Below are positions 1 to 64,000 of a DNA stretch of 64,000 nucleotides, piece after piece. The position numbers and the translations under genes are program-made. The notes below the pieces were generated by a model that did not search any database, was not told the origin of the DNA, and was given only the letters and a program-made list of their open reading frames with translations. Origin of the DNA: Prevotella sp. (GTDB lineage: Bacteria; Bacteroidota; Bacteroidia; Bacteroidales; Dysgonomonadaceae); the NCBI GenBank assembly GCA_031285625.1, contig JAITVV010000084.1, positions 64,001 to 128,000 of the forward strand, given 5' to 3'. The stretch's first letter is position 1. The number at the start of each line of letters is the position of its first letter.

Positions 1-1954
1 ACGAAGCCGAATAGTCTGCCAGATGTACATAGTAGTCACCAATTGCCTGTTGACCTGTTTGCCCGTAACTCAAACGTAGCTTCAGATCAGACAAAACATT
101 TTGGTTTTTCATAAAGTTCTCTTCTGTCATCCGATATGCCAATGCTACCGAAGGAAAGTACCCCCAACGATTGTCTTTAGAAAAACGAGAAGAAGCATCT
201 GCACGCAATGTAGCTGTAAGCATTAGTTTCTGAGCATATGTATAATTTAAACGGCCGAAGAATGATAACAAATAAAGTTCCTGTTCATCATACTGTGCAA
301 CATCACTTGAGATCGGTTTTCCATTTAAGTCTGTGGGAACATCTGTAGTAGTATTATACCAGAACTTCTGCCACTCATAACCACCCATTACATTTATATT
401 ATGCTTATCGGATAAATCTTTTGTATAATTAGCATACATATTGATAAGGTAATTCCTATTCTTACTTTCACTTCCTGATCTACGTCCAGTACCATCATTC
501 AGATTTCCGGTATACATAGATGGCGCATACTGAGGGGTTGTTTCCTCATATGTATTTTTACGGATATCGTAACCCATATTCAGGTTTAAATGTAGATCCT
601 CTAAACCATGTACTTTATAATCGAATGCTATATTTCCTATCGATTGTTGCGTCTTATCCAGTTTGTTCGGTAATTTAAGATCGGCGACAGGATTACTCGC
701 TGCAAGAACAATAGGCACCTCTTTATCTGTCCACATATAATAACCGAGTCCCATAGGATCGGAATATGTTTCATACACCGGACGTGTAGGATCGAACGAA
801 ATTGCTCCACCGATGCTTCCGGTTGACACAGGTTTATCTCTTTCGATAGTACCCTTTACATTGATATCGACCGCCAGATGATCGTTAAAGAATTTAGGGG
901 ATAGCCCTATTCCGCCATTAAAACGCTGATAATTATTACCTTTTAATGTTCCATCCTGATTGGTATAACCAAATGACACACGGTATGGAACTTTATTCGT
1001 TGCCCCAGTTACAGATAAGTTATGTTCTGTACCAAAAGCCGTGCGGAAAATTTCTTTCTGCCAATCAGTAGATGCATTGCCCAGCAGAAAATCATCAGGA
1101 GCATTGGCATGTTTAGCAAAAGCCGTTCTATACTCATCTGCACTCAATACATCATAATAGCTTGGCACAGCGCTTATCGTATAATTTGAGTTATATGATA
1201 TCCGTGGTTTAGTATCAGTCAGGCTTCCTTTTTTAGTAGTAACAATTACAACTCCATTAGATGCACGGGATCCATAAATCGCAGTTGCAGAGGCATCTTT
1301 AAGAACTGTAAATGTTGCAATATCATTCGGATTGATCGAACTTAGAGATTTATTGCTTACAGGTACCCCATCGATAACAATAAGCGGGTCGTTTGTTGCT
1401 GAAAGAGAAGCCCCCATACGAATACGTATCGTACTACTGCTGCCAGGAGCACCACTACCCGGTACAATATTTACACCGGCAACTTTACCAATAAGGGCAT
1501 CTTCGGCTTTTAGCTGCATACCTTTATTTAATTCGTCAGGCTTTATAGCTGTTAGTGAACCCGTTGCATCTCCTTTACGAACTTGTCCGTAACCGATAAC
1601 AACAATTTCCTCTAACATTTCCATGTCTTCTTCCAGAATTATAGATAATTGAGACTGACCATCCACAGGAACTTCCTTTGTCTTAAATCCCAAATATGAT
1701 ATAACCAAGACAGCATTTCTGGAGACAGAAATGTCAAAATTTCCATCATCGTCACTTATAGTACCCGCAGTTGTTCCTTTTACAGTAATACTTGCACCAA
1801 TGATGGTTTCTCTGGTTCCGTTTTCGATAACAGTACCTTTAACCTTAATTGTTCCTTGATTTTGAGCTGACAAATGAGGGATTGCCAGTAAAGCTATCAA
1901 AAATAGCAGGCAGGTTCTGTAGTTTGTCCTTTCAATAAAAGATTTCAATTTCAT
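1..1954 (-). CDS. susC: SusC/RagA TonB-dependent outer-membrane receptor (3' end outside window)
   Basis: Not in the ORF track because it runs off the edge. Translated from ATG at 1954: [12 protein letters not shown]...signal peptide, then VIGYG, [47 protein letters not shown] plug motifs. Confidence 0.95.
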   Translation of the reverse strand, partial: [651 protein letters not shown]

Positions 1955-2037
1955 GAATTAATAGATTTAGATTATATATTTCTCAAGTTAAAAAGTAATG
2001 TGTAGTCACATTGTTTTTCTTAGTGAGTTAACAAGTA

Positions 2038-2045
2038 CAAATCTA
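2038..2045 (-). promoter_or_regulatory. Bacteroidota sigma-A -7 element (TAGATTTG) for susC
   Basis: Matches TAnnTTTG about 85 nt upstream of the susC start. Confidence 0.5.
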
Positions 2046-2193
2046 TAATTCACAGAACAGAGTTGTATAGTAAAGTAGAGTATTCAGGTAGATTTTATTT
2101 ATACAAATATAGCCACAAACGACTAATAATAAATACAATATAAAAAATACAAAGATTTAAATAAGTAGATTAAATTACAGATTTAAGGAGAAG

Positions 2194-3813
2194 TTATTTT
2201 CCTATTTGTTGTATTGCCAATGCAAATTCATCCTTAGAAATAGCCAACTTATTTCTGATTTTGAGTTTATAGTTATACACAGTCTGAGGAGAATAATGAA
2301 GAAAACTTGCGATCTTGCTACTATCATTTATCCCTAACCTTATAAGAGCAAATACCCGTAACTCCGGAGGCAGAATATCATCAGCTTTAGGATATATCCG
2401 TTCACCTTCCTGCAACAGGTTATTAAATTCCTCGATAAAATTAGGATATATATTGAGAAACATCACATCAAAATTTCTGAAAAACTCCTTCAGTTCATCA
2501 GCGACGAGTGATGTAGAATTCGTCGTTTTTAAGGCTTCATCAATTTGTCCGGTTTTCAGTTTACGGTTTATATTTATACGATATCCTTCCAGCTTATCAA
2601 TATATGTTGAACACAGATTGAAAACAGAGCCTATATATTCTTCTTTTACCAGATTTGATTCGGATAATTTTTTATTCAATTCATTAAGATCTTCATTCAT
2701 CTGCCTCAAGTCTTTATTCAAGGCCTTCATGGAATGTTTTGCATGTGATAATTTTTTCAGTTGTTTATAAATATAGATAATACTTACGATGAGCACACAA
2801 GACAGTACTGATATAAGGATCAGATATTTAAATAAGTTCTCTTTTTCCTGCTTCGCCTTTTTATCATAGGCTGCAACTATAATGGGTAATGTTTCCGAGA
2901 TTTCCAGTGTACGGAAACGCGCCCGGCTAAACATAGCATCTTCCATTGCACATTTTACATACGCATATGCCCTGACAACATCCCCTTCCTGATAAAGTAA
3001 TACAGCTAACTTACGCAAAGCAATATAGCTCTTTACAGACCTTTTCAGATCGGCTATAGACGAAATGGCCAGATATTTTTTCTGCTGTTCACTGTCGCCG
3101 AGCTTTTCATATACATCCGACAATCCATAAGAGAGAGTACCCAATAAGGATTCATTATTTTTATTTTCATTATAGCATCGGGTCATTAGTTTTAAGGCTT
3201 CATTATATTTACCCAGTTCGACTAATTTCCCATTTTCAACCAGATGATAGCCTAATGTCTGGGGGTCATTTGTCTGCAATAAAGAATCTTTATATTGGCT
3301 TATAAGATTTTTATAATAATCTTTCTCCTTCTGAGACAAAGAATTCTCAGCCAACAAAGAATATATAGAATGATATAAATGATAATAGTACGACCACTCT
3401 TTTTTATCCAGTTTATGCTTATCTATCTTATCAATGATATCGAGAGATTCTTTATACATACCCATTATACCCAGAATTTCCGAAGTATTCATTTCAGAAA
3501 TAAGTATATACTCCTGATTATATATTTTTTTTGCGATATCATATTTTTTATATGATATACTCAATGCAGAGTCCATATTGTAATTCCTGTATTCCTTAAA
3601 TAACTTTTGAAATATCTGATATTGTAATTCCAATTCAGTTGCTCTTTTTAGTCTTGTTTTAAGACTATCAATACGGGATTCTCTTTTATGAGCATACTGG
3701 GGACGCTCTTTTATAGCGTTATCCAGTGCCAGCAGCAAAGAATCCAGCGAGGCACAGTTAACAGTTAATAAGTTAATTATTAGAAATATAGTCAATATAA
3801 AAAATCTTTTCAT
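2194..3813 (-). CDS. SusR-like (DUF6377) membrane-anchored transcriptional regulator
   Basis: Signal peptide, TPR-like periplasmic region, TM helix, then ELRVFALIRLGINDSSKIASFLHYSPQTVYNYK HTH; lies upstream of susC. Confidence 0.9.
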   Translation of the reverse strand: MKRFFILTIFLIINLLTVNCASLDSLLLALDNAIKERPQYAHKRESRIDSLKTRLKRATELELQYQIFQKLFKEYRNYNMDSALSISYKKYDIAKKIYNQEYILISEMNTSEILGIMGMYKESLDIIDKIDKHKLDKKEWSYYYHLYHSIYSLLAENSLSQKEKDYYKNLISQYKDSLLQTNDPQTLGYHLVENGKLVELGKYNEALKLMTRCYNENKNNESLLGTLSYGLSDVYEKLGDSEQQKKYLAISSIADLKRSVKSYIALRKLAVLLYQEGDVVRAYAYVKCAMEDAMFSRARFRTLEISETLPIIVAAYDKKAKQEKENLFKYLILISVLSCVLIVSIIYIYKQLKKLSHAKHSMKALNKDLRQMNEDLNELNKKLSESNLVKEEYIGSVFNLCSTYIDKLEGYRININRKLKTGQIDEALKTTNSTSLVADELKEFFRNFDVMFLNIYPNFIEEFNNLLQEGERIYPKADDILPPELRVFALIRLGINDSSKIASFLHYSPQTVYNYKLKIRNKLAISKDEFALAIQQIGK

Positions 3814-4042
3814 CGAATGTAGTTCTATGAAGTTATATTAGATTAGTGAAAGAGGTAAACTTAAACAAAGTTATTAATAAAATAATATAAGACTCAAAAT
3901 AAGCTTATAAGAAATAGTTAATTAACTATATCCAGTAAGGTTTCCACCGAGCAACAAATACCTTTTCTTATCATATAAGTGAAGTAGTTATGGAAAAATA
4001 AATATATTTGTCTCTATTTACAAAACAACTCAACAATTAAAT

Positions 4043-5206
4043 ATGACACTATTCCAATCCCAGTTTGATGAAATCAGAAAACTTATAGATTACGAAGATT
4101 TCACTCTGCTCACAAAACGAGTTATCGACTTTACCTTTGATACAGAAAACATAGCTATTTATAAAAAAGTAGTAGAATTTCTTGATTGGTTGGATAACAA
4201 CAATGATAAAACAGAAGAAAAGAAAGAGCAATTCAATCAGATTCTGGGTATGCTTTATCAAGAACTGGTGAGCAAGCCCATTACATTACAGAAAGGGACA
4301 CCTCTACTGATCGCAAATAATTTAATAAAGTCTTATAAGAACTCATCTTTTGCACTTGGTCCAATCAGCTTTGCGATAGAAGATGGCCAGATAGTGGGGC
4401 TCGTTGGAGAAAACGGAAATGGTAAGACCACACTGCTTCGTTCCTTATGTGGCGAACTACAACCAACAAGTGGTGAGATAAAATATATGTTTCCGCACAC
4501 TGACAATTATGACCTCCGCTCTAAATTAATCTATATCCCACAACGAACAACATCATGGCAAGGCTCTTTATTATCCAATCTCCGATTTACAGCTTCGTCT
4601 TATGGAATAACAGGAGATGAAAATATACTAATGGTTGAATTGGTCGTTGCCAGAATGGGATTGCGTAAATACCGGAGTTATAGTTGGAAAAATCTGTCAT
4701 CAGGCTATAAGATGCGATTTGAACTGGCTCGCGCCTTATTAAGAAAACCAAAGTTACTGTTAATTGATGAACCTTTAGCTAATTTGGATATATTGGCGCA
4801 ACAGATTGTCCTGGATGATTTCAGAGATATTGCACGCTCTCCATTCCGTCCGTTGGGTATTGTTCTTAGTTCTCAACAGTTATATGAGGTAGAGAAAACA
4901 TCAGATAGTGTGATCTTCTTAAAAAATGGAACTCCTAGAAATCTATCGCAAGATACAGATGTAACTTATACTGAAATACCTAAGCTTATTATTGAATTCG
5001 AATGTGAATGGAAACAGGATCAGCTTCGAGAGATATTTGAAACTCTAAAACTTGAGAAACTTCAGATAAATGGAGGTACCTATGTTGCCAGTTTTTCAGA
5101 AAATATATCCCAGGATGATTTCTTAACAAAAATTCTCGAACAAAAAGTACCTGTTACCTATTTTAGAAACATATCTAATTCGACCCGCAGATTTTTCCTA
5201 TCCTAA
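4043..5206 (+). CDS. ABC transporter ATP-binding protein with N-terminal extension
   Basis: Walker A GENGNGKT, signature LSSGY, Walker B LLLIDEP. Confidence 0.9.
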   Translation: MTLFQSQFDEIRKLIDYEDFTLLTKRVIDFTFDTENIAIYKKVVEFLDWLDNNNDKTEEKKEQFNQILGMLYQELVSKPITLQKGTPLLIANNLIKSYKNSSFALGPISFAIEDGQIVGLVGENGNGKTTLLRSLCGELQPTSGEIKYMFPHTDNYDLRSKLIYIPQRTTSWQGSLLSNLRFTASSYGITGDENILMVELVVARMGLRKYRSYSWKNLSSGYKMRFELARALLRKPKLLLIDEPLANLDILAQQIVLDDFRDIARSPFRPLGIVLSSQQLYEVEKTSDSVIFLKNGTPRNLSQDTDVTYTEIPKLIIEFECEWKQDQLREIFETLKLEKLQINGGTYVASFSENISQDDFLTKILEQKVPVTYFRNISNSTRRFFLS

Positions 5207-5221
5207 AAAAACATTAACACA

Positions 5222-6790
5222 ATGATAAAGAAAATACAAAAATACCTGTTACTTAACTATCCTATATTATGGAATATAAGAATAGTACCTATGCTATTAA
5301 TATTACTAGCTGCACATCTTATATTTTTCATTATAGGATATATATCTACTGATGTAACCTTTGGTAAATCATATTACTACTATTACTCACCATCTCAAGA
5401 TCTGGGATTATTATATTTTGTAAGCATTCTCGTTGGTATATTGCTGCTTATAGGATGGCTTGTATATTATAGCAGAAACAATGGGTTTAAAACATTCTAT
5501 CCACGAAAAACATATCAGTTATATGTCGAATGGATTATGGTTTTCGTCATCACAATAGGAATTGCATTTATACCATACACCTTAACCAGTGGATATATAG
5601 CCCAATGGAAATCAGTCGCATCCAAAGAAGAAGCAAAAAATGCTTTAGTCATATTAGATATGGCATCTGTACTAATACCTTATGAAGAAGACCGCTACAG
5701 GTTCGACGAGGAATATGATAAACCAATTCCAATATCGGAGGAAATGAGACTTAATCCCGACAAGCTTAACCTAAATCAGTATTCGACACATTACAGCGCG
5801 GAAAACGGATTAGAGATAATAGGGTATACAGGTGCTTCCCTGGTTTTCTTCAAAGAATACAATTATGATTATTATCACTACAAAAACAGGCGGAAATATG
5901 CAGATCCCGAAACATTGGCCACGATAGAAACTCAGGAAAAAGTAAAGAAATGGCTTAGAGAGGGTAAACAAGACAGTATACAGACCATTATAAAATCCTT
6001 TAGTAAGTTACAGACAAAGCATAACCTGAGAGGAAACCTAAGTACTGATAACTGGTTTAAACGCATATATAATCCTCCTTTCTTTCCTGTATCAAACACT
6101 ACGAAAATTAGCAATTATGCACTGAATAGTAGCGACTATGATATCGAATACACCGAACCGGTGAGAGCAGCAATTGACGATACATATTATGATTATCCTA
6201 CTGCCGAGACGTACCCTACTCTGCCTTTAAATGAACTCAGAACAGGCTACGAACAAGTACTAAAATGCTATGATAATAATTATCATACAGAAGAGATAGC
6301 GCTTGTATGCTCATGTATTGCTCTTGCTGTTGCTATTTTCATATTCTCGTTCAGAACCACAGGTGGCAAATCATGGTTAATTTCTTTTATAGCTACAGGA
6401 GTACTTATATTTATAGTTGTCTTAACAGGAGTTGGCATTGGGGAATCAATGAAGTGGAGAAACGAAGAAGTCATCATAATATTTATTTGCTTAGTTTGGA
6501 TCAGTATATTTTTGGGCCTCCTAATCAGAATATTATCGAAAATCCGAAATAAGGACCAGAAAAGAAAATCAACCATTTACACAAATCTGCTCATATGGCT
6601 GACCCCTTGCATAGTTCCTCTTCTATTCCTTACAATTGTTGCTCACTCTGAATACTCAGATAGAGAATATTTTGAGCCAAAAAGCGAAGATGTTATGAAT
6701 ATGTTCTGGTTTAATATTATATTTACAGTTCTGGCTATGTGGTTTATCACAATGCTAGTACGCAAATGGAAAAGTTTACCTGAAGAATAA
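5222..6790 (+). CDS. Multi-pass membrane protein, probable partner of the adjacent ABC ATPase
   Basis: 3 N-terminal and about 5 C-terminal hydrophobic segments flanking a large soluble loop; 15 nt after the ATPase gene. Confidence 0.7.
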   Translation: MIKKIQKYLLLNYPILWNIRIVPMLLILLAAHLIFFIIGYISTDVTFGKSYYYYYSPSQDLGLLYFVSILVGILLLIGWLVYYSRNNGFKTFYPRKTYQLYVEWIMVFVITIGIAFIPYTLTSGYIAQWKSVASKEEAKNALVILDMASVLIPYEEDRYRFDEEYDKPIPISEEMRLNPDKLNLNQYSTHYSAENGLEIIGYTGASLVFFKEYNYDYYHYKNRRKYADPETLATIETQEKVKKWLREGKQDSIQTIIKSFSKLQTKHNLRGNLSTDNWFKRIYNPPFFPVSNTTKISNYALNSSDYDIEYTEPVRAAIDDTYYDYPTAETYPTLPLNELRTGYEQVLKCYDNNYHTEEIALVCSCIALAVAIFIFSFRTTGGKSWLISFIATGVLIFIVVLTGVGIGESMKWRNEEVIIIFICLVWISIFLGLLIRILSKIRNKDQKRKSTIYTNLLIWLTPCIVPLLFLTIVAHSEYSDREYFEPKSEDVMNMFWFNIIFTVLAMWFITMLVRKWKSLPEE

Positions 6791-6802
6791 AGCTTAAATA
6801 AA

Positions 6803-6837
6803 AACAAACCCTGATATTAGAGTATCAGGGTTTTGTT
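6803..6837. terminator. Bidirectional intrinsic terminator
   Basis: AAACCCTGATA-ttagag-TATCAGGGTTT between convergent genes. Confidence 0.75.
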
Positions 6838-6856
6838 ATTATATATACTATTCACT

Positions 6857-8050
6857 TTACATTTCTAAATCAACATCGAACAATTCATGCCAAGGTAATC
6901 CTTGTTTGTTCAACTGTTCCATAAACGGATCGGGATCAAATTCCTCGACATTATAAACGCCTGGTTTCCGCCACAGTCCCTTCATAAACATAATACCCCC
7001 TATTGTTGCAGGAACTCCGGTTGTATAACTTACAGCCTGCATTCCTGTTTCTTTAAATGCTGCTTCGTGCGAACAGTTATTATATACATAATAAGTGCGC
7101 TCTTTTCCATCTTTAATACCTTTAATGCGGCACCCAATAGAAGTCTCGCCTTTATAGTTTTCTCCCAGCTCACCCGGATCTGGCAATACAGCTTTCAAGA
7201 ATTGAATTGGAACTATCTCCACACCATTATATATAATAGGATCGATACGGGCCATCCCAATATTCTGAATTACACGCAGGTGAGTAAGGTATTCCTGCCC
7301 AAATGTCATCCAGAAACGTGCTCTCTTCAATGTCGGAAAATTTTTAACCAGAGATTCCAGCTCTTCATGATAGATTACGTATGATTCCTTAGGTCCTATA
7401 TTCGGATAATCCAATGGCTTATGTATTGCATGTGGTTCAGTTTCCACCCATTCCCCATTTTCCCAGTACTTCCCTTTCTGAGTTACCTCACGAATATTTA
7501 TTTCAGGGTTAAAGTTAGTAGCGAAAGCCTTCCCATGATCCCCTGCATTACAATCCACGATATCAAGATAATGCATTTCATCAAAATGGTGCTTTGCTGC
7601 ATAAGCTGTAAATACACTGGTTACACCGGGATCGAATCCACAACCCAATATAGCAGTCAGACCAGCCTCTTTAAACTTGTCCTGATAAGCCCATTGCCAT
7701 TTGTATTCATATTTTGCTTCATCTATCGGCTCATAATTGGCAGTATCCAAATAATTAACACCACATGCCAGACAAGCATCCATAATTGTAAGGTCCTGAT
7801 ATGGTAATGCAACATTAATTACCAGATCCGGCTTAAATGCATTAAAGAGCTTTTTTAAATCTTCTACATCATCTGCATCCACACGTGCAGTTTTTATTTT
7901 ATTTCCACCTATTGCTTCTGCAATTGCATCACACTTCGATTTTGTACGGCTAGCCAGCATAATCTCTGAAAAGACATCCATATTTTGTGAGACTTTATGC
8001 GCCACTACGGTTCCGACTCCACCAGCACCGATAATTAAAACTTTTCCCAT
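6857..8050 (-). CDS. Saccharopine dehydrogenase family protein (probable carboxyspermidine/carboxynorspermidine dehydrogenase)
   Basis: GAGGVG Rossmann motif, YLDTANYE, GCGFDPG, FATNFNPEINIRE, HEELESL. Confidence 0.9.
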   Translation of the reverse strand: MGKVLIIGAGGVGTVVAHKVSQNMDVFSEIMLASRTKSKCDAIAEAIGGNKIKTARVDADDVEDLKKLFNAFKPDLVINVALPYQDLTIMDACLACGVNYLDTANYEPIDEAKYEYKWQWAYQDKFKEAGLTAILGCGFDPGVTSVFTAYAAKHHFDEMHYLDIVDCNAGDHGKAFATNFNPEINIREVTQKGKYWENGEWVETEPHAIHKPLDYPNIGPKESYVIYHEELESLVKNFPTLKRARFWMTFGQEYLTHLRVIQNIGMARIDPIIYNGVEIVPIQFLKAVLPDPGELGENYKGETSIGCRIKGIKDGKERTYYVYNNCSHEAAFKETGMQAVSYTTGVPATIGGIMFMKGLWRKPGVYNVEEFDPDPFMEQLNKQGLPWHELFDVDLEM

Positions 8051-8175
8051 TATTGCATTTTTAATTATTAAAACACTTTTCTTAATTTCCAGATCAGTCA
8101 GATATTCATGTATTAATATACAACATTTGTCTGTTTGAATAACAAAGGTATATATTATTTGGATGCAATGAAATA

Positions 8176-9993
8176 TTATTTTTTCAAGAAGTCTTGAGGA
8201 TAATATTCTTGATATCTTGTCAAATATTTTGTTTCATATATTCCTACATTTTCATTTATTATATCGATATATTCCTTCTTAGTTCTGAAACCATCCTGAA
8301 AAACATCACCTCTTGGCTCAATGGTCTTTATACTCTGAATTTTATATCCCATAAACGGCTCGAAAGGCAATCCTATCGGACTCGTCGCCGGAAGAAGATC
8401 ATAAGACGCAACTAAGTCATCTTCCAATAAGTAAAAAACAATATTACCTACCTGAAATTCTGAATATTTAATTTCCGGCTGGTCTCTCTCCGGTAAATAA
8501 CATATCTTTTGTAGTATATTTTCTGGTAGTTTGTCATAGTTATAGGAAATAGGAATAATAACAAATGAGAAATTTACAACCAAGAGTATGCATGCTGTTA
8601 TTTTACCAAGCTTTGGAAATGTTAAATTATGCCGATTACAAATAAATAGAATAACATAATATATTATTAACACACAACCGAATATATATTGATTAAAAAA
8701 TCTGAAATCAGGCGCTGATATTATTCCCAAAATAATACATTGCAAAGATACCCAATAGACTAAATAAATTTTCTTATCAATTTTACTTTTCAGCATAGCG
8801 TATATGACTATTAATGGAGAAAATAAAACAATTAAAAAGAGTACTATATTCGTAGTAACATTATAAAAATGAAAATCGGCAGGTAAGAATTCCAAATTGA
8901 TCATATAATAAATATATTTTACATCATAAATATACTTTGCCCAATGATATACATGTGCCCTTTCCAGCAAAGCTGTTCCCTTGGGCATTTTCCAATCAAA
9001 TGAGAATATATCGATAGCATCGAAAGGATATATCAGATATCCGGTTATTATAACATTGCGTATACACCAAAGACTAACTATGCAGAAGGCAAAGGCAATG
9101 ACAAAAATTACAATCCTCCATTTTTTTTGCTTTACAAGGTATATCAATACTCCGAGACTTACAAGACAAAAAATCACAGAAGAAAGTTTGAATGTGATTA
9201 ATACAATAGGCAAGAGCACAGACAGCAAAGGCTGTTTGATCAGCCAATTGGGGGTCAATATGGTTTTTGCGATGTAGTAAAACACAAATAAGAGTGGAAT
9301 AACATCCGTATTTGAATCTGTAAACATATACGAACTTGTTAATATTATTATATAGAGAAACGCCATTAAAATAATATAGATAATAGAATATCCTGATCTG
9401 AACAGATTAACTAATACCCATATTGTAATCGAAGCAAACAACACTTATTGCACACTCCCATATAATACTTCTCCAAATAAGAATCGAAAACTAAAAACCG
9501 AAGAAAGCAAAAGGTAATTTGAATTAAAACCAAACCGGCTTTCAATATTTCCCAATCCGGGTATAACGCCATAATCTTCGTTACAGCGAATTTGTTGCCG
9601 GTGATAAGCCACAGAGTCATAAAAATTATCGGGAAACAATAGGAATACCAGAAATACAGACAACCACAGCATTATAAATGCTTTTTGCTTAAAACTTAAT
9701 AGTCTGTTTATATCTTTTAAATGCAAAAAATATTTTCGGAGCTTGTCCTTATTTAACACCCAATATATAATGCTGATAATAGTATAAATCAACAATACAT
9801 ATTGATTGGAGGGAAACCAAAGGGAAGAAAAAGAGATCAAAAAAGAGATAAAGCATATCCCTAAAAGAAAGGTGTCAAGAAAATTGTAATGCTCCTTGTT
9901 TTTACTGAACCGGTTATACAAAAGTAAAAACAAGTCGCCCAGAGAAAATGCAATACAAAGTATTACACCCCAAGCTATTAAGGTTGATATCAT
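8176..9993 (-). pseudogene. Multi-pass membrane protein (LIC_10190-like) split by an in-frame TAA at 9445-9447
   Basis: ORFs 9445..9993 and 8176..9444 are in one frame (…YGSVQ*VLFAS…). Motifs PGLGNIESRFGFNS, KLSS, RNVIITGYLIYP and APDFRF fit a single protein of about 600 aa. Confidence 0.7.
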
Positions 9994-10306
9994 TTTATTT
10001 AGTTTTGAAAGTTTGTTGTCTCAAGGTTAATTTTCCTTTAAAAAAGATAAGTTTACTTACTTTTTCTGCATGTAAAAATACTATTAAAAATTAATATTGT
10101 TTATATTTGTCTTCGGCAATTAGTAGAGGAGTCTGGTACCATACTTTATTCACATAGATACCTCAAACTTTTATTAATTCAGAAAAAAGCTCTGTTAGTT
10201 TCGGAGTTCTTTTAAATTTTGAAGAATTATAACATTATCGTTCTCAGAGTTTTATATATATAATTCTATACACAGAAAAAAGGAAATAAATATAAAATAA
10301 TAATAA

Positions 10307-11833
<1,527 letters not shown>

Positions 11834-11844
11834 AGAACTAACAT

Positions 11845-12093
11845 ATGAGAAATTCAGAACTTCAATTAAATATTATATCACCCGAAAAGAAACTGTTTTC
11901 AGGAACAGTTTCCTCGGTTGTAATTCCTGGAATCCAAGGTCGATTTGGGGTTTTTCCCGACCACGCTCCTATAATTTCCTCACTCAGCGAAGGTGAAATA
12001 ACCTACAATATAGGAGGAACAGAGCAATCCATAGAGGTAAAAGGAGGTATTGCAGAAGTAATACAGAATATCGTAACTATTTGTGTTATCTGA
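11845..12093 (+). CDS. atpC: ATP synthase subunit epsilon (short, beta-sandwich only)
   Basis: IISPEK...G...PDHAPIIS; operon position. Confidence 0.9.
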   Translation: MRNSELQLNIISPEKKLFSGTVSSVVIPGIQGRFGVFPDHAPIISSLSEGEITYNIGGTEQSIEVKGGIAEVIQNIVTICVI

Positions 12094-12097
12094 ATTT

Positions 12098-12508
12098 ATG
12101 AACCAATTCAAGGCTAGATTATTTTCAGGATTAATAGGTTACGGACTACTGGTTGGAGCGATTGTAGCTATTATACTACACAATTTCTTTCCGGGATTTA
12201 GCTGGAACTGGTATTTAGGAATTTTCCTTTTCTTTATTGTGGTTGAAACCTTTATACTTAATCTGGTAGAAAAGAGCAGTCATAGTGAGGACAAAAAACG
12301 ATTGGTGAATATATATACCCTGACAAAAGCCATTAAAATAATATTGTCTCTGGTATTTGTTCTGGTCTATTATATTATAGAGAGATCATACAATATAAAA
12401 ATGTTCATCATCATATACATAGTATTTTACTTATTGTTTTTAATAGCGGAAACATTTTTGTTTACGAAAGTTGAAAAGCATATTAAAATAAAGAATAATA
12501 ATGAGTAA
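12098..12508 (+). CDS. Membrane protein in the atp operon (AtpI-like)
   Basis: 4 TM segments between atpC and atpB; ATG at 12098 preferred to the upstream alternative start. Confidence 0.7.
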   Translation: MNQFKARLFSGLIGYGLLVGAIVAIILHNFFPGFSWNWYLGIFLFFIVVETFILNLVEKSSHSEDKKRLVNIYTLTKAIKIILSLVFVLVYYIIERSYNIKMFIIIYIVFYLLFLIAETFLFTKVEKHIKIKNNNE

Positions 12509-13592
12509 TAGGATAAAACACATCACATTATTGTGTTTGCTGTTAATCGGTTTTTCATTTCCGGTAAACGCTGCAGACACAGAACATGGTACAGAAGATA
12601 AACTGGATATTGCCGGAATGATTATGGACCACTTGATGGATTCATATGAATGGCATATTGCGACAGCCGGAGAAACCCATATTTCTGTGCCGCTACCTAT
12701 TATCGTATTTAGTGAGACTAACGGACTAAATGTATTCATGTCCTCAAAGTTCCATCACGGTCATGAAGCTTACAATGGCTTCTATATTGCTCCCGATGGT
12801 GACTATAAAGGGAAAATAGTAGAAAAAAATACTGCAGGAGAAGAAGTTCGCCCGTGGGATCTTTCTATTACTAAAAATACGCTATCCCTTATTCTTAGCT
12901 GTATCATATTAGTTTCAATTGTACTTTCCGTGGCAAGTTGGTATAAGAAGAATAATAGTGAAGGTAAATATAAAGCACCGAAAGGATTTGTCGGATTTAT
13001 GGAAATGTTTACAATGAGTATTGTGGATGATGTGATAAAACCATGTGTTGGAAAGAATTACAAAAAATTCACACCATATCTGTTAACGGCCTTCTTCTTT
13101 ATATTTATCAACAACCTGATGGGATTGATACCTATTTTCCCGGGAGGAGCAAATGTAACAGGTAATATTGCCATTACACTGGTATTGGCTGTGTTCACAT
13201 TCTTTGCTGTTAACTTGTTTGGTACAAAAGAATATTGGAAAGAAATATTCTGGCCCGAAGTACCAACATGGCTCAAAGTTCCGGTACCTATTATGCCGGT
13301 TATCGAGATAGTAGGTATGCTGACAAAACCATTTGCATTGATGATTCGTCTTTTTGCCAATATCTTGGCAGGGCACTCTATTGTTCTCGGATTGATGAGT
13401 CTGATATTTGTAACAGCGACATTGGGAACCGTACTGTTTACTTCTATGACTTTCGTTTCTGTTATTATGACCATCTTTATGGATGTTGTGGAAATACTAG
13501 TGGCATACATTCAGGCATATGTATTTACTATGTTGTCAGCCGTATTTATCGGTCTGGCCCAAGTAGAACCACACCATGCTGAAAAGCATTAA
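12501..13592 (+). CDS. atpB: ATP synthase subunit a
   Basis: KPFALMIRLFANILAGH, IQAYVFTMLS. Confidence 0.97.
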   Translation: MSNRIKHITLLCLLLIGFSFPVNAADTEHGTEDKLDIAGMIMDHLMDSYEWHIATAGETHISVPLPIIVFSETNGLNVFMSSKFHHGHEAYNGFYIAPDGDYKGKIVEKNTAGEEVRPWDLSITKNTLSLILSCIILVSIVLSVASWYKKNNSEGKYKAPKGFVGFMEMFTMSIVDDVIKPCVGKNYKKFTPYLLTAFFFIFINNLMGLIPIFPGGANVTGNIAITLVLAVFTFFAVNLFGTKEYWKEIFWPEVPTWLKVPVPIMPVIEIVGMLTKPFALMIRLFANILAGHSIVLGLMSLIFVTATLGTVLFTSMTFVSVIMTIFMDVVEILVAYIQAYVFTMLSAVFIGLAQVEPHHAEKH

Positions 13593-13648
13593 GAGACTTA
13601 ATTTGAAATAATTATAAGAAAAATAAAATTAATTAAATAACTAACTAA

Positions 13649-13924
<276 letters not shown>

Positions 13925-13940
13925 TAAAAAATAAAAAAAT

Positions 13941-14438
13941 ATGCTTTTAAAACCTGAATTTGGTCTTGTAGTATGGATGGTAATATGCTTCGGTATAGTA
14001 TTTATCCTATTGGCAAAATTTGGTTTTCCGGTAATTACCAAAATGGTTTCCGACCGGAAAAACTACATACAGGATTCACTGGATGCTGCTCAAAAAGCAA
14101 ATGAGCAGTTAGCTTCCATCAGGCAAACGAGCGATGAAATACTTTCATCAGCCAAAGCAGAGCAGGTCAAAATATTGAAAGAAGCCGCTGACACCCGCGA
14201 CCGCATCATTAATGAAGCGAAAGAGCAGGCTAAGGTAGCAGGAGCTAAAGAGATGGAAGAAATAAGAAAACAAATTCAGGCAGAAAAAGACCAGGCTATA
14301 CGCGATATTCGCCGTCAGGTAGCAGAACTGTCTGTTGACGTTGCCGAAAAAGTTCTTCGTGATTCTCTGAAAACCTCTAAAGAACAAATGTCAATGATTG
14401 ACCGTCTGGTGGACGAGGCTATGGTATCTAAATCTTAA
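13941..14438 (+). CDS. atpF: ATP synthase subunit b
   Basis: N-terminal TM followed by a coiled coil; operon position. Confidence 0.95.
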   Translation: MLLKPEFGLVVWMVICFGIVFILLAKFGFPVITKMVSDRKNYIQDSLDAAQKANEQLASIRQTSDEILSSAKAEQVKILKEAADTRDRIINEAKEQAKVAGAKEMEEIRKQIQAEKDQAIRDIRRQVAELSVDVAEKVLRDSLKTSKEQMSMIDRLVDEAMVSKS

Positions 14439-14443
14439 TTGTT

Positions 14444-14998
14444 ATGAATGAAGGGATGATTTCTAAGCGATATGCTAAAGCGCTGCTGCTATACGCAGTA
14501 GACCAAAAAGTGGAAGACGCAATGTTTGCGGAAATGAAGAAACTTGCATCAGCATTTCTCCATGAACCCCGGTTACGCATGGCTATGGATAATCCTACAT
14601 TGAACACTGATGATAAACTAGGACTAATTAAAGCGGCTGTAGGAGGAAAACCCAGTGCTGAATTTGTACGGTTTATCGAACTTGTGGTAAAAAACAAGCG
14701 GGAAGTATTCCTCAGAAATATTGCATTATGTTATGTTGACCTGTACTGCGAAGCGAAACATATCAACACCGGAAGGCTGGTAACAGCAACACCTGTAGAC
14801 GATGCAGTTATAGAAAAGATGAAAGGCTTACTACAAAAAATTAAGCCCGGAACGCTCGACTTTGAAACAAGTGTTGACCCTGATATCGAAGGAGGATTTA
14901 TCCTTTTCATTGATACATACAGGTTAGACGCCAGTGTTAAAAACCAGTTGAAACGGATTAAACAAAAGTTTATCGCTGAAAACAGTAAGATTGGATAG
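14444..14998 (+). CDS. atpH: ATP synthase subunit delta
   Basis: SKRYAKAL, VDPDIEGG, DASVKNQL. Confidence 0.95.
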   Translation: MNEGMISKRYAKALLLYAVDQKVEDAMFAEMKKLASAFLHEPRLRMAMDNPTLNTDDKLGLIKAAVGGKPSAEFVRFIELVVKNKREVFLRNIALCYVDLYCEAKHINTGRLVTATPVDDAVIEKMKGLLQKIKPGTLDFETSVDPDIEGGFILFIDTYRLDASVKNQLKRIKQKFIAENSKIG

Positions 14999-15013
14999 TT
15001 AACTAATGTGTCG

Positions 15014-15075
15014 ATTAGCAAATTCGGGAATTAGCAAATTATTGTTTGCATTTTCATATTTGCTAATTTGCTAAT
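15014..15075. repeat. Intergenic direct and inverted short repeats
   Basis: ATTAGCAAATT twice (15014, 15030), then the complementary ATTTGCTAAT twice (15058, 15066). Confidence 0.7.
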
Positions 15076-15106
15076 TTTCAAATTAAAAAATGTAACTTAG
15101 AAATAT

Positions 15107-16693
15107 ATGTCTGAAAATATAAAAGCAAGCGAAGTCTCCGATGTGCTGAAAATGCAGCTTGAGAACATAAGTAGCCGCGTACAGTTTGACGAAGTGGGTA
15201 CTGTTCTGAGTGTAGGAGATGGTGTTGTTCGCATATACGGACTAAAGAATGCAAAGGCTAACGAACTTCTCGAATTCGATAATGGCATTATGGCTGTTGT
15301 GATGAATCTGGAAGAAGACAACGTTGGTGCTGTATTATTAGGACCGTCAGACCAGATCAAGGAAGGATTTTCCGTAAAGCGTACCAACAGGATCGCCTCT
15401 ATCAATGTAGGTGAAGGTATGCTTGGACGTGTAATCACTCCTCTGGGTGAACCATTGGACGGAAAAGGTCCAATTACAGGCGAACTGCTGGAAATGCCGC
15501 TGGAACGTAAAGCTCCGGGGGTAATCTATCGTCAGCCCGTAACTCAGCCCCTTCAAACAGGGTTGAAGGCTGTAGATGCTATGATTCCTATCGGTAGAGG
15601 TCAGCGTGAGCTTATCATCGGTGACCGCCAAACTGGAAAAACAGCTATTGCGATTGACACAATTATCAACCAAAGAAGTAATTATGAAGCTGGAGACCCT
15701 GTTTACTGTATCTATGTAGCCATTGGTCAGAAAGCGTCTACCGTAGCTAATATAGCAGAAATATTGAAGGAAAAAGGAGCTCTCGATTATACAGTTGTAG
15801 TATCTGCTACAGCGGCTGAACCGGCTGCTGTTCAATACTTCGCTGCATTTGCCGGTGCTGCTATCGGTGAATATTTCCGCGATACCGGCCGCCATGCATT
15901 GGTTGTCTATGATGACTTATCAAAACAAGCGGTTGCTTATCGTGAAGTTTCCCTTATCCTTCGCCGTCCACCGGGACGTGAAGCATATCCGGGTGACATA
16001 TTTTATCTGCACTCCCGCTTATTGGAACGTGCTGCTAAAATCATCAGCCAGCAGGAAGTTGCCGAACAGATGAATGACCTTCCGGAAAGCCTGAAAGGCA
16101 AAGTGAAAGCCGGCGGATCACTAACAGCATTGCCTATCATTGAAACACAGGCAGGTGACGTATCGGCATATATCCCGACAAACGTAATTTCGATTACCGA
16201 CGGACAGATATTCCTTGACGGAGACTTATTTAATGCAGGTATGCGTCCGGCTATTGATGTAGGTATTTCCGTTTCGCGTGTGGGAGGTTCAGCTCAGGTG
16301 AAGGCAATGAAAAAAGTTGCCGGAACACTGAAGATAGACCAGGCCCAATATCGTGAATTGGAAGCATTTACCCAATTTGGTGGAGATATGGACCCTGTAA
16401 CAGCAATGACAATAGATAAGGGTAAGAAAAATACAGTATTACTCGTACAACCCCAATATGATCCTATGCCTGTTGAAAAACAGATTGCAATATTATATTG
16501 TGGAACTAATGGCCTATTGCGTCAGGTTCCGACAGATAAAGTACACGATTTCCAGACTGAGTTTTTAAGAACATTAGAAATGCAACATCAGGCTGATGTA
16601 CTGGATCTGTTGAAAAAAGGTGTTATCAACGAAGATGTAGAAAATATTATCAAGCAGATAGCTAAAGATCTTGCATCTCAGTATAAAAAATAA
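15107..16693 (+). CDS. atpA: ATP synthase subunit alpha
   Basis: [26 protein letters not shown]. Confidence 0.99.
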
Positions 16694-16699
16694 TCAACT

Positions 16700-17581
16700 A
16701 TGGCATCTCTTAAGGAAATAAAAAATAGAATTGGCTCTGTAAAGAGTACAAAGAAGATTACTTCTGCAATGAAGATGATTGCTTCATCGAAACTGCATAA
16801 AGCTCAAAGTGCTATAAATAACTTCCTGCCTTATCAGCAGAAGTTAGATACTATTTTGACGAATCTTCTTTCTTCCGATACAAGCTATGAGTCTCCTTTT
16901 ATTCAAAAAAGAGAAACAAAGAGAGTCGCTATAGTTGCTTTTGCCTCCAATTCGTCTCTGTGCGGTGCATATAACTCGAATGTAATAAAGGAGTTTAATG
17001 CAACCTACAACAAAGAGAAAAAAGAAGTAGGCGCTGAAAATGTACTGATATACCCGGTAGGAAAGAAACTAGCCGACTATGTAAAAAAACAAGGCATCGA
17101 AGCCGAAGGTGATTACAGGGCCATGGCAGATAAACCTTCTTTTCAGGCTGTACAGGATTTAGCAAAAGAATTGATAAAGAAATATATCGATAATGAACTG
17201 GACGAAGTAATATTGATATATCATCACTTTGTATCTACAGCATCACAAAAGTTGAAGAATGTTCAATACCTTCCTTTCGATCTTGATCACAATAAAGGAA
17301 ATGAAGAACAAGCTGAAGATTTTATGGCAGATTATATTCTGGAACCTTCGAAAGAAGAGATATTGGATTCATTAATTCCTACTGTACTATATTCCCGACT
17401 GTATGCGGCATTACTGGATGCAAATGCATCGGAACATGCTGCCCGTACGGTAGCTATGCAAATAGCCTCAGACAATGCAGATGAAATAGCTCAGGAGTTG
17501 ACTATCCAATATAATAAATCGCGCCAACAGGCTGTAACAAACGAACTATTGGATATTATAGGTGGCGCTTCTGCAATATAG
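16700..17581 (+). CDS. atpG: ATP synthase subunit gamma
   Basis: ITSAMKMIA, LCGAYN, ASEHAAR, RQQAVTNEL. Confidence 0.98.
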   Translation: MASLKEIKNRIGSVKSTKKITSAMKMIASSKLHKAQSAINNFLPYQQKLDTILTNLLSSDTSYESPFIQKRETKRVAIVAFASNSSLCGAYNSNVIKEFNATYNKEKKEVGAENVLIYPVGKKLADYVKKQGIEAEGDYRAMADKPSFQAVQDLAKELIKKYIDNELDEVILIYHHFVSTASQKLKNVQYLPFDLDHNKGNEEQAEDFMADYILEPSKEEILDSLIPTVLYSRLYAALLDANASEHAARTVAMQIASDNADEIAQELTIQYNKSRQQAVTNELLDIIGGASAI

Positions 17582-17602
17582 ATAACCAGTTATATAAAAT
17601 AA

Positions 17603-17642
17603 AAACAGGTGGTCGAAAAATTTCGGCCACCTGTTTATTTTT
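17603..17642. terminator. Intrinsic terminator after the atp operon (bidirectional)
   Basis: AAACAGGTGGTCGAAA-aa-TTTCGGCCACCTGTTT followed by a T-rich tail. Confidence 0.85.
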
Positions 17643-17654
17643 ATTCCATACTCC

Positions 17655-19316
17655 TTAGTATATCATTTCTATTTCTATCACCTTATCTTTTGACAGACTA
17701 CAAGTATAAATTATATTATCTGATGTAACAATCGCATTCGCACAATGATGATCTATACTATTGACTAGTTTTCCACTTTTCCTGTCATATACCTTTATAC
17801 CATCATTAGCAAGATACAGCTTATCTTTTGTCATTTCTATGAATTGAGACCGCGGATATTTATGTGTCGGTAAGAATTCCATTTTACCAATATCGAACAT
17901 AACATATTCCCCTTCAAAGATATGTAAAATACCATTCTCTATCCGGAAACAAGACACATTAGGATGATATTTTCCAGACATTGGCAACATCTGTTCAAAG
18001 ATTGTCACTCCTCTCTTCAGATCAACAACAACCAATTCTCCGGAAGGAGCCATATACAATAACTTATCATTATATACTAATGGGTCATCAAAACTATAGC
18101 CATTACCATCAACTGCCATTATATGTTTGAGTTCAATATCAAACCCGTTGATCTGCTCTCCTGTTGATATATCGATTGCTGTCAACCACACCTTATTTTT
18201 CTGAATACATTGCGAATAAGCTCTGTCCTCCCACAGAAACGGTACAGATGTGGATGTCCTGTGCTTAAACTTTGCTTTCACTAATTTGCCCGTTTTACTA
18301 TTAAGTATAGCTAAACAAGAATATATATTGATCATTACAAGCCCACCATCGGTATAGAATTCAGCGCTACCATAAGAAGCAAATGAAAGGGAACTACCAA
18401 CAAGAGTCATCCATTCAGGTACTTTAGTGACCGGAGTAAAACCTTTTTGAGGATCTATAGCTATTACATAATGGCTACTACCAGCTTGACCGACTCCGGC
18501 ATACCATATATCATTATATGACACTGCATGATCGATGCCATCCAGATAAAAACGGCGTTGCTGCCAGAGTATTGAACCTGTCTCAAGACTGACACCCATA
18601 TAATGGGTCTCACTCAGGAGCATTGCATATTTATCATTCACCTTATAGAAATAAAAATAAGAAATACTTCCTTTATCATTTTTTGTTTGTACTCCTCTTA
18701 CTTTTAACGCCTCGCCTTCTTTACGTTCCAATATAGACCAAACCGGTGGTGCTACAATCTCCACAGCAGGTATACCCTGAGGCAGTTTTTTTAGTACCTT
18801 TTCAATGTTCTTATAAAAACTTTTTTTCCCGGCTGGATTTAAAGAATGTGGCTCTACATCAAATGTCATTTCTCCAGCATTATTCTTAATATAAGGATCG
18901 GCACCCATTTTTACGGCAGTAGACCATAGATCAAATTTACCACGGGAACAAAACCAATGTAAAGGTGTATTTCCGGTTTTCTCTTTGATATTAAAAGCAG
19001 CTTCTCCCCCATTTTCTATTGCAATCTGAAAAATAGAATCGGAATAGGATAAAGCTATATAATGTAAAGGTGTACAACCCTTCTTATCCTGATCTGTAAA
19101 TTTACAGCCACACTCTAATGCATAAAGAATAGATTGTCGGGCTACTTCTAATTCATCTCCCTGCAAAAAACTAACCTTTGCTAAAAAATGCAGATAGTTC
19201 CTGCCATCATCAGTTTTAAGGCTGAAATCAGCTTTTTCTCCAATTAATTTTTTAATATTCTCTTTTTCATTACGGAAGTTGAATTTCTCATTGAGTAAGT
19301 CTAAAATAGTTTTCAT
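17655..19316 (-). CDS. Ankyrin-repeat protein with C-terminal PQQ-like beta-propeller
   Basis: GRNYLH, GCTPLH, GNTPLH ankyrin repeats; later 'SLETGSILW', 'AIDISTGE', 'YDRKSGKLV' propeller-type repeats. Confidence 0.75.
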   Translation of the reverse strand: MKTILDLLNEKFNFRNEKENIKKLIGEKADFSLKTDDGRNYLHFLAKVSFLQGDELEVARQSILYALECGCKFTDQDKKGCTPLHYIALSYSDSIFQIAIENGGEAAFNIKEKTGNTPLHWFCSRGKFDLWSTAVKMGADPYIKNNAGEMTFDVEPHSLNPAGKKSFYKNIEKVLKKLPQGIPAVEIVAPPVWSILERKEGEALKVRGVQTKNDKGSISYFYFYKVNDKYAMLLSETHYMGVSLETGSILWQQRRFYLDGIDHAVSYNDIWYAGVGQAGSSHYVIAIDPQKGFTPVTKVPEWMTLVGSSLSFASYGSAEFYTDGGLVMINIYSCLAILNSKTGKLVKAKFKHRTSTSVPFLWEDRAYSQCIQKNKVWLTAIDISTGEQINGFDIELKHIMAVDGNGYSFDDPLVYNDKLLYMAPSGELVVVDLKRGVTIFEQMLPMSGKYHPNVSCFRIENGILHIFEGEYVMFDIGKMEFLPTHKYPRSQFIEMTKDKLYLANDGIKVYDRKSGKLVNSIDHHCANAIVTSDNIIYTCSLSKDKVIEIEMIY

Positions 19317-19382
19317 AAGTTTCGTGTTTCTATGATTTTAATAATAAGGTATACGAATATACAACACATCGGCAGAAAAACA

Positions 19383-19411
19383 AATAGCCGGAATAATTTA
19401 TTCCGGCTATT
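19383..19411 (-). terminator. Hairpin after the P-type ATPase gene
   Basis: AATAGCCGGAATA-att-TATTCCGGCTATT perfect inverted repeat. Confidence 0.75.
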
Positions 19412-19434
19412 CATTCTATTTATAAGAAACCTTA

Positions 19435-22134
19435 TTATTTTGTTTTTATTAGATCAATCTTTCTCATTACATACTTTTCTATTTCTACAATTACAAAAAT
19501 TAAGAATCCAAAAGCAAACGGATATATCCAAAAATGTAATGGCAATTGCACGGTTCCAAATACATCATTCATAAATGGTATGTAAGTTATAAAAAGCTGT
19601 AACAATATAAGTAACCCGGAGACTACAAACACAGCCTTATTACTGAAAAAATCGCGGCTAAAGGCTGACTGCCTTATACTACGGCTATTATAAAGATGGA
19701 ACATTTGGGTAATAACTATAGTCTGGATTGTCACAGTTCTTACAATATCTTCGCTCACTCCGTTAGCCAGAAGATATAAGTTTAATAATAATGTACCGCC
19801 ACCGATAAGAATAGATACAAATAATATTCTCCATATAAAGTAACCATTCAGTAAAGGTGTCCGAGATGACCTCGGAGGTTGTTTCATCGTATCGGGTTCC
19901 AATTTTTCAAAAGCCAAAGCTAACGATATTGTCACCGAAGTAACCATATTAACCCAGAGAATCTGGATAGGCGTAAGTGGCATCAGCGTTCCAAAAAGTA
20001 TACTGGCAATGATAAGAAAACTTTCAGCACCATTTGTAGGTAATATAAATAGAATCGTCTTTTTCAGATTATCGTATACCCTCCTGCCCTCTTCTACAGC
20101 TGCAGCAATGGTCGAAAAATTATCGTCAGCCAAAACCATCTCGGCTGCATCTTTGGTCACTTCCGTTCCTTTTATCCCCATTGCAATACCCACATCCGCT
20201 TTTTTTAATGCAGGAGCATCGTTGACTCCGTCTCCAGTCATAGCACATATTATATTACGTGCCTGAAGGGCTTTCACCAGGCGAAGTTTATGTTCCGGAC
20301 TAGTACGGGCAAAGATATTATATTCAAGTGCTGCCTCTTCCAGTTCTTCGTCGGCCATCCGTTCTATAGCTTTTCCCTCCAATGCCATGGAGCCGTCACC
20401 AATTCCCATATCTTTACCGATAGATTTTGCTGTTTCAATGTGGTCGCCGGTTATCATTTTCACAGTTATACCAGCCTGTGCACATTGCCCTATAGCTTCA
20501 ATCGCTTCTTCTCTAGGAGGGTCAATAATACCTGCTAATCCTAAAAAGACTACCCCTTCCTGGATATCTTCATGCGATAATTTCTTTTTTTGTTTGTCGA
20601 CAATTTTATATGCGCCACCTATTATACGCTGTCCATTGCCGGCTAACCCGTGTATCTTAGACTCCCAATATTTCCTGTCAAATACTTTTAGTCCATCTTC
20701 CGACAATTGTTTATCAGCCATACCGAGGAGACGATCCGGAGCACCCTTTATGTAAATGATATTTTTATCTTCACATTCAGCCAAAGTAGCCATGTATTTA
20801 TATTCAGAGTCGAAAGGAATTGTAGCCAGCCTGTCGGTCTCATGATGGTCTACAGGTGCTTTCTCGTACAGAGTAATCAAGGCTCCTTCTGTAGGATCTC
20901 CTTTTACGTACCAGTTGCCTTCATCATCCTTACCCAACGATGCTTCGTTACAAATATAAAAACAACCGACAAGTTCATCTAAAACAGGCTCTGAAGAAAA
21001 ATCAGCTTTCTCTTCAGCCTTCATTATATCACCTTTAGGTGAATAGCCTGTTCCCGTTACATGAAACTCTCCGGTAGCAGTAATCAGGCTTTTAACTGTC
21101 ATCTCATTTTTGGTAAGAGTTCCTGTTTTATCAGAACATATAACAGCAACCGATCCCAGGGTCTCCACAGAGGGCAGAGTACGTACAATTGCATTCCGTT
21201 TAGCCATATTTTGAACTCCTATAGCAAGGATTATTGACAATATAGCCGGCAATCCTTCAGGTATGGCTGCTACAGCAAGTCCAATGACTGACATTAATAG
21301 TTCGCCTGTCTGATAATCACGAAAGAAATAACCAAATGCAAATACAAGTATGGCAATAACAATTATCACCATAGATACCGTTTTACCAAAGCTTGCTGTT
21401 TGTTTGAGCAGGGGAGTCGTTATTTGCTTTACCTCTGACATCATACGGTTAATCTTCCCTATTTCGGTATCTTGCCCTATTGCCACCACAGCACCAATTC
21501 CTGTGCCCGCACTAACTGTAGTTGTAGAAAATGCCATATTCGTCCGGTCACCTAATGGTGTATCGGCATCAATAACTGTTACATTCTTTTCAGAAGGTAC
21601 AGATTCCCCTGTCAGGGCAGACTCTTCAATCCGAAGATTATCTGATTTGATGATTCTAAGATCAGCAGGTATTTTATCTCCCGGATGAAGGATTACAATA
21701 TCCCCTACGGCAAGATGCGAGGCTCCAATTTCAACTCTTTTTCCATCCCTTATTATTTGTGCTGTATGCGACAACATCTTTTTTATGTCCTCCAGTGCTT
21801 TCTCAGCCTTATTCTCCTGAAAGAAACCAATACTGGCATTTACAACAGCCACTATTACTATCACAATTGTATCTACCCAATGACCCAAAAGTGCAGTAAC
21901 TACTGCAGCTATAAGAAGTATATAGATTAGTATATCATTGAAGTGTTTAAAAAAGCGAATTAATCTGCTTTCTTTTTTCTTTTCAGGCAATACATTCTCT
22001 CCAAATTTGTTAAGACGTTCCTGCGCCTCAACTTCAGATAACCCTTTGGTCGAATTTGTACCAAGTAATTCAATTACCTCTTTCGTTTCCTGAGAATGCC
22101 AGCTTTTATTTGTCACTCTTTTTTCTCTTTCCAT
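19435..22134 (-). CDS. Cation-transporting P-type ATPase (P2-type)
   Basis: TGES, PEGL, DKTGTLT, KGAP, TGD, GDGVND. Confidence 0.95.
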   Translation of the reverse strand: MEREKRVTNKSWHSQETKEVIELLGTNSTKGLSEVEAQERLNKFGENVLPEKKKESRLIRFFKHFNDILIYILLIAAVVTALLGHWVDTIVIVIVAVVNASIGFFQENKAEKALEDIKKMLSHTAQIIRDGKRVEIGASHLAVGDIVILHPGDKIPADLRIIKSDNLRIEESALTGESVPSEKNVTVIDADTPLGDRTNMAFSTTTVSAGTGIGAVVAIGQDTEIGKINRMMSEVKQITTPLLKQTASFGKTVSMVIIVIAILVFAFGYFFRDYQTGELLMSVIGLAVAAIPEGLPAILSIILAIGVQNMAKRNAIVRTLPSVETLGSVAVICSDKTGTLTKNEMTVKSLITATGEFHVTGTGYSPKGDIMKAEEKADFSSEPVLDELVGCFYICNEASLGKDDEGNWYVKGDPTEGALITLYEKAPVDHHETDRLATIPFDSEYKYMATLAECEDKNIIYIKGAPDRLLGMADKQLSEDGLKVFDRKYWESKIHGLAGNGQRIIGGAYKIVDKQKKKLSHEDIQEGVVFLGLAGIIDPPREEAIEAIGQCAQAGITVKMITGDHIETAKSIGKDMGIGDGSMALEGKAIERMADEELEEAALEYNIFARTSPEHKLRLVKALQARNIICAMTGDGVNDAPALKKADVGIAMGIKGTEVTKDAAEMVLADDNFSTIAAAVEEGRRVYDNLKKTILFILPTNGAESFLIIASILFGTLMPLTPIQILWVNMVTSVTISLALAFEKLEPDTMKQPPRSSRTPLLNGYFIWRILFVSILIGGGTLLLNLYLLANGVSEDIVRTVTIQTIVITQMFHLYNSRSIRQSAFSRDFFSNKAVFVVSGLLILLQLFITYIPFMNDVFGTVQLPLHFWIYPFAFGFLIFVIVEIEKYVMRKIDLIKTK

Positions 22135-22323
22135 TCTTACTTTTTCAATTTTTTTGTCTGATTATTTAACATAGTGGTTATATTTTAACAATTAAAGATG
22201 TAAAAAGTTTGGTTGTAACAATCTACCCTGCCTAATCAAAACATAAGCAGAAATAATTTTAAGTGTATAACAAACTATCTAAAAAAAGTAATTACCTTTG
22301 TTATATCAATATAGAGAATAATA

Positions 22324-22446
22324 ATGAAAACAATATCGCTTATACAACAGCATTATTTTCACAGTGACGATTCCTGTATTTTACATGATTTCTTTAAAAT
22401 TTAGATATCATCCTCGAAGAAGTTTTCTTTTTCGGGGATTTTTTTT
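22324..22446 (+). promoter_or_regulatory. Putative pyrL-like leader peptide (22324-22404, 26 aa) and attenuator upstream of pyrB
   Basis: Promoter TACCTTTG at 22293-22300, ORF MKTISLIQQHYFHSDDSCILHDFFKI*, then hairpin ATCCTCGAAGAAG-tttt-CTTTTTCGGGGAT and a T run. Confidence 0.6.
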
Positions 22447-22658
22447 GAAGTATTTATCTAATATAAAGATATTTGACATATGAAAGAACGATAAAATAAG
22501 AAATGAAAAAAGTAACAGATAAAACATATAAAAAAGTGTCACCTTTGTCACCTTTTTCTTCCAAAAACCTGGTTATTAACCATTTGACAAATTTACGAAG
22601 TGTTACTTTTTACTTTATCTCCAATCAGATATAAATAACTCTTACAAAATAGACTGTT

Positions 22659-23576
22659 ATGTGCAACAAAAGCCTGGTATCAATCACAGATTATTCGAAG
22701 GAAGATATCCTGAGAATACTCCACCTGACAAAAAAATTTGATGAACAACCTAACAGGAGACTACTGGAAGGAAAAATCTGCGCCACTTTATTTTTTGAAC
22801 CTTCTACGCGTACACGCCTTAGTTTCGAAACGGCTGTAAACCGTCTGGGAGGCCGTATTATTGGTTTTTCTGATGCAGCTACCACCAGTTCATCAAAAGG
22901 GGAAACATTAAAGGACACCATCCTGATGGTAAACAACTATGCTGATATTATCATCATGCGTCATCATCTGGAAGGCGCTGCCCGGTATGCATCTGAGGTT
23001 TCATCCATACCTATTATTAATGCAGGAGACGGAGCAAATCAACACCCTACTCAAACAATGCTGGATATGTATTCCATATTTAAGACACAAGGGACTCTGG
23101 ATAACCTGACAATCACAATTGTAGGAGACCTGAAGTATGGAAGAACGGTACACTCGCTTATTATAGGTATGTCACACTTCAATCCTACCTTTCTATTCGT
23201 TGCTCCCGAAGAATTGAGCCTGCCCGATCCATATAAGGCATTTTGCGACAGCCATAATATCAAATATGAAGAACATACCGATTTTTCGCCGGAAGTGATC
23301 AATAAAGCAGATATAATCTACATGACACGTGTTCAGCGTGAACGCTTTACAGATCTGATGGAATATGAAAAAGTAAAGAACATATATATCCTCAGAAAAG
23401 ATATGTTGGAAGGTACTAAGGACAATCTGAAAATACTGCATCCCCTACCCCGCGTAAATGAAATACAACAAGATGTGGATGACAGCCCAAAAGCATATTA
23501 CTTCGAACAGGCTAAGAACGGTATGTTTACCCGTGAAGCTGTGATATGTGATGCACTAGGAATAGAGGTTGAATAA
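22659..23576 (+). CDS. pyrB: Aspartate carbamoyltransferase catalytic subunit
   Basis: [33 protein letters not shown]. Confidence 0.99.
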
Positions 23577-23612
23577 GTTGTGAGTAAAAAAGTTAAGAAA
23601 AAAACCTGAATT

Positions 23613-24074
23613 ATGAGCGAACAAAGAAGAGAACTGCAAGTAGCTGCATTATGCAATGGAACCGCGATAGATCATATACCACCCCGCTTTGTCTTTAAAG
23701 TAGTATCCTTACTCGAGTTAGAAAATCTTGAAAACCCAATCACCATAGGGAATAACTTCGAAAGTAAAAAAATGCAATCGAAAGGAATTATAAAGATTGC
23801 AGATAAATACTTCGAAGAGGATGAGATCAACAAGATAGCCCTTATAGCGCCCAATGTTGTTCTCAATATCATAAAAGACTACGAGGTAGTAGAAAAGAAA
23901 AGAGTTATACTTCCTCAGACCATAAAAGGTATTGTAAAGTGTAATAATCCGAAGTGCATTACCAACAATGAACCGATGATAACTCACTTTGAAGTAGTGG
24001 ATTCTGACAAGATCGAGTTACGTTGCCATTATTGTAATATTAAAATAAAGAAAGACGAGATTATCCTGAAATGA
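23613..24074 (+). CDS. pyrI: Aspartate carbamoyltransferase regulatory subunit
   Basis: GTAIDHI, CNNPKC...CHYC zinc site. Confidence 0.98.
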   Translation: MSEQRRELQVAALCNGTAIDHIPPRFVFKVVSLLELENLENPITIGNNFESKKMQSKGIIKIADKYFEEDEINKIALIAPNVVLNIIKDYEVVEKKRVILPQTIKGIVKCNNPKCITNNEPMITHFEVVDSDKIELRCHYCNIKIKKDEIILK

Positions 24075-24646
24075 AACAAGACTGGAAACCAGGAACTTTA
24101 ATTTATCCCTTACCTGCCGCCATGATTAGTTGCGGAGGTACTCCTGATGAGTACAATATTATTACATTAAGCTGGCTTGGTACTATATGTACAAATCCAC
24201 CGATGTGTTATATCTCGGTACGCCCTGAACGCCATTCCTACGATATTATAAAGAGGAATATGGAGTTTGTTATCAATATCACGACCAACGATCTGGCATT
24301 TGCTACCGATTGGTGTGGGGTAAAATCAGGGAGGAACACAAACAAATTTGAGGAAATGGGACTGACCGCCGGAAAGGCCTCTATAGTACAGGCTCCGATT
24401 ATAGTTGAATCTCCATTAAACATAGAATGCAGGGTAAAAGAAATTATCAGCCTTGGTTCGCACGATATGTTTATAGCGGATGTAGTAAATGTAAAGGCCG
24501 ATGAAAAGTATATCGATCCCGAGACTGATAAATTCTGTTTGGAAGAAGCGAACCCCATTGCCTATTCCCATGGACAATATTATAATCTGGGTAATAAAAT
24601 AGGAGGATTCGGATGGTCAGTAAAGAAGAAAAAAGAAGATATCTGA
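24071..24646 (+). CDS. Flavin reductase family protein
   Basis: YPLPA, NIITLSW, PLNIEC, GSHDMF. Confidence 0.9.
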   Translation: MKQDWKPGTLIYPLPAAMISCGGTPDEYNIITLSWLGTICTNPPMCYISVRPERHSYDIIKRNMEFVINITTNDLAFATDWCGVKSGRNTNKFEEMGLTAGKASIVQAPIIVESPLNIECRVKEIISLGSHDMFIADVVNVKADEKYIDPETDKFCLEEANPIAYSHGQYYNLGNKIGGFGWSVKKKKEDI

Positions 24647-24722
24647 TTCTCTGATGTCAAAAAAGTTTTTTTAAGAATACAGTACGCCTTATAAATTGTT
24701 AATACCAAACAAAACTGACACT

Positions 24723-26177
24723 ATGAAAAAGCATTTGTTTTCTGCATTATTAATTCTCAATGTTCTGTTTGCGGCTGCACAACAGAAAGCTCAAACAAGT
24801 AATATCCTCACCGAAGAACAAAAGATATACGGACTATCAAAGTTCTGGCATGAGGTACGTGAAAATTTTGTATTTATCAATCAGGTTGGAATAGAAAAAT
24901 GGGATAGTATATATCAGTCATACATACCTTTAGCACGACAAACCACAAATGACTGGGAATATTTTAAACTACTGCAGCACTTTTGTGCTCACACCAACGA
25001 TGGGCATACAGGAATAATGCGGCCTCCAATAGAATTGACTCAGACAGAAGCACGTAAACCGGGAGACGTATTCTTACCTGAACGTGACGGGATGTTTGAA
25101 GAGGGGGTTCTTCTCCTAATGAAAGTAGCCGGAAAAGCCTCGGTAATACGTGTAAACAAAAACATGGGAAAAGAAATCCCCGCCGGGAGTCAGGTACACA
25201 CAGTAAACAATCTGCCTGTAGAAGAGTATATCAATCGCTATACCTTACCTTATGTCAACCAATCAACCGACCACATGAGGGCAAATATGGCTGTACGGAG
25301 TATTGTCAACGGTGTGTATGGTGATACTCTCAGACTAGGATATACAAAACCTGATGGAAAAGAAGGTAATATCAAATTAACTTTTGGGGGTACATCAAGG
25401 AACGCCTCTGAAGGGGAAGACCTGTTTTATATACCGACAAACCCTTCCGGAGAACTAGTTAGCCTGGAATGGCAGGATAACAATATTGCTCTTATCAAGC
25501 TCAATAGTTTTTCGAATAAAAAAATTGTTGATGATTTTAAACAGCTATTGCCTAAACTGCAAAAAGCCAAAGGGCTCATCATCGACCTACGATTTAATGG
25601 TGGCGGAGATACATATAATGGCGTGAGAATTCTGCAATACTTTATACCTGACGATGTTCTTTACGGAATGCACTCCCGTTCACGCATGACTATTCCAAGC
25701 TATAAGGCATGGGGAAACTATATGGCTGCAAAAGACACAATAAATAGTGCACATGCTAAGAAATCATATTTAGCAGCGCATAATGAATTATATCATGATT
25801 TTGGAGTTGATACATTCAAGGTAGAAATTGACAAAAAGGAAAAATTGATCATACCAACTGTAATACTCACAAATAACTACACGGCATCTGCCGCCGAAGA
25901 CTTCCTTATATACGCTGATAAACAAAAACATATGATACGCATGGGGCAGAAAACATTTGGTAGCACCGGACAACCTATAAATGTTCCATTAGTAGCAGGA
26001 TTAGGTGCATATATCTGTACTAAAGAAGATACCTATACTGACGGGCGTAAGTTTGTAGGTGTAGGAGTAGTACCACATATTGAGGTAACACCAACAATGG
26101 ATGATTATCTGAAAGGTAAAGATGTAGAAGTAGACAAGGCTTGCGAATATATCAAAGAAGAATTGGCTAAAAAATAA
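24723..26177 (+). CDS. S41 family peptidase (secreted)
   Basis: Signal peptide from ATG 24723; DGH, IIDLRFNGGG, TASAAE. Confidence 0.9.
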   Translation: MKKHLFSALLILNVLFAAAQQKAQTSNILTEEQKIYGLSKFWHEVRENFVFINQVGIEKWDSIYQSYIPLARQTTNDWEYFKLLQHFCAHTNDGHTGIMRPPIELTQTEARKPGDVFLPERDGMFEEGVLLLMKVAGKASVIRVNKNMGKEIPAGSQVHTVNNLPVEEYINRYTLPYVNQSTDHMRANMAVRSIVNGVYGDTLRLGYTKPDGKEGNIKLTFGGTSRNASEGEDLFYIPTNPSGELVSLEWQDNNIALIKLNSFSNKKIVDDFKQLLPKLQKAKGLIIDLRFNGGGDTYNGVRILQYFIPDDVLYGMHSRSRMTIPSYKAWGNYMAAKDTINSAHAKKSYLAAHNELYHDFGVDTFKVEIDKKEKLIIPTVILTNNYTASAAEDFLIYADKQKHMIRMGQKTFGSTGQPINVPLVAGLGAYICTKEDTYTDGRKFVGVGVVPHIEVTPTMDDYLKGKDVEVDKACEYIKEELAKK

Positions 26178-26224
26178 GTGGTCACAAATAATGTGACCAC
26201 TTAAAATTATTCTTTAGTAATTAT

Positions 26225-27370
26225 TTATTTCTTTACTGAAAACTTAAAGATTGTCTCGCTTTGATATTTTTCTCCCGGACGAAGAGTTGCCGAAGGCCAA
26301 TCTTTCTTATTAGGCGTATCAGGGTATTTTTGAGTTTCTAAGCAAACTGCAGCGCGGTGCTGGTTTACCTTTCCTTTTTTACCTTTATCGCTACCATCCA
26401 TGAAGTTTCCTGCATAGAACTGGATTCCCGGCTCTGTTGTATATACATCAAGAACGATTCCTGAACGAGGAGATTCTAAAGTAGCAGCAACTTTGCTTAT
26501 ATCGCCATTTGTATTTAGTACCCAGTTGTGGTCATAACCTTTTCCGTTCTTCAACTGAACAAAATCGAAGTTATCTATTCTGGCACCCACAGCAGTAGGA
26601 GTGCGGAAGTCCATATCTGTACCTTCCACATCCAGAATTTCACCTGTAGTCATAAATGTAGAATCAACAGGGGTATATTTATCAGCATGGAGAGTCAATA
26701 ACCAATCTGTATTCTTCACATCCGGATCACCATCCATATTGAAATACGTGTGGTTAGTCAGATTCACTACAGTCGGTTTATCAGTTTCAGCCTCATACTT
26801 AATATCGATTGCATTGTCATCTCTCAAAGTATAAGTGATCTTCGTATTCAGATTTCCAGGGAAACCTTCTTCTCCGTCTTTTGACAGGTATGTAAGTTCC
26901 AGTACCTTATCATCTATCTGATTAGCAGTAAATACTACAGTATGGAAACCTTTATCTCCGCCATGAAGTGTATGACCGAAGTTATTTTTAGGCAGGTCAT
27001 ACTTTACACCGTCAATTTCGAATGTGCCTTGTCCGATTCTATTACCATAACGTCCGATAGCTGCCCCATAATTATTTCCGGCAACATTAATATAGTCCTG
27101 TATCGAATCAAAGCCAATAACAACGTCTTTTTTATTACCATCTTTGTCAGGTACCGAAACCGAAACAATACGCCCACCATAGTTAGTTATACAGACTTCC
27201 ATACCGCTAGAATTAGTAAGCACATATAGATCTGTTTTCTTACCTTGCACTTCGGTCTCAAAGTTCTTTTTATCCAGACCCGATTCAGTGAGCTTACCTA
27301 CAGGAGCTTTCTCATTACAAGCTACAAATAGAAATGCTGCTGACAAAGCTGCCAAAACTGTTTTCTTCAT
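26225..27370 (-). CDS. galM: Aldose 1-epimerase (lipoprotein)
   Basis: GRYGNRI, HGG, NHTYFN, CLETQ; lipobox FVAC. Confidence 0.95.
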   Translation of the reverse strand: MKKTVLAALSAAFLFVACNEKAPVGKLTESGLDKKNFETEVQGKKTDLYVLTNSSGMEVCITNYGGRIVSVSVPDKDGNKKDVVIGFDSIQDYINVAGNNYGAAIGRYGNRIGQGTFEIDGVKYDLPKNNFGHTLHGGDKGFHTVVFTANQIDDKVLELTYLSKDGEEGFPGNLNTKITYTLRDDNAIDIKYEAETDKPTVVNLTNHTYFNMDGDPDVKNTDWLLTLHADKYTPVDSTFMTTGEILDVEGTDMDFRTPTAVGARIDNFDFVQLKNGKGYDHNWVLNTNGDISKVAATLESPRSGIVLDVYTTEPGIQFYAGNFMDGSDKGKKGKVNQHRAAVCLETQKYPDTPNKKDWPSATLRPGEKYQSETIFKFSVKK

Positions 27371-27380
27371 AATTTATATA

Positions 27381-28373
27381 TTATTTTAATGGATTTGCTT
27401 CTACTCCTTCTTTTGTCATAATTATAGGTTTAATGTGCCCATTTTCATCAAAAAACATTTCTTCAATACATGTTTCCCTATAGTTTCCATTTGTTTCAGT
27501 CAACGGACGACGATGGTAAATGATATACCATTTATCAGACTTAGGTTCATGTATAATAGAATGATGTCCTGCTCCATTAGCTATTTCAGTATCTTGCTGC
27601 AATATAGTCTCTATTCGCTCGAATGGGCCGAAAGGACTATCTGCAATAGCATATGCCACTTTATAATCGGGTCCGGTCCACCCACCTTCAGACCACATGA
27701 AGTAATATTTATCATTTTTGATAAACATAAATGGCCCTTCCACATAATCTTTCGGCGTCACTTCTTTATATATTGATCCATCTTCGAATGGTACCAATCC
27801 GGTAAAGTCATCGTTAAGTTTAGCTACATTACAATGTTTCCATCCCCCATAATAGATGTAATAACTTCCATCTTTATCTTTGAATACAAACTGATCAATA
27901 GGCTGTGCTCCATTGTAGAATTTATCAATTAACGGCTTCCCTAGATAATCCTTAAATGGCCCTTCAGGTTTATCAGCTACAGCGATACCAATTCCACCAT
28001 ATTCCTCATCATTTTGTATGTCATTTCCCCCAAAGAAAAGGAAGTACTTACTATCCTTTTTCAGAATGGCTGGAGCCCACATCGCACGTTTTACCCATTT
28101 TACCGAAGCTGTATCAACTATCCGTTCATGTTTTGTCCAATTTACAAGATCCGTAGAAGAGAAGGCATCCATAAATACCTGCTGATCGTATGGTGCCGAA
28201 TATGTAGGATACACCCAATACTTATCATCAAAGATAATTCCTTCAGGATCGGCATACCATCCTTCAAATATGGGATTACCGGACATTTTTTTCTCTGTTG
28301 TGTTCGTTTGTTTAGGCGTACAAGCCTGTATCGCAAACAAGCATGCGAAGATCAATAGATAGTTGTTTCTCAT
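27381..28373 (-). CDS. Glycoside hydrolase family 43 lipoprotein
   Basis: NP...YADP, WAP, PID, EGP, GHHS; lipobox IQAC. Confidence 0.92.
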   Translation of the reverse strand: MRNNYLLIFACLFAIQACTPKQTNTTEKKMSGNPIFEGWYADPEGIIFDDKYWVYPTYSAPYDQQVFMDAFSSTDLVNWTKHERIVDTASVKWVKRAMWAPAILKKDSKYFLFFGGNDIQNDEEYGGIGIAVADKPEGPFKDYLGKPLIDKFYNGAQPIDQFVFKDKDGSYYIYYGGWKHCNVAKLNDDFTGLVPFEDGSIYKEVTPKDYVEGPFMFIKNDKYYFMWSEGGWTGPDYKVAYAIADSPFGPFERIETILQQDTEIANGAGHHSIIHEPKSDKWYIIYHRRPLTETNGNYRETCIEEMFFDENGHIKPIIMTKEGVEANPLK

Positions 28374-28533
28374 TTATTAATATTTTTTTATTACCAGAAG
28401 ATAAAAATACAATTTTTTTCATTTGATAATGTTCTGTTTTAGAATATTTTGATATTTGTTGTTAAAAAGTTACCTTTGTTGGGGTACAACACAAATTAGT
28501 TCTACCTTTATTATAGATAAACCCAAAGGAATT

Positions 28534-29511
28534 ATGAAACCTCTATATACTTTTGATGAAGTTCTGAATATAGTAAATACAGAAATAAGCAAGATACAAT
28601 ATACAAATAAGCCATACTCTCTTTTCGAACCCATAACATATATTCTTTCCCTAGGAGGCAAACGGATTCGCCCAGCTTTGTCCCTTATGTCTTATAATTT
28701 ATATAAAGAAGATGTAGAGCAAGTTATACCTGTTGCTTTAGGTATTGAGATATTCCACAACTTCACACTCCTTCATGACGACCTTATGGACAGGGCTGAT
28801 ATGCGTAGAGGAAATCCGACAGTACATATTAAATGGAACGATAATACAGCTGTATTGTCCGGCGATGCGATGTTAATAGAAGCATACAAAGAAATAGCAA
28901 AAATAGATTCAAAATATTTACAACCTGTATTAGACTTATTCTCGATCACCGCTACGGAAATTTGTTGTGGACAACAGTATGATATGGAGTTTGAACAACG
29001 TATGGATGTCACAATATCTGAATACCTGGAGATGATCCGTCTGAAAACAGCCGTATTACTAGCCTGTGCTCTTAAAGAGGGAGCGATAGTTGCTGGAGCT
29101 TCATCGGCTGATGCCCACAATTTATATGATTTTGGAATTAACGTCGGACTAGGCTTCCAACTTAAAGATGACTTGCTGGATGTCTACGGAAATAGTACAA
29201 ACTTTGGGAAAAGAATAGGTGGTGATATTCTTTGCAACAAGAAAACATTCCTGCTTATCAATGCATTGTCTGATGACACATCAAAACAAGAACTGATGAC
29301 GTGGATAAATAAGGAAGAATATGCTGAATCAGAAAAGATAAAGGCTGTGACAGCTATATATGACAAACTGGATTTGAAGCAAAAATCTGAGAACTTAATA
29401 CACGAATATTATAAAAAGGCAATAGCCTGTTTAGATAAGGTAACAGTGGACAACAATCGAAAAAAAGAACTTTATGATCTCGCCGAAAATTTGATGTCCC
29501 GGATTTCATAA
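28534..29511 (+). CDS. Polyprenyl synthetase (IspA/GGPP synthase-like)
   Basis: GGKRIRP, LHDDLMD...RRG, KT, FQLKDD; ATG at 28534. Confidence 0.95.
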   Translation: MKPLYTFDEVLNIVNTEISKIQYTNKPYSLFEPITYILSLGGKRIRPALSLMSYNLYKEDVEQVIPVALGIEIFHNFTLLHDDLMDRADMRRGNPTVHIKWNDNTAVLSGDAMLIEAYKEIAKIDSKYLQPVLDLFSITATEICCGQQYDMEFEQRMDVTISEYLEMIRLKTAVLLACALKEGAIVAGASSADAHNLYDFGINVGLGFQLKDDLLDVYGNSTNFGKRIGGDILCNKKTFLLINALSDDTSKQELMTWINKEEYAESEKIKAVTAIYDKLDLKQKSENLIHEYYKKAIACLDKVTVDNNRKKELYDLAENLMSRIS

Positions 29512-29531
29512 CACAAAACAAACACAAAATT

Positions 29532-30251
29532 ATGCCATACAGACGTTTACCGAATACTGATAATGCTCGGATACGGGCTTTGAAGACGGCAATTGAAAAA
29601 AGTAATACATTCTTTGGTCAAGACATAATTTCTCTTGATATTCAAAGCTTGAGAATCATGCTTCGTAACTTTGAAAATGCTCAAATACGATATAAAGATA
29701 GCCTGCAGTCACAAGCTTCAGCTAACCGTAAATTTCAGAAGCTTGTTAAAAATGCAAGGCTTTACATATCCCACTTTATTCAGGTTTTCAATTTTTGCGT
29801 TATACGTAATGAAATAAAGAAAGAAGCAAAGCAATTATATGGAATTGATCCAGATAATTTTACAGTTCCGGATTTAACAACAAATGATTCCCTCCTTTTT
29901 TGGGGAGATAACATCATAAAAGGAGAGCAAATGAGAACTTCACAAGGTGGAGCTCCAATATATAATCCTACCATAGCGCGGGTAAATGTAGCGTTCTCCT
30001 TATTTAAGGATGCCTACTTTGCTCAAAAAACATTTCAGAATACAACTGCCAGACAACTGGATAGTTTGAGCCAGCAAAGAGAAGATATTGATGCTACCTT
30101 AACTCTGCTATGGAATCAGATTGAAGGTGCATTTTCAGGCTTACCGACAAAAGAACGTCTTGACAGATGTAAAGAATATGGTGTTGTGTATTATCTGAGG
30201 AAGGAAGAGCGGGAAAAAGAGAAGATTGTAGAAAGAAATGAGAATTATTGA
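29532..30251 (+). CDS. Conserved Bacteroidota hypothetical protein
   Basis: N-terminus MPYRRLPNTD, C-terminus YGVVYYLR; operonic with its neighbours. Confidence 0.75.
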   Translation: MPYRRLPNTDNARIRALKTAIEKSNTFFGQDIISLDIQSLRIMLRNFENAQIRYKDSLQSQASANRKFQKLVKNARLYISHFIQVFNFCVIRNEIKKEAKQLYGIDPDNFTVPDLTTNDSLLFWGDNIIKGEQMRTSQGGAPIYNPTIARVNVAFSLFKDAYFAQKTFQNTTARQLDSLSQQREDIDATLTLLWNQIEGAFSGLPTKERLDRCKEYGVVYYLRKEEREKEKIVERNENY

Positions 30252-31014
30252 TACCCATTCGCATATTTATTCAGAAGAATTTGATAATGATATTGAAGAT
30301 GTTATCAACAGGGCAAAAAAAAACGGTGTAGAAAAGATATTAATGCCCAATATTGATATCTCATCCATAGAACGGATACATCATCTTTCCCACAAATATG
30401 AAGGTTACTGTATTCCGATGATGGGTTTACATCCTACCAGTGTCGCAGATAATTGGGAGAGCGAACTAGCCACCATCAAACAGCTGCTTCCTTTAAAATC
30501 GTATATAGCAATCGGCGAAATAGGTATGGATTTATACTGGGACAAAACATTCGAAAAAGAGCAGAAATTTGTCTTTGAGGAACAATTACGTTGGAGCATC
30601 GAATACGATTTACCAGTGGCTATACATTCACGTGACGCTATCCCTCAATGTATCGATTGTATAAAGAATATTGGAGAAGAAGAACTAAAAGGTGTCTTCC
30701 ATAGTTTTGGTGGTACTGAGCAAGAACTAAATGAAATCTTATCTTTAATTAATTTCATGATAGGTATAAACGGTGTGGTAACTTTCAAAAACTCTACTTT
30801 ATCCACAGTATTGAAAAACACCGATTTATCACACATTATTATTGAAACAGATTCTCCATATCTGGCCCCTGTACCATATAGAGGAAAAAGAAATGAATCG
30901 TCATACACACTCAATGTGGTAGAAAAATTAGCAGAGATTTATAATATAAGTGCTGATAAGGTTGGAGAGATTACAACAGAAAATGCAGAAAAGCTATTCG
31001 CCTTGAAAAAATAA
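30238..31014 (+). CDS. tatD: TatD family DNase
   Basis: IDTHSH, GLHP, GEIGMD, HSR, HSF, ETDSPYL. Confidence 0.95.
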
Positions 31015-31041
31015 GTCCTATATTTGCACTCGCAAAACAAA

Positions 31042-31128
31042 GGAGAGGTGCTCGAGTGGTTGAAGAGGCATGCCTGGAAAGCATGTATACGGGTAACTGT
31101 ATCGAGGGTTCGAATCCCTTCTTCTCCG
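31042..31128 (+). tRNA. tRNA-Ser(GGA)
   Basis: GGAGAGG/CTTCTCC acceptor stem, CATGC-CTGGAAA-GCATG anticodon arm, long variable arm, GTTCGAATC; TATATTTG promoter at 31019 and a hairpin/T-run at 31142-31173. Confidence 0.97.
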
Positions 31129-31183
31129 CAAAATATAAATGAAGGACTAAATATTTTAGTCCTTTTGTTTTTTGTATATGCAG

Positions 31184-31672
31184 ATGAAGAAAATATTATT
31201 TATATTATTACTTTTTATCTCTTGTAATCCCCCTGCTGAAAAAGATGAAGAGGTACTAAGGGGAAAAGTTGTAAGTGTAGCTGATGGTGACACGGTAACT
31301 ATACTTACAGATAATGATGAACAAATTCGTATCCGTCTCTATGGTATCGATGCTCCCGAAAAAGGACAGGATTTTTCAAATAAATCCAGACAATTCTTAA
31401 ATGATTTGTGCTATGGAAAAATAGTAAGTATAGAAAAAAAAGGGATTGACCAATATGAGCGCGTCCTTGGAATTGTTTATATTAATGAATTCAACTTAAA
31501 TAAGGAGATGGTGCGTAACGGCTTGGCATGGTACTACGACCATTATGTAAAGGATGCAGACTTGGAAGCTTTAGAACATACTGCGAGAAAACAAAAACTT
31601 AATATATGGAGTATGAAGAATCCCACTCCACCTTACGAGTTTAGGAGAAATCAAAGAATGGGGAAAAATTAA
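31184..31672 (+). CDS. Thermonuclease (SNase) family lipoprotein
   Basis: [27 protein letters not shown]; lipobox FISC. Confidence 0.93.
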
Positions 31673-31702
31673 ATTAAAAGGTACTTATTAAAATCTAATA
31701 TT

Positions 31703-32536
31703 ATGACAAAATATATTGAACTGGACTTTGATCCCGACTCTGATCAGTTACACGATGTTCTTGATGAACTTTGTTTATGGTCGGCTCCTTTTGGACTAAA
31801 ATTGTTAGATAACTTACTCCTAAAAAAAGGAATATCTGTGTTAGATATTGGATTCTGCGATGGATTTCCATTAACAGAACTGGCACTCCGCTTAGGCCAA
31901 TCAAGCACAATCTATGGTATTGACCCTTGGGAAGCTGCAATTAGACGTACAAAGAAGAAAATCTCCATTTATAATATACAGAATGTAAAAATAATAAAGG
32001 GGGTTGCAGAAAACATCCCCCTCGATAATAACTCCATTGATTTAATAACGAGCAACAATGGTATAAATAATGTAACTGATCTGGACAAAACCCTTCAGGA
32101 ATGTTTTCGCATACTAAAATCCGGAGGTCAGTTTATTCAAACGATGAATCTGAATTCAACAATGATCGAATTCTATGAAATCCTTGGGAAAGTATTGCAG
32201 GCAAACCGGATGGAGAATGAGCTAAATAAGATGAAAGAGCAAATCTATAAAAAGAGAAAACCTCTGGATGAATTTTTACAACTACTCAAACAACATGGTT
32301 TCTCTATTACAAATGTAATGCATGATCAGTTTGATTACAAATTTGTAGATGGTACAACTTTACTAAATCACTATTTCATCCGCTTTGCGTTTTTATCAGG
32401 ATGGAAAAATATCTTACCTGAAAGCAAACAAGCAGAGATCTTTGAAATTATAGAATCTGAGATGAATAATATTGCTGAGATAAACGGATATTTCAAATTA
32501 AGTGTTCCTTTTGTTTTAATTGATTGTACCAAATAA
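31703..32536 (+). CDS. Class I SAM-dependent methyltransferase
   Basis: VLDIGFCDG, GIDP, GVAENIP, RILKSGG. Confidence 0.9.
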   Translation: MTKYIELDFDPDSDQLHDVLDELCLWSAPFGLKLLDNLLLKKGISVLDIGFCDGFPLTELALRLGQSSTIYGIDPWEAAIRRTKKKISIYNIQNVKIIKGVAENIPLDNNSIDLITSNNGINNVTDLDKTLQECFRILKSGGQFIQTMNLNSTMIEFYEILGKVLQANRMENELNKMKEQIYKKRKPLDEFLQLLKQHGFSITNVMHDQFDYKFVDGTTLLNHYFIRFAFLSGWKNILPESKQAEIFEIIESEMNNIAEINGYFKLSVPFVLIDCTK

Positions 32537-32539
32537 TCC

Positions 32540-33070
32540 TTAATATTTAGAAGGTACATAGCCTATCAGCTTTTCCAGTTTCTTTATATAGATATGGAGG
32601 AAATATAATGGAATAAATCCAAATATACAGAATGAACAATCTATTAGCGTCCAATAGAATGGAATCCCCCTAATCGGCCCACAAATAAGTGATAAAGGAA
32701 CCACACCGATACAAGCTATCATAGCAAAATACACAATCCAGATATTGCGCACAGGTTTAAGATATAATCCTATAAATGCAGCAGCAATCACCAAATGAGA
32801 AAAAGCAAGCCAGTCTGTTCCATATGCAAGAAAAGGGTAATTATCATTTGTATTGATCAGTGCATCTGCAACTGTAGCAATCCACCCCTTTAAACCATCA
32901 TAGGCCTCAGGAGATACATCATGAGATATACCCAAAATCTGGCAAACAATCCTTACTTCACTTTCTATAGGAAATGCAGTTACGCCCCAAAAAATAAGGG
33001 CAAACATATAAAATATCACCAATCCGCGAATTCTTACTAATAAATGTTTTTCTTCTTTTTTCATAGCCAT
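32540..33070 (-). CDS. Hypothetical membrane protein
   Basis: Four hydrophobic segments; YGTDWLAFSHL motif. Confidence 0.7.
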   Translation of the reverse strand: MAMKKEEKHLLVRIRGLVIFYMFALIFWGVTAFPIESEVRIVCQILGISHDVSPEAYDGLKGWIATVADALINTNDNYPFLAYGTDWLAFSHLVIAAAFIGLYLKPVRNIWIVYFAMIACIGVVPLSLICGPIRGIPFYWTLIDCSFCIFGFIPLYFLHIYIKKLEKLIGYVPSKY

Positions 33071-33153
33071 TAATTTAAATTCAAATAACTTTGAAATACA
33101 AAGTAAATAAAAATTTGCGAATTAAATGATAATTTTGAAAAATATTATGCCAT

Positions 33154-33188
33154 AAAAAGCCCTTTGAATTGTTGCAATCCAAAGGGCT
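33154..33188 (-). terminator. Intrinsic terminator of gdhA
   Basis: AGCCCTTTG...CAAAGGGCT stem next to an A run (U run on the minus strand). Confidence 0.7.
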
Positions 33189-33214
33189 CCTCATTGATTG
33201 ATTAAAAAATTTAG

Positions 33215-34552
33215 TTATACAACACCTTGTGCAATCATAGCACGGGCTACTTTCATAAATCCGGCCACATTCGCACCTTTTACATAATTGATATATCCGT
33301 CATGATCTTTGCCAAATTTAAGACATTGACCATGTATATTTTTCATTATACCATGCAAGCGCTGATCGACTTCTTCAGCCCCCCACTGTATGTGCATCGC
33401 ATTTTGGCTCATTTCCAGACCTGAAGTAGCTACTCCTCCGGCATTTACGGCTTTACCAGGAGCAAATAATATGTGTTTCTCAACAAACAAGTCAACCGCT
33501 TCTGCAGTACATCCCATATTGGAAACTTCAGCTACACAAGTTACCCCATTAGCTATCAGGGCCTCTGCATCCTTTGCATTTAATTCGTTCTGAATAGCAC
33601 AAGGCAGGGCAATATCAACCTTCTCCACCCATGGTTTTTTACCTGCATGGAATACAGAATTAGGATATTTTTCTGCATAAGGAGCTACGATATCATTACC
33701 CGAATCACGAAGTTCAAGCATATATTCAATCTTATCTCCACTTACACCATCTGCATCATATATATAACCATCAGGCCCGGAGATAGTAACAACTTTTGCA
33801 CCCAGTTCTGTGGCTTTCAATGTAGCACCCCATGCTACATTTCCAAATCCGGAAATAGCAACAGTCTTACCCTTTAAATCTATATTTTTAGCTTTCAGCA
33901 TCTCATTTACAAAATAGAGCGCACCAAAGCCCGTAGCCTCAGGACGTACTAGTGAACCACCGTACTCAAGTCCCTTACCGGTAAAAGTTCCCGTATTTTC
34001 TCGAGCTAGTTTCTTATACATTCCGTACAAATAACCTATTTCACGTGTACCAACTCCAATATCGCCAGCCGGAACATCCGTATCTGGTCCTATATTACGC
34101 CAAAGTTCCAACATAAATGCCTGACAGAAACGCATTATCTCGGCATTAGATTTACCTCGAGGGCTGAAATCAGAGCCACCTTTTCCTCCTCCCATCGGCA
34201 AAGTAGTCAAAGCATTCTTGAAAGTTTGCTCAAACCCTAGAAACTTAAGAGAAGAAAGATTCACCGATGCATGAAATCTCAGACCACCCTTATAAGGACC
34301 AATAGCATTGTTAAATTGCACACGATATCCTAAATTAACCTGAATATCACCTTTATCATCTACCCAAGGCACCTTAAACGTAAATATGCGATCAGGCTCT
34401 ACCAAGCGTTCAATAATACGATTTTTCTCAAATTCCGGATGCTGGTTATAAACATCCTCTATGGATACAAGCACTTCCTTCACTGCTTGTAAATACTCAG
34501 ACTCTCCGGGGTGTTTTGCCTCTAAAGCTGATAAAATGTCATTAATCTTCAT
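33215..34552 (-). CDS. gdhA: Glutamate dehydrogenase (NADP-type)
   Basis: GPYKGGLRFH, GGGKGG, DVPAGD, RPEATG, NAGGV. Confidence 0.98.
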   Translation of the reverse strand: MKINDILSALEAKHPGESEYLQAVKEVLVSIEDVYNQHPEFEKNRIIERLVEPDRIFTFKVPWVDDKGDIQVNLGYRVQFNNAIGPYKGGLRFHASVNLSSLKFLGFEQTFKNALTTLPMGGGKGGSDFSPRGKSNAEIMRFCQAFMLELWRNIGPDTDVPAGDIGVGTREIGYLYGMYKKLARENTGTFTGKGLEYGGSLVRPEATGFGALYFVNEMLKAKNIDLKGKTVAISGFGNVAWGATLKATELGAKVVTISGPDGYIYDADGVSGDKIEYMLELRDSGNDIVAPYAEKYPNSVFHAGKKPWVEKVDIALPCAIQNELNAKDAEALIANGVTCVAEVSNMGCTAEAVDLFVEKHILFAPGKAVNAGGVATSGLEMSQNAMHIQWGAEEVDQRLHGIMKNIHGQCLKFGKDHDGYINYVKGANVAGFMKVARAMIAQGVV

Positions 34553-34738
34553 GATTTAATGGTTTAAATCGGTTACTTATCTATACAAATGTATAAATAA
34601 TGGAACAAAATTTCACATGCTTCTTTTCTTTTTTTCATTCCAAAAAACATGATTTACAACATAAAATGAATTAACGGAATCAAATTTCCAGAGATATTAT
34701 TTTAATTCTTATTTTTGTTATCTCCAAAGCTAAAAATC

Positions 34739-35557
34739 ATGACTAATATTTACGAAATAGCCAATAAACTGAGAGCAGAGTCAAAACATCTTCCAATAAA
34801 CAGAATTGAACTCGAAGATGCATTAAATACACTTATACATCGTGTACTATTCCCGATATGCGATCAAGAGAAATCCAGAGAAAAAAAGCTGTACTACTTT
34901 TATTCTATTCTGGTTGAGAATATCTCTGCATTACTAAATAGAGAAGAGGCTGAAGAGATGGTAGACCAATTCATCTCCCACCTTCCTGAACTGCAAGACC
35001 AGCTGTATGAAGAAGCTAAAGTATATTATGAAAATGATCCGGCAGCAAAATCGATAGAAGAGGTCATATTGACTTATCCCGGTTTCTTTGCACAAGTTGT
35101 TTACCGCATATCTCATGAATTCTATAAAATGAATACCCCTATTATACCCCGTCTTTTCTCAGAATATGCACATTCAAAAGTGGGAATAGACATTAACCCC
35201 GGCGCAGAAATAGGAAAGGCATTCTACATAGACCATGGTACAGGCATAGTTATTGGGGAAACAACCTTAATAGGCGACAATGTAAAAATATATCAAGGTG
35301 TAACATTAGGAGCTCTATTTGTAACGAAAGGGCTTGCTAATGAAAAGAGGCACCCAACTATAGAAGACAACGTTGTAATCTATGCTGGTGCGACCATATT
35401 AGGAGGAAAGACTATAGTAGGCCATGACTCAACAATAGGTGGAAATGCATGGCTCACCAAAAGTGTTGTTCCTTATTCCCTTGTACAACAAAATTCAGAA
35501 ATAAGGATACATAATACATTGAAAACAGGAGAGAATATTCTTGACTTCAATATATAA
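34739..35557 (+). CDS. cysE: Serine O-acetyltransferase
   Basis: DPAA, YPG, IDHGTG, QGVTLG, KRHP. Confidence 0.93.
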   Translation: MTNIYEIANKLRAESKHLPINRIELEDALNTLIHRVLFPICDQEKSREKKLYYFYSILVENISALLNREEAEEMVDQFISHLPELQDQLYEEAKVYYENDPAAKSIEEVILTYPGFFAQVVYRISHEFYKMNTPIIPRLFSEYAHSKVGIDINPGAEIGKAFYIDHGTGIVIGETTLIGDNVKIYQGVTLGALFVTKGLANEKRHPTIEDNVVIYAGATILGGKTIVGHDSTIGGNAWLTKSVVPYSLVQQNSEIRIHNTLKTGENILDFNI

Positions 35558-35627
35558 TTTATAAAATAGGAAAGAATACAATATTTTTTGTACTTTCGTG
35601 TAAATTAATCATTACGATATAAGAACA

Positions 35628-36080
35628 ATGGAAGAAGCCCGTAAAAATCCATCTTCTCTGATCAGAAATACCTTTTTACAAGCAATTAATGCTTTATCAA
35701 AAGATTATAAAGGTAGTTCTCTAACTGATATTTTTATCACAGTAGATAAAGAAAGTGGAGAGGTTGCATTCTATGATGACGAAGAAAATAAAGTTGGTGA
35801 AATCGTAGTTTTCGATTGGGTCAATAAGGTAGATGAGCTAAACGATGAAAAGATAATCTCAATCCTGCGAGAAATCACAGAACAGCTTGATAATGAGGAC
35901 ATGTTTTCATCACTAGAATTATTCAAACCATTTTCAGTTAACTATGCAGACGACAGTTTTGAAGTAATTGACGAATTGCTATTGATAAATGAAGAATCAA
36001 CCATCAACTTAGATAATGATTTAATGGAGAAATTCGATAAGGAATTTGATGATTTTCTAGACAAGCTACTAAAAGAATAA
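35628..36080 (+). CDS. Hypothetical acidic protein
   Basis: 150-aa ORF with a plausible start and normal codon use. Confidence 0.7.
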   Translation: MEEARKNPSSLIRNTFLQAINALSKDYKGSSLTDIFITVDKESGEVAFYDDEENKVGEIVVFDWVNKVDELNDEKIISILREITEQLDNEDMFSSLELFKPFSVNYADDSFEVIDELLLINEESTINLDNDLMEKFDKEFDDFLDKLLKE

Positions 36081-36791
36081 TTATATTTCAACACCAATTT
36101 TTCTTCCTTTCTCTACATAACTTGTATCAGCCATAGACTCTACAGTAAATATCTTATTCTGATAAGTAACCTTACATACCGCAGCATTATCCAGTGGTTT
36201 GGTGAACAGTCTGTCACCTCCAAGCCCTAATAGCATTGCCAGAATACTCATCCCGTGTGAAATAATAAGAATATTGCCATCACCGGATTGCACTTCGTTT
36301 TCGGCTATTTCTTTTAAGCTTTCCTGGGTACGCAATTCCACTTGTGAATAGTTCTCGGCCATCCCCATTTTATCTAATAACTTTATGGCATCCAGTACAT
36401 TCCTGTAACTAATATCCTTAGCCAGAATGGCTTTGAACATTTCATCTACAGATGTATAATGAAGATACAATGCAGCATTATGCCACATCACATGATTGAA
36501 ATCTGCTTCAAAACTACCAAAGCAAGCTTCCCTCAATCCGGCTAGTTCTATAATAGGTATATCATCCTGCCCCTTTGCCCCCAATATAATTTGGGATGTT
36601 TGCCTGGTTCTGCGCAGGTCGCTGCAATAGACCGTGCGGAATTTTATATCACTAAGTCCATACCCAAGATAGCGGGCTGCATCAATACCTTCCTTTGTTA
36701 AAGGAGAATCGCACCAACCCTGAACTCTATCCAGGCTATTCATCATAGTTTTGCCGTGACGCGCAATATATAATGTTATTTTAGTATTCAT
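36081..36791 (-). CDS. Histidine phosphatase family protein
   Basis: RHGKT, SDLRR, LRE, SHG. Confidence 0.92.
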   Translation of the reverse strand: MNTKITLYIARHGKTMMNSLDRVQGWCDSPLTKEGIDAARYLGYGLSDIKFRTVYCSDLRRTRQTSQIILGAKGQDDIPIIELAGLREACFGSFEADFNHVMWHNAALYLHYTSVDEMFKAILAKDISYRNVLDAIKLLDKMGMAENYSQVELRTQESLKEIAENEVQSGDGNILIISHGMSILAMLLGLGGDRLFTKPLDNAAVCKVTYQNKIFTVESMADTSYVEKGRKIGVEI

Positions 36792-36850
36792 TTATTTTAG
36801 TAAATGTTAATATTTAATGCTGTATTTTTAAAGTAGTAATGCCTGAGATT

Positions 36851-37258
36851 TTATTTCCAATTTATATAATCTGCAAATGCCTTATCAAACATATCAGGCT
36901 TCCCTACTTTACCATCTATCAAACAAACTACCTCTATAACAGCATCGGCACATAAAGTGTTGTCAGGAATACGAATAATTTGCTGATGAAAAAAGTAACG
37001 AAGGCCTTTACGCTCAATATTAATACTGCAAATAAATTCTTCCGAACCACGCAGGGAACTTCTGTAGCTTATATTTACATTACGAACAACCGGTAATATA
37101 TTTTCTTCAGTGAGGTCGCGCAAACGCATGCCACACTTTTCCATTAGTTCATGACGTGTTGCCTCAAAATAATGTAAATAAATTGCATTATTAACTACTC
37201 CTTGTGAATCACATTCGTAGTCACGAACTTTCATTTTATATTCAAAGGTTAATGCCAT
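36851..37258 (-). CDS. Acyl-CoA thioesterase (4HBT/YbgC family)
   Basis: VRDYECDSQGVVNNAIY. Confidence 0.9.
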   Translation of the reverse strand: MALTFEYKMKVRDYECDSQGVVNNAIYLHYFEATRHELMEKCGMRLRDLTEENILPVVRNVNISYRSSLRGSEEFICSINIERKGLRYFFHQQIIRIPDNTLCADAVIEVVCLIDGKVGKPDMFDKAFADYINWK

Positions 37259-37267
37259 AGACGATAC

Positions 37268-37690
37268 CTATACTTCGAAATATTTACCAAAGGCTCTGTC
37301 AAAAGCTTCAGGCTTTGCTAATTTACCATTGGTTATACATACTACCTCAAACTTCCCGGTAGAACAGACCTTATTGTCATGTAACCGGACGATTTTTTGA
37401 TTAAAAATATACCGGATGCCATCTCTTTCCAAAAAATCAACTGTAGAAATAAAATTATCCCCACCTTTTAACGAATTGGTATAACGAATGTATGCGCTGA
37501 CAACAACTGCATCGGTTCCGCTTTCATGCAAGTCAAAAAAGCTCAGACCATTTTCATTAAAAAAATCATGGCGGGCAATTTCATAATAATGCTGATAATT
37601 GGCATTGTTTACGATTCCCTGTGCGTCGCATTCATAGTCGCGCACCCTTATTGTACATTGAAATAAAGGGCTTTTACTTTTATCTATCAT
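37268..37690 (-). CDS. Acyl-CoA thioesterase (paralogue of the adjacent gene)
   Basis: VRDYECDAQGIVNNANY. Confidence 0.9.
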   Translation of the reverse strand: MIDKSKSPLFQCTIRVRDYECDAQGIVNNANYQHYYEIARHDFFNENGLSFFDLHESGTDAVVVSAYIRYTNSLKGGDNFISTVDFLERDGIRYIFNQKIVRLHDNKVCSTGKFEVVCITNGKLAKPEAFDRAFGKYFEV

Positions 37691-38546
37691 TTTTTTTTAT
37701 CATATGGCTGATATACTTACCAGCTTGTGAGTTAATATATAAAAACTGAATATTTGAATTTGATTTCTGTATTTCGAACAATTGATCTTTTGTTAATATA
37801 GAATTACGCAGCTTGAAATGAAAATGCTTATGAGAAAAAGCTTTAGAGTTAAAAAGTTTTATAAATGTCTCAAAAGAAGTATAATCATTATCAGTAAGAT
37901 CATCAAACTGATTAAGAGGTTCTGCATAGTCTAAAGAATATAGCGCAGGGAAGTTATTGCTCTCTGCAAGATTCTTTAGAAAATCCTGACTATCACTACC
38001 AGCCTGAATGATCATATTCTGCAGTTCTGTATGTTCTATTTCGAAAAACGTACCATCAGGTGCTGCCGGAACTGTAAGCCTTCGTAATGTTGGCATTTTT
38101 GAAACTAACTTTGCGATTGTACCATCTTCTTCAAGATAATTTATAGCACTGATGTTATGATCTCCCAAATTAGTCAGACGAACCTTAAATTCCTGTAGAT
38201 TGGGAAAAATCACATCCGAATTTGTTAATCTATCAAAGCACCATTCATTTACACCATTTGCTCCTTCATCATAACTATCGAAGACTAATGAGATTACCCG
38301 ATCTGCATATTCCTGATTGGTAAGAAAGTCTAACAAAGCACAAAATCCATAATTGTAATCTTCATCCAAATCGGTAGCTTTGATAGAAGGATCGTCATCA
38401 TATCCCGGTCCATGATAGTAAATACTTACCATATCACCGATAGGAAAAAATGATACTTGAGGCGAATAATCTAGTGAATAAGAATCTTCTTCCGTATTAT
38501 GATAATTATAAATATTCTGTTGTAGTTCTAAAAGTTTATTTATCAT
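37680..38546 (-). CDS. Hypothetical protein with LRR-like segments
   Basis: FPNLQEF, MPTLRRL, FPALYSL repeats. Confidence 0.6.
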   Translation of the reverse strand: MINKLLELQQNIYNYHNTEEDSYSLDYSPQVSFFPIGDMVSIYYHGPGYDDDPSIKATDLDEDYNYGFCALLDFLTNQEYADRVISLVFDSYDEGANGVNEWCFDRLTNSDVIFPNLQEFKVRLTNLGDHNISAINYLEEDGTIAKLVSKMPTLRRLTVPAAPDGTFFEIEHTELQNMIIQAGSDSQDFLKNLAESNNFPALYSLDYAEPLNQFDDLTDNDYTSFETFIKLFNSKAFSHKHFHFKLRNSILTKDQLFEIQKSNSNIQFLYINSQAGKYISHMIKKNDR

Positions 38547-38680
38547 ATTAACATTGTAAGGTCTCAGACCTATTTATTACTTTGGTAAGTAGAAGAGCAA
38601 TAAGCTGTTACGATTTTAAAATATATCATTAAATACTTACTTTTACTTATTTTATTCAGATACAAAGTTAATATTATCTT

Positions 38681-40660
38681 TTATTTAGCAGGAATCAAAA
38701 ATGATAAAGGAACATATAATCTTTCATTCCAGGCATTTTCAGAATGGTCTTTACCTTGAAATCCTCTTGTAATCCATTGCTTCGATGTATATCCTTTTTC
38801 TTGCATTACCTTATCCACTTTCTCTTGATGCGGTTTGTAAAAACGGTCAATCGTTTCGGTTCCATAATCAAAATATAACTTATGGCTTTTAGGAGAAGGT
38901 AATTTATTTCTCATATAGTTTACAAACGATCCGGGTATAATACTATTATCCGGATTTGTAGAATCGCCTATCCAATGTGTAGAAAGACAGGCTGCTGCTC
39001 CAAACACTTCAGGATATTCACAAATGGCATACATAGATACTAATCCTCCCATACTAGAACCCATTATGATTGTATTATCCTTATCCGGTTTGGTACTGTA
39101 GTTCTTATCTATAAAAGGTTTTAGTTCTTCGACAATAAATCGAAGGTAATTATCTGACCCAACAGGCTCCTTCATAGTACTCTTCTGTAATTCAGGGGGT
39201 AAAGCTTCGAATGGTTTCTGAGGAAAATATTCTGAATACCTAAACTTCCCGTTATTCCACATTCCAACAACAATGCAATCCCTTATTTTTTTGTCGTCAA
39301 TCAGCTTTCCTGCAACAGAATCTACATCCCATTCCTGATGATTCCATGTTATATTCTTATCAAAGAGGGCCTGACCATCATGCATATATATAACAGTATA
39401 CTTCTTAGATGGTGAATAATTCTCTGGTAACCACACATCAATATTCCGAGGCATAACAAAATCGGAAGGGAAGTTCGTATATCTATCGATAGAACCGGAC
39501 TGAACAGCTGGAATGGATTTTTGGATCACTTCCGAATACCTCTTTTTTATATCTACATAAGAACTGATCTGTTTGTAGTAATCTTCAATATTTTCAGCTG
39601 TATGCCAATCCGGGTCGGGCATCTGTCTTTTTATATCCTGCCATTGCCGCCCATTAAAATAAAGAGGATCCATAGTACAACCCGTTAAGTCTTTAAACGG
39701 TTTTATAAAAATATAACCATCAAAGAAATCTTCCAATCTAAAATCACTATGACATAAACTAAAAAAGCTATTGTCCGATAATCTTCCTAATGATGTATTT
39801 ACTAAGTCAAAACCTACAGGCCTGTTATTATTTTTAGCCATGATCGCTTCAATAGCTCCATTTGCAGGGGAAATCCAATAGGAATTAGGTTTATCTTTCG
39901 ACTCAAAAGGTAAATGAAACATTATATTAAATACCTTATCGGGATATTTCCGGTAGAGCCTGTTACCAACAAAACCTGTATCATAATCGCAGAAGTCATC
40001 ATTATTCATTTTTAGTACAGGCATACCATATTTTGTAAATACATGAACAAGGCCCATATATATCAAAGCTTTTTCATTTTTGGCTATTACCTCTTTTTCT
40101 ATAATATTTGTTCTGAAATCGTCCGGGGTACCTCTATAGAAAACCCGACTCATATTCTCAGGTGTTCTGGGAGAGGCGAATTTACTCCAATCATATTGAT
40201 AACTAAGATTTACTATCCGGAATTTTCTTTCCCCTGCTGATAATGATTTATTTAGCTTCCATACTTCCTTATATATATCTGTGTATTCTTTATATGCCCA
40301 GCCAACGTTATAGAAAAACATCATATCTCTTGCCAGTTGTTCATTATACTCATCTGCACTAAGTAGAGAGTCTAACTGTGATTGCATTTCAAAAGAGCCG
40401 AATTCCATACAAAGATTGGTTACCCCCGCCTTATATAAATCAGGTATCAAATTCTTTACAAAATCTAAATGATCCTTTATTCCATGATCTTCACCTAATA
40501 AGACTAAATCATGTTTCCCAAATTTGGAGATTAAGTATTCTGATGGAGATTTACTATTCTTCCCAATATATTCAGTTTCGGAAATATATTGATCTTGACT
40601 TTTAAGCAAGGCCGGAATAAAACAAAAGATAGATAATAATAAAAAGATATTGTGTTTCAT
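38681..40660 (-). CDS. Secreted fusion: ChaN/EreA-like N-terminal domain plus alpha/beta-hydrolase esterase
   Basis: LVLLGEDH...E N-terminal motif; C-terminal YMHDGQ, GSSMGG, D-x-GT, H-SE. Confidence 0.75.
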   Translation of the reverse strand: MKHNIFLLLSIFCFIPALLKSQDQYISETEYIGKNSKSPSEYLISKFGKHDLVLLGEDHGIKDHLDFVKNLIPDLYKAGVTNLCMEFGSFEMQSQLDSLLSADEYNEQLARDMMFFYNVGWAYKEYTDIYKEVWKLNKSLSAGERKFRIVNLSYQYDWSKFASPRTPENMSRVFYRGTPDDFRTNIIEKEVIAKNEKALIYMGLVHVFTKYGMPVLKMNNDDFCDYDTGFVGNRLYRKYPDKVFNIMFHLPFESKDKPNSYWISPANGAIEAIMAKNNNRPVGFDLVNTSLGRLSDNSFFSLCHSDFRLEDFFDGYIFIKPFKDLTGCTMDPLYFNGRQWQDIKRQMPDPDWHTAENIEDYYKQISSYVDIKKRYSEVIQKSIPAVQSGSIDRYTNFPSDFVMPRNIDVWLPENYSPSKKYTVIYMHDGQALFDKNITWNHQEWDVDSVAGKLIDDKKIRDCIVVGMWNNGKFRYSEYFPQKPFEALPPELQKSTMKEPVGSDNYLRFIVEELKPFIDKNYSTKPDKDNTIIMGSSMGGLVSMYAICEYPEVFGAAACLSTHWIGDSTNPDNSIIPGSFVNYMRNKLPSPKSHKLYFDYGTETIDRFYKPHQEKVDKVMQEKGYTSKQWITRGFQGKDHSENAWNERLYVPLSFLIPAK

Positions 40661-40999
40661 AATTTATTGGATTAAAAAGTCTAATAACAAAAATATAGAT
40701 TAGCGAACAGAGTTAATTAGGCAAGACCTTAATACCAAGACAAATAGTATGCAAACGATTGCGAAGCTAAAATGACTTCTAACTAAAAAAGTGACAAAAG
40801 TGACAGTTATAACATATTTTTCATGTCACCTTTTTCTTCTAAGTCTTTTTTTCAGGAATAAAAGGGTCGAGATGCTTCCTTCGTCAGTATGGCTCGAACG
40901 AGAACAAAAAGTGACAAAGGTAACAGCTAAATAATATAATAGCTGTTACCTTTTCTATTTTGCTTACATGTAGTGCCAACAGCCTACATATAGATAATT

Positions 41000-43900
41000 C
41001 TATTTAACTTTCTTTATCCACTCACGTGCATTTACAAAAGCTTCCATCCAAGGAGTAAAGTCATCTTTACGATGTTCGAACGGATGATAAGCACATTGCC
41101 AAGGGAACAATGAACGTTCTAAGTGAGGCATCATAACCAGATGACGTCCATCATTCGAAACCAAGCCAGCAACGTCATAGTCCGAACCATTCGGATTACC
41201 AGGATAGCCACTATAAATGTACTTCATGGTAACATTATATTCAGATTCGGCTTTCGGCATAGAGAAACGTCCTTCGCCATGAGCCACCCATATACCAATC
41301 TTACTGCCCGAAAGCGAGCCTAACATTACAGATTTATTTTCCGGAATTTCAACACTTACAAAGGTCGATTCAAACTTATGCGAAGCATTGTGTTCCATTT
41401 TAGCTTTTACATCATGGTCAGGATATACCAGTCCCAGTTCCATCATTAACTGGCAACCATTACATACGCCAAGGCTGAGAGTATCCTCTCTCTGATAATA
41501 TTTACGCAATGTTTCCTTAGCCTTTTCATTATACATAAAGCTACCTGCCCAACCTTTAGCAGAACCGAGCACATCGGAATTGGAGAACCCTCCACAGAAA
41601 ACGATCAGGTTGATATCCTCAAGAGTCTCTCTTCCTGAAGCCAGGTCTGTCATATGGACATCTTTCACATCGAATCCTGCAAGATATAAAGCATAGGCCA
41701 TTTCACGCTCACCATTTGTCCCTTTCTCACGGATAATGGCAGCTTTGACTCCTGTACGTTCTGTACGATTAGGATCAATACCATACTGAGCAAAACGACC
41801 AGTAAATGATGGATTGAATTTAAAGAGCAGAGGTTGTTTTTTATAATTATTGAAACGGTCTGCTGCCAGTTTCTCTCCTGATTGTTTTTTATCTAACAGG
41901 TATGACGACTCGAACCAAACATCGCGAAGTTCATCTATATTGAATTCCTGAGAGAAAGCCTCCTTTTGGATAACTAGTTTTCTTTCTTCGATAGGACGGG
42001 CAACAATCGCAAAGCCTATACCATAATCATCTAAGATTTTTTCTACTAAATGATGATGTTTTACCTGAATAAGAATACCCGGATTTTCTGAGAATAATAC
42101 TTTTATTAAATCTGCATGATGCAGTTTATCCAAACGGGCTTCCAGTCCACCCTGAGGATTGGCAAAACACATCTCAAGCATGGCTGTGACAAGTCCTCCG
42201 GCAGATACATCATGACCAGCCAGAATCAATCCCCTATCAACTAGTTCCTGCACTGCATTAAATGCATTCTTAAAATATTCAGGATCTTTTACCGTAGGGA
42301 CTTCTTCACCCAGTTTACTCATTGTTTGAGCAAACGCAGAACCTCCCAGTTTGAAAGTATCAAAAGAGAAATCAATATAATAAAGATATGTACCTTTGAT
42401 ATAAGCTAAAACAGGAGATACAATCTTACGAATATTTTTCACTTCTCCGGCCGCGGAAATAATTACAGTACCGGGAGAATAAACTTTCTCATCTCCATAT
42501 TTCTGGGTCATTGATAAAGAGTCTTTTCCTGTCGGTATATTAATACCCAATTCACAGGCAAAATCAGAGCAAGCTTCCACAGCTTTGTACAAACGGGCAT
42601 CTTCCCCCGGATTCTTACAAGGCCACATCCAGTTTGCACTTAGGGATATACCTTTCAAACCTTCTTCAATCGGAGCAAATATTATGTTTGTTAATGATTC
42701 GGCAATAGCCAATACTGAACCCGCTGCAGGATCTACCATTGCCGCCTGCGGAGCATGTCCTATTGAAGTAGCTATTCCAACTTTTCCTTTATAATCGAGA
42801 GCAACCGCACCTAAGTCACTCAATGGCAATTGTATTTCACCCTGAGTCTGTTGACGGGCTACTTTCCCTGTGACAGAGCGGTCGACTTTATTGGTCAACC
42901 AATCTTTACACGCAACAGCTTCCAGTTGAAGTACATTCTTTATATATTCTCCTAGATTTGACAGATCATAATCAGGATTTGTATATGTTTCTTCTATGCT
43001 TTCATCACGCATTATAGTCCGGGGAGCTTTACCAAAAAAGTCTTCCAACTTAAGATCGATAGGTCGTTTTCCGTCTGCCTGTTCAAAAACGAATTTCATA
43101 TCATCTGTAGTTTCACCCACTACATACATTGGCGAACGCTCACGTTCTGCTATTCGTTCTATTTTCTCTACGGCATCCGCTGGTATAAGCAGTCCCATAC
43201 GTTCCTGACTTTCATTTCCTACAATTTCTTTCGAAGACAATGTAGGATCTCCAATCGGAAGCTTAGAGATATCTATTTTTCCACCCGTTGCTTCAACAAG
43301 CTCCGACAAGCAATTCAGATGACCGCCTGCTCCATGATCATGGATAGACACTATCGGATTATTATCAGATTCAGCCAACGCACGAATAACATTTGCCGTA
43401 CGTTTTTGCATTTCCGGATTAGCACGCTGAACAGCGTTCAACTCTATTCCGCTGGAATATTGCCCTGTATCCACTGAAGATACAGCGCCTCCACCCATAC
43501 CGATCCGATAATTGTCTCCACCAAGAATAACAACTTTCTCTCCCGGTTTTGGCTCACCTTTCAGCGCATCACGTTTATTTGCATACCCAACACCTCCGGC
43601 AAGCATTATTACTTTGTCAAAAGCAAATTTCTTACGGTTTTCTTCATGTTCGAAAGTAAGCAAGGAACCACATATCAAAGGTTGTCCAAAGTGATTTCCA
43701 AAAGTGGAAGCACCATTGGATGCTTTTATCAATATTTCTTCCGGTGTCTGATATAACCATGGTCTTTCCGGCATAGTTTCTTCCCATGCCCTACCAGCTT
43801 TTGTACGAGGATATGAAGTCATATATACGGCAGTACCGGCAATAGGTAAAGACGCTTTACCCCCACCCAGACGGTCGCGAATCTCACCTCCCGAACCTGT

Positions 43901-44686
43901 AGCCGCACCATTGAACGGCTCTACTGTAGTGGGAAAGTTATGTGTCTCCGCTTTTAGAGAGATAACTGACTTAATTGGTTTGGTTTCAAAATAACTTGGT
44001 TTATCTCCATCAACAGGAGCAAACTGTTCTATTTCCGGACCGGCATTAAATGCAACATTATCTTTATAGGCAGATATCAGTTTGTTTGGATTTACCTGCG
44101 ACGTTTTCTTTATTAATTTGAACAATGAACTTTCTTTCTCTTCTCCATCAATAATGAAAACTCCATTAAATATTTTGTGACGACAGTGTTCAGAATTCAC
44201 TTGCGAGAAACCGAATACCTCACTATCTGTTAGTTTACGGCCGAGTCTTTCACTCACGCTATTCAGATATTCAATCTCATCTTCACTAAGTGCCAAACCT
44301 TCCTGAATATTGTATGCTTCAATATTGTCAATCTCAATGATCGGATCAGGCTGCTTATTTATAGTAAACACTTCCTGATTTATTCCGTCATATACACGTT
44401 GAAGCATTGGATCATGTTCCGCATCATTACTGGAAACAGGAAAAAACTCTTCAATACGTAAAATACCATCAACACCCATATTTTGGGTTATCTCAACAGC
44501 ATTAGTACTCCAGGGAGTGATCATTTCGCGGCGAGGACCAATAAAAAAGCCTGAAACTTTATCGGCTTCAAGCATAGTTGCACCACTAAATGCCCATGTA
44601 AGGCGTTGGATAAAATCGTTGTTGAGGGTTGAGTTTGTTTGAACAGCAATAATGCTTTTGGTAGGAGTTTGAAAGAAGGAAACCAT
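41000..44686 (-). CDS. purL: Phosphoribosylformylglycinamidine synthase (large single-chain form)
   Basis: NSEHCRH, KAETHNFP, HDHGAGG, GKDSLS, GVCNGCQ, MPHLER. Confidence 0.98.
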   Translation of the reverse strand: MVSFFQTPTKSIIAVQTNSTLNNDFIQRLTWAFSGATMLEADKVSGFFIGPRREMITPWSTNAVEITQNMGVDGILRIEEFFPVSSNDAEHDPMLQRVYDGINQEVFTINKQPDPIIEIDNIEAYNIQEGLALSEDEIEYLNSVSERLGRKLTDSEVFGFSQVNSEHCRHKIFNGVFIIDGEEKESSLFKLIKKTSQVNPNKLISAYKDNVAFNAGPEIEQFAPVDGDKPSYFETKPIKSVISLKAETHNFPTTVEPFNGAATGSGGEIRDRLGGGKASLPIAGTAVYMTSYPRTKAGRAWEETMPERPWLYQTPEEILIKASNGASTFGNHFGQPLICGSLLTFEHEENRKKFAFDKVIMLAGGVGYANKRDALKGEPKPGEKVVILGGDNYRIGMGGGAVSSVDTGQYSSGIELNAVQRANPEMQKRTANVIRALAESDNNPIVSIHDHGAGGHLNCLSELVEATGGKIDISKLPIGDPTLSSKEIVGNESQERMGLLIPADAVEKIERIAERERSPMYVVGETTDDMKFVFEQADGKRPIDLKLEDFFGKAPRTIMRDESIEETYTNPDYDLSNLGEYIKNVLQLEAVACKDWLTNKVDRSVTGKVARQQTQGEIQLPLSDLGAVALDYKGKVGIATSIGHAPQAAMVDPAAGSVLAIAESLTNIIFAPIEEGLKGISLSANWMWPCKNPGEDARLYKAVEACSDFACELGINIPTGKDSLSMTQKYGDEKVYSPGTVIISAAGEVKNIRKIVSPVLAYIKGTYLYYIDFSFDTFKLGGSAFAQTMSKLGEEVPTVKDPEYFKNAFNAVQELVDRGLILAGHDVSAGGLVTAMLEMCFANPQGGLEARLDKLHHADLIKVLFSENPGILIQVKHHHLVEKILDDYGIGFAIVARPIEERKLVIQKEAFSQEFNIDELRDVWFESSYLLDKKQSGEKLAADRFNNYKKQPLLFKFNPSFTGRFAQYGIDPNRTERTGVKAAIIREKGTNGEREMAYALYLAGFDVKDVHMTDLASGRETLEDINLIVFCGGFSNSDVLGSAKGWAGSFMYNEKAKETLRKYYQREDTLSLGVCNGCQLMMELGLVYPDHDVKAKMEHNASHKFESTFVSVEIPENKSVMLGSLSGSKIGIWVAHGEGRFSMPKAESEYNVTMKYIYSGYPGNPNGSDYDVAGLVSNDGRHLVMMPHLERSLFPWQCAYHPFEHRKDDFTPWMEAFVNAREWIKKVK

Positions 44687-44877
44687 ATTTATTTCAAGTT
44701 AATATTTGACTCTTTAATAGGCATACAAAGGTAATGAAAAGAATTAAAACAAAGATATAAAATATATACTTGAAACCGTACATATTTAATTATTTCAACT
44801 TTGGCTTCACCCCCCTTAAATAAAAAAAGAGACTATCCCAATGGATTAGCCTCCTCTTATATTTTCTCATCATTTTT

Positions 44878-45042
44878 CTACTGAATTCTGCTGGTATTCC
44901 GAATATTCTTCAGTTCCATTAACATGACGTCCAAATCGTGCATCCACACATCTAAAATCTCGTGGGGTGTATCTTTGGGCGCATCTTCAATATGCTTTTG
45001 AGCAAATTGAATTTCATTAATCAATTTTTTGTGCTGATCCAT
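44878..45042 (-). CDS. Small hypothetical protein (54 aa)
   Basis: MDQHKKLINEIQ...; followed by a hairpin at about 44826-44858. Confidence 0.55.
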   Translation of the reverse strand: MDQHKKLINEIQFAQKHIEDAPKDTPHEILDVWMHDLDVMLMELKNIRNTSRIQ

Positions 45043-45310
45043 GATTTTTACTTTAAGATTATTCTTATTTTGCAATACAAACAAAACAATTACACAAATA
45101 ATATTATTTTTTTGCAATATTAACATTACAAAAATGGGTATTATTTTTTATTTTATACGTATAAATATTATTTTTTAATATATTTTTAACATTTAAGAAC
45201 ATTACACAAAGAAGTTTATAAGTATTCGAAATCTTAACAACCTACTATGATAGTCAATTTATAACTAGGAAAATATTATCTTTGCAGCTAAAGTAAAAAA
45301 CAACCATAAC

Positions 45311-46633
45311 ATGAAAATAGCTATAGTAGGCACGGGATATGTGGGCCTCGTTACAGGAACCTGTTTTGCAGAGATGGGTACTGAGGTTTTCTGTGTCGAT
45401 ATCGATAAAAATAAGATTGAAAAGCTAAAACAAGGTATAATTCCCATCTTTGAGCCTGGCTTGGACGAAATGGTTGAACGCAACCATAAAGCCGGACGCT
45501 TGCAGTTCACGACTGATTTAAGTTCAATTTTGAATGAAGTCGACATTGTTTTCTCTGCTGTTGGAACCCCCCCTGATGAAGATGGTAGCGCTGACCTAAA
45601 GTATGTTTTAGATGTAGCCCGTACTGTTGGACAGAACCTGAATAAATACATGGTTATTGTCACCAAAAGTACTGTCCCGGTAGGGACAGCCAAACTGGTG
45701 AAAAAGACAATACAAGACGAACTGAATAAAAGGGGATTATCTGATCTGAAATTTGATGTGGCTTCTAATCCAGAGTTCCTAAAAGAAGGTGCGGCCATTA
45801 CAGATTTTATGCAGCCCGACCGCGTTGTTGTCGGAGTAGAATCGGAAGAGGCTAAACGCTTAATGGAAAAATTGTATAAACCTTTTACTTTAAATAACTA
45901 TCGAATTATTTATACAGATATTCCTTCTGCAGAAATGATTAAATATGCAGCAAACGCAATGTTGGCAACCCGGATCAGCTTCATGAACGATATAGCCAAT
46001 ATGTGTGAAATAGTAGGAGCCGATGTAAATATGGTTCGCAAGGGTATAGGAGCGGATGCCCGTATCGGATCAAAATTTCTTTATGCAGGATGTGGATATG
46101 GAGGAAGTTGTTTTCCCAAAGATGTAAAAGCATTAATTCATACTGCTAATAAACTTGGTTACAAGATGCAGATACTTGAGGCCGTAGAAAATGTAAATGA
46201 GTTCCAGAAAAATATACTCTTTGATAAGCTGATGAAGTATTATAATAACGATATAAAAGGTAAAACAATCGCAGTCTGGGGGTTAGCATTTAAACCTAAA
46301 ACAGATGACATGCGAGAAGCACCATCATTAGTATTGATCGACAGGATTATCAAAGCCGGGGGAAAAGTGAGAGCTTATGACCCCGTAGCGATGGAGGAAG
46401 CCAAGAAACATCATTTGGGCGACTCTGTTATATATGCGAAAGACATTTATGATGCCACATTAGACGCCGATGCAATCCTTATGGTGACAGAGTGGAACGA
46501 GTTCCGGTTACCAACTTGGGAGGTCATTAAGAAAACTATGAAAAAGCCTGTAGTCTTTGATGGTAGAAACATCTACAATAAAGAGGAAATGAATGAAATC
46601 GGATTTGATTATTTCGGTATCGGTATAAAATAA
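45311..46633 (+). CDS. ugd: UDP-glucose 6-dehydrogenase
   Basis: GTGYVG, KSTVP, NPEFLKEG, GGSCFPKD. Confidence 0.96.
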   Translation: MKIAIVGTGYVGLVTGTCFAEMGTEVFCVDIDKNKIEKLKQGIIPIFEPGLDEMVERNHKAGRLQFTTDLSSILNEVDIVFSAVGTPPDEDGSADLKYVLDVARTVGQNLNKYMVIVTKSTVPVGTAKLVKKTIQDELNKRGLSDLKFDVASNPEFLKEGAAITDFMQPDRVVVGVESEEAKRLMEKLYKPFTLNNYRIIYTDIPSAEMIKYAANAMLATRISFMNDIANMCEIVGADVNMVRKGIGADARIGSKFLYAGCGYGGSCFPKDVKALIHTANKLGYKMQILEAVENVNEFQKNILFDKLMKYYNNDIKGKTIAVWGLAFKPKTDDMREAPSLVLIDRIIKAGGKVRAYDPVAMEEAKKHHLGDSVIYAKDIYDATLDADAILMVTEWNEFRLPTWEVIKKTMKKPVVFDGRNIYNKEEMNEIGFDYFGIGIK

Positions 46634-46639
46634 GTAACA

Positions 46640-47311
46640 ATGATTATAGCAGAAGGCATTACAAAAAGTTTCGGCTCATTAAAAGTATTGAAAGGTATTG
46701 ATCTTCATGTTGCAAAAGGTGAAATCATATCAATAGTTGGGGCCAGTGGTGCAGGAAAAACAACCCTTCTTCAAATAATAGGAACACTCGATAAAGCGGA
46801 TAGTGGAACTATATCGATCAATGATCAAAAACTAAATAGCCTGAGAGACACACAACTCTCTGATTTCAGAAATAAAAATATTGGATTTGTATTTCAGTTT
46901 CACCAACTTCTACCTGAATTTACAGCCTTAGAGAATGTAATGATTCCGGCCCTGATAGGTAAGACTAAAGAATCCCAAGCAAAACAAAAGGCAAAAGAAC
47001 TACTGGACATGCTGGGGCTTTCAGGCCGTATAGGACACAAACCAAATGAGCTTTCAGGCGGAGAGAAACAACGTGTAGCTGTGGCCCGCGCCCTGATAAA
47101 CGATCCGGCTATTATTCTGGCCGATGAGCCTTCGGGAAGTTTGGATACAGAAAATAAAGAAGAATTACATCAATTATTCTTTAAGTTACGGGATACTCTC
47201 GGACAAACGTTCGTAATTGTCACACATGATGAACATCTGGCCTCTATAACGGACCGTACTGTACATATGCGTGATGGCCTGATTATTGACAACCTAACAG
47301 AATCTTTATAA
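46640..47311 (+). CDS. ABC ATP-binding protein, LolD-like
   Basis: [28 protein letters not shown]. Confidence 0.9.
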
Positions 47312-47314
47312 ACT

Positions 47315-47851
47315 ATGCAGTCCTCTGATAAACGGCTTTATCAGATCGCTCTCACACAGGTTGCGGGAGTTGGTGATATTATTGCCCGCAAACTCTTACA
47401 GATAATAGGTGATGAAGAGGCTATTTTCAAATCAAATAGAAAATCACTGATAAGTACAGGTATTTCATCAAAGATAGCAGATGAGATACTAAATACGAAA
47501 GTGCTCGAAAGAGCAGAAAAAGAACTGAACTTTGTAGAGAAAAACAAAATAAGCACTTATTTCATCAGTGATAAAGACTATCCACATCGCCTCAAAGATT
47601 GTAGTGATGCTCCTATTCTACTCTACTTCAAGGGTAATGTAAATTTTAATGCAGAAAAGGTTATCAGTATTGTTGGTACCAGAAAATCGACAAGTTATGG
47701 TAATAGCTTTTGTGATTCGTTTCTGAAAGATATATCCTCCATTTTTCCAGACACATTAATTGTAAGCGGACTGGCCTATGGTATAGATATACAGACTCAT
47801 CAATCGGCATTGAAATATAATCTGCCTACAGTCGGAGTACTGACATATTAG
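47315..47851 (+). pseudogene. dprA: dprA 5' fragment, interrupted by the integrated element
   Basis: YP..LK...DAP..LY.KG, IVGTRK.T.YG, IVSGLAYGID..H, PTVGVL, then stops (TY*) at 178 aa where DprA normally continues (AHGLD..YP) to roughly 370 aa. Confidence 0.9.
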
Positions 47852-47857
47852 ATGTAT

Positions 47858-47887
47858 TTTGCAGTATATATTTTTTTCATATCTTTG
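47858..47887 (+). promoter_or_regulatory. Host-type sigma-A promoter for the integrase
   Basis: TTTG (47858-61), 18 nt, TATCTTTG (47880-87), 17 nt before the ATG. Confidence 0.55.
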
Positions 47888-47904
47888 ATTAAAAATTAAA
47901 GGAT

Positions 47905-49761
47905 ATGGGAAAAGTAATATTGTTAATTAGGGTAAGTACTGACAGGCAAGAATATGAAGCACAGACCACAGAGTTAGTACAGTTTGTTAAATCATTTGGT
48001 TATGGTGATAATGACATAATATTGATTCAGGATAAAGAATCAGCTATCAAGTTATCAGAAGAAGAAAGGCAAGGATTAAATAAGATGAAAGAAGCCATTG
48101 TTAATAATGATGGCAATATTGATGCTGTATATTGTTGGGAGTTATCACGCTTATCAAGACAACCAAAGATATTATATTCTATCAGGGATTTATTATTAGA
48201 AAAAAGAATTAATTTAATAGTAAAAGAACCATTTTTAAAATTATTGGATGATAATAAAGAACCTGTATCTACATCAATGATTCAGTTTGGATTCTTCATT
48301 ACATTGGTTGAAAATGAAATGAGGGATAAGAAAGCAAGGTTTGATAGGGGTAGAAAAAATAAAGCATCACAAGGTAAATATGTAGGCGGTTATATTCGAT
48401 ATGGATATACAATAGATTCCAATAAGAAGTTTATTATAAATGAAGATGAAGCACAAATAATAAGGCTTGTATACAATTTATATGAGACGGGTAAATATTC
48501 ACATAGGACAATAGTAGCTGAATTGAAAGAATTGGGGTATGGTAATGATATTGCTAATATTGGCAAGGTACAGAACATATTGAATGCAGAGGAATATACA
48601 GGTGTTACCAAGAATAAAAAATTAAACATATCTTTTCCAATAATCATATCAAAGGAACAATTTAATATATGTAGGCAAATAAGCAATGGGAATAATGATA
48701 AGTTGAATAAATCAAGTGAGATATATTATTCACAGTTATTATTGGAATGTTCTTGTTGTGGTAAGCATTTACATCCAAAGAAATCAGTAAACTTATATGG
48801 ATGTCCTGATAGGACTGTTTTAAATGGTTATCAGATGGATAATATAATTGAGAAGTGTGTAGACCAAAACTATTTAAATATGTCTATAATGGATAGTTTA
48901 TTATGGTATGTGGCAAAAGAAAAAGAAGCAATTACAATATTATCTTCCACTGAGGAAGAAATAAATTTAAATAATTTAAAGATTGAAGATTTAAAGAAAA
49001 AAGCGGATAGCATTTATAATAGGTTAGATGATTTAAAAAAGAGAAGAAGCAGATTAGGTTTATCCTTCAGTGATGGAATGATAGATGAAGAAGCATATAG
49101 CAAAAGAAAGCAATCATTGAATGAAGAAGAAAATTTAATTAATAGTGATAAGTTGAATTATATAAATGAGATTGAAAGATTAGAAAAAGTTAATGCTAAT
49201 ATTCATTCCAATTTAATTAATATGAATAATTGGAGAGATATAAATGAGGGCAAGAATATATTAAAGAATTTGGATATTATTATTGGTGAACAATTGGATA
49301 AGATTGTTGATGATAAGACAAGATATAATATAATCAGGAAACAAGTAAAGAATGTTGTTGTTAAAAAGATTGATGATATAACTAAACAGTTGGTTATATA
49401 TTATAATGATGAAAAGTTTCAAAAAGAAAGTTTCTTTTATGAAAAGAAATCCAAACAATCAAAGCCATCCATATACAGGTTTAGCAACAAGACCATATTT
49501 GATATTAGGTCACGTGATAATAAAGATTATGAAATTAAATTTCCAATTGTAAAAGAATATAAAGGCAAGCCACAATTAGGGCAATATGATAAGATAAAAG
49601 ATAAGATGAAACAAGACCCTGAATATGCTGAGAGGAAAAGAAAGAAAGGATATTATTATACAAGGTGTTGGAAGATAAAGAATGATACAAAATTAACAAC
49701 ACAGCAAAAAGAAGAACAAATAAATAATTTAACTTCAAAATATAAAGAATGGATTATCTAA
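47905..49761 (+). CDS. Large serine recombinase (integrase)
   Basis: RVST catalytic Ser, ELSRLSR, YGY recombinase domain, CSCCG...C zinc ribbon, coiled coil. Confidence 0.95.
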   Translation: MGKVILLIRVSTDRQEYEAQTTELVQFVKSFGYGDNDIILIQDKESAIKLSEEERQGLNKMKEAIVNNDGNIDAVYCWELSRLSRQPKILYSIRDLLLEKRINLIVKEPFLKLLDDNKEPVSTSMIQFGFFITLVENEMRDKKARFDRGRKNKASQGKYVGGYIRYGYTIDSNKKFIINEDEAQIIRLVYNLYETGKYSHRTIVAELKELGYGNDIANIGKVQNILNAEEYTGVTKNKKLNISFPIIISKEQFNICRQISNGNNDKLNKSSEIYYSQLLLECSCCGKHLHPKKSVNLYGCPDRTVLNGYQMDNIIEKCVDQNYLNMSIMDSLLWYVAKEKEAITILSSTEEEINLNNLKIEDLKKKADSIYNRLDDLKKRRSRLGLSFSDGMIDEEAYSKRKQSLNEEENLINSDKLNYINEIERLEKVNANIHSNLINMNNWRDINEGKNILKNLDIIIGEQLDKIVDDKTRYNIIRKQVKNVVVKKIDDITKQLVIYYNDEKFQKESFFYEKKSKQSKPSIYRFSNKTIFDIRSRDNKDYEIKFPIVKEYKGKPQLGQYDKIKDKMKQDPEYAERKRKKGYYYTRCWKIKNDTKLTTQQKEEQINNLTSKYKEWII

Positions 49762-49802
49762 CGATAATCCATTTTTTTATGTATATAAGGTAAATATCAA
49801 TA
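49748..49802 (+). promoter_or_regulatory. Element repeat unit 1: hairpin + TATGTATAT-N5-AAATATCAATA
   Basis: AATGGATTATC-taac-GATAATCCATT, T run, motifs at 49778-86 and 49792-802. Confidence 0.8.
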
Positions 49803-49817
49803 ATATAAATTTGATAT

Positions 49818-50558
49818 ATGATAAAGATAACAATTGATAATGTTGATTACAATATACCTTCTGAATGGTCAGATGTAAAATTATCCCAGTATGAAAAATG
49901 GTTTGAATGTGACATAAAAGAAAAGGAAGATGAAATTGCATTTGTATCTAATGTATCAGGAATTGATTTAAACCTATTAAAAACGCTTCCATTGAGTTTT
50001 TATAATGATTTGGTAGATATAATAGGATTCTCATTAAAAGATGCTAATATGCTTCCTAAATCGAATATAATAATTGATGGTATTCAATATTCAATTAACT
50101 CAAGGAATGAATTAACATTGGATGAATGGGTAGATACAGAAGCTGTATTAAAAGGAAATGATAATAAGTTAAGTTCAGTATTAGCAATTGTATGTAGACC
50201 AACAGGTGAAATATATAATAGTAATAGATTATCTGAAAGGATTGAATTATATAAGAATATTACAATGGATAAGTTGTTTCCCTTATTCAGTTTTTTTTTG
50301 ACCTTAAAAGAACAATATCAAAAGATTATGAATACCTGTTTAATGGTTCAGGAAGTAACAAACCAATTGCACCTGCATATAGAGAATTTAGTAAAAAATG
50401 GGGGTGGTATAAGCAGATTGCAGAATTGGCGAATGATAATATTCAAGAAATGGATAACATTCTCAAACTCAAAGTTATTGAAGTATTTAACTTCCTTTCT
50501 TATCAGGTTGATAAGCAAAAAGCAAAAGAAGAACAACAAAAGTTTGAAGAACAATTAA
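49818..50558 (+). CDS. Phage structural/assembly protein (tail-chaperone-like) with -1 frameshift site; alternative product ends at 50581
   Basis: N-terminus Y.IP.EW.DV.L.QY; T9 run at 50291-99; both downstream frames open. Confidence 0.65.
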   Translation: MIKITIDNVDYNIPSEWSDVKLSQYEKWFECDIKEKEDEIAFVSNVSGIDLNLLKTLPLSFYNDLVDIIGFSLKDANMLPKSNIIIDGIQYSINSRNELTLDEWVDTEAVLKGNDNKLSSVLAIVCRPTGEIYNSNRLSERIELYKNITMDKLFPLFSFFLTLKEQYQKIMNTCLMVQEVTNQLHLHIENLVKNGGGISRLQNWRMIIFKKWITFSNSKLLKYLTSFLIRLISKKQKKNNKSLKNN

Positions 50559-50590
50559 GAAAGAATAATATGAATAATTAAAATAATATA

Positions 50591-51187
50591 ATGATAAAAA
50601 AGATAATATATTTATTTGAAAGGTTATCCAAACAGCATAAATTAATTCAATCATTCTACTATAACCGCAATTATGAAATTGGTAGTGGCAATGAAAAGCA
50701 TCCTTTATTATGGTTGGAAGACCCGATGTATATAAATATAACAGGTTCAAATAATAATATAATTGAAGCAGATATAAATTTCAGTGTGTTATTGATACCA
50801 AATGAAGATACAACCTTTGTAGATTGTCAGGATTTAGCATTTAGTACAGGTCATAACATCATAGAATATATTAAAAAGTATAAACCATTTGGATTTATAA
50901 TAAAATCAGGTACAGAATCTGCATTAACATTGCAACATTATTATGATAATAATACAGCAGGTGCAAGATTTTCGTTTGTTTTACAGAATGCCAATCCTGC
51001 AAGTATATGTTTATTGGATGAGCATTTTGAATCAGGTGTATTTAATTGTGATTTCAATGATGATTATTTAAAATATTGTAATGATAAAGAAGAAGATAAG
51101 GTTAATGATTTTGATGTAACCCCTGCAAATAATTGCACAACCTTTGTAGATAAATTACCTGACTTCACATTAAGGACATCAAGATGA
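50591..51187 (+). CDS. Phage protein, tail-completion/terminator-like
   Basis: Size, position and beta-rich pattern (YPLL-like 'HPLLWLE'); function inferred. Confidence 0.45.
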   Translation: MIKKIIYLFERLSKQHKLIQSFYYNRNYEIGSGNEKHPLLWLEDPMYINITGSNNNIIEADINFSVLLIPNEDTTFVDCQDLAFSTGHNIIEYIKKYKPFGFIIKSGTESALTLQHYYDNNTAGARFSFVLQNANPASICLLDEHFESGVFNCDFNDDYLKYCNDKEEDKVNDFDVTPANNCTTFVDKLPDFTLRTSR

Positions 51188-51654
51188 ACAATAAAGTAAA
51201 AACCATATTAAAAGCCATTAGTGAGGATATTGAAGTTCTTGCACAAATCATATTTGAGACTGATACAATAAGTAATAATACCAAGGTAAGTAAAAATACT
51301 TTAAAAGATAGTCAGTTATCGAAAGATGTAGAAGTAAAGATACAAGAATTGGGTAATCCTATAATAGATATAATGTTCAATCATTATATAGTTTATTTAG
51401 AATGGGATAGACCACCAATGTATGGTAAGATGCCACCTATATCTGATTTACGTGATTGGGCTATTAAAAATGATATTCCTGATGATAATAGTACATTATA
51501 TTTGATAAGCAGGGCAATATGGAGAGATGGACATAAAGGCAGACCAATAACAAAAAACTTAATGATAGAGATTGAAGATAGGTTTGATAAGGAATGGTTT
51601 GATTTATTATTTGAAGGAATCATTGATGATTTAATTCAAATATTTAATGAATAA
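51184..51654 (+). CDS. Phage neck/tail-completion protein (HK97 gp10-like)
   Basis: GKMPPISDLRDWAIK...LISRAIWRDG pattern typical of these proteins. Confidence 0.55.
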   Translation: MNNKVKTILKAISEDIEVLAQIIFETDTISNNTKVSKNTLKDSQLSKDVEVKIQELGNPIIDIMFNHYIVYLEWDRPPMYGKMPPISDLRDWAIKNDIPDDNSTLYLISRAIWRDGHKGRPITKNLMIEIEDRFDKEWFDLLFEGIIDDLIQIFNE

Positions 51655-51662
51655 AATATATA

Positions 51663-51715
51663 GAGTATCATTAGATACTCCATTCTTTTTTATGTATATG
51701 TTATAAATATCAATA
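51663..51715 (+). promoter_or_regulatory. Element repeat unit 2
   Basis: GAGTATC-atta-GATACTC, T run, TATGTATAT at 51691-99, AAATATCAATA at 51705-15. Confidence 0.8.
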
Positions 51716-51729
51716 TTTAAAAAATTATA

Positions 51730-53691
51730 ATGTCGAATATTATAACTACAGATATAGCAACAATAGTTGATAGTGATAAGATTACATTGGTTAATAATCC
51801 ATCATTTATACAGTTTATAGGTAATCAGGGTCTTAATGAAAAATTAGATACATTGGTTATTAAATTCAATGGGATAATGCAACCAAATGATAATTTTGAA
51901 AATTTATATTATATTGGTTTCACTTATACTGACAATGGTATTCTATATAATGTTAAATATGTTCAAACTGTTGATGCAGAATATGCTGCACAATATAATA
52001 ATATCTTCTATCAAGGTAATACAGTAGTTGATACAGTTAGGAATTTACAGCAGAAGTTATTAGATAATAACTTCTTGGTTAATAATTTTATCATTAGTGC
52101 TAATAATGATTTGCTATCTATTAAGCCAAAAGTAGGTGATGCAAGCAAAGCATATACATTATCATATATAACAGGTTATGCAACCACAACTGACCCACAT
52201 ATTGAAATAAATGGTGCTATAACATACATTACACCATCAGTTATATCAAGTGGTACAGAAGAAGTTGATAATACCATACCAACATTTACATTAACAGTGA
52301 ATAGTTTTACATCAAATGATGCATTACCTGCTGCTGCTTTATTAACCTTTGTTGAAAACAACAGTAAAAACAGTTATAAAATACAGGGAACAACTGATAA
52401 AAGTTTGATTGATGGTAATAAAAATTACTTTTATCTTAATTCCAATCCTGTAATAACCTGTAATAACCTTATTCAGGCATTGTTAACAGTACCATTTTTC
52501 AAAAATAACTTCATTTTAAGTGTTGATGGGGATGAATTTTCATTGGTTGGTAAGCGAAATAACCCTAATTTTTCATTCAATGTTACATATAATCCATCAT
52601 TTTGCAGCATAAATAACACACAATATACAATAAATAACAGTAATGTATTATATAATAGTCAAATTGAGTTGGATATATACAAGAATAATCAGTATGTAAC
52701 CACTGTATCTAAGTCATATATTGATAGTGATGTATGGTTTGATGTAAATAATATATTAAATAGAACAATGAAATCATATCCAAACTGTTTATTCTTACCA
52801 AATAATATATTAGACAGTGGTACAACGATGAAATATAATTACAATAGTAAGTATATTAAAAATTATGATACACAATTTATTAACTTCAGTGAAAATAAAT
52901 ATGTTGTAGATGGCTTTGTTAGAACATTAGAACCAAATGATATAAACAGTTATATTTATTCAGCAGATGAAGATGTTGAATGTAATATACTTACCAATAA
53001 GTTAGACAGGATATATAATATTGGTGAAGATATATCAGCTAATATTATAATAGAACCAAATGATGATACATCATATACAATTGGATTATTAATTAAATAT
53101 TATGAGAATAATAAATTAGTTAATGAAAATATAATTGATACTGATAATGGTAAAGACTTGATTAGTAGTATATATGTTACTGCTGATAAAATATTAATTA
53201 CAGACAGGACACAATTTATAGATGTTGTTTGGGTGAAGATACCAAATGAAAGCCCTGATGACTTTTATGAAATTTCATCTTATATCAGATATAAGATATT
53301 ACGTGAATGTAATGATAGTTATGGTTTTATGTTTTTGAATAAATTAGGGGGTTGGGATATATATTACTTCAATAGTGATTTCAATACAGAATTTAAAACT
53401 GAGGTAACCACTTCATTTAAAACATTGCAACCAAATTATAAACTTAGTGATACTTACGAAAAGGTTGAATTTAAAGAAACAGAAGAAACTTTTGCAATTA
53501 AATCAATGGTGAATAAAGAGACTGCTGAATGGTTAAAAGAATTATCAACAAGTAAATATGTATATTCATTATTTGATAATAATAGGTATGTGATTGTACA
53601 AGATTTTGATTTAAGTATTTCGGATAAAGATTTATTTGAGGTCACAATGAAATATACCTATTCTGACACATATAATACTATTTTAAAATAA
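51730..53691 (+). CDS. Phage tail structural protein
   Basis: C-terminal FLNKLGGWDIYYF...WLKEL..S..VY pattern seen in Bacteroidota phage tail genes; internal duplicated domain (T..NL.Q.LL...F..NNFI.S twice). Confidence 0.6.
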   Translation: MSNIITTDIATIVDSDKITLVNNPSFIQFIGNQGLNEKLDTLVIKFNGIMQPNDNFENLYYIGFTYTDNGILYNVKYVQTVDAEYAAQYNNIFYQGNTVVDTVRNLQQKLLDNNFLVNNFIISANNDLLSIKPKVGDASKAYTLSYITGYATTTDPHIEINGAITYITPSVISSGTEEVDNTIPTFTLTVNSFTSNDALPAAALLTFVENNSKNSYKIQGTTDKSLIDGNKNYFYLNSNPVITCNNLIQALLTVPFFKNNFILSVDGDEFSLVGKRNNPNFSFNVTYNPSFCSINNTQYTINNSNVLYNSQIELDIYKNNQYVTTVSKSYIDSDVWFDVNNILNRTMKSYPNCLFLPNNILDSGTTMKYNYNSKYIKNYDTQFINFSENKYVVDGFVRTLEPNDINSYIYSADEDVECNILTNKLDRIYNIGEDISANIIIEPNDDTSYTIGLLIKYYENNKLVNENIIDTDNGKDLISSIYVTADKILITDRTQFIDVVWVKIPNESPDDFYEISSYIRYKILRECNDSYGFMFLNKLGGWDIYYFNSDFNTEFKTEVTTSFKTLQPNYKLSDTYEKVEFKETEETFAIKSMVNKETAEWLKELSTSKYVYSLFDNNRYVIVQDFDLSISDKDLFEVTMKYTYSDTYNTILK

Positions 53692-53694
53692 ATG

Positions 53695-53748
53695 AATGGA
53701 GTATCATTAGATACTCCATTTTTTATGTATATATCCCAAATATCAATA
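53695..53748 (+). promoter_or_regulatory. Element repeat unit 3
   Basis: AATGGAGTATC-atta-GATACTCCATT, TATGTATAT at 53724-32, AAATATCAATA at 53738-48. Confidence 0.8.
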
Positions 53749-53764
53749 TTTTAAAATATTATAA

Positions 53765-56538
53765 ATGCAACTTATAGAATTTTATATCAATGATAGGTTA
53801 ATAGATTATACCAATGCAAATGATTTAGGAATTAAATTATCAAGACAAATTTTTAAGCCATCTGAATTTACATCAAAAGATTCACAAATGTCTTATAAGA
53901 TAACCATTCCAAATAGTGTTACCAATAATGAGATATTCAATTATTCAAATGTTGAAGAAGTAAAAGATAAATTCAATTATGAATATACAGCAAAGGTATA
54001 TGTGGATAACATATTAATCTTTGATGGGTACTTTATGTTGCAGGAGATAACTGAAAAAAAATATATAGGTAATTTATATATTCCTGTATATAAGACCATC
54101 AAAGATATATTTGGTAATAATGTGATGAATAAACCATCTTCCAATACTGAAAAAAACAAATGGTTATTTAATATGGATGGTGCATCAGATATAAGTGCTT
54201 GGAATGAACAAGTATTAACCAACTTTGAAAATAACAGGGCATCTGATTGTTTATTCCCATATATATTATATGGATTGATTCCAAAAATAAGTATTAATCC
54301 AAATGATTATGTAAATGGTGAAATGGTTGGTGAATATACTGATAAGAATGTATATGATAAATATGCAAGATTGGGTTATGAAGATATACCACCTGCAATG
54401 AATGTATTGGAGACAATTAAACATATGTTTGTATCTAATGGTTTAACTATTTCAGGTACAGCATTTAACGATGATAGGTTGAAACATCTATATATGTCAT
54501 ATTCCAATCCAACAGATTATATACAAGAATGGAATTATGGTGATTTATCCACCATTGAAGTAAACGGTTCTTGGTCAATGTGGGATATGAATAATACATT
54601 TGAATGGCAAATTTCACAAAACAGTGATAGTTATGGTTCATATTATGGTACTAATATATTAGATTCAAATAGATTTATATTAAATTACTATACTGATACA
54701 GGGACAAATACCATATATAATTCTTATGATGAGATAAAAAATGCTGTAACAAGAAAAAGAAATAATTTAAGTATTACCATACCTCAATCAGGCTACTATA
54801 AAATAACCTTATCGGGTAATTTATCATTAAATACAAGTGTTTACCGAGGTGAATTAGTTGATAATATAACAGGTAAAAAATTCACAGGTGTTATACAGCA
54901 TAATAATGACACTCGTAATAATAGCTTTCAAAGGTCTATGTATGAGATTCAGGTATTACGTGATTTTGGTGAGGGTAGTTTTACATATGATAAAGTTGTA
55001 GGTCATTATAATCAACCTAATTTTCCTCAGACACAAGCAGGTGATACTAATCAATATCCTAAATATTATCCATTTGATGGTGAGGATATGATTATAGACC
55101 CTCAAACAAATATTAATTTTATTAGTGGTTTGCATTGGGGTAATTATGATAATGAATTAAAAGATTATAATCCAATTGGGGGTACATATCCTTCAAATTA
55201 TATGTTTATGAAAAATGGATATAGTTGGAATAATACTTTTTCTCAAAGGCAAAAAATATACCACGTGTATGATAGTGAGAAATCAGCAGGTACAGATGAT
55301 GGTGTTAATTACAGATGTTATAATTTAGATGACTTAACCAATCAATTAGTAACTAATGATGTGGCATTACATTATGGTAAGATAGAAGATATGCCAAATA
55401 ATAATTATTGTGCTCAATCTAATGGAATATATGGTGAGGGGTTGGTACAAAGTGTAATATGGTTGGATAAGGGTGAACATATAACTGTTGCTGTTGTAGG
55501 TAATATGGGTGACTACAAGAAGCAATCATCAGACCATACCCATTTTGATGCAAATATTGTGTTGATAGATAGTGTTAATTTTGATTTAAAAATTGAAAGT
55601 TTCAGAACTGATATTCAATGGAATAATTTTGACAATGATGGAAATTATGATTCAGATAATGTATTATCTTGGAATGATGCTAATACATTCCAAAATGGAT
55701 ATATAGATTTATGTAAGTTTCTTCCATCAGAAGTTAAAATTAATGATTTCTTGGATAATTTTTGTAAGGCATTTAATTTGAATTTGATACAACCAACACA
55801 AAATAATTTTGAATTAAATGTAAAACAGACCAAACAGTTAGGTACAAGTGATATAGTATCATTTGAAGATAAGTTTAATATTAAATTAAGAACAAATGAA
55901 CCATTAGGCTTACCAAGTGAGATTAATATTAAATGGTCTATTGACGAGGAAGAAGAAGGATATGTTGCAAGTGGTGGTTATACAGGTAATGGACAATTTC
56001 AAACAGGTACTATTGGTGGTTCAGTAAGTGAACAATCATCAACATTTAGTTATAATTGGTATAAGGATATTGATTTCTTTGGAGTTTCAGATAGTGTACC
56101 TGTGATATCCAAACACGAAGTATGGGAAAATGGTACAGAAGATTATGGTGAAATGCAGAAGAAATATTATTCAAATTTACCAATAAGATTTTTCTATCCA
56201 AATAGTTTAGTTGCTTGGAATAATGGTAATTATCATTATAATGTCTTCCAATTAGGTAATAATTATGTTGATTTGGTGAGTTTAAAAAATGAATATGACA
56301 TTACAACGATATCCATTTTGGATTATGAGAATAAACAGTATTCAATTTTGAATAATTATTTTACATTGATTACAACAAATAATACCAATTATACAATAAT
56401 AGAGACTTATTTGACACCTGAGGAATATCAATTATTAAATGGTAGGAATATTCAGATTTATATTATGTATCTTCAATTGACCAATATGACCCATTGATGA
56501 AATCACCATCAAAAATTAAATTGATTAGAAAAATATAA
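53765..56538 (+). CDS. Phage baseplate-hub/tail-tip-like protein; ORF ends at 56497 but the likely true C-terminus is in the -1 frame ending at 56538
   Basis: N-terminus I.L.RQI....F..K.S..SY.ITIP....NN.IF, later 'FLP..KI.DFL...CK.FNL'; see finding. Confidence 0.6.
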
Positions 56539-56567
56539 ATATCAATATTTTTTAAAATATAATATTT

Positions 56568-56771
56568 ATGAAAGATTTATTTTGTGAAGATGGAAGTTGT
56601 GATATTTCCAAAGGTAAATTATGTATTCGTAGAGTTATAGGGGCATTAGGATTTATAGCTTTTATTGGATGTATTTATTTGGGAATTTATCATCCATCAG
56701 TTGATTTATTGGCAATGTTAAGCGCATCATTAATTGGTTTAACAACGGTTGATAAATTTATTAAAAAATAA
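56568..56771 (+). CDS. Small 2-TM protein, holin-like
   Basis: 67 aa, two hydrophobic helices, basic C-terminus; preceded by AAATATCAATA at 56537-47. Confidence 0.55.
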   Translation: MKDLFCEDGSCDISKGKLCIRRVIGALGFIAFIGCIYLGIYHPSVDLLAMLSASLIGLTTVDKFIKK

Positions 56772-56791
56772 TATATTAAAATGAAATGAAT

Positions 56792-56846
56792 GGGAACACA
56801 ATAAAGTGTTCCCCTTTTTTTTATGTATATGTGGGAAATATCAATA
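56792..56846 (+). promoter_or_regulatory. Element repeat unit 5
   Basis: GGGAACAC-aataaa-GTGTTCCC, T run, TATGTATAT at 56822-30, AAATATCAATA at 56836-46. Confidence 0.8.
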
Positions 56847-56865
56847 TTTCAAATTACTATTTGAA

Positions 56866-59800
56866 ATGAGTGATAAAAAAACTTTCTCAATAACCATTGA
56901 TGGTTTGGAAAAAGCATATAATGATGTACTTAAATTAAGTGATGCACTGAAAGCAATTAACAGTGTTAATGCTTCTGTTGCTACAACTAATAATGAAGTA
57001 ACATCATCAATTACATCTAAAAGTAAAGCTACTGATGAATTATCAAAGGCACAGGAAAAATTAAATGCTTATGATGCTGAATATCAAAGACAATTAGCTG
57101 AAACAAAAGCTGAATTATCAGCAAATAATAAAGAAATTCAAAATAATATTAAAGTAACACAAGCATTAGCAACAGTTGAAGCAGGTGTTACAGATACTTA
57201 TGCTGATAAACAAAGGTTATTAACTGCATTGGGGACTACGATTAAAAATATGTCCACCACAACTGATGCTGAGATAGCTCAACAGAATGAATTAATTGCA
57301 CAATATAAGGCATTAAATGATGAATTAACAGCTACTGATGAACGTATGGGTAATAACCAACGCAAAGTAGGTGCTTACGAAAATGCAACCAAATCATTGA
57401 AAGGTCAGTTAAGGGAAATGACAGAGGAATTGGCAACAATGATTGCTAATGGTGTTCAACCAACTGATGCTGCCTATCTTGATTTAGCGACACGAGCAGG
57501 GGAATTACGTGATGCAATGGGTGATGCACAAGGTGCTATTACTAAATTTGGTTCTGATACAAGGGGATTAGATAATATTATATCAGTCGGACAAGGTATT
57601 ACATCCATATTTGGTACTGCACAGGGTGTAATGTCAATGTTTGGTCAATCGGGTGAACAGGTTGCTCAATCTATGGAGAAGATGATGGGTGTAATGACTA
57701 CCTTACAATCACTCCAAGAATTGCAAAATCAATTAACTACACAAGGTACTGTGTTCAATAAATTATATACTACTGTATTACAAGCGATGGGATTAGCTAA
57801 AAAAGCTGATATAGCTAATACAGTATCACAGGCAGCAGCAACAACAGGTGCAAGTGTAGCAACAGGTGTTGCCACAACAGCAATGAAAGCATTTAGGATT
57901 GCATTAGTTAGTACAGGTATTGGTGCTTTAATTGTTGGTTTAGGTCTATTAATATCCAATTTTGATAGTGTTAAAAAATGGGTGGTTGATTTAGTTCCTG
58001 CATTAGGCAATATGGGTGAGGCTTTTGATGAAGTTAAATCTGTTGTGATGGGTATTGGTCAGGCATTATTGGAATTTGTTATTGCTCCATTTAAGACTTT
58101 GATAGCTGTTGTACAGGGATTTATGGAAAATGGTATTGATGGCGCATTAGCAGCAGGTGAAGCACAGGTTAAAAGTTCACTTGATGTGGTTGGTAATTAT
58201 GAAAAAGGTTATCACGACCAAAGTGTTAGGAATGCAGAAGCAGCAGCCAAAGCAAAAGCAGAAGCATCAGCAACTGAATTAGACAATTTAATAAAAGATA
58301 ATGAAGCTAAATTGGGTTCAGATTGGAAATATTCAACTGAAGGTAGAAAAGCATATGCTAATTTCTTTGATGCTAAAAAAGCAATGTATGGTGATGATAA
58401 AGAAAAGTATGCTGAGGCTCAAAGAGAGGCTTGGAAATTTATGGCTGAGACTACCAAACACGATGCAGACGAAAGAAAAAAACGTTCTGATGCAGGTAAA
58501 CAGGCAGCACAAGAAGCTAAACAAAGATTGGATGATTATAAAAAATCATTGGAAGCATTCACCAAACAAACGAATACATTAGAGATTAATAATGAAAAAA
58601 CAAGAATTACCAATGCAAAAGATGCTGCTGAAAAAATGGTTGCTACAACCAAAGATGAGTTAACCAAACGAAATAATGCTATAACAGAAGCCTATGGTAA
58701 ACAACAGATTCTACAACAAAAATTAAATTTAGATGAAATTGCAGCAGTTGATAAACAATATAATGAATTGATTGAAAAAGCTAAAAAAGCTAAAAAAACT
58801 AAACAAGATATAAGTAAAATTGAAGAAGAAAGACAAAATCTATTATCTGAATTAAGAACAAAATTCACATTAGAAGAAATTAATTTAAATAAAGAAAAAA
58901 ACGAAAAAATTAAATCTTCCAATAAAGATTTTGATGATGATGAAAAAGAGAGGGCTGAAAATGCTAAAAAGTTAGCACAAGATAAGGTTAATTTTGAGAT
59001 GGAATTGATTGATAAACAATTTAAAACCATTAATGAATTAAAAGAAAACTTTACTGCAAGGGGTGGAGCATTAGATTTAATTGATGTTGACCAAACAAAA
59101 GCAAATCTTGCTGTCATTCGTGATGAATTGGATAAACAAAAAACCTCATTAGTAAAATATAAAGATGAATTAGAGAAAAATACTACACTTGACCCCAAGG
59201 CAAAAGAAAAAGCATTGGATGATATTAATGCTAAAATTAAAGTTAATGCAAAAGATATTGCTGATAATACCCAACAACAAACCCAAGTTATGACTAACTA
59301 TTGGGCTGATTTTTCGGATAAAGTTGGTGGTTATATATCTGTTGTTAGTGATTCTTTAAATTCAATATTTGAAACAGTTGGTTCTTTCTTTGATATGAAG
59401 TTAGAAGAAGCACAAGAAAAATTAGATGAAATATCTGAAAAATATGATGAAACTGTTGAATTACAAGAAGAAAGCAATGAAAGGTTATTAGCATTACAAG
59501 AAGAAGCTAAAAATGTATCAGGTGGTAGGGCATTAGTTGTACAGGATGAAATTTCTCGTGAAATGGCATTAAATAAAGAACTTGCCAACCAAGAAAAACA
59601 ATTAGCAAAAGAAAAAGAAGCCCGTGAAAAAGAAGTTGCCAAAATTCAAAAACAACAAAAGAAAGCTGAATTGATGGGAAATATTGTTAGCGGTTTATCA
59701 GGTGGTGCATTAGCTGTAATTAATGCATTACAGGTACAACCATTCCCATTAGGGTTAGCATTAGCTGCTGTTGCAGGCGCAATGAGTGCTGTACAGGTTG

Positions 59801-60243
59801 GTATAATGTCAGCTCAATTAGGTAAGTTAGAAAAGGGTGGATTATTACAAGGTAAACGACATTCAGAAGGTGGTATTCCTGTTGGTAATACAGGTATTGA
59901 AGTTGAAGGTGGTGAATATGTTACCAATCGCAATACAACATCAAAGAATTTGGGTCTATTAACCTACATAAATAGTCAGGATAGGGAATTAGGTATTAAT
60001 GATTTTGTTAGTTATTATGATGATAGTACAGGTAAAATAATGCCTAATCCAAGATTTAGAAAAATGTTTGCTGATGGTGGACAAATGGATATATCAAATA
60101 TATCAAATTCATCAGGTACAAACAATGATGCAATCTTAAATGCATTATCAGGTATTAATTTTTCACCTGTTGTTAGTGTGGTTGATATAATTGATTCTAC
60201 TGCACAAGTAACAAGTGTAAGAGATTCAGCAGGATTTTCATAA
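56866..60243 (+). CDS. Tape-measure-like protein
   Basis: Long Ala/Lys/Glu helical protein, ALVSTGIGALIVGLG segment, C-terminal KGGLL.G.RH..GG...EVEGGE; start moved to ATG 56866 (MSDKK), downstream of the repeat unit. Confidence 0.8.
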   Translation: MSDKKTFSITIDGLEKAYNDVLKLSDALKAINSVNASVATTNNEVTSSITSKSKATDELSKAQEKLNAYDAEYQRQLAETKAELSANNKEIQNNIKVTQALATVEAGVTDTYADKQRLLTALGTTIKNMSTTTDAEIAQQNELIAQYKALNDELTATDERMGNNQRKVGAYENATKSLKGQLREMTEELATMIANGVQPTDAAYLDLATRAGELRDAMGDAQGAITKFGSDTRGLDNIISVGQGITSIFGTAQGVMSMFGQSGEQVAQSMEKMMGVMTTLQSLQELQNQLTTQGTVFNKLYTTVLQAMGLAKKADIANTVSQAAATTGASVATGVATTAMKAFRIALVSTGIGALIVGLGLLISNFDSVKKWVVDLVPALGNMGEAFDEVKSVVMGIGQALLEFVIAPFKTLIAVVQGFMENGIDGALAAGEAQVKSSLDVVGNYEKGYHDQSVRNAEAAAKAKAEASATELDNLIKDNEAKLGSDWKYSTEGRKAYANFFDAKKAMYGDDKEKYAEAQREAWKFMAETTKHDADERKKRSDAGKQAAQEAKQRLDDYKKSLEAFTKQTNTLEINNEKTRITNAKDAAEKMVATTKDELTKRNNAITEAYGKQQILQQKLNLDEIAAVDKQYNELIEKAKKAKKTKQDISKIEEERQNLLSELRTKFTLEEINLNKEKNEKIKSSNKDFDDDEKERAENAKKLAQDKVNFEMELIDKQFKTINELKENFTARGGALDLIDVDQTKANLAVIRDELDKQKTSLVKYKDELEKNTTLDPKAKEKALDDINAKIKVNAKDIADNTQQQTQVMTNYWADFSDKVGGYISVVSDSLNSIFETVGSFFDMKLEEAQEKLDEISEKYDETVELQEESNERLLALQEEAKNVSGGRALVVQDEISREMALNKELANQEKQLAKEKEAREKEVAKIQKQQKKAELMGNIVSGLSGGALAVINALQVQPFPLGLALAAVAGAMSAVQVGIMSAQLGKLEKGGLLQGKRHSEGGIPVGNTGIEVEGGEYVTNRNTTSKNLGLLTYINSQDRELGINDFVSYYDDSTGKIMPNPRFRKMFADGGQMDISNISNSSGTNNDAILNALSGINFSPVVSVVDIIDSTAQVTSVRDSAGFS

Positions 60244-60284
60244 TTACCTATAATAATTAAAATATCAATATAGTAAAAATTAAT

Positions 60285-61478
60285 ATGATAATTACGACAA
60301 CAGATAGTTCAGTTAAAATTGAAGACAATAGTGGTATAGTTTGGACAGGTGGATTAAATACATTTGTATTAACTTATTCAGCACCTGAGGATAGTGTAAC
60401 ATTATTTGATGACACAAGATTAATAGCAACAGGTAAATTAACTGATTCAACCATAAATGGTACTCAGTTAACAGGTGATAATATTGATAGCGCATTACAG
60501 GATATATTTAGTACAGCAGGTAGTAATAGTGGTACAGGTGGTGTTAGTTCAGTTAATGGTTATACAGGTAATGTAGCTTTAACTGCTGCTGATGTAAATG
60601 CTTATACACAAGACCAAGTAGATACTATGTTAGGTCAGTTAAATACAGCAGAATTTGCAGGTCCATATGCAACAATAGATGTTATACCAACACCATATGA
60701 TACAAATGACTTATATTTAGTTGGTGATGCAGTTCCATATGCTATCTATGCGAATGTTGCAGGTGTCTTAACACAAATAGGTAGTTCATCTGTTGATTTA
60801 TCTGATTATTATACTAAAGATGAAATTGATTCAATTGGTGAAGCTGACCCAATTTTTAATGCTTGGAAAAATGGTACATCAGTTGTGATTGGTAGTTCTT
60901 CGACAGGTACAGGTATAGCCATTGGTAATATTGCACAAGGGGCAGGTATTGCAATTGGTAAAAATTCAGTAAGTTCAGCAAATAATAGTATATCACTTGG
61001 TAATAATGCAAGGTCATTAGGTACAGGTATAGCCATTGGTTATTTGGCAGCAGCTAATATTAATTATGGTGTTGCTATTGGAGCATCTTCTTCAACAATT
61101 GCAACTAATGGTGTTGCTATTGCATATAATGCCTACAATGCAGGTAATAATGGTGTTGCTATTGGCTACAATGCAAGTACATTAGGTCAAAATTCGGTTG
61201 CATTGGGAACACAATCACAGGCAAAAAACCCTAATGAGATAGGTATTGGAGCAAATAATAAAATTGTATCAGGTTCAACTGCTGAACAAAATACACAATT
61301 TACTGTTGCATCATATTCTGCTGATACTTCAACTAAAAGAAATGCCCTAGAAATTCGTCAAAATGATGATATATGGATTTTTATGAATAATAATCAAGTA
61401 ATGATTCAAGATTATTTTAATCAAATAGAGGATTTAAAAGTACAAATAGAGGATTTAAGAGCACAAATAGGTGGGTAA
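60285..61478 (+). CDS. Tail fibre-like protein with YadA/Hep-Hag head repeats
   Basis: VSSVNGYTGNV.LTAADV, DLSDYYTK, many (G/S)(I/V)AIG repeats, C-terminal coiled coil; AAATATCAATA at 60260-70. Confidence 0.7.
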   Translation: MIITTTDSSVKIEDNSGIVWTGGLNTFVLTYSAPEDSVTLFDDTRLIATGKLTDSTINGTQLTGDNIDSALQDIFSTAGSNSGTGGVSSVNGYTGNVALTAADVNAYTQDQVDTMLGQLNTAEFAGPYATIDVIPTPYDTNDLYLVGDAVPYAIYANVAGVLTQIGSSSVDLSDYYTKDEIDSIGEADPIFNAWKNGTSVVIGSSSTGTGIAIGNIAQGAGIAIGKNSVSSANNSISLGNNARSLGTGIAIGYLAAANINYGVAIGASSSTIATNGVAIAYNAYNAGNNGVAIGYNASTLGQNSVALGTQSQAKNPNEIGIGANNKIVSGSTAEQNTQFTVASYSADTSTKRNALEIRQNDDIWIFMNNNQVMIQDYFNQIEDLKVQIEDLRAQIGG

Positions 61479-61507
61479 TATAATTTTAAAATATTATAAA
61501 TGAAATG

Positions 61508-61553
61508 AAAGGTGGACATGTCCACCTTTTTCTTTTTATATGAAATATCAATA
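61508..61553 (+). promoter_or_regulatory. Element repeat unit 7
   Basis: AAAGGTGGAC-at-GTCCACCTTT, T run, AAATATCAATA at 61543-53. Confidence 0.75.
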
Positions 61554-61571
61554 AAGTAAAAAATAATTGAT

Positions 61572-63230
61572 ATGACCATAAATGAATTAAAATATCTAAT
61601 TACAACTAAAATATATACAAATGGTATTGAAGATATAACAGCAGAAGATTTACAACAAGTGTTATTGGTTATGGCAGATAGTGCATTTACTGATGTTATT
61701 GACAGATTAGATGTAACACGTGTTGATGCAGCATTATCAGCTAATCAAGGTAAGATATTGAATGATAAAATTACTTCAATATTAAATGATACATCTGATA
61801 TTCATCTTACCATTAATAGTATTCTATCAGAATTGCTTACATTATCAGATAATATTGCAACTGAGGTTAATGATAGAAAAACTGCTGACACAGCCATATT
61901 AGTTAGTTTAGATAATGAAATTACCAACCGCACAAATGGTGATATATCAATTAATACAGCCCTAACAAAAGAAATTCAAGATAGAAAAGATGCAGATACT
62001 GCCATTAATACAACTATTACAAGCAATGTTAATACTATTAATGGTAAAATTAATACTTTAACCAATAATTTAACTGCTGAGGCTGCTATTCGTGAACAAG
62101 CTGATACAGCATTAGGTGTAAGAATTGATAATGAAACTACCAATAGAATAAATTATGACCAAAGATTGGATGATAAAATATCAACTGAGGCTACTGACAG
62201 GAAAAATGGTGATATTCAGATTCAATTAACATTAAATAATGAAATTGAAGAAAGAAAATCAGATGTAAACGCTTTAAATACAAGGGTTACAATTGAAGTT
62301 CAAGATAGAACCAATGCAGATAAATTACTTAATCAACGAATTGATAATCTTCCTGTAATTGATTTAACACCATATTATACAAAGGATGAGGTTGATGATT
62401 TAATTGATAATATTGAAGCAGGTGAAGTAGATTTATCTGATTATTATACTAAAGAACAAGTAGATGAAGCCATTGATGAAGCAGTTACAGGTGGTACAGT
62501 CGATTTATCTAATTATTATACAAAAACTGATGCTGATGCCTTATTAAATAATAAAGCTGATAAATCAACAACTTATAACAAGACAGAAGTAGATAGTAAA
62601 TTTACACCATATTATACATCAGCACAAGTTGATAGTAAAATTGCTGCTATTCCTACTGTTGATTTAACTAATTATTATGATAAGGATGAAATTGATGACC
62701 TATTAGATAATTTATCAGCAGGTGATGTTGATTTAACAAACTATTATACTAAGTTACAAGCAGATAGTTTATTATCAAATAAAGCTAATGTAGGTGATTC
62801 ATATACCAAGACAGAAGTTGATGGTAAAATTGCTGCTATTCCTGCTACTGATTTATCAAATTATTATACCAAGACAGAAGTAGATAGTTTAATACCTGAT
62901 TTATCTAATTATTATACCAATGATGAAATTGATAATTTGCTATTAAATAAGGCTTCTGCTATTGATGTAGCAGGTAAACAAGATAGATTAACAGCAGGTA
63001 CTAACATTACAATAGCAGGTAATGTAATATCAGCAAAAGATACTGTATATGATGATACTGCACTACAATTAATGGTATCACAAAAGCAGAATCAATTAGT
63101 TGTTAGTGATGGTTTAAATTTGGATAGTACCAGATTAACTTTGGATATCCAACACGTGATATTAACACAGGCAGAATTTGATGCATTAACCACTAAATCA
63201 ACCACAACAATATATTATATAAAAGGATAA
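61572..63230 (+). CDS. Upper tail fibre-like protein
   Basis: ALSANQGKIL, about 8 E..(D/N)R..(A/G)D repeats, about 10 DL(S/T).YYTK-type repeats, C-terminal LTQAEFDALTTK...IYYI adaptor motif. Confidence 0.75.
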   Translation: MTINELKYLITTKIYTNGIEDITAEDLQQVLLVMADSAFTDVIDRLDVTRVDAALSANQGKILNDKITSILNDTSDIHLTINSILSELLTLSDNIATEVNDRKTADTAILVSLDNEITNRTNGDISINTALTKEIQDRKDADTAINTTITSNVNTINGKINTLTNNLTAEAAIREQADTALGVRIDNETTNRINYDQRLDDKISTEATDRKNGDIQIQLTLNNEIEERKSDVNALNTRVTIEVQDRTNADKLLNQRIDNLPVIDLTPYYTKDEVDDLIDNIEAGEVDLSDYYTKEQVDEAIDEAVTGGTVDLSNYYTKTDADALLNNKADKSTTYNKTEVDSKFTPYYTSAQVDSKIAAIPTVDLTNYYDKDEIDDLLDNLSAGDVDLTNYYTKLQADSLLSNKANVGDSYTKTEVDGKIAAIPATDLSNYYTKTEVDSLIPDLSNYYTNDEIDNLLLNKASAIDVAGKQDRLTAGTNITIAGNVISAKDTVYDDTALQLMVSQKQNQLVVSDGLNLDSTRLTLDIQHVILTQAEFDALTTKSTTTIYYIKG

Positions 63231-63231
63231 T

Positions 63232-64000
63232 ATGGGAATATACAGCACAAATGATATAAGTTCAATATATATTGGTGGTACTAATATAATAAAGGTATTT
63301 GCAGGGGATATACAAGTTTTTCCTGCTGCTGTAATACCACCTGTAACAGATGAAATTGTTAAAGTAGGCTTTTCAGATGAAATTGGTTCATCTGAAATGG
63401 TATATGTAACCCCATCAGGACAGTATATAATGGGCTTAAATAACTATGAATCCCCAAATACTTATTATACAACAAAAGTATATTCAATAAATAATTCATT
63501 ATCAACATCAAAAGCATTAACTTCTACTGCTAAACCTTATGCAGGTTCAGTTATTGGTAGTGATTTATATATTTATACCAATAACTCAAGTAATGTTGAT
63601 TTTATCTATAAGTATAATGATGCAACTTCATCCTTTACCAAGATAAATTCAAGTACAACTAAGGTTATAAATAATATATTTGATATTGATGGTGTAATAT
63701 ATGCTGTTGGTAATAGGTATGTATTTACCATTTCAAATAATAATTTAGTTGTATTAGCTGATACTACTACTTCCATTAATTTTTATTACGGGGTTAAAAT
63801 AGGTAGTGATATTATATTTAATGCGCAAACAGGTATGTATAAATATAATGGTTCAACCACAACTAAAATATTGAATTTTGGGAGTGTATATAAGCCATAT
63901 TTCGCTAATAATAAATATTATTATCCTTATGGTTCAGGTAGTATTAGCGCATTTTATGTTATTGATGAAAATTTGATTGATAGTATTAAGTCCTTTACAG
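63232..64000 (+). CDS. Putative receptor-binding protein (partial; not in ORF track)
   Basis: Open from ATG 63232 to the window end: MGIYSTNDISSIYIGGTNIIKVFAGDIQVFP..., then propeller-like repeats (GSDLYIY, DGVIYAVG, MYKYNG). Confidence 0.7.
   Translation, partial: MGIYSTNDISSIYIGGTNIIKVFAGDIQVFPAAVIPPVTDEIVKVGFSDEIGSSEMVYVTPSGQYIMGLNNYESPNTYYTTKVYSINNSLSTSKALTSTAKPYAGSVIGSDLYIYTNNSSNVDFIYKYNDATSSFTKINSSTTKVINNIFDIDGVIYAVGNRYVFTISNNNLVVLADTTTSINFYYGVKIGSDIIFNAQTGMYKYNGSTTTKILNFGSVYKPYFANNKYYYPYGSGSISAFYVIDENLIDSIKSFT

Follow-up and report, generated by a model that had tools for sequence, protein, structure and literature searches.

A serine-integrase prophage with a truncated right end at an interrupted dprA gene of a Dysgonomonas-like bacterium, probably locked in place

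Serine-integrase prophages reside within host coding sequences in Listeria, where A118 and phi10403S occupy comK, the gene of the competence regulator, and in Bacillus subtilis, where SPbeta, with its integrase SprA, occupies spsM. In both systems each end of the prophage adjoins one half of the gene, which is made whole again when the prophage excises precisely and under regulation. In serine-integrase phages attP normally sits just upstream of the start of int. DprA, the RecA loader, is needed for transformation in other phyla. Two published accounts deal with prophages inside a host coding sequence, in 'active lysogeny' and in the spsM systems (PMC7397523, PMC5499854). Mobile elements also interrupt genes of uptake and recombination: prophages have been described in comYC and ssbB and islands in comM, as have islands with DprA homologues (PMC12378983, PMC5341023, PMC11472951, PMC5347184, PMC12637031), among them the pneumococcal prophages in comYC and ssbB and the AbaR and defence islands in Acinetobacter comM (PMC12637031, PMC11472951). 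Prophages and islands in comK, comYC, ssbB and comM are central to the idea of a conflict between transformation and mobile elements. Competence of Porphyromonas gingivalis (PMC3268665) and the requirement of DprA for transformation in Riemerella (PMC8459023) have been reported. Our search of the literature yielded no paper on a mobile element inserted in dprA, although supplements may list further sites, and no data on natural transformation in Dysgonomonas.

The stretch of DNA analysed here (the window) comprises 64,000 nucleotides, positions 64001-128000 of a contig of 147,790 nt, C86, from a Dysgonomonas-like bacterium of a termite-gut metagenome. A preliminary description of it had proposed that a serine-integrase prophage lies inside dprA and acts as an excisable switch. 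The prophage was borne out by a series of phage-like genes and an apparently intact integrase; the switch was not, the 3' half of dprA being absent from the assembly. The best reading is that of a locked, right-truncated serine-integrase prophage, which has kept phage structural genes and lost one end together with an att site. We consider it probable, at roughly two chances in three, that the integrase put a phage into dprA and that a deletion removed the right end of the phage, attR, the 3' half of dprA and the 3' end of an M28 peptidase gene. The locus resembles the comK and spsM prophages in that the element has a serine integrase and sits in a coding sequence; it differs from them in its target, dprA, in its host order, Bacteroidales, and in the loss of the 3' half and attR, where those systems keep both halves. 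Of what characterizes active lysogeny of the comK, spsM and sigK type, the split gene was found, but not the two halves at the ends of the element. With the comYC, ssbB and comM elements it shares the interruption of a gene for uptake or recombination and the recurrence across lineages, dprA being hit in 4 of 35 Dysgonomonas species; it is set apart from them by its target and by the deletion in the window's copy. The features of the locus, in window coordinates unless stated otherwise, are as follows.

45311 to 46633, plus strand: UDP-glucose dehydrogenase gene, left host flank (Pfam UDPG_MGDP_dh N, central and C domains)
46640 to 47311, plus strand: ABC transporter ATPase gene, left host flank (Pfam ABC_tran, E = 2.1e-35; syntenic in relatives)
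47315 to 47851, plus strand: dprA 5' fragment, codons 1-177 followed by the junction codons T and Y and by TAG; product of 178 aa
47842 to 47848, no strand: left breakpoint and presumed attL crossover zone (DNA alignment with dprA of nine relatives; drop in GC)
47849 to 47904, plus strand: spacer upstream of int, with the boxes TTTG (47858-47861) and TATCTTTG (47880-47887) read from the sequence
47905 to 49761, plus strand: large serine integrase of 618 aa, apparently intact (Pfam Resolvase and Recombinase; phrog_95)
49818 to 64000 and on to C86 144,729, all plus strand: phage-like genes (Pfam Phage_fiber_rpt, Phage_tail_C, YadA_head)
60285 to 61478, plus strand: YadA-head repeat gene of the phage-like block
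61572 to 63230, plus strand: tail fibre gene of the phage-like block

The dprA fragment reads normally to ...LPTVGVL, its last host-like codon being the CTG at 47840-47842, and then continues as ACA TAT TAG. This divergence, pointed out in the preliminary description, was confirmed in the sequence itself, with Pfam and by alignment with relatives. The match to Pfam DNA_processg_A (PF02481; E = 1.2e-29) is confined to positions 2-104 of a profile of 212, so that the Rossmann-type domain is halved, and the match to NCBIfam TIGR00732 covers positions 2-104 of 220 and scores 83.6 bits where the cut-off is 191. A DprA match was found in all 30 related genomes searched, and the likeness to the window's fragment ends at residue 176-177. 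The DprA of relatives is ~373 aa long. The breakpoint can be placed only to 47842-47848 because ACATAT shares 4 of 6 bases with the GCACAT of relatives. Measured in 1-kb windows, the GC content is 0.37-0.40 over 45500-47999 and drops to 0.25-0.29 over 48000-56999, and the rise in AT reported earlier holds, at ~0.38 to 0.26 GC. An attL near 47835-47866 had also been postulated on account of an imperfect inverted repeat, TACTG...CAGTA. The repeat exists, but its 5-nt arms are at chance level, occurring in 1170 of 5000 shuffles and in 270 of 996 local windows of 32 nt, and we rejected it as an att signature. No tRNA genes were found at the left or the right junction.

The 618-aa product is, by its resolvase domain, Recombinase domain, Cys-rich region and long C-terminal extension, a large serine recombinase of the phage integrase type, in agreement with the earlier identification of such a gene 53 nt after the dprA stop. 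Its ATG at 47905 follows the stop of the dprA fragment by that distance. Pfam Resolvase (PF00239) covers residues 5-159 (E = 3.9e-16) and Pfam Recombinase (PF07508) residues 180-259 (E = 3.4e-07), and the PHROGs family phrog_95, 'integrase', aligns over residues 3-603 (E = 5.8e-47). Across eight to nine homologues there is no variation in R9, S11 and R14 of the RVSTDRQ block, in the E79-R85 block or in the Cys cluster C282/C284/C285/C300/C318. The TTTG and TATCTTTG boxes form a putative promoter, which we take to resemble the Bacteroidetes-type consensus. A distance of 53-60 nt separates the sharp left junction from the start of int downstream. Because int reads inward a few tens of nucleotides from this sharp junction, we argue that the junction is a genuine attL, and the integrase would have made it; the layout is like that of a clean insertion in the relative G050, described below.

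The contig is long enough for the far end of the element to be read as well. The element spans 32.9 kb, from C86 111,842-848 to ~144,729 (16,729 in L024), so that it ends 16.7 kb beyond the window on the same contig, and its GC content is low throughout, up to C86 ~144,700. Past the window it encodes a portal protein, an XkdF-like protein (protease or scaffold) and a tail fibre that includes an S74 chaperone domain. Other recognisable products of the element are a protein with a BACON domain and members of the DUF6712, DUF5675 and DUF6808 families. No terminase was recognised in the element in Pfam, PHROGs and NCBIfam scans; sequence searches of the PDB with its 653-aa and 910-aa ORFs gave no match, and an Atlas look-up returned viral hypothetical proteins only. 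The element is collinear with the IMG/VR phage contigs L035-L044, at 30-61% aa identity, sharing with them the gene order from the ORF after int through portal, DUF6712 and DUF6808. It differs from G183, the sole relative whose integrase region was fetched, which has a tyrosine recombinase at the position of the window's serine integrase. The five IMG/VR phage records that were searched contained neither a Resolvase domain nor a fragment of DprA. The Nonlabens phages P12024L/S match the XkdF-like protein over part of its length, at 37%.

At the right junction (L024 16,729/16,730) one cut passes through both a phage gene and a host gene, and from this we conclude that the junction is a deletion scar and not an attR. 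The last phage ORF (L024:16582-16851, plus strand) is cut after ~50 of ~94 codons. Searched against 1.84 billion representatives, it gave 14 hits at E ≤ 1e-3, of which 12 were 85-108 aa long; these 12 proteins were aligned, and hits of 723 aa and 212 aa were left out. The ORF matches this small phage protein family over its first ~50 residues only, its residues 2-50 aligning with family residues 4-52, and the final common block is a conserved NCRPCxTFW motif. Past about residue 50 the DNA is antisense M28. The M28 peptidase gene, on the minus strand, is itself truncated after about codon 251: the likeness of its 263-aa product to relatives, whose M28 proteins have 332-357 aa, ends at residues 248-252, and PF04389 is covered over profile positions 1-103 of 193, compared with 1-189 in G050. 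Near the right end no 18-mer matched the reverse-complemented integrase-side arm with 4 mismatches or fewer, and of an attL and attR pair with inverted-repeat P arms only a candidate attL is present.

The preliminary description had expected the rest of dprA at the far end of the element, where excision would restore the gene; what lies there is the truncated phage ORF against the truncated M28 gene. A search for the dprA 3' half downstream, and beyond that in all 96 contigs of the assembly by tblastn with three full-length DprA queries, matched residues 1-178 only, and a census of the genus likewise found no 3' half in this genome. That absence had been named in advance as counting against the proposal, and an excisable switch is therefore not supported at this locus. 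In relatives the two flanks of the element are neighbours of each other, and the element consequently sits at the dprA-M28 locus and replaces host DNA. The gene for UDP-glucose dehydrogenase also precedes those for the ABC ATPase and DprA in G013 and G050, and in G013 the series UDP-glucose dehydrogenase, ABC ATPase, dprA, membrane protein, DUF1634, TauE and Gpx has the order and orientation of the window's flanks. In G004, G014, G015 and G016 dprA and M28 are convergent neighbours. Under an arrangement like that of G015 the missing host DNA amounts to ~0.85 kb, and to more if a tandem M28 paralogue was lost too; most relatives have two M28 matches and the window's genome has one.

These observations suggest the following course of events. 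A temperate, AT-rich phage with its own large serine integrase would have inserted in the dprA coding sequence at codon 177, and the left junction would be the attL produced by that insertion. An illegitimate deletion, either later or during the insertion itself, may then have taken away the right end of the phage with attR and, in the same step, dprA codons 178 to ~373, any DNA between the two genes and the last ~85 M28 codons, with a loss of at least ~0.85 kb of host DNA. The phage DNA lost has a lower bound of ~130 nt, and size comparisons hint that up to ~5 kb could be missing: CheckV estimates ~38 kb for relatives of the phage, the contigs of the closest integrases measure 37.7 kb, and the DNA after the DUF6808 gene extends over at least 5 kb in G183 compared with 1.6 kb in the window's element. 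The order proposed here, insertion and then deletion, would leave the prophage locked in and both dprA and M28 as pseudogenes, dprA beyond restoration. As no attR is left, the integrase would be without a partner site, so that site-specific excision of the prophage would presumably no longer occur; the window's copy would be an evolutionary dead end and therefore could not serve as a switch. The event at dprA looks recent, because both gene stumps are still open and a DprA from another assembly that is 94% identical (P0136) runs uninterrupted through codon 177. A search of the genome with PF02481 gave a single match, the 5' fragment, and no second DprA. By analogy with bacteria in which DprA has been studied, the insertion would thus destroy a protein required for transformation elsewhere, in a genome without a replacement for it. 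The ComEC-like and ComM-like genes of this genome are still open frames.

An assembly artefact or a mixture of strains, in which an ordinary prophage with one half of dprA on either side had ~1-6 kb mis-joined or dropped at its right end, would be an unlikely explanation. The missing 3' half might have been lost in assembly, because the genome consists of 96 contigs with 94.25% completeness and 3.85% contamination, and the best sequencing run containing DNA of the locus is a metagenome; DNA from part of L024:12000-19790 occurs in five runs, in one of which every sampled word was present. Against such a loss, both junctions lie within one contig of 147.8 kb, and in relatives the host genes to the right of the element are syntenic neighbours of those to its left. 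The join interrupts two coding sequences that have no repeat between them, and a blastn search of the genome with the element revealed no second DNA copy. Furthermore, a dropped piece normally persists as a small contig, yet the dprA 3' half is in none.

A replacement in which the integrase made neither junction seems quite unlikely. In that case the block would have taken the place of the dprA-M28 interval in one illegitimate or homology-assisted step, for instance with imported DNA, as the clearly illegitimate right junction and the failure to find any relative of the window's integrase at dprA would allow; but a random left break would have had to land within ~55 nt upstream of int, sparing both int and the promoter-like boxes, in the position that attP normally takes in serine-integrase phages, as in G050. 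The reversible switch first proposed, with precise excision of the prophage rebuilding dprA, would account for an intact integrase adjoining a sharp dprA junction, and two related species do have clean, restorable serine-integrase insertions in dprA. Since such a switch needs a dprA 3' half, of which the assembly has none, and since the element ends on the right in a cut phage gene joined to a cut M28 gene, with no attR, we regard a working switch in the window's genome as very improbable.

The search for further members of the window's integrase lineage at dprA yielded no second case. It had been suggested that close homologues might also sit next to split dprA genes; this did not hold for the three homologues (34-35% identity) found in 169 other genomes of the family, and no DprA fragment adjoined the homologues in 53 metagenome loci (31-58% identity), many of which have short flanks. 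These results speak against a conserved specificity of the lineage for dprA. Single-protein and alignment scans of genome contigs and viral contigs for relatives of the integrase gave nothing. The eight closest homologues are 49-64% identical, and none of 105 short DprA-like proteins had a longest contig equal in size to theirs, which is a weak test. A 180-aa DprA that ends in ...GVLTH (P0139) was considered as a second case at codon 177 and set aside, because chance alone would place one end at that spot among ~100 partial proteins of 97-312 aa; its H fits the intact consensus, and it may be a fragment from a contig end.

In the genus as a whole, dprA was full-length in 31 of 35 Dysgonomonas species genomes and interrupted in the remaining four, at two sites: in the window's genome at codon 177, and in G050, G006 and G007 just past ...AEIANSY (codon 255). 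In G050 both dprA halves are kept, 9.85 kb apart, and a 602-aa serine integrase adjoins the 5' half ~70 nt from the junction; attL and attR have perfect inverted arms of 14 nt, and the host arms rejoin in frame to the consensus ...ANSYCKD.... The island between them encodes a ShosTA-like defence pair, in which a ShosA-like protein (DprA-like plus HAD) is combined with a ShosT-like one. G006 also keeps both halves, 7.5 kb apart, with an integrase that is 60% identical to that of G050 and adjoins the dprA 3' half in the opposite orientation, and G007 has a left junction of the G050 type at a contig end, with a partial island. These islands resemble the window's element in genus and target and in having an inward-reading integrase tens of nucleotides from the junction. 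They differ from it in being at the other site, small and of a non-phage nature, in either orientation, and in having both halves with attL and attR (G050, G006); their integrases are only 25% identical to the window's and belong to an unrelated lineage. Serine-integrase elements thus split dprA in relatives of the window's genome and, where both halves are kept as in G050 and G006, could restore it.

Outside the genus, the 87 family genomes with a completeness of 90% or more showed no split of dprA by a mobile element, and dprA is kept in 114 of 116 family genomes. Matches to the 3' part of DprA only, in G152, G109 and G115, were rejected as insertions, since the sequence there is broken by a run of N in a scaffold or by the end or the start of a contig. 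It is conceivable, though doubtful, that dprA is a preferred landing site in Dysgonomonas, at which at least two unrelated integrase lineages, that of a phage and that of small defence islands, have come to target two different conserved motifs of the gene, GVL/AHG and ANSY/CKD, and the loss of DprA-dependent recombination protects the elements from 'curing' by incoming DNA; G050 and G006 might then be true excisable switches, and the window's copy one that a deletion has fixed. The pattern known for comK, comYC, ssbB and comM would extend here to dprA, the gene of the RecA loader itself, in Bacteroidales, an order in which transformation has barely been studied. The window's copy led to restorable dprA insertions with defined att sites, which provide two new pairs of integrase and att sites and a testable system, and if Dysgonomonas isolates are transformable the cost and benefit of an insertion in dprA could be measured directly. 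In a large protein set, five further short DprA proteins end 3-7 residues past ...ANSY.

The dprA gene of a second Dysgonomonas genome, G050, is split after ...AEIANSY by a 9.85-kb island, and both halves of the gene are kept. The island carries a 602-aa large serine integrase and a small resolvase, together with a defence pair made of a ShosA-like protein (DprA domain plus HAD) and a ShosT-like protein, and perfect inverted arms of 14 nt are found in both its attL and its attR. The same dprA site is also occupied in two more species, represented by genomes G006 and G007. The three loci are as follows:

L159 (G050:C7:56000-73000), about 3,600-13,440: island in dprA of G050
L161 (G006:C95:32000-44000), about 2,290-9,770: island in dprA of G006
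L160 (G007 contig), 1-2,366: dprA-site locus of G007

The serine integrase of the G006 island has 774 aa and is 60% identical to that of G050, and the cargo consists of a DUF6642 protein and a SusD-like protein together with a tyrosine recombinase. Since this integrase sits at the opposite end of the island from that of G050, the G006 island is reverse-oriented, an arrangement that would fit a putative palindromic TA core.

Short DprA proteins from other assemblies end near the same residues. Five of them (P0136, P0137, P0138, P0141 and P0142) each terminate 3-7 residues past ...AEIANSY; P0136 is 94% identical to the DprA fragment of the window and is intact at codon 177, where the phage interrupts the window gene. 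Several other fragments, namely P0145 (105 members), P0146 and P0195, terminate at ...AHGLD[R/T]I, and a single one, P0139, at ...GVLTH. These two kinds of terminus may mark further insertion sites, or merely contig ends.

Contig C52 of the subject genome, G000, itself carries another relative of this phage, a divergent one, in which 12 of the element's proteins are matched at 34-53% amino acid identity, in two blocks of mutually opposite orientation. No homologue of the serine integrase is present in this C52 relative. In the collinear IMG/VR record G183, a tyrosine recombinase of 387 aa occupies the exact position of the element's serine integrase; the integration module is swapped between these otherwise collinear phages.

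G000:C52, about 302,100-322,800 (contig end at 323,281): divergent phage relative
L099:1-1163, - strand: tyrosine recombinase of G183

Further genes of the element lie in the window and in L024, the stretch of the contig past it:

window 60285-61478: fibre protein with YadA-head repeats
L024:3343-5088: BACON-domain protein
L024:15947-16585, + strand: protein with a weak sigma-70/ECF-like match (to TIGR02937 at E 1e-05, under the cut-off of that model)

The fibre and BACON-domain proteins suggest that the phage recognises its host through carbohydrates or in an adhesin-like manner, and the weak sigma-70/ECF-like protein, whose gene is the penultimate one of the element, may be a phage regulator.

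In G000, which has lost dprA, the following two genes are intact:

G000:C6:18126-18941: ComEC-like gene (open frame of 657 aa)
G000:C15:29896-30186: ComM-like gene (open frame of 542 aa)

Follow-up and report, generated by a model that had tools for sequence, protein, structure and literature searches.

The window (the whole 64,000-nucleotide stretch analysed here) contains the start of a low-GC prophage of ~32.9 kb that extends 17 kb past the window end and represents a temperate phage of a Dysgonomonas-like Bacteroidota gut bacterium. The left host flank is the N-terminal half of dprA (178 aa, 47315..47851, + strand), which covers profile positions 2-104 of 212 of Pfam DNA_processg_A and ends at a TAG just before the prophage; no second dprA piece was found in the assembly. 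The first prophage gene encodes a large serine recombinase of 618 aa (47905..49761, + strand; Pfam Resolvase 3.9e-16 and Recombinase 3.4e-7, PHROG 95 integrase 5.8e-47), and at this gene GC falls from ~37% to 25-31%. It has, as the initial annotation recognised, a host-type Bacteroidota promoter, read from the sequence as TTTG-N18-TATCTTTG (47858..47887, + strand) and lying 17 nt before the ATG. Late genes encoding proteins of 246, 198, 156, 653, 910, 67, 1125, 397, 552 and 336 aa follow on the same strand (49818..64000) and run on past the window; the 1125-aa protein is tape-measure-like, the 397-aa protein carries a YadA-head repeat, and the 552-aa gene is a tail-fibre gene. The DNA following the window (L002, C86:128001-147790) encodes an XkdF-type protease, a capsid-like 306-aa protein, a BACON protein, an S74 tail fibre and a portal, and the last rightward operon includes a candidate sigma gene of 212 aa (L002:15947-16585), with the right junction of the prophage near L002:16727. 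Many of the phage ORFs are without annotation.

The sequence AAATATCAATA occurs in the window in seven exact copies, all on the + strand, where 0.45 would be expected and none of 100 dinucleotide shuffles reaches seven. As first reported, these copies start at 49792, 51705, 53738, 56537, 56836, 60260 and 61543, and they end 15, 14, 16, 20, 19, 14 and 18 nt, respectively, before an ATG. Four are preceded, at exactly 5 nt, by TATGTATAT, with spacers that differ: unit 1 (TATGTATAT-aaggt-AAATATCAATA-atat-AAA, 49778..49809) precedes the 246-aa gene, unit 2 (TATGTATAT-gttat-AAATATCAATA-N4-AAA, 51691..51722) the 653-aa gene, unit 3 (TATGTATAT-atccc-AAATATCAATA-N4-AAA, 53724..53755) the 910-aa gene and unit 5 (TATGTATAT-gtggg-AAATATCAATA-N4-AAA, 56822..56853) the 1125-aa gene. 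The copy at 56537..56547, before a 67-aa ORF, has neither a T-run terminator nor N4-AAA; that at 60260..60277, before the 397-aa gene, has N4-AAA and no hairpin; and that at 61543..61560, before the 552-aa tail-fibre gene, has N4-AAA. There is also a degenerate copy, TATGAATA-atta-AAA (50569..50583, + strand; repeat family D8), before the 198-aa gene, whose orthologue in the related genome G146 has the full TATCAATA and a hairpin at this place. With the seven exact window copies and eight further sites beyond the window (L002 414, 1640, 3317, 5411, 7111, 8872, 10024 and 14648), the whole element contains 15 promoter-like copies, 13 of them before virion genes, one before a DUF5675 gene and one before the sigma operon; the motif had been assigned to virion genes, which is correct for the 13 and leaves out the two non-structural operons.

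A hairpin and T run, all on the + strand, stand before five of the seven window copies, again as originally noted. The hairpin at 49748..49773, a putative intrinsic terminator with a T7 run, overlaps the recombinase stop codon (62-nt upstream segment -18.0 kcal/mol, z -5.0). Upstream of unit 2 lies GAGTATCATTAGATACTC with its T run (51663..51680); the 12-pair hairpin and T run at 53694..53721 (repeat family D18) has the same core, so that units 2 and 3 have GAGTATCATTAGATACTCCATT in common. Unit 5 is preceded by GGGAACAC/GTGTTCCC with a T8 run (56792..56813), and the motif at 61543 by AAAGGTGGAC/GTCCACCTTT with a T run (61507..61530), a stem found again, inverted, at L002:9266-9287. The AAATGAA described upstream of several hairpins is exact at three. 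Across the element, 8 of the 15 motif sites have, in the 62 nt upstream, a folding energy no higher than -10 kcal/mol and a z no higher than -2.2, and a T run of at least 5 lies upstream at 12; at three sites the terminator T run adjoins the motif with a gap of 0-3 nt, leaving no room for another promoter upstream. A terminator scanner reported 14 sites (4.5 expected) in window positions 47000-64000 and 13 (3.9 expected) in L002. The hairpins have the sequence features of intrinsic terminators, namely a G+C-containing stem-loop with a T run directly after it, downstream of a stop codon, and the eight strong ones most likely terminate the preceding unit. The initial annotation had gone too far in giving nearly every structural gene its own hairpin and motif, since the motif precedes 13 of 20 late-region genes and a strong hairpin only 8 of the 15 sites, and its single-gene transcription units are not borne out, the predicted units holding one to three genes.

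Enrichment of the motif, predicted to be limited to the element, is indeed found only there and in close relatives. There are 43 exact copies of AAATATCAATA genome-wide, of which 10 lie in the element (0.7% of the genome), all on the + strand, and 33 are spread on both strands over the other 4.81 Mb. On the + strand of the element, 14 of 18 copies of TATCAATA are non-coding (0.55 expected, with a non-coding share of 9.7%); on the - strand only 1 of 5 is. The extended form TATCAATA-N3-4-AAA is present 15 times in the element, 13 times with a gene start downstream, and 62 times elsewhere, only six times with a gene start downstream. A scan of 170 family genomes for AATATCAATANNNNAAA gave 17 matches in the present genome (G000), 21 in G146 and at most nine in any other.

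Three loci are syntenic with the G000 phage, with proteins 43-69% identical: G146:C6, G146:C4 and the metagenome locus L040. In all three the motif is kept at matching intergenic sites, so that the proposed check for conservation in related prophages had a positive outcome, while hairpin stems and spacers differ; nothing else between the hairpin and the ATG was seen to be conserved in the four phages. Alignment of 37 distinct sites, related prophages included, defines the conserved signal as AAA-TATCAATA-N4-AAA, 13-20 nt upstream of ATGs, with T at -1 in 37/37 and AAA after exactly 4 nt in 35-36/37. Neither the T at -1 nor the downstream AAA played a part in site selection. Kinship among the G146 copies means that the site counts overstate independence. 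By its sequence, the shared consensus upstream of late genes, rare at host gene starts, is a real and conserved pattern. The same does not hold for the bipartite promoter originally proposed: TATGTATAT occurs in five copies confined to the G000 phage and is absent from the relatives' sites, which marks it as an apparent lineage-specific addition, and no fixed -35-like element was seen over the 37 sites, despite the sigma-4-like domain of the candidate sigma; the distance between T run and motif ranges from 0 to 42 nt (mode 16).

Host-type promoters (TTTG-N18-20-TAnnTTTG) stand before the recombinase, two leftward genes and early rightward genes, and within the element they are confined to the recombinase and early/lysogeny genes. 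In Flavobacterium johnsoniae, as far as described in PMC6847099, the -7 box occupies -12 to -5, leaving 4-5 nt to the start site, the TTTG half of the box is nearly invariant in host-type (TAHHTTTG) promoters, and leaders average 33 nt. TATCAATA-N4-A fits these distances. Like the Bacteroidota primary-sigma promoter (-33 TTTG / -7 TAnnTTTG), the motif has an 8-nt box that begins with TA and has non-G positions 3-4, 4 nt to an A-rich start region, and AT-rich upstream DNA. The gap from the box to the conserved AAA, itself taken only as a putative start region, is exactly 4 nt at 36/37 sites (the window copy at 56537 is the sole exception), and the 17 nt from TATCTTTG to the recombinase ATG is comparable with the 13-20 nt of the motif. 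The two differ in the last four letters, which are AATA in the motif: TATCAATA stands at 37/37 sites, so the TTTG half of the -7 box is replaced and the motif does not fit TAnnTTTG. They also differ upstream, where TTT(G/A) at the commonest spacing is ~15 nt away, compared with 18-20 nt in the element's host-type promoters. Read as a promoter, then, the 8-mer with its fixed 4-nt gap to the A run copies the geometry of the Bacteroidota -7 box, with AATA replacing TTTG. The predicted leaders, of 9-16 nt, are short against the F. johnsoniae mean.

The initial annotation had suggested searching the rest of the element for a regulator gene, and a sigma-factor candidate is encoded there. The 212-aa protein matches NCBIfam TIGR02937 (positions 28-164 of the 165 in the profile) with E 1e-5, at 25.2 bits, below the 42.9 cut-off, and has no match by Pfam or PDB sequence search. 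Aligned by hhalign with 10 host ECF sigmas, a profile of 17 homologues reached a probability of 96% (E 4e-9, 127 columns), the alignment spanning region 2 to the 4.2 helix-turn-helix. Its AF2 model (mean pLDDT 72.6) consists of two helical domains, with helices at 36-117 and at 137-209 and a disordered linker connecting them at 114-139 (pLDDT <50). The PDB matches listed by Foldseek are almost all sigma factors (RpoE, SigH, SigE, SigL, AlgU, SigW), the top ones mostly ECF, with a best E of 1.4e-3 and TM-scores of 0.2-0.4, and one homologue is labelled a sigma-24 family protein by its source. We regard the protein, on homology, as a candidate highly diverged ECF-like (group 4) sigma-70 family factor. 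Homologues in G146, 48-50% identical, adjoin further motif copies, and in G000 as in G146:C15 a motif copy lies upstream of the sigma operon. Genomes with both the sigma gene and the motif are thus G000 and G146 (two prophages), a small sample; L040 has the motif, with the sigma region outside the locus, and in G041, which has a close sigma homologue, the 20 kb covered contain only 2 copies of the motif. A Pfam and PHROG search of the element for an RNA polymerase gene found none. The 910-aa protein was considered as a polymerase and rejected, being without a D.D.D motif and having the look of a tail protein.

Our leading hypothesis is that the motif most likely forms the core of a class of promoters specific to the phage, and that this shared signal before ~15 genes is most likely read by the phage-encoded sigma. 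The 212-aa protein would guide host core RNA polymerase to the ~15 AAA-TATCAATA-N4-AAA sites, TATCAATA would take the place of the host -7 box at about -12 to -5, and transcription would begin 4 nt downstream, in the A run, and produce the short leaders predicted above. The recombinase, leftward and early rightward genes would be read from ordinary host promoters, while the terminators would divide the late region into 13 units insulated from the host-type recombinase promoter. Lying also before the sigma's own operon, the motif would give positive feedback. Such sigma-dependent late promoters, heading units of one to three genes between intrinsic terminators, are in our judgement the probable arrangement, which partly supports the element-specific promoter interpretation first put forward, promoter and terminator function both being predictions from sequence.

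It might be instead that host polymerase reads the motif with a host sigma, primary or ECF, with or without a phage activator, and that the 212-aa protein does something else. The box retains the TA and the non-G positions of TAHHTTTG as well as an equal spacing to the A run; however, the near-invariant TTTG half of host promoters is AATA in all 37 sites. The host does encode at least 45 ECF sigma genes, non-structural genes are also preceded by the motif, and an activator could hide among the many unannotated phage ORFs. We nevertheless consider a host sigma unlikely, given that host DNA shows no enrichment (six gene-proximal copies in 4.81 Mb, and at most nine matches in each of 168 other genomes) and that in G000 and G146 the motif is accompanied by a sigma gene, whose operon it precedes. 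An action in RNA also has to be weighed, in which the motif would serve either as the 5' arm of a hairpin at the start codon or as the site for a RegA-like phage translational regulator, with transcription coming from upstream or through the hairpins. Beside the ATG, 19 of 39 sites have a motif-complementary stretch of 6 nt or more, where shuffles give 2.6 (and no more than 8 in 500); examples are TTGATAT in unit 1 and TTGATATG at the 61543 site. In unit 5 a second hairpin, ATTTCAAAT/ATTTGAAAT, spans the AUG of the 1125-aa gene. For RNA running from the motif to ATG+6 the mean folding energy is -4.0 kcal/mol (z -2.3), and 20 of 37 sites have a paired AUG. The 3' arm keeps a constant distance from the ATG, and the loop ranges from 9 to 18 nt; PMC6847099 describes start-region structure as affecting translation in Bacteroidota. 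This complementarity, which is new here, means that read-through RNA could mask the AUG at about half of the sites; it is relevant only if some transcript includes the motif. Yet roughly half of the sites lack the pairing while TATCAATA-N4-AAA is kept at all, the T run touches the motif at three sites with no space for an upstream promoter, the four phages have no other conserved element between hairpin and ATG, and no RNA-binding protein was identified, so we think a primary role in RNA improbable.

Finally, the main function of the units may be recombination: like the PeSL elements of T4-type phages, they would be cassettes that serve gene swapping first and regulation secondarily. PeSLs are composite terminator/promoter motifs tied to gene exchange in the account of PMC4122927, and they resemble the prophage units as short intergenic elements, numerous within one genome, in which a promoter is joined to a terminator stem-loop. 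The units are likewise composites of a terminator and a promoter-like signal repeated in intergenic DNA (families D3, D5 and D18), and the same stem can recur in a single genome (twice in G000 and in L040, 2-3 times in G146). GGTTGCAGTGATTGCAACC sits before the protease gene in G000 and G146, but before the tape-measure-like gene in L040. The unit-bounded tail-fibre genes of 552 and 336 aa have no match in G146, and the 397-aa protein has only its first 78-88 residues in common with it; the four genomes compared are too distant to map breakpoints. PeSLs differ in carrying early host-sigma promoters and in clustering in hyperplastic accessory-gene regions, whereas the prophage units carry a phage-specific signal and flank core virion genes. 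Regulation and exchange are compatible with each other, but what stays invariant is a short signal, specific to one strand and at a constant distance from the ATG, not long homology, and conserved core genes with an unchanged order are also flanked by units. A mainly recombinational role is, in our view, very unlikely.

Late-gene switch-on by a phage sigma is already known in phages, and the prophage pattern would be a variant of it. In phiEco32 (gp36) and Salmonella phage 7-11 (gp47), according to the description in PMC8948821, a phage sigma-like protein directs host core polymerase to a phage-specific late consensus, early genes are transcribed via the host primary sigma, and the phiEco32 promoters are single-element, like the prophage motif. 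Unlike these phages, the prophage is temperate and has a Bacteroidota host. Its system, a prediction from sequence, has ~15 sites, a box patterned after that of the host at -7, and terminators ahead of most sites. T4 late promoters, TATAAATA, which gp55 reads with the help of gp33 and the sliding clamp, consist of an 8-nt AT-rich box of the -10 type without a fixed -35, and many are scattered through the virion genes. The prophage sites, as putative promoters, are alike in type of box and in distribution, and TATAAATA is one letter from TATCAATA. Pfam and PHROG searches of the element saw no homologues of gp55, gp33 or the clamp, and the candidate sigma, unlike the T4 system, keeps a sigma-4-like domain; T4 is also lytic and ten times larger. 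In the Bacillus PBSX element the late genes are activated by the sigma-like Xpf and form one long operon with one promoter. The two elements share a temperate or defective prophage state and late genes that depend, in the prophage presumably, on an element-encoded ECF-like sigma, but in place of a single long operon the prophage has a series of short terminator-bounded units.

The GC content falls from ~37% to 25-31% at 47.9 kb of the window and stays low until ~16.7 kb into the adjoining stretch of the same contig (L002, C86:128001-147790), that is, to C86:144.7 kb, in a genome (G000) of 4.84 Mb in 96 contigs, with the window at C86:64001-128000. A look-up of sequencing runs listed three DNA runs and none of RNA; the one run that contains this DNA, and may be its source, is labelled termite gut metagenome. 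This low-GC block is a prophage of ~32.9 kb. A 618-aa large serine recombinase is its first gene, followed by ~20 plus-strand genes whose products include a tape-measure-like protein, YadA-head and tail-fibre proteins, an XkdF-type protease, a capsid-like protein, a BACON-domain protein, an S74 tail fibre, the portal and a DUF6712 protein; 3' of this block are two leftward genes (DUF5053) and then ten rightward genes, for most of which no function is known. On its left the prophage adjoins the N-terminal half of dprA (window 47315-47851, plus strand), a second piece of which was not found anywhere in the assembly. On its right, on the opposite strand, lies an M28 peptidase gene shortened at its C-terminal end (L002:16684-17475, covering profile positions 1-103 of 193). 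A prophage between two incomplete host genes is not a simple insertion into one gene, and deletion, rearrangement or an assembly join could have truncated the flanks. A small membrane-protein ORF 3' of the candidate sigma gene (L002:16582-16851) shares PFNC(R/K)PC..FW with its counterpart in G146, which belongs to another genus of the family, and beyond this diverges to resemble host sequence. As homology to G146 ends within this ORF, it seems to contain the attachment junction, near L002:16727; integrated and circular phage would then encode different C-termini for its product.

The 11-mer that the initial annotation had singled out, AAATATCAATA, occurs exactly seven times in the window (at 49792, 51705, 53738, 56537, 56836, 60260 and 61543), always on the plus strand and with an ATG 14-20 nt downstream. 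Dinucleotide shuffles give an expectation of 0.45 per window, and none of 100 reached seven; with one mismatch allowed, the 13 matches (9.6 expected) are at background level only. Over the whole element, ATCAATA is present in 20 plus-strand copies, 14 of them in non-coding DNA, which makes up 9.7% of the element and would be expected to hold 0.55 copies of the core TATCAATA per strand; on the minus strand 1 of 19 copies is non-coding. A 15th plus-strand site, at C86:133415, falls on the final codons of a gene. The claim that nearly every structural gene has its own hairpin and motif overstates the pattern, as 13 of the 20 late-region genes carry a site. Named by the lengths of their products in aa, the putative late units are 246-198-156, 653, 910, 67, 1125, 397, 552-336, protease, capsid-184, 581-111, 347-208, portal-184 and an 80-aa ORF, with a degenerate copy, TATGAATA-N4-AAA, at window 50569, 5' of the 198-aa gene. 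Of the two remaining sites, one lies 5' of a DUF5675 gene and the other 5' of the operon to which the candidate sigma gene discussed below belongs.

We aligned 37 distinct sites from four phages, anchored on ATCAATA. Three features that played no part in site selection proved to be conserved: T at -1 in all 37, A in 27-32 at each of the three preceding positions, and AAA exactly four bases 3' of the box in 35-36. A fixed -35 element was not seen in these 37 sites, with information upstream of -5 at or below 0.45 bit, and the distance between T run and box ranges over 0-42 nt, most commonly 16. Because only these positions are conserved, we take the signal to be AAA-TATCAATA-N4-AAA. The initial annotation had proposed a bipartite promoter, and TATGTATAT does lie exactly 5 nt 5' of the motif at four window copies, with four different spacers; it is, however, restricted to five copies in the G000 phage, so that what remains is a single box. 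The full bipartite pattern, TATGTATATNNNNNAAATATCAATA, had no match in a viral contig collection, and its 13 matches in a genome contig collection were single, scattered over unrelated taxa and without any cluster, and were taken as chance.

Genome-wide, 33 of the 43 exact 11-mers fall outside the element, on both strands and mostly within genes, and the pattern TATCAATA-N3-4-AAA has 15 matches in the element and 62 in the rest of the genome; when a gene start is required to follow, the counts are 13 in the element versus 6 elsewhere. Among 170 genomes of the family, AATATCAATANNNNAAA has 17 matches in G000, 21 in G146 and at most 9 in each of the others. By these counts the motif is enriched only in the element and its close relatives, much as had been anticipated, and host DNA does not carry it at equal frequency. 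Synteny with the G000 phage is seen in three relatives, their proteins 43-69% identical: two prophages in G146 (on contigs C4 and C6) and a metagenome contig, L040 (capsid protein 68% identical). L040 was found with a capsid-protein alignment, as was an IMG/VR contig, L041, which matches the C4 prophage at every listed site and is therefore not counted separately; the portal protein used as a probe had no match in phage GenBank, genome contig or viral contig collections. Conservation in related prophages, a check called for by the initial annotation, is borne out in each of the three, with a hairpin and T run, a variable spacer and (A)AATATCAATA-N4-AAA at matching intergenic positions and an ATG 13-24 nt further 3'.

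A consensus scanner reported 14 terminator-like sites at window 47000-64000, versus 4.5 in shuffles, and five on the plus strand are directly 5' of motif copies. The second and third units have a common stem and AAATGAA precedes three hairpins, both as first described. Certain stems recur within each genome, and one, GGTTGCAGTGATTGCAACC, precedes different genes in different phages. When the sequences 5' of the BACON-protein gene are aligned, invariance is limited to the T run, TATCAATAT and AAA; the four stems are unrelated in sequence and have thus been replaced rather than conserved, a pattern that fits presumed selection for the hairpin as such. A 22-nt stem-loop, AAAGGTGGACATGTCCACCTTT, occurs twice in the prophage, 5' of a tail-fibre gene (window 61507-61530) and 3' of the leftward genes (L002:9266-9287), where it is read as a minus-strand terminator.

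The initial annotation had further called for a search of the element for a sigma factor or RNA polymerase, and a candidate ECF-like sigma is indeed encoded by the penultimate prophage gene (L002:15947-16585, 212 aa). Its match to the ECF model TIGR02937, over profile positions 28-164 of 165, is sub-threshold (E 1e-5, 25.2 bits). A profile of 14 database proteins (the query among them) and three genomic homologues matches an alignment of ten host ECF sigmas with 96% probability and E 4e-9, spanning region 2 to the region 4.2 helix-turn-helix. One homologue carries the source name sigma-24 family protein, and the names that homologues bear in their sources point to Dysgonomonas. Structure prediction gives two helical domains with a disordered linker between them, and the Foldseek neighbours of the model are almost all sigma factors, with weak scores; a PDB sequence search with the profile returned nothing below E 1.7. 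G146 encodes two homologues, 48-50% identical, on contigs with further motif copies, and a copy of the motif lies 1.3-1.4 kb 5' of the sigma gene, at the head of its operon, both in G000 and on G146 contig C15. In the excised, circularised phage this operon would adjoin the recombinase and late genes, directly upstream of them. An RNA polymerase gene was not found among the prophage genes: the 246-, 198-, 156-, 653- and 910-aa proteins lack a D.D.D motif, and the 1125-aa protein has one (DFDDD) but gives weak tape-measure-like PHROG matches. The 910-aa protein resembles a tail protein, and an Atlas look-up of the 653-aa protein gave unnamed viral clusters only. In the host genome itself, 45 or more canonical ECF sigma genes score above the cut-off of TIGR02937.

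Distant homologues of the sigma, the portal and the 653-aa protein are widespread in the family. A second contig of G000, C52, has a sigma 28% and a portal 45% identical (C52:276805-277377 and C52:311615-322902), with host-like GC and no TATCAATA sites, and homologues of the 653-aa protein in the family are ~30% identical. Among 34 genomes of the same genus, 28 have the sigma homologue and 31 the 653-aa homologue; among ten of a second genus, the counts are 10 and 9. In complete genomes the two are 49-90 kb or more apart. These could represent a conserved, perhaps domesticated, phage-derived gene set. The C52 element has three intergenic copies of TTATCTAT, for which we make no claim as a separate box because the word occurs 858 times in the genome.

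The recombinase does have the host-type promoter ascribed to it, TTTG-N18-TATCTTTG; TTG/TTTG-N20-TAnnTTTG occurs twice in the early rightward region, and a bare TAnnTTTG box lies 5' of the leftward genes. According to the available text of PMC6847099, the -7 box of Flavobacterium johnsoniae occupies -12 to -5 with the start site 4-5 nt on, and promoters there have non-G at box positions 3-4 and AT-rich DNA upstream. The layout of TATCAATA-N4-AAA is that of this box, with AATA replacing the host TTTG, and the distance to the ATG is similar (17 nt from the recombinase box, 13-20 nt from the motif). At three motif sites the terminator T run touches the motif, so that no other promoter fits between terminator and gene. 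Judged from sequence, the sites are probably phage-specific promoters read by the element-encoded sigma and insulated by terminators. The original interpretation would thus largely stand in kind, with phage promoters, an element sigma and terminators, and was wrong in detail, since the promoter is not conserved as bipartite and some genes lack a unit of their own.

The same motif might work in RNA instead, a view that draws its main support from an inverted repeat at the start codons and from folding. A stretch of 6 nt or more beside the ATG (typically TTGATAT) is exactly complementary to the motif at 19 of 39 sites, versus 2.6 sites in composition-matched shuffles and a maximum of 8 in 500. 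An operator for a dimeric DNA-binding protein is unlikely as the cause: the 3' arm is at a fixed distance from the ATG and the loop varies from 9 to 18 nt, which argues for single-strand pairing. Each of the 37 distinct sites was folded as two RNA versions. RNA from the motif to ATG+6 has a mean MFE of -4.0 kcal/mol (z -2.3), reaching -3.4 or below in 21 of 37 with the AUG paired in 20 of 37, and RNA from the predicted start site has a mean of -0.18 kcal/mol, reaching -3.4 in none of 37 with the AUG paired in 2; as a shorter RNA folds less anyway, we give weight here to the z-score and the shuffle test alone. Alongside the promoter reading, which we prefer, it is conceivable, though we rather doubt it, that the box serves a double duty, with TATCAATA, or the sequence straddling the predicted start site, as the 5' arm of a hairpin whose 3' arm abuts or covers the start codon and masks the AUG of read-through RNA. 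A transcript from a unit's own promoter would lack the 5' arm and be open for translation; RNA leaking past the upstream terminator, for example from the host-type promoter of the recombinase in the lysogen, would contain both arms. This would give the late genes two layers of insulation, termination and the silencing of read-through RNA at translation, with the phage sigma alone licensing each short unit. The phylum does without Shine-Dalgarno pairing, a setting in which masking of the start codon would matter; if true, this would be a new insulation device.

Lambdoid phages have a single late operon, in contrast to the putative series of short, terminator-bounded late units in this 33-kb temperate phage. 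T4 has many single-box late promoters, a parallel to the single-box sites of the prophage. The closest studied systems are phiEco32 and 7-11, whose phage sigmas have late promoters of their own (available text of PMC8948821), and a third parallel is offered by the PeSLs of T4-type phages, composite terminator/promoter cassettes (available text of PMC4122927). The G000 prophage differs from phiEco32/7-11, T4 and the PeSLs in its host phylum, in being temperate, in a box derived from the host -7 element, in the pairing of most putative promoters with a terminator and in the complementarity of the box to the start-codon region. We found no description of the motif or the sigma in searches of the literature on Bacteroidetes phage late promoters, Bacteroides phage-encoded sigmas or Dysgonomonas prophages, and no experimentally studied pair of phage sigma and promoter in that on phages of this phylum; in the available text of a preprint on Bacteroidales prophages (10.64898/2026.06.25.734096), 'sigma', 'motif' and 'terminator' are absent and 'promoter' appears once, in an unrelated context. 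The locus offers a concrete, testable pair, the 212-aa sigma and an 18-nt consensus, that differs from the host promoter only in the second half of the -7 box, a natural experiment on Bacteroidota promoter specificity and a candidate orthogonal expression switch for engineering gut Bacteroidota.

The two tail-fibre-like genes contain in-frame repeats of ~60-94 nt (window 60771-60830 and 62323-62933) with a common core, GATTTATCTAATTATTATAC, and one in-frame repeat is common to the 397-aa and 552-aa genes. In related prophages the consensus can also guide the annotation of late genes and of their true start codons, and here it moved the start of the protease gene. The longest ORF of that gene begins within the upstream terminator hairpin (L002:382-440), and the motif with an ATG 14 nt after it suggests a true start 18 codons downstream, for a predicted product of 396 rather than 414 aa.
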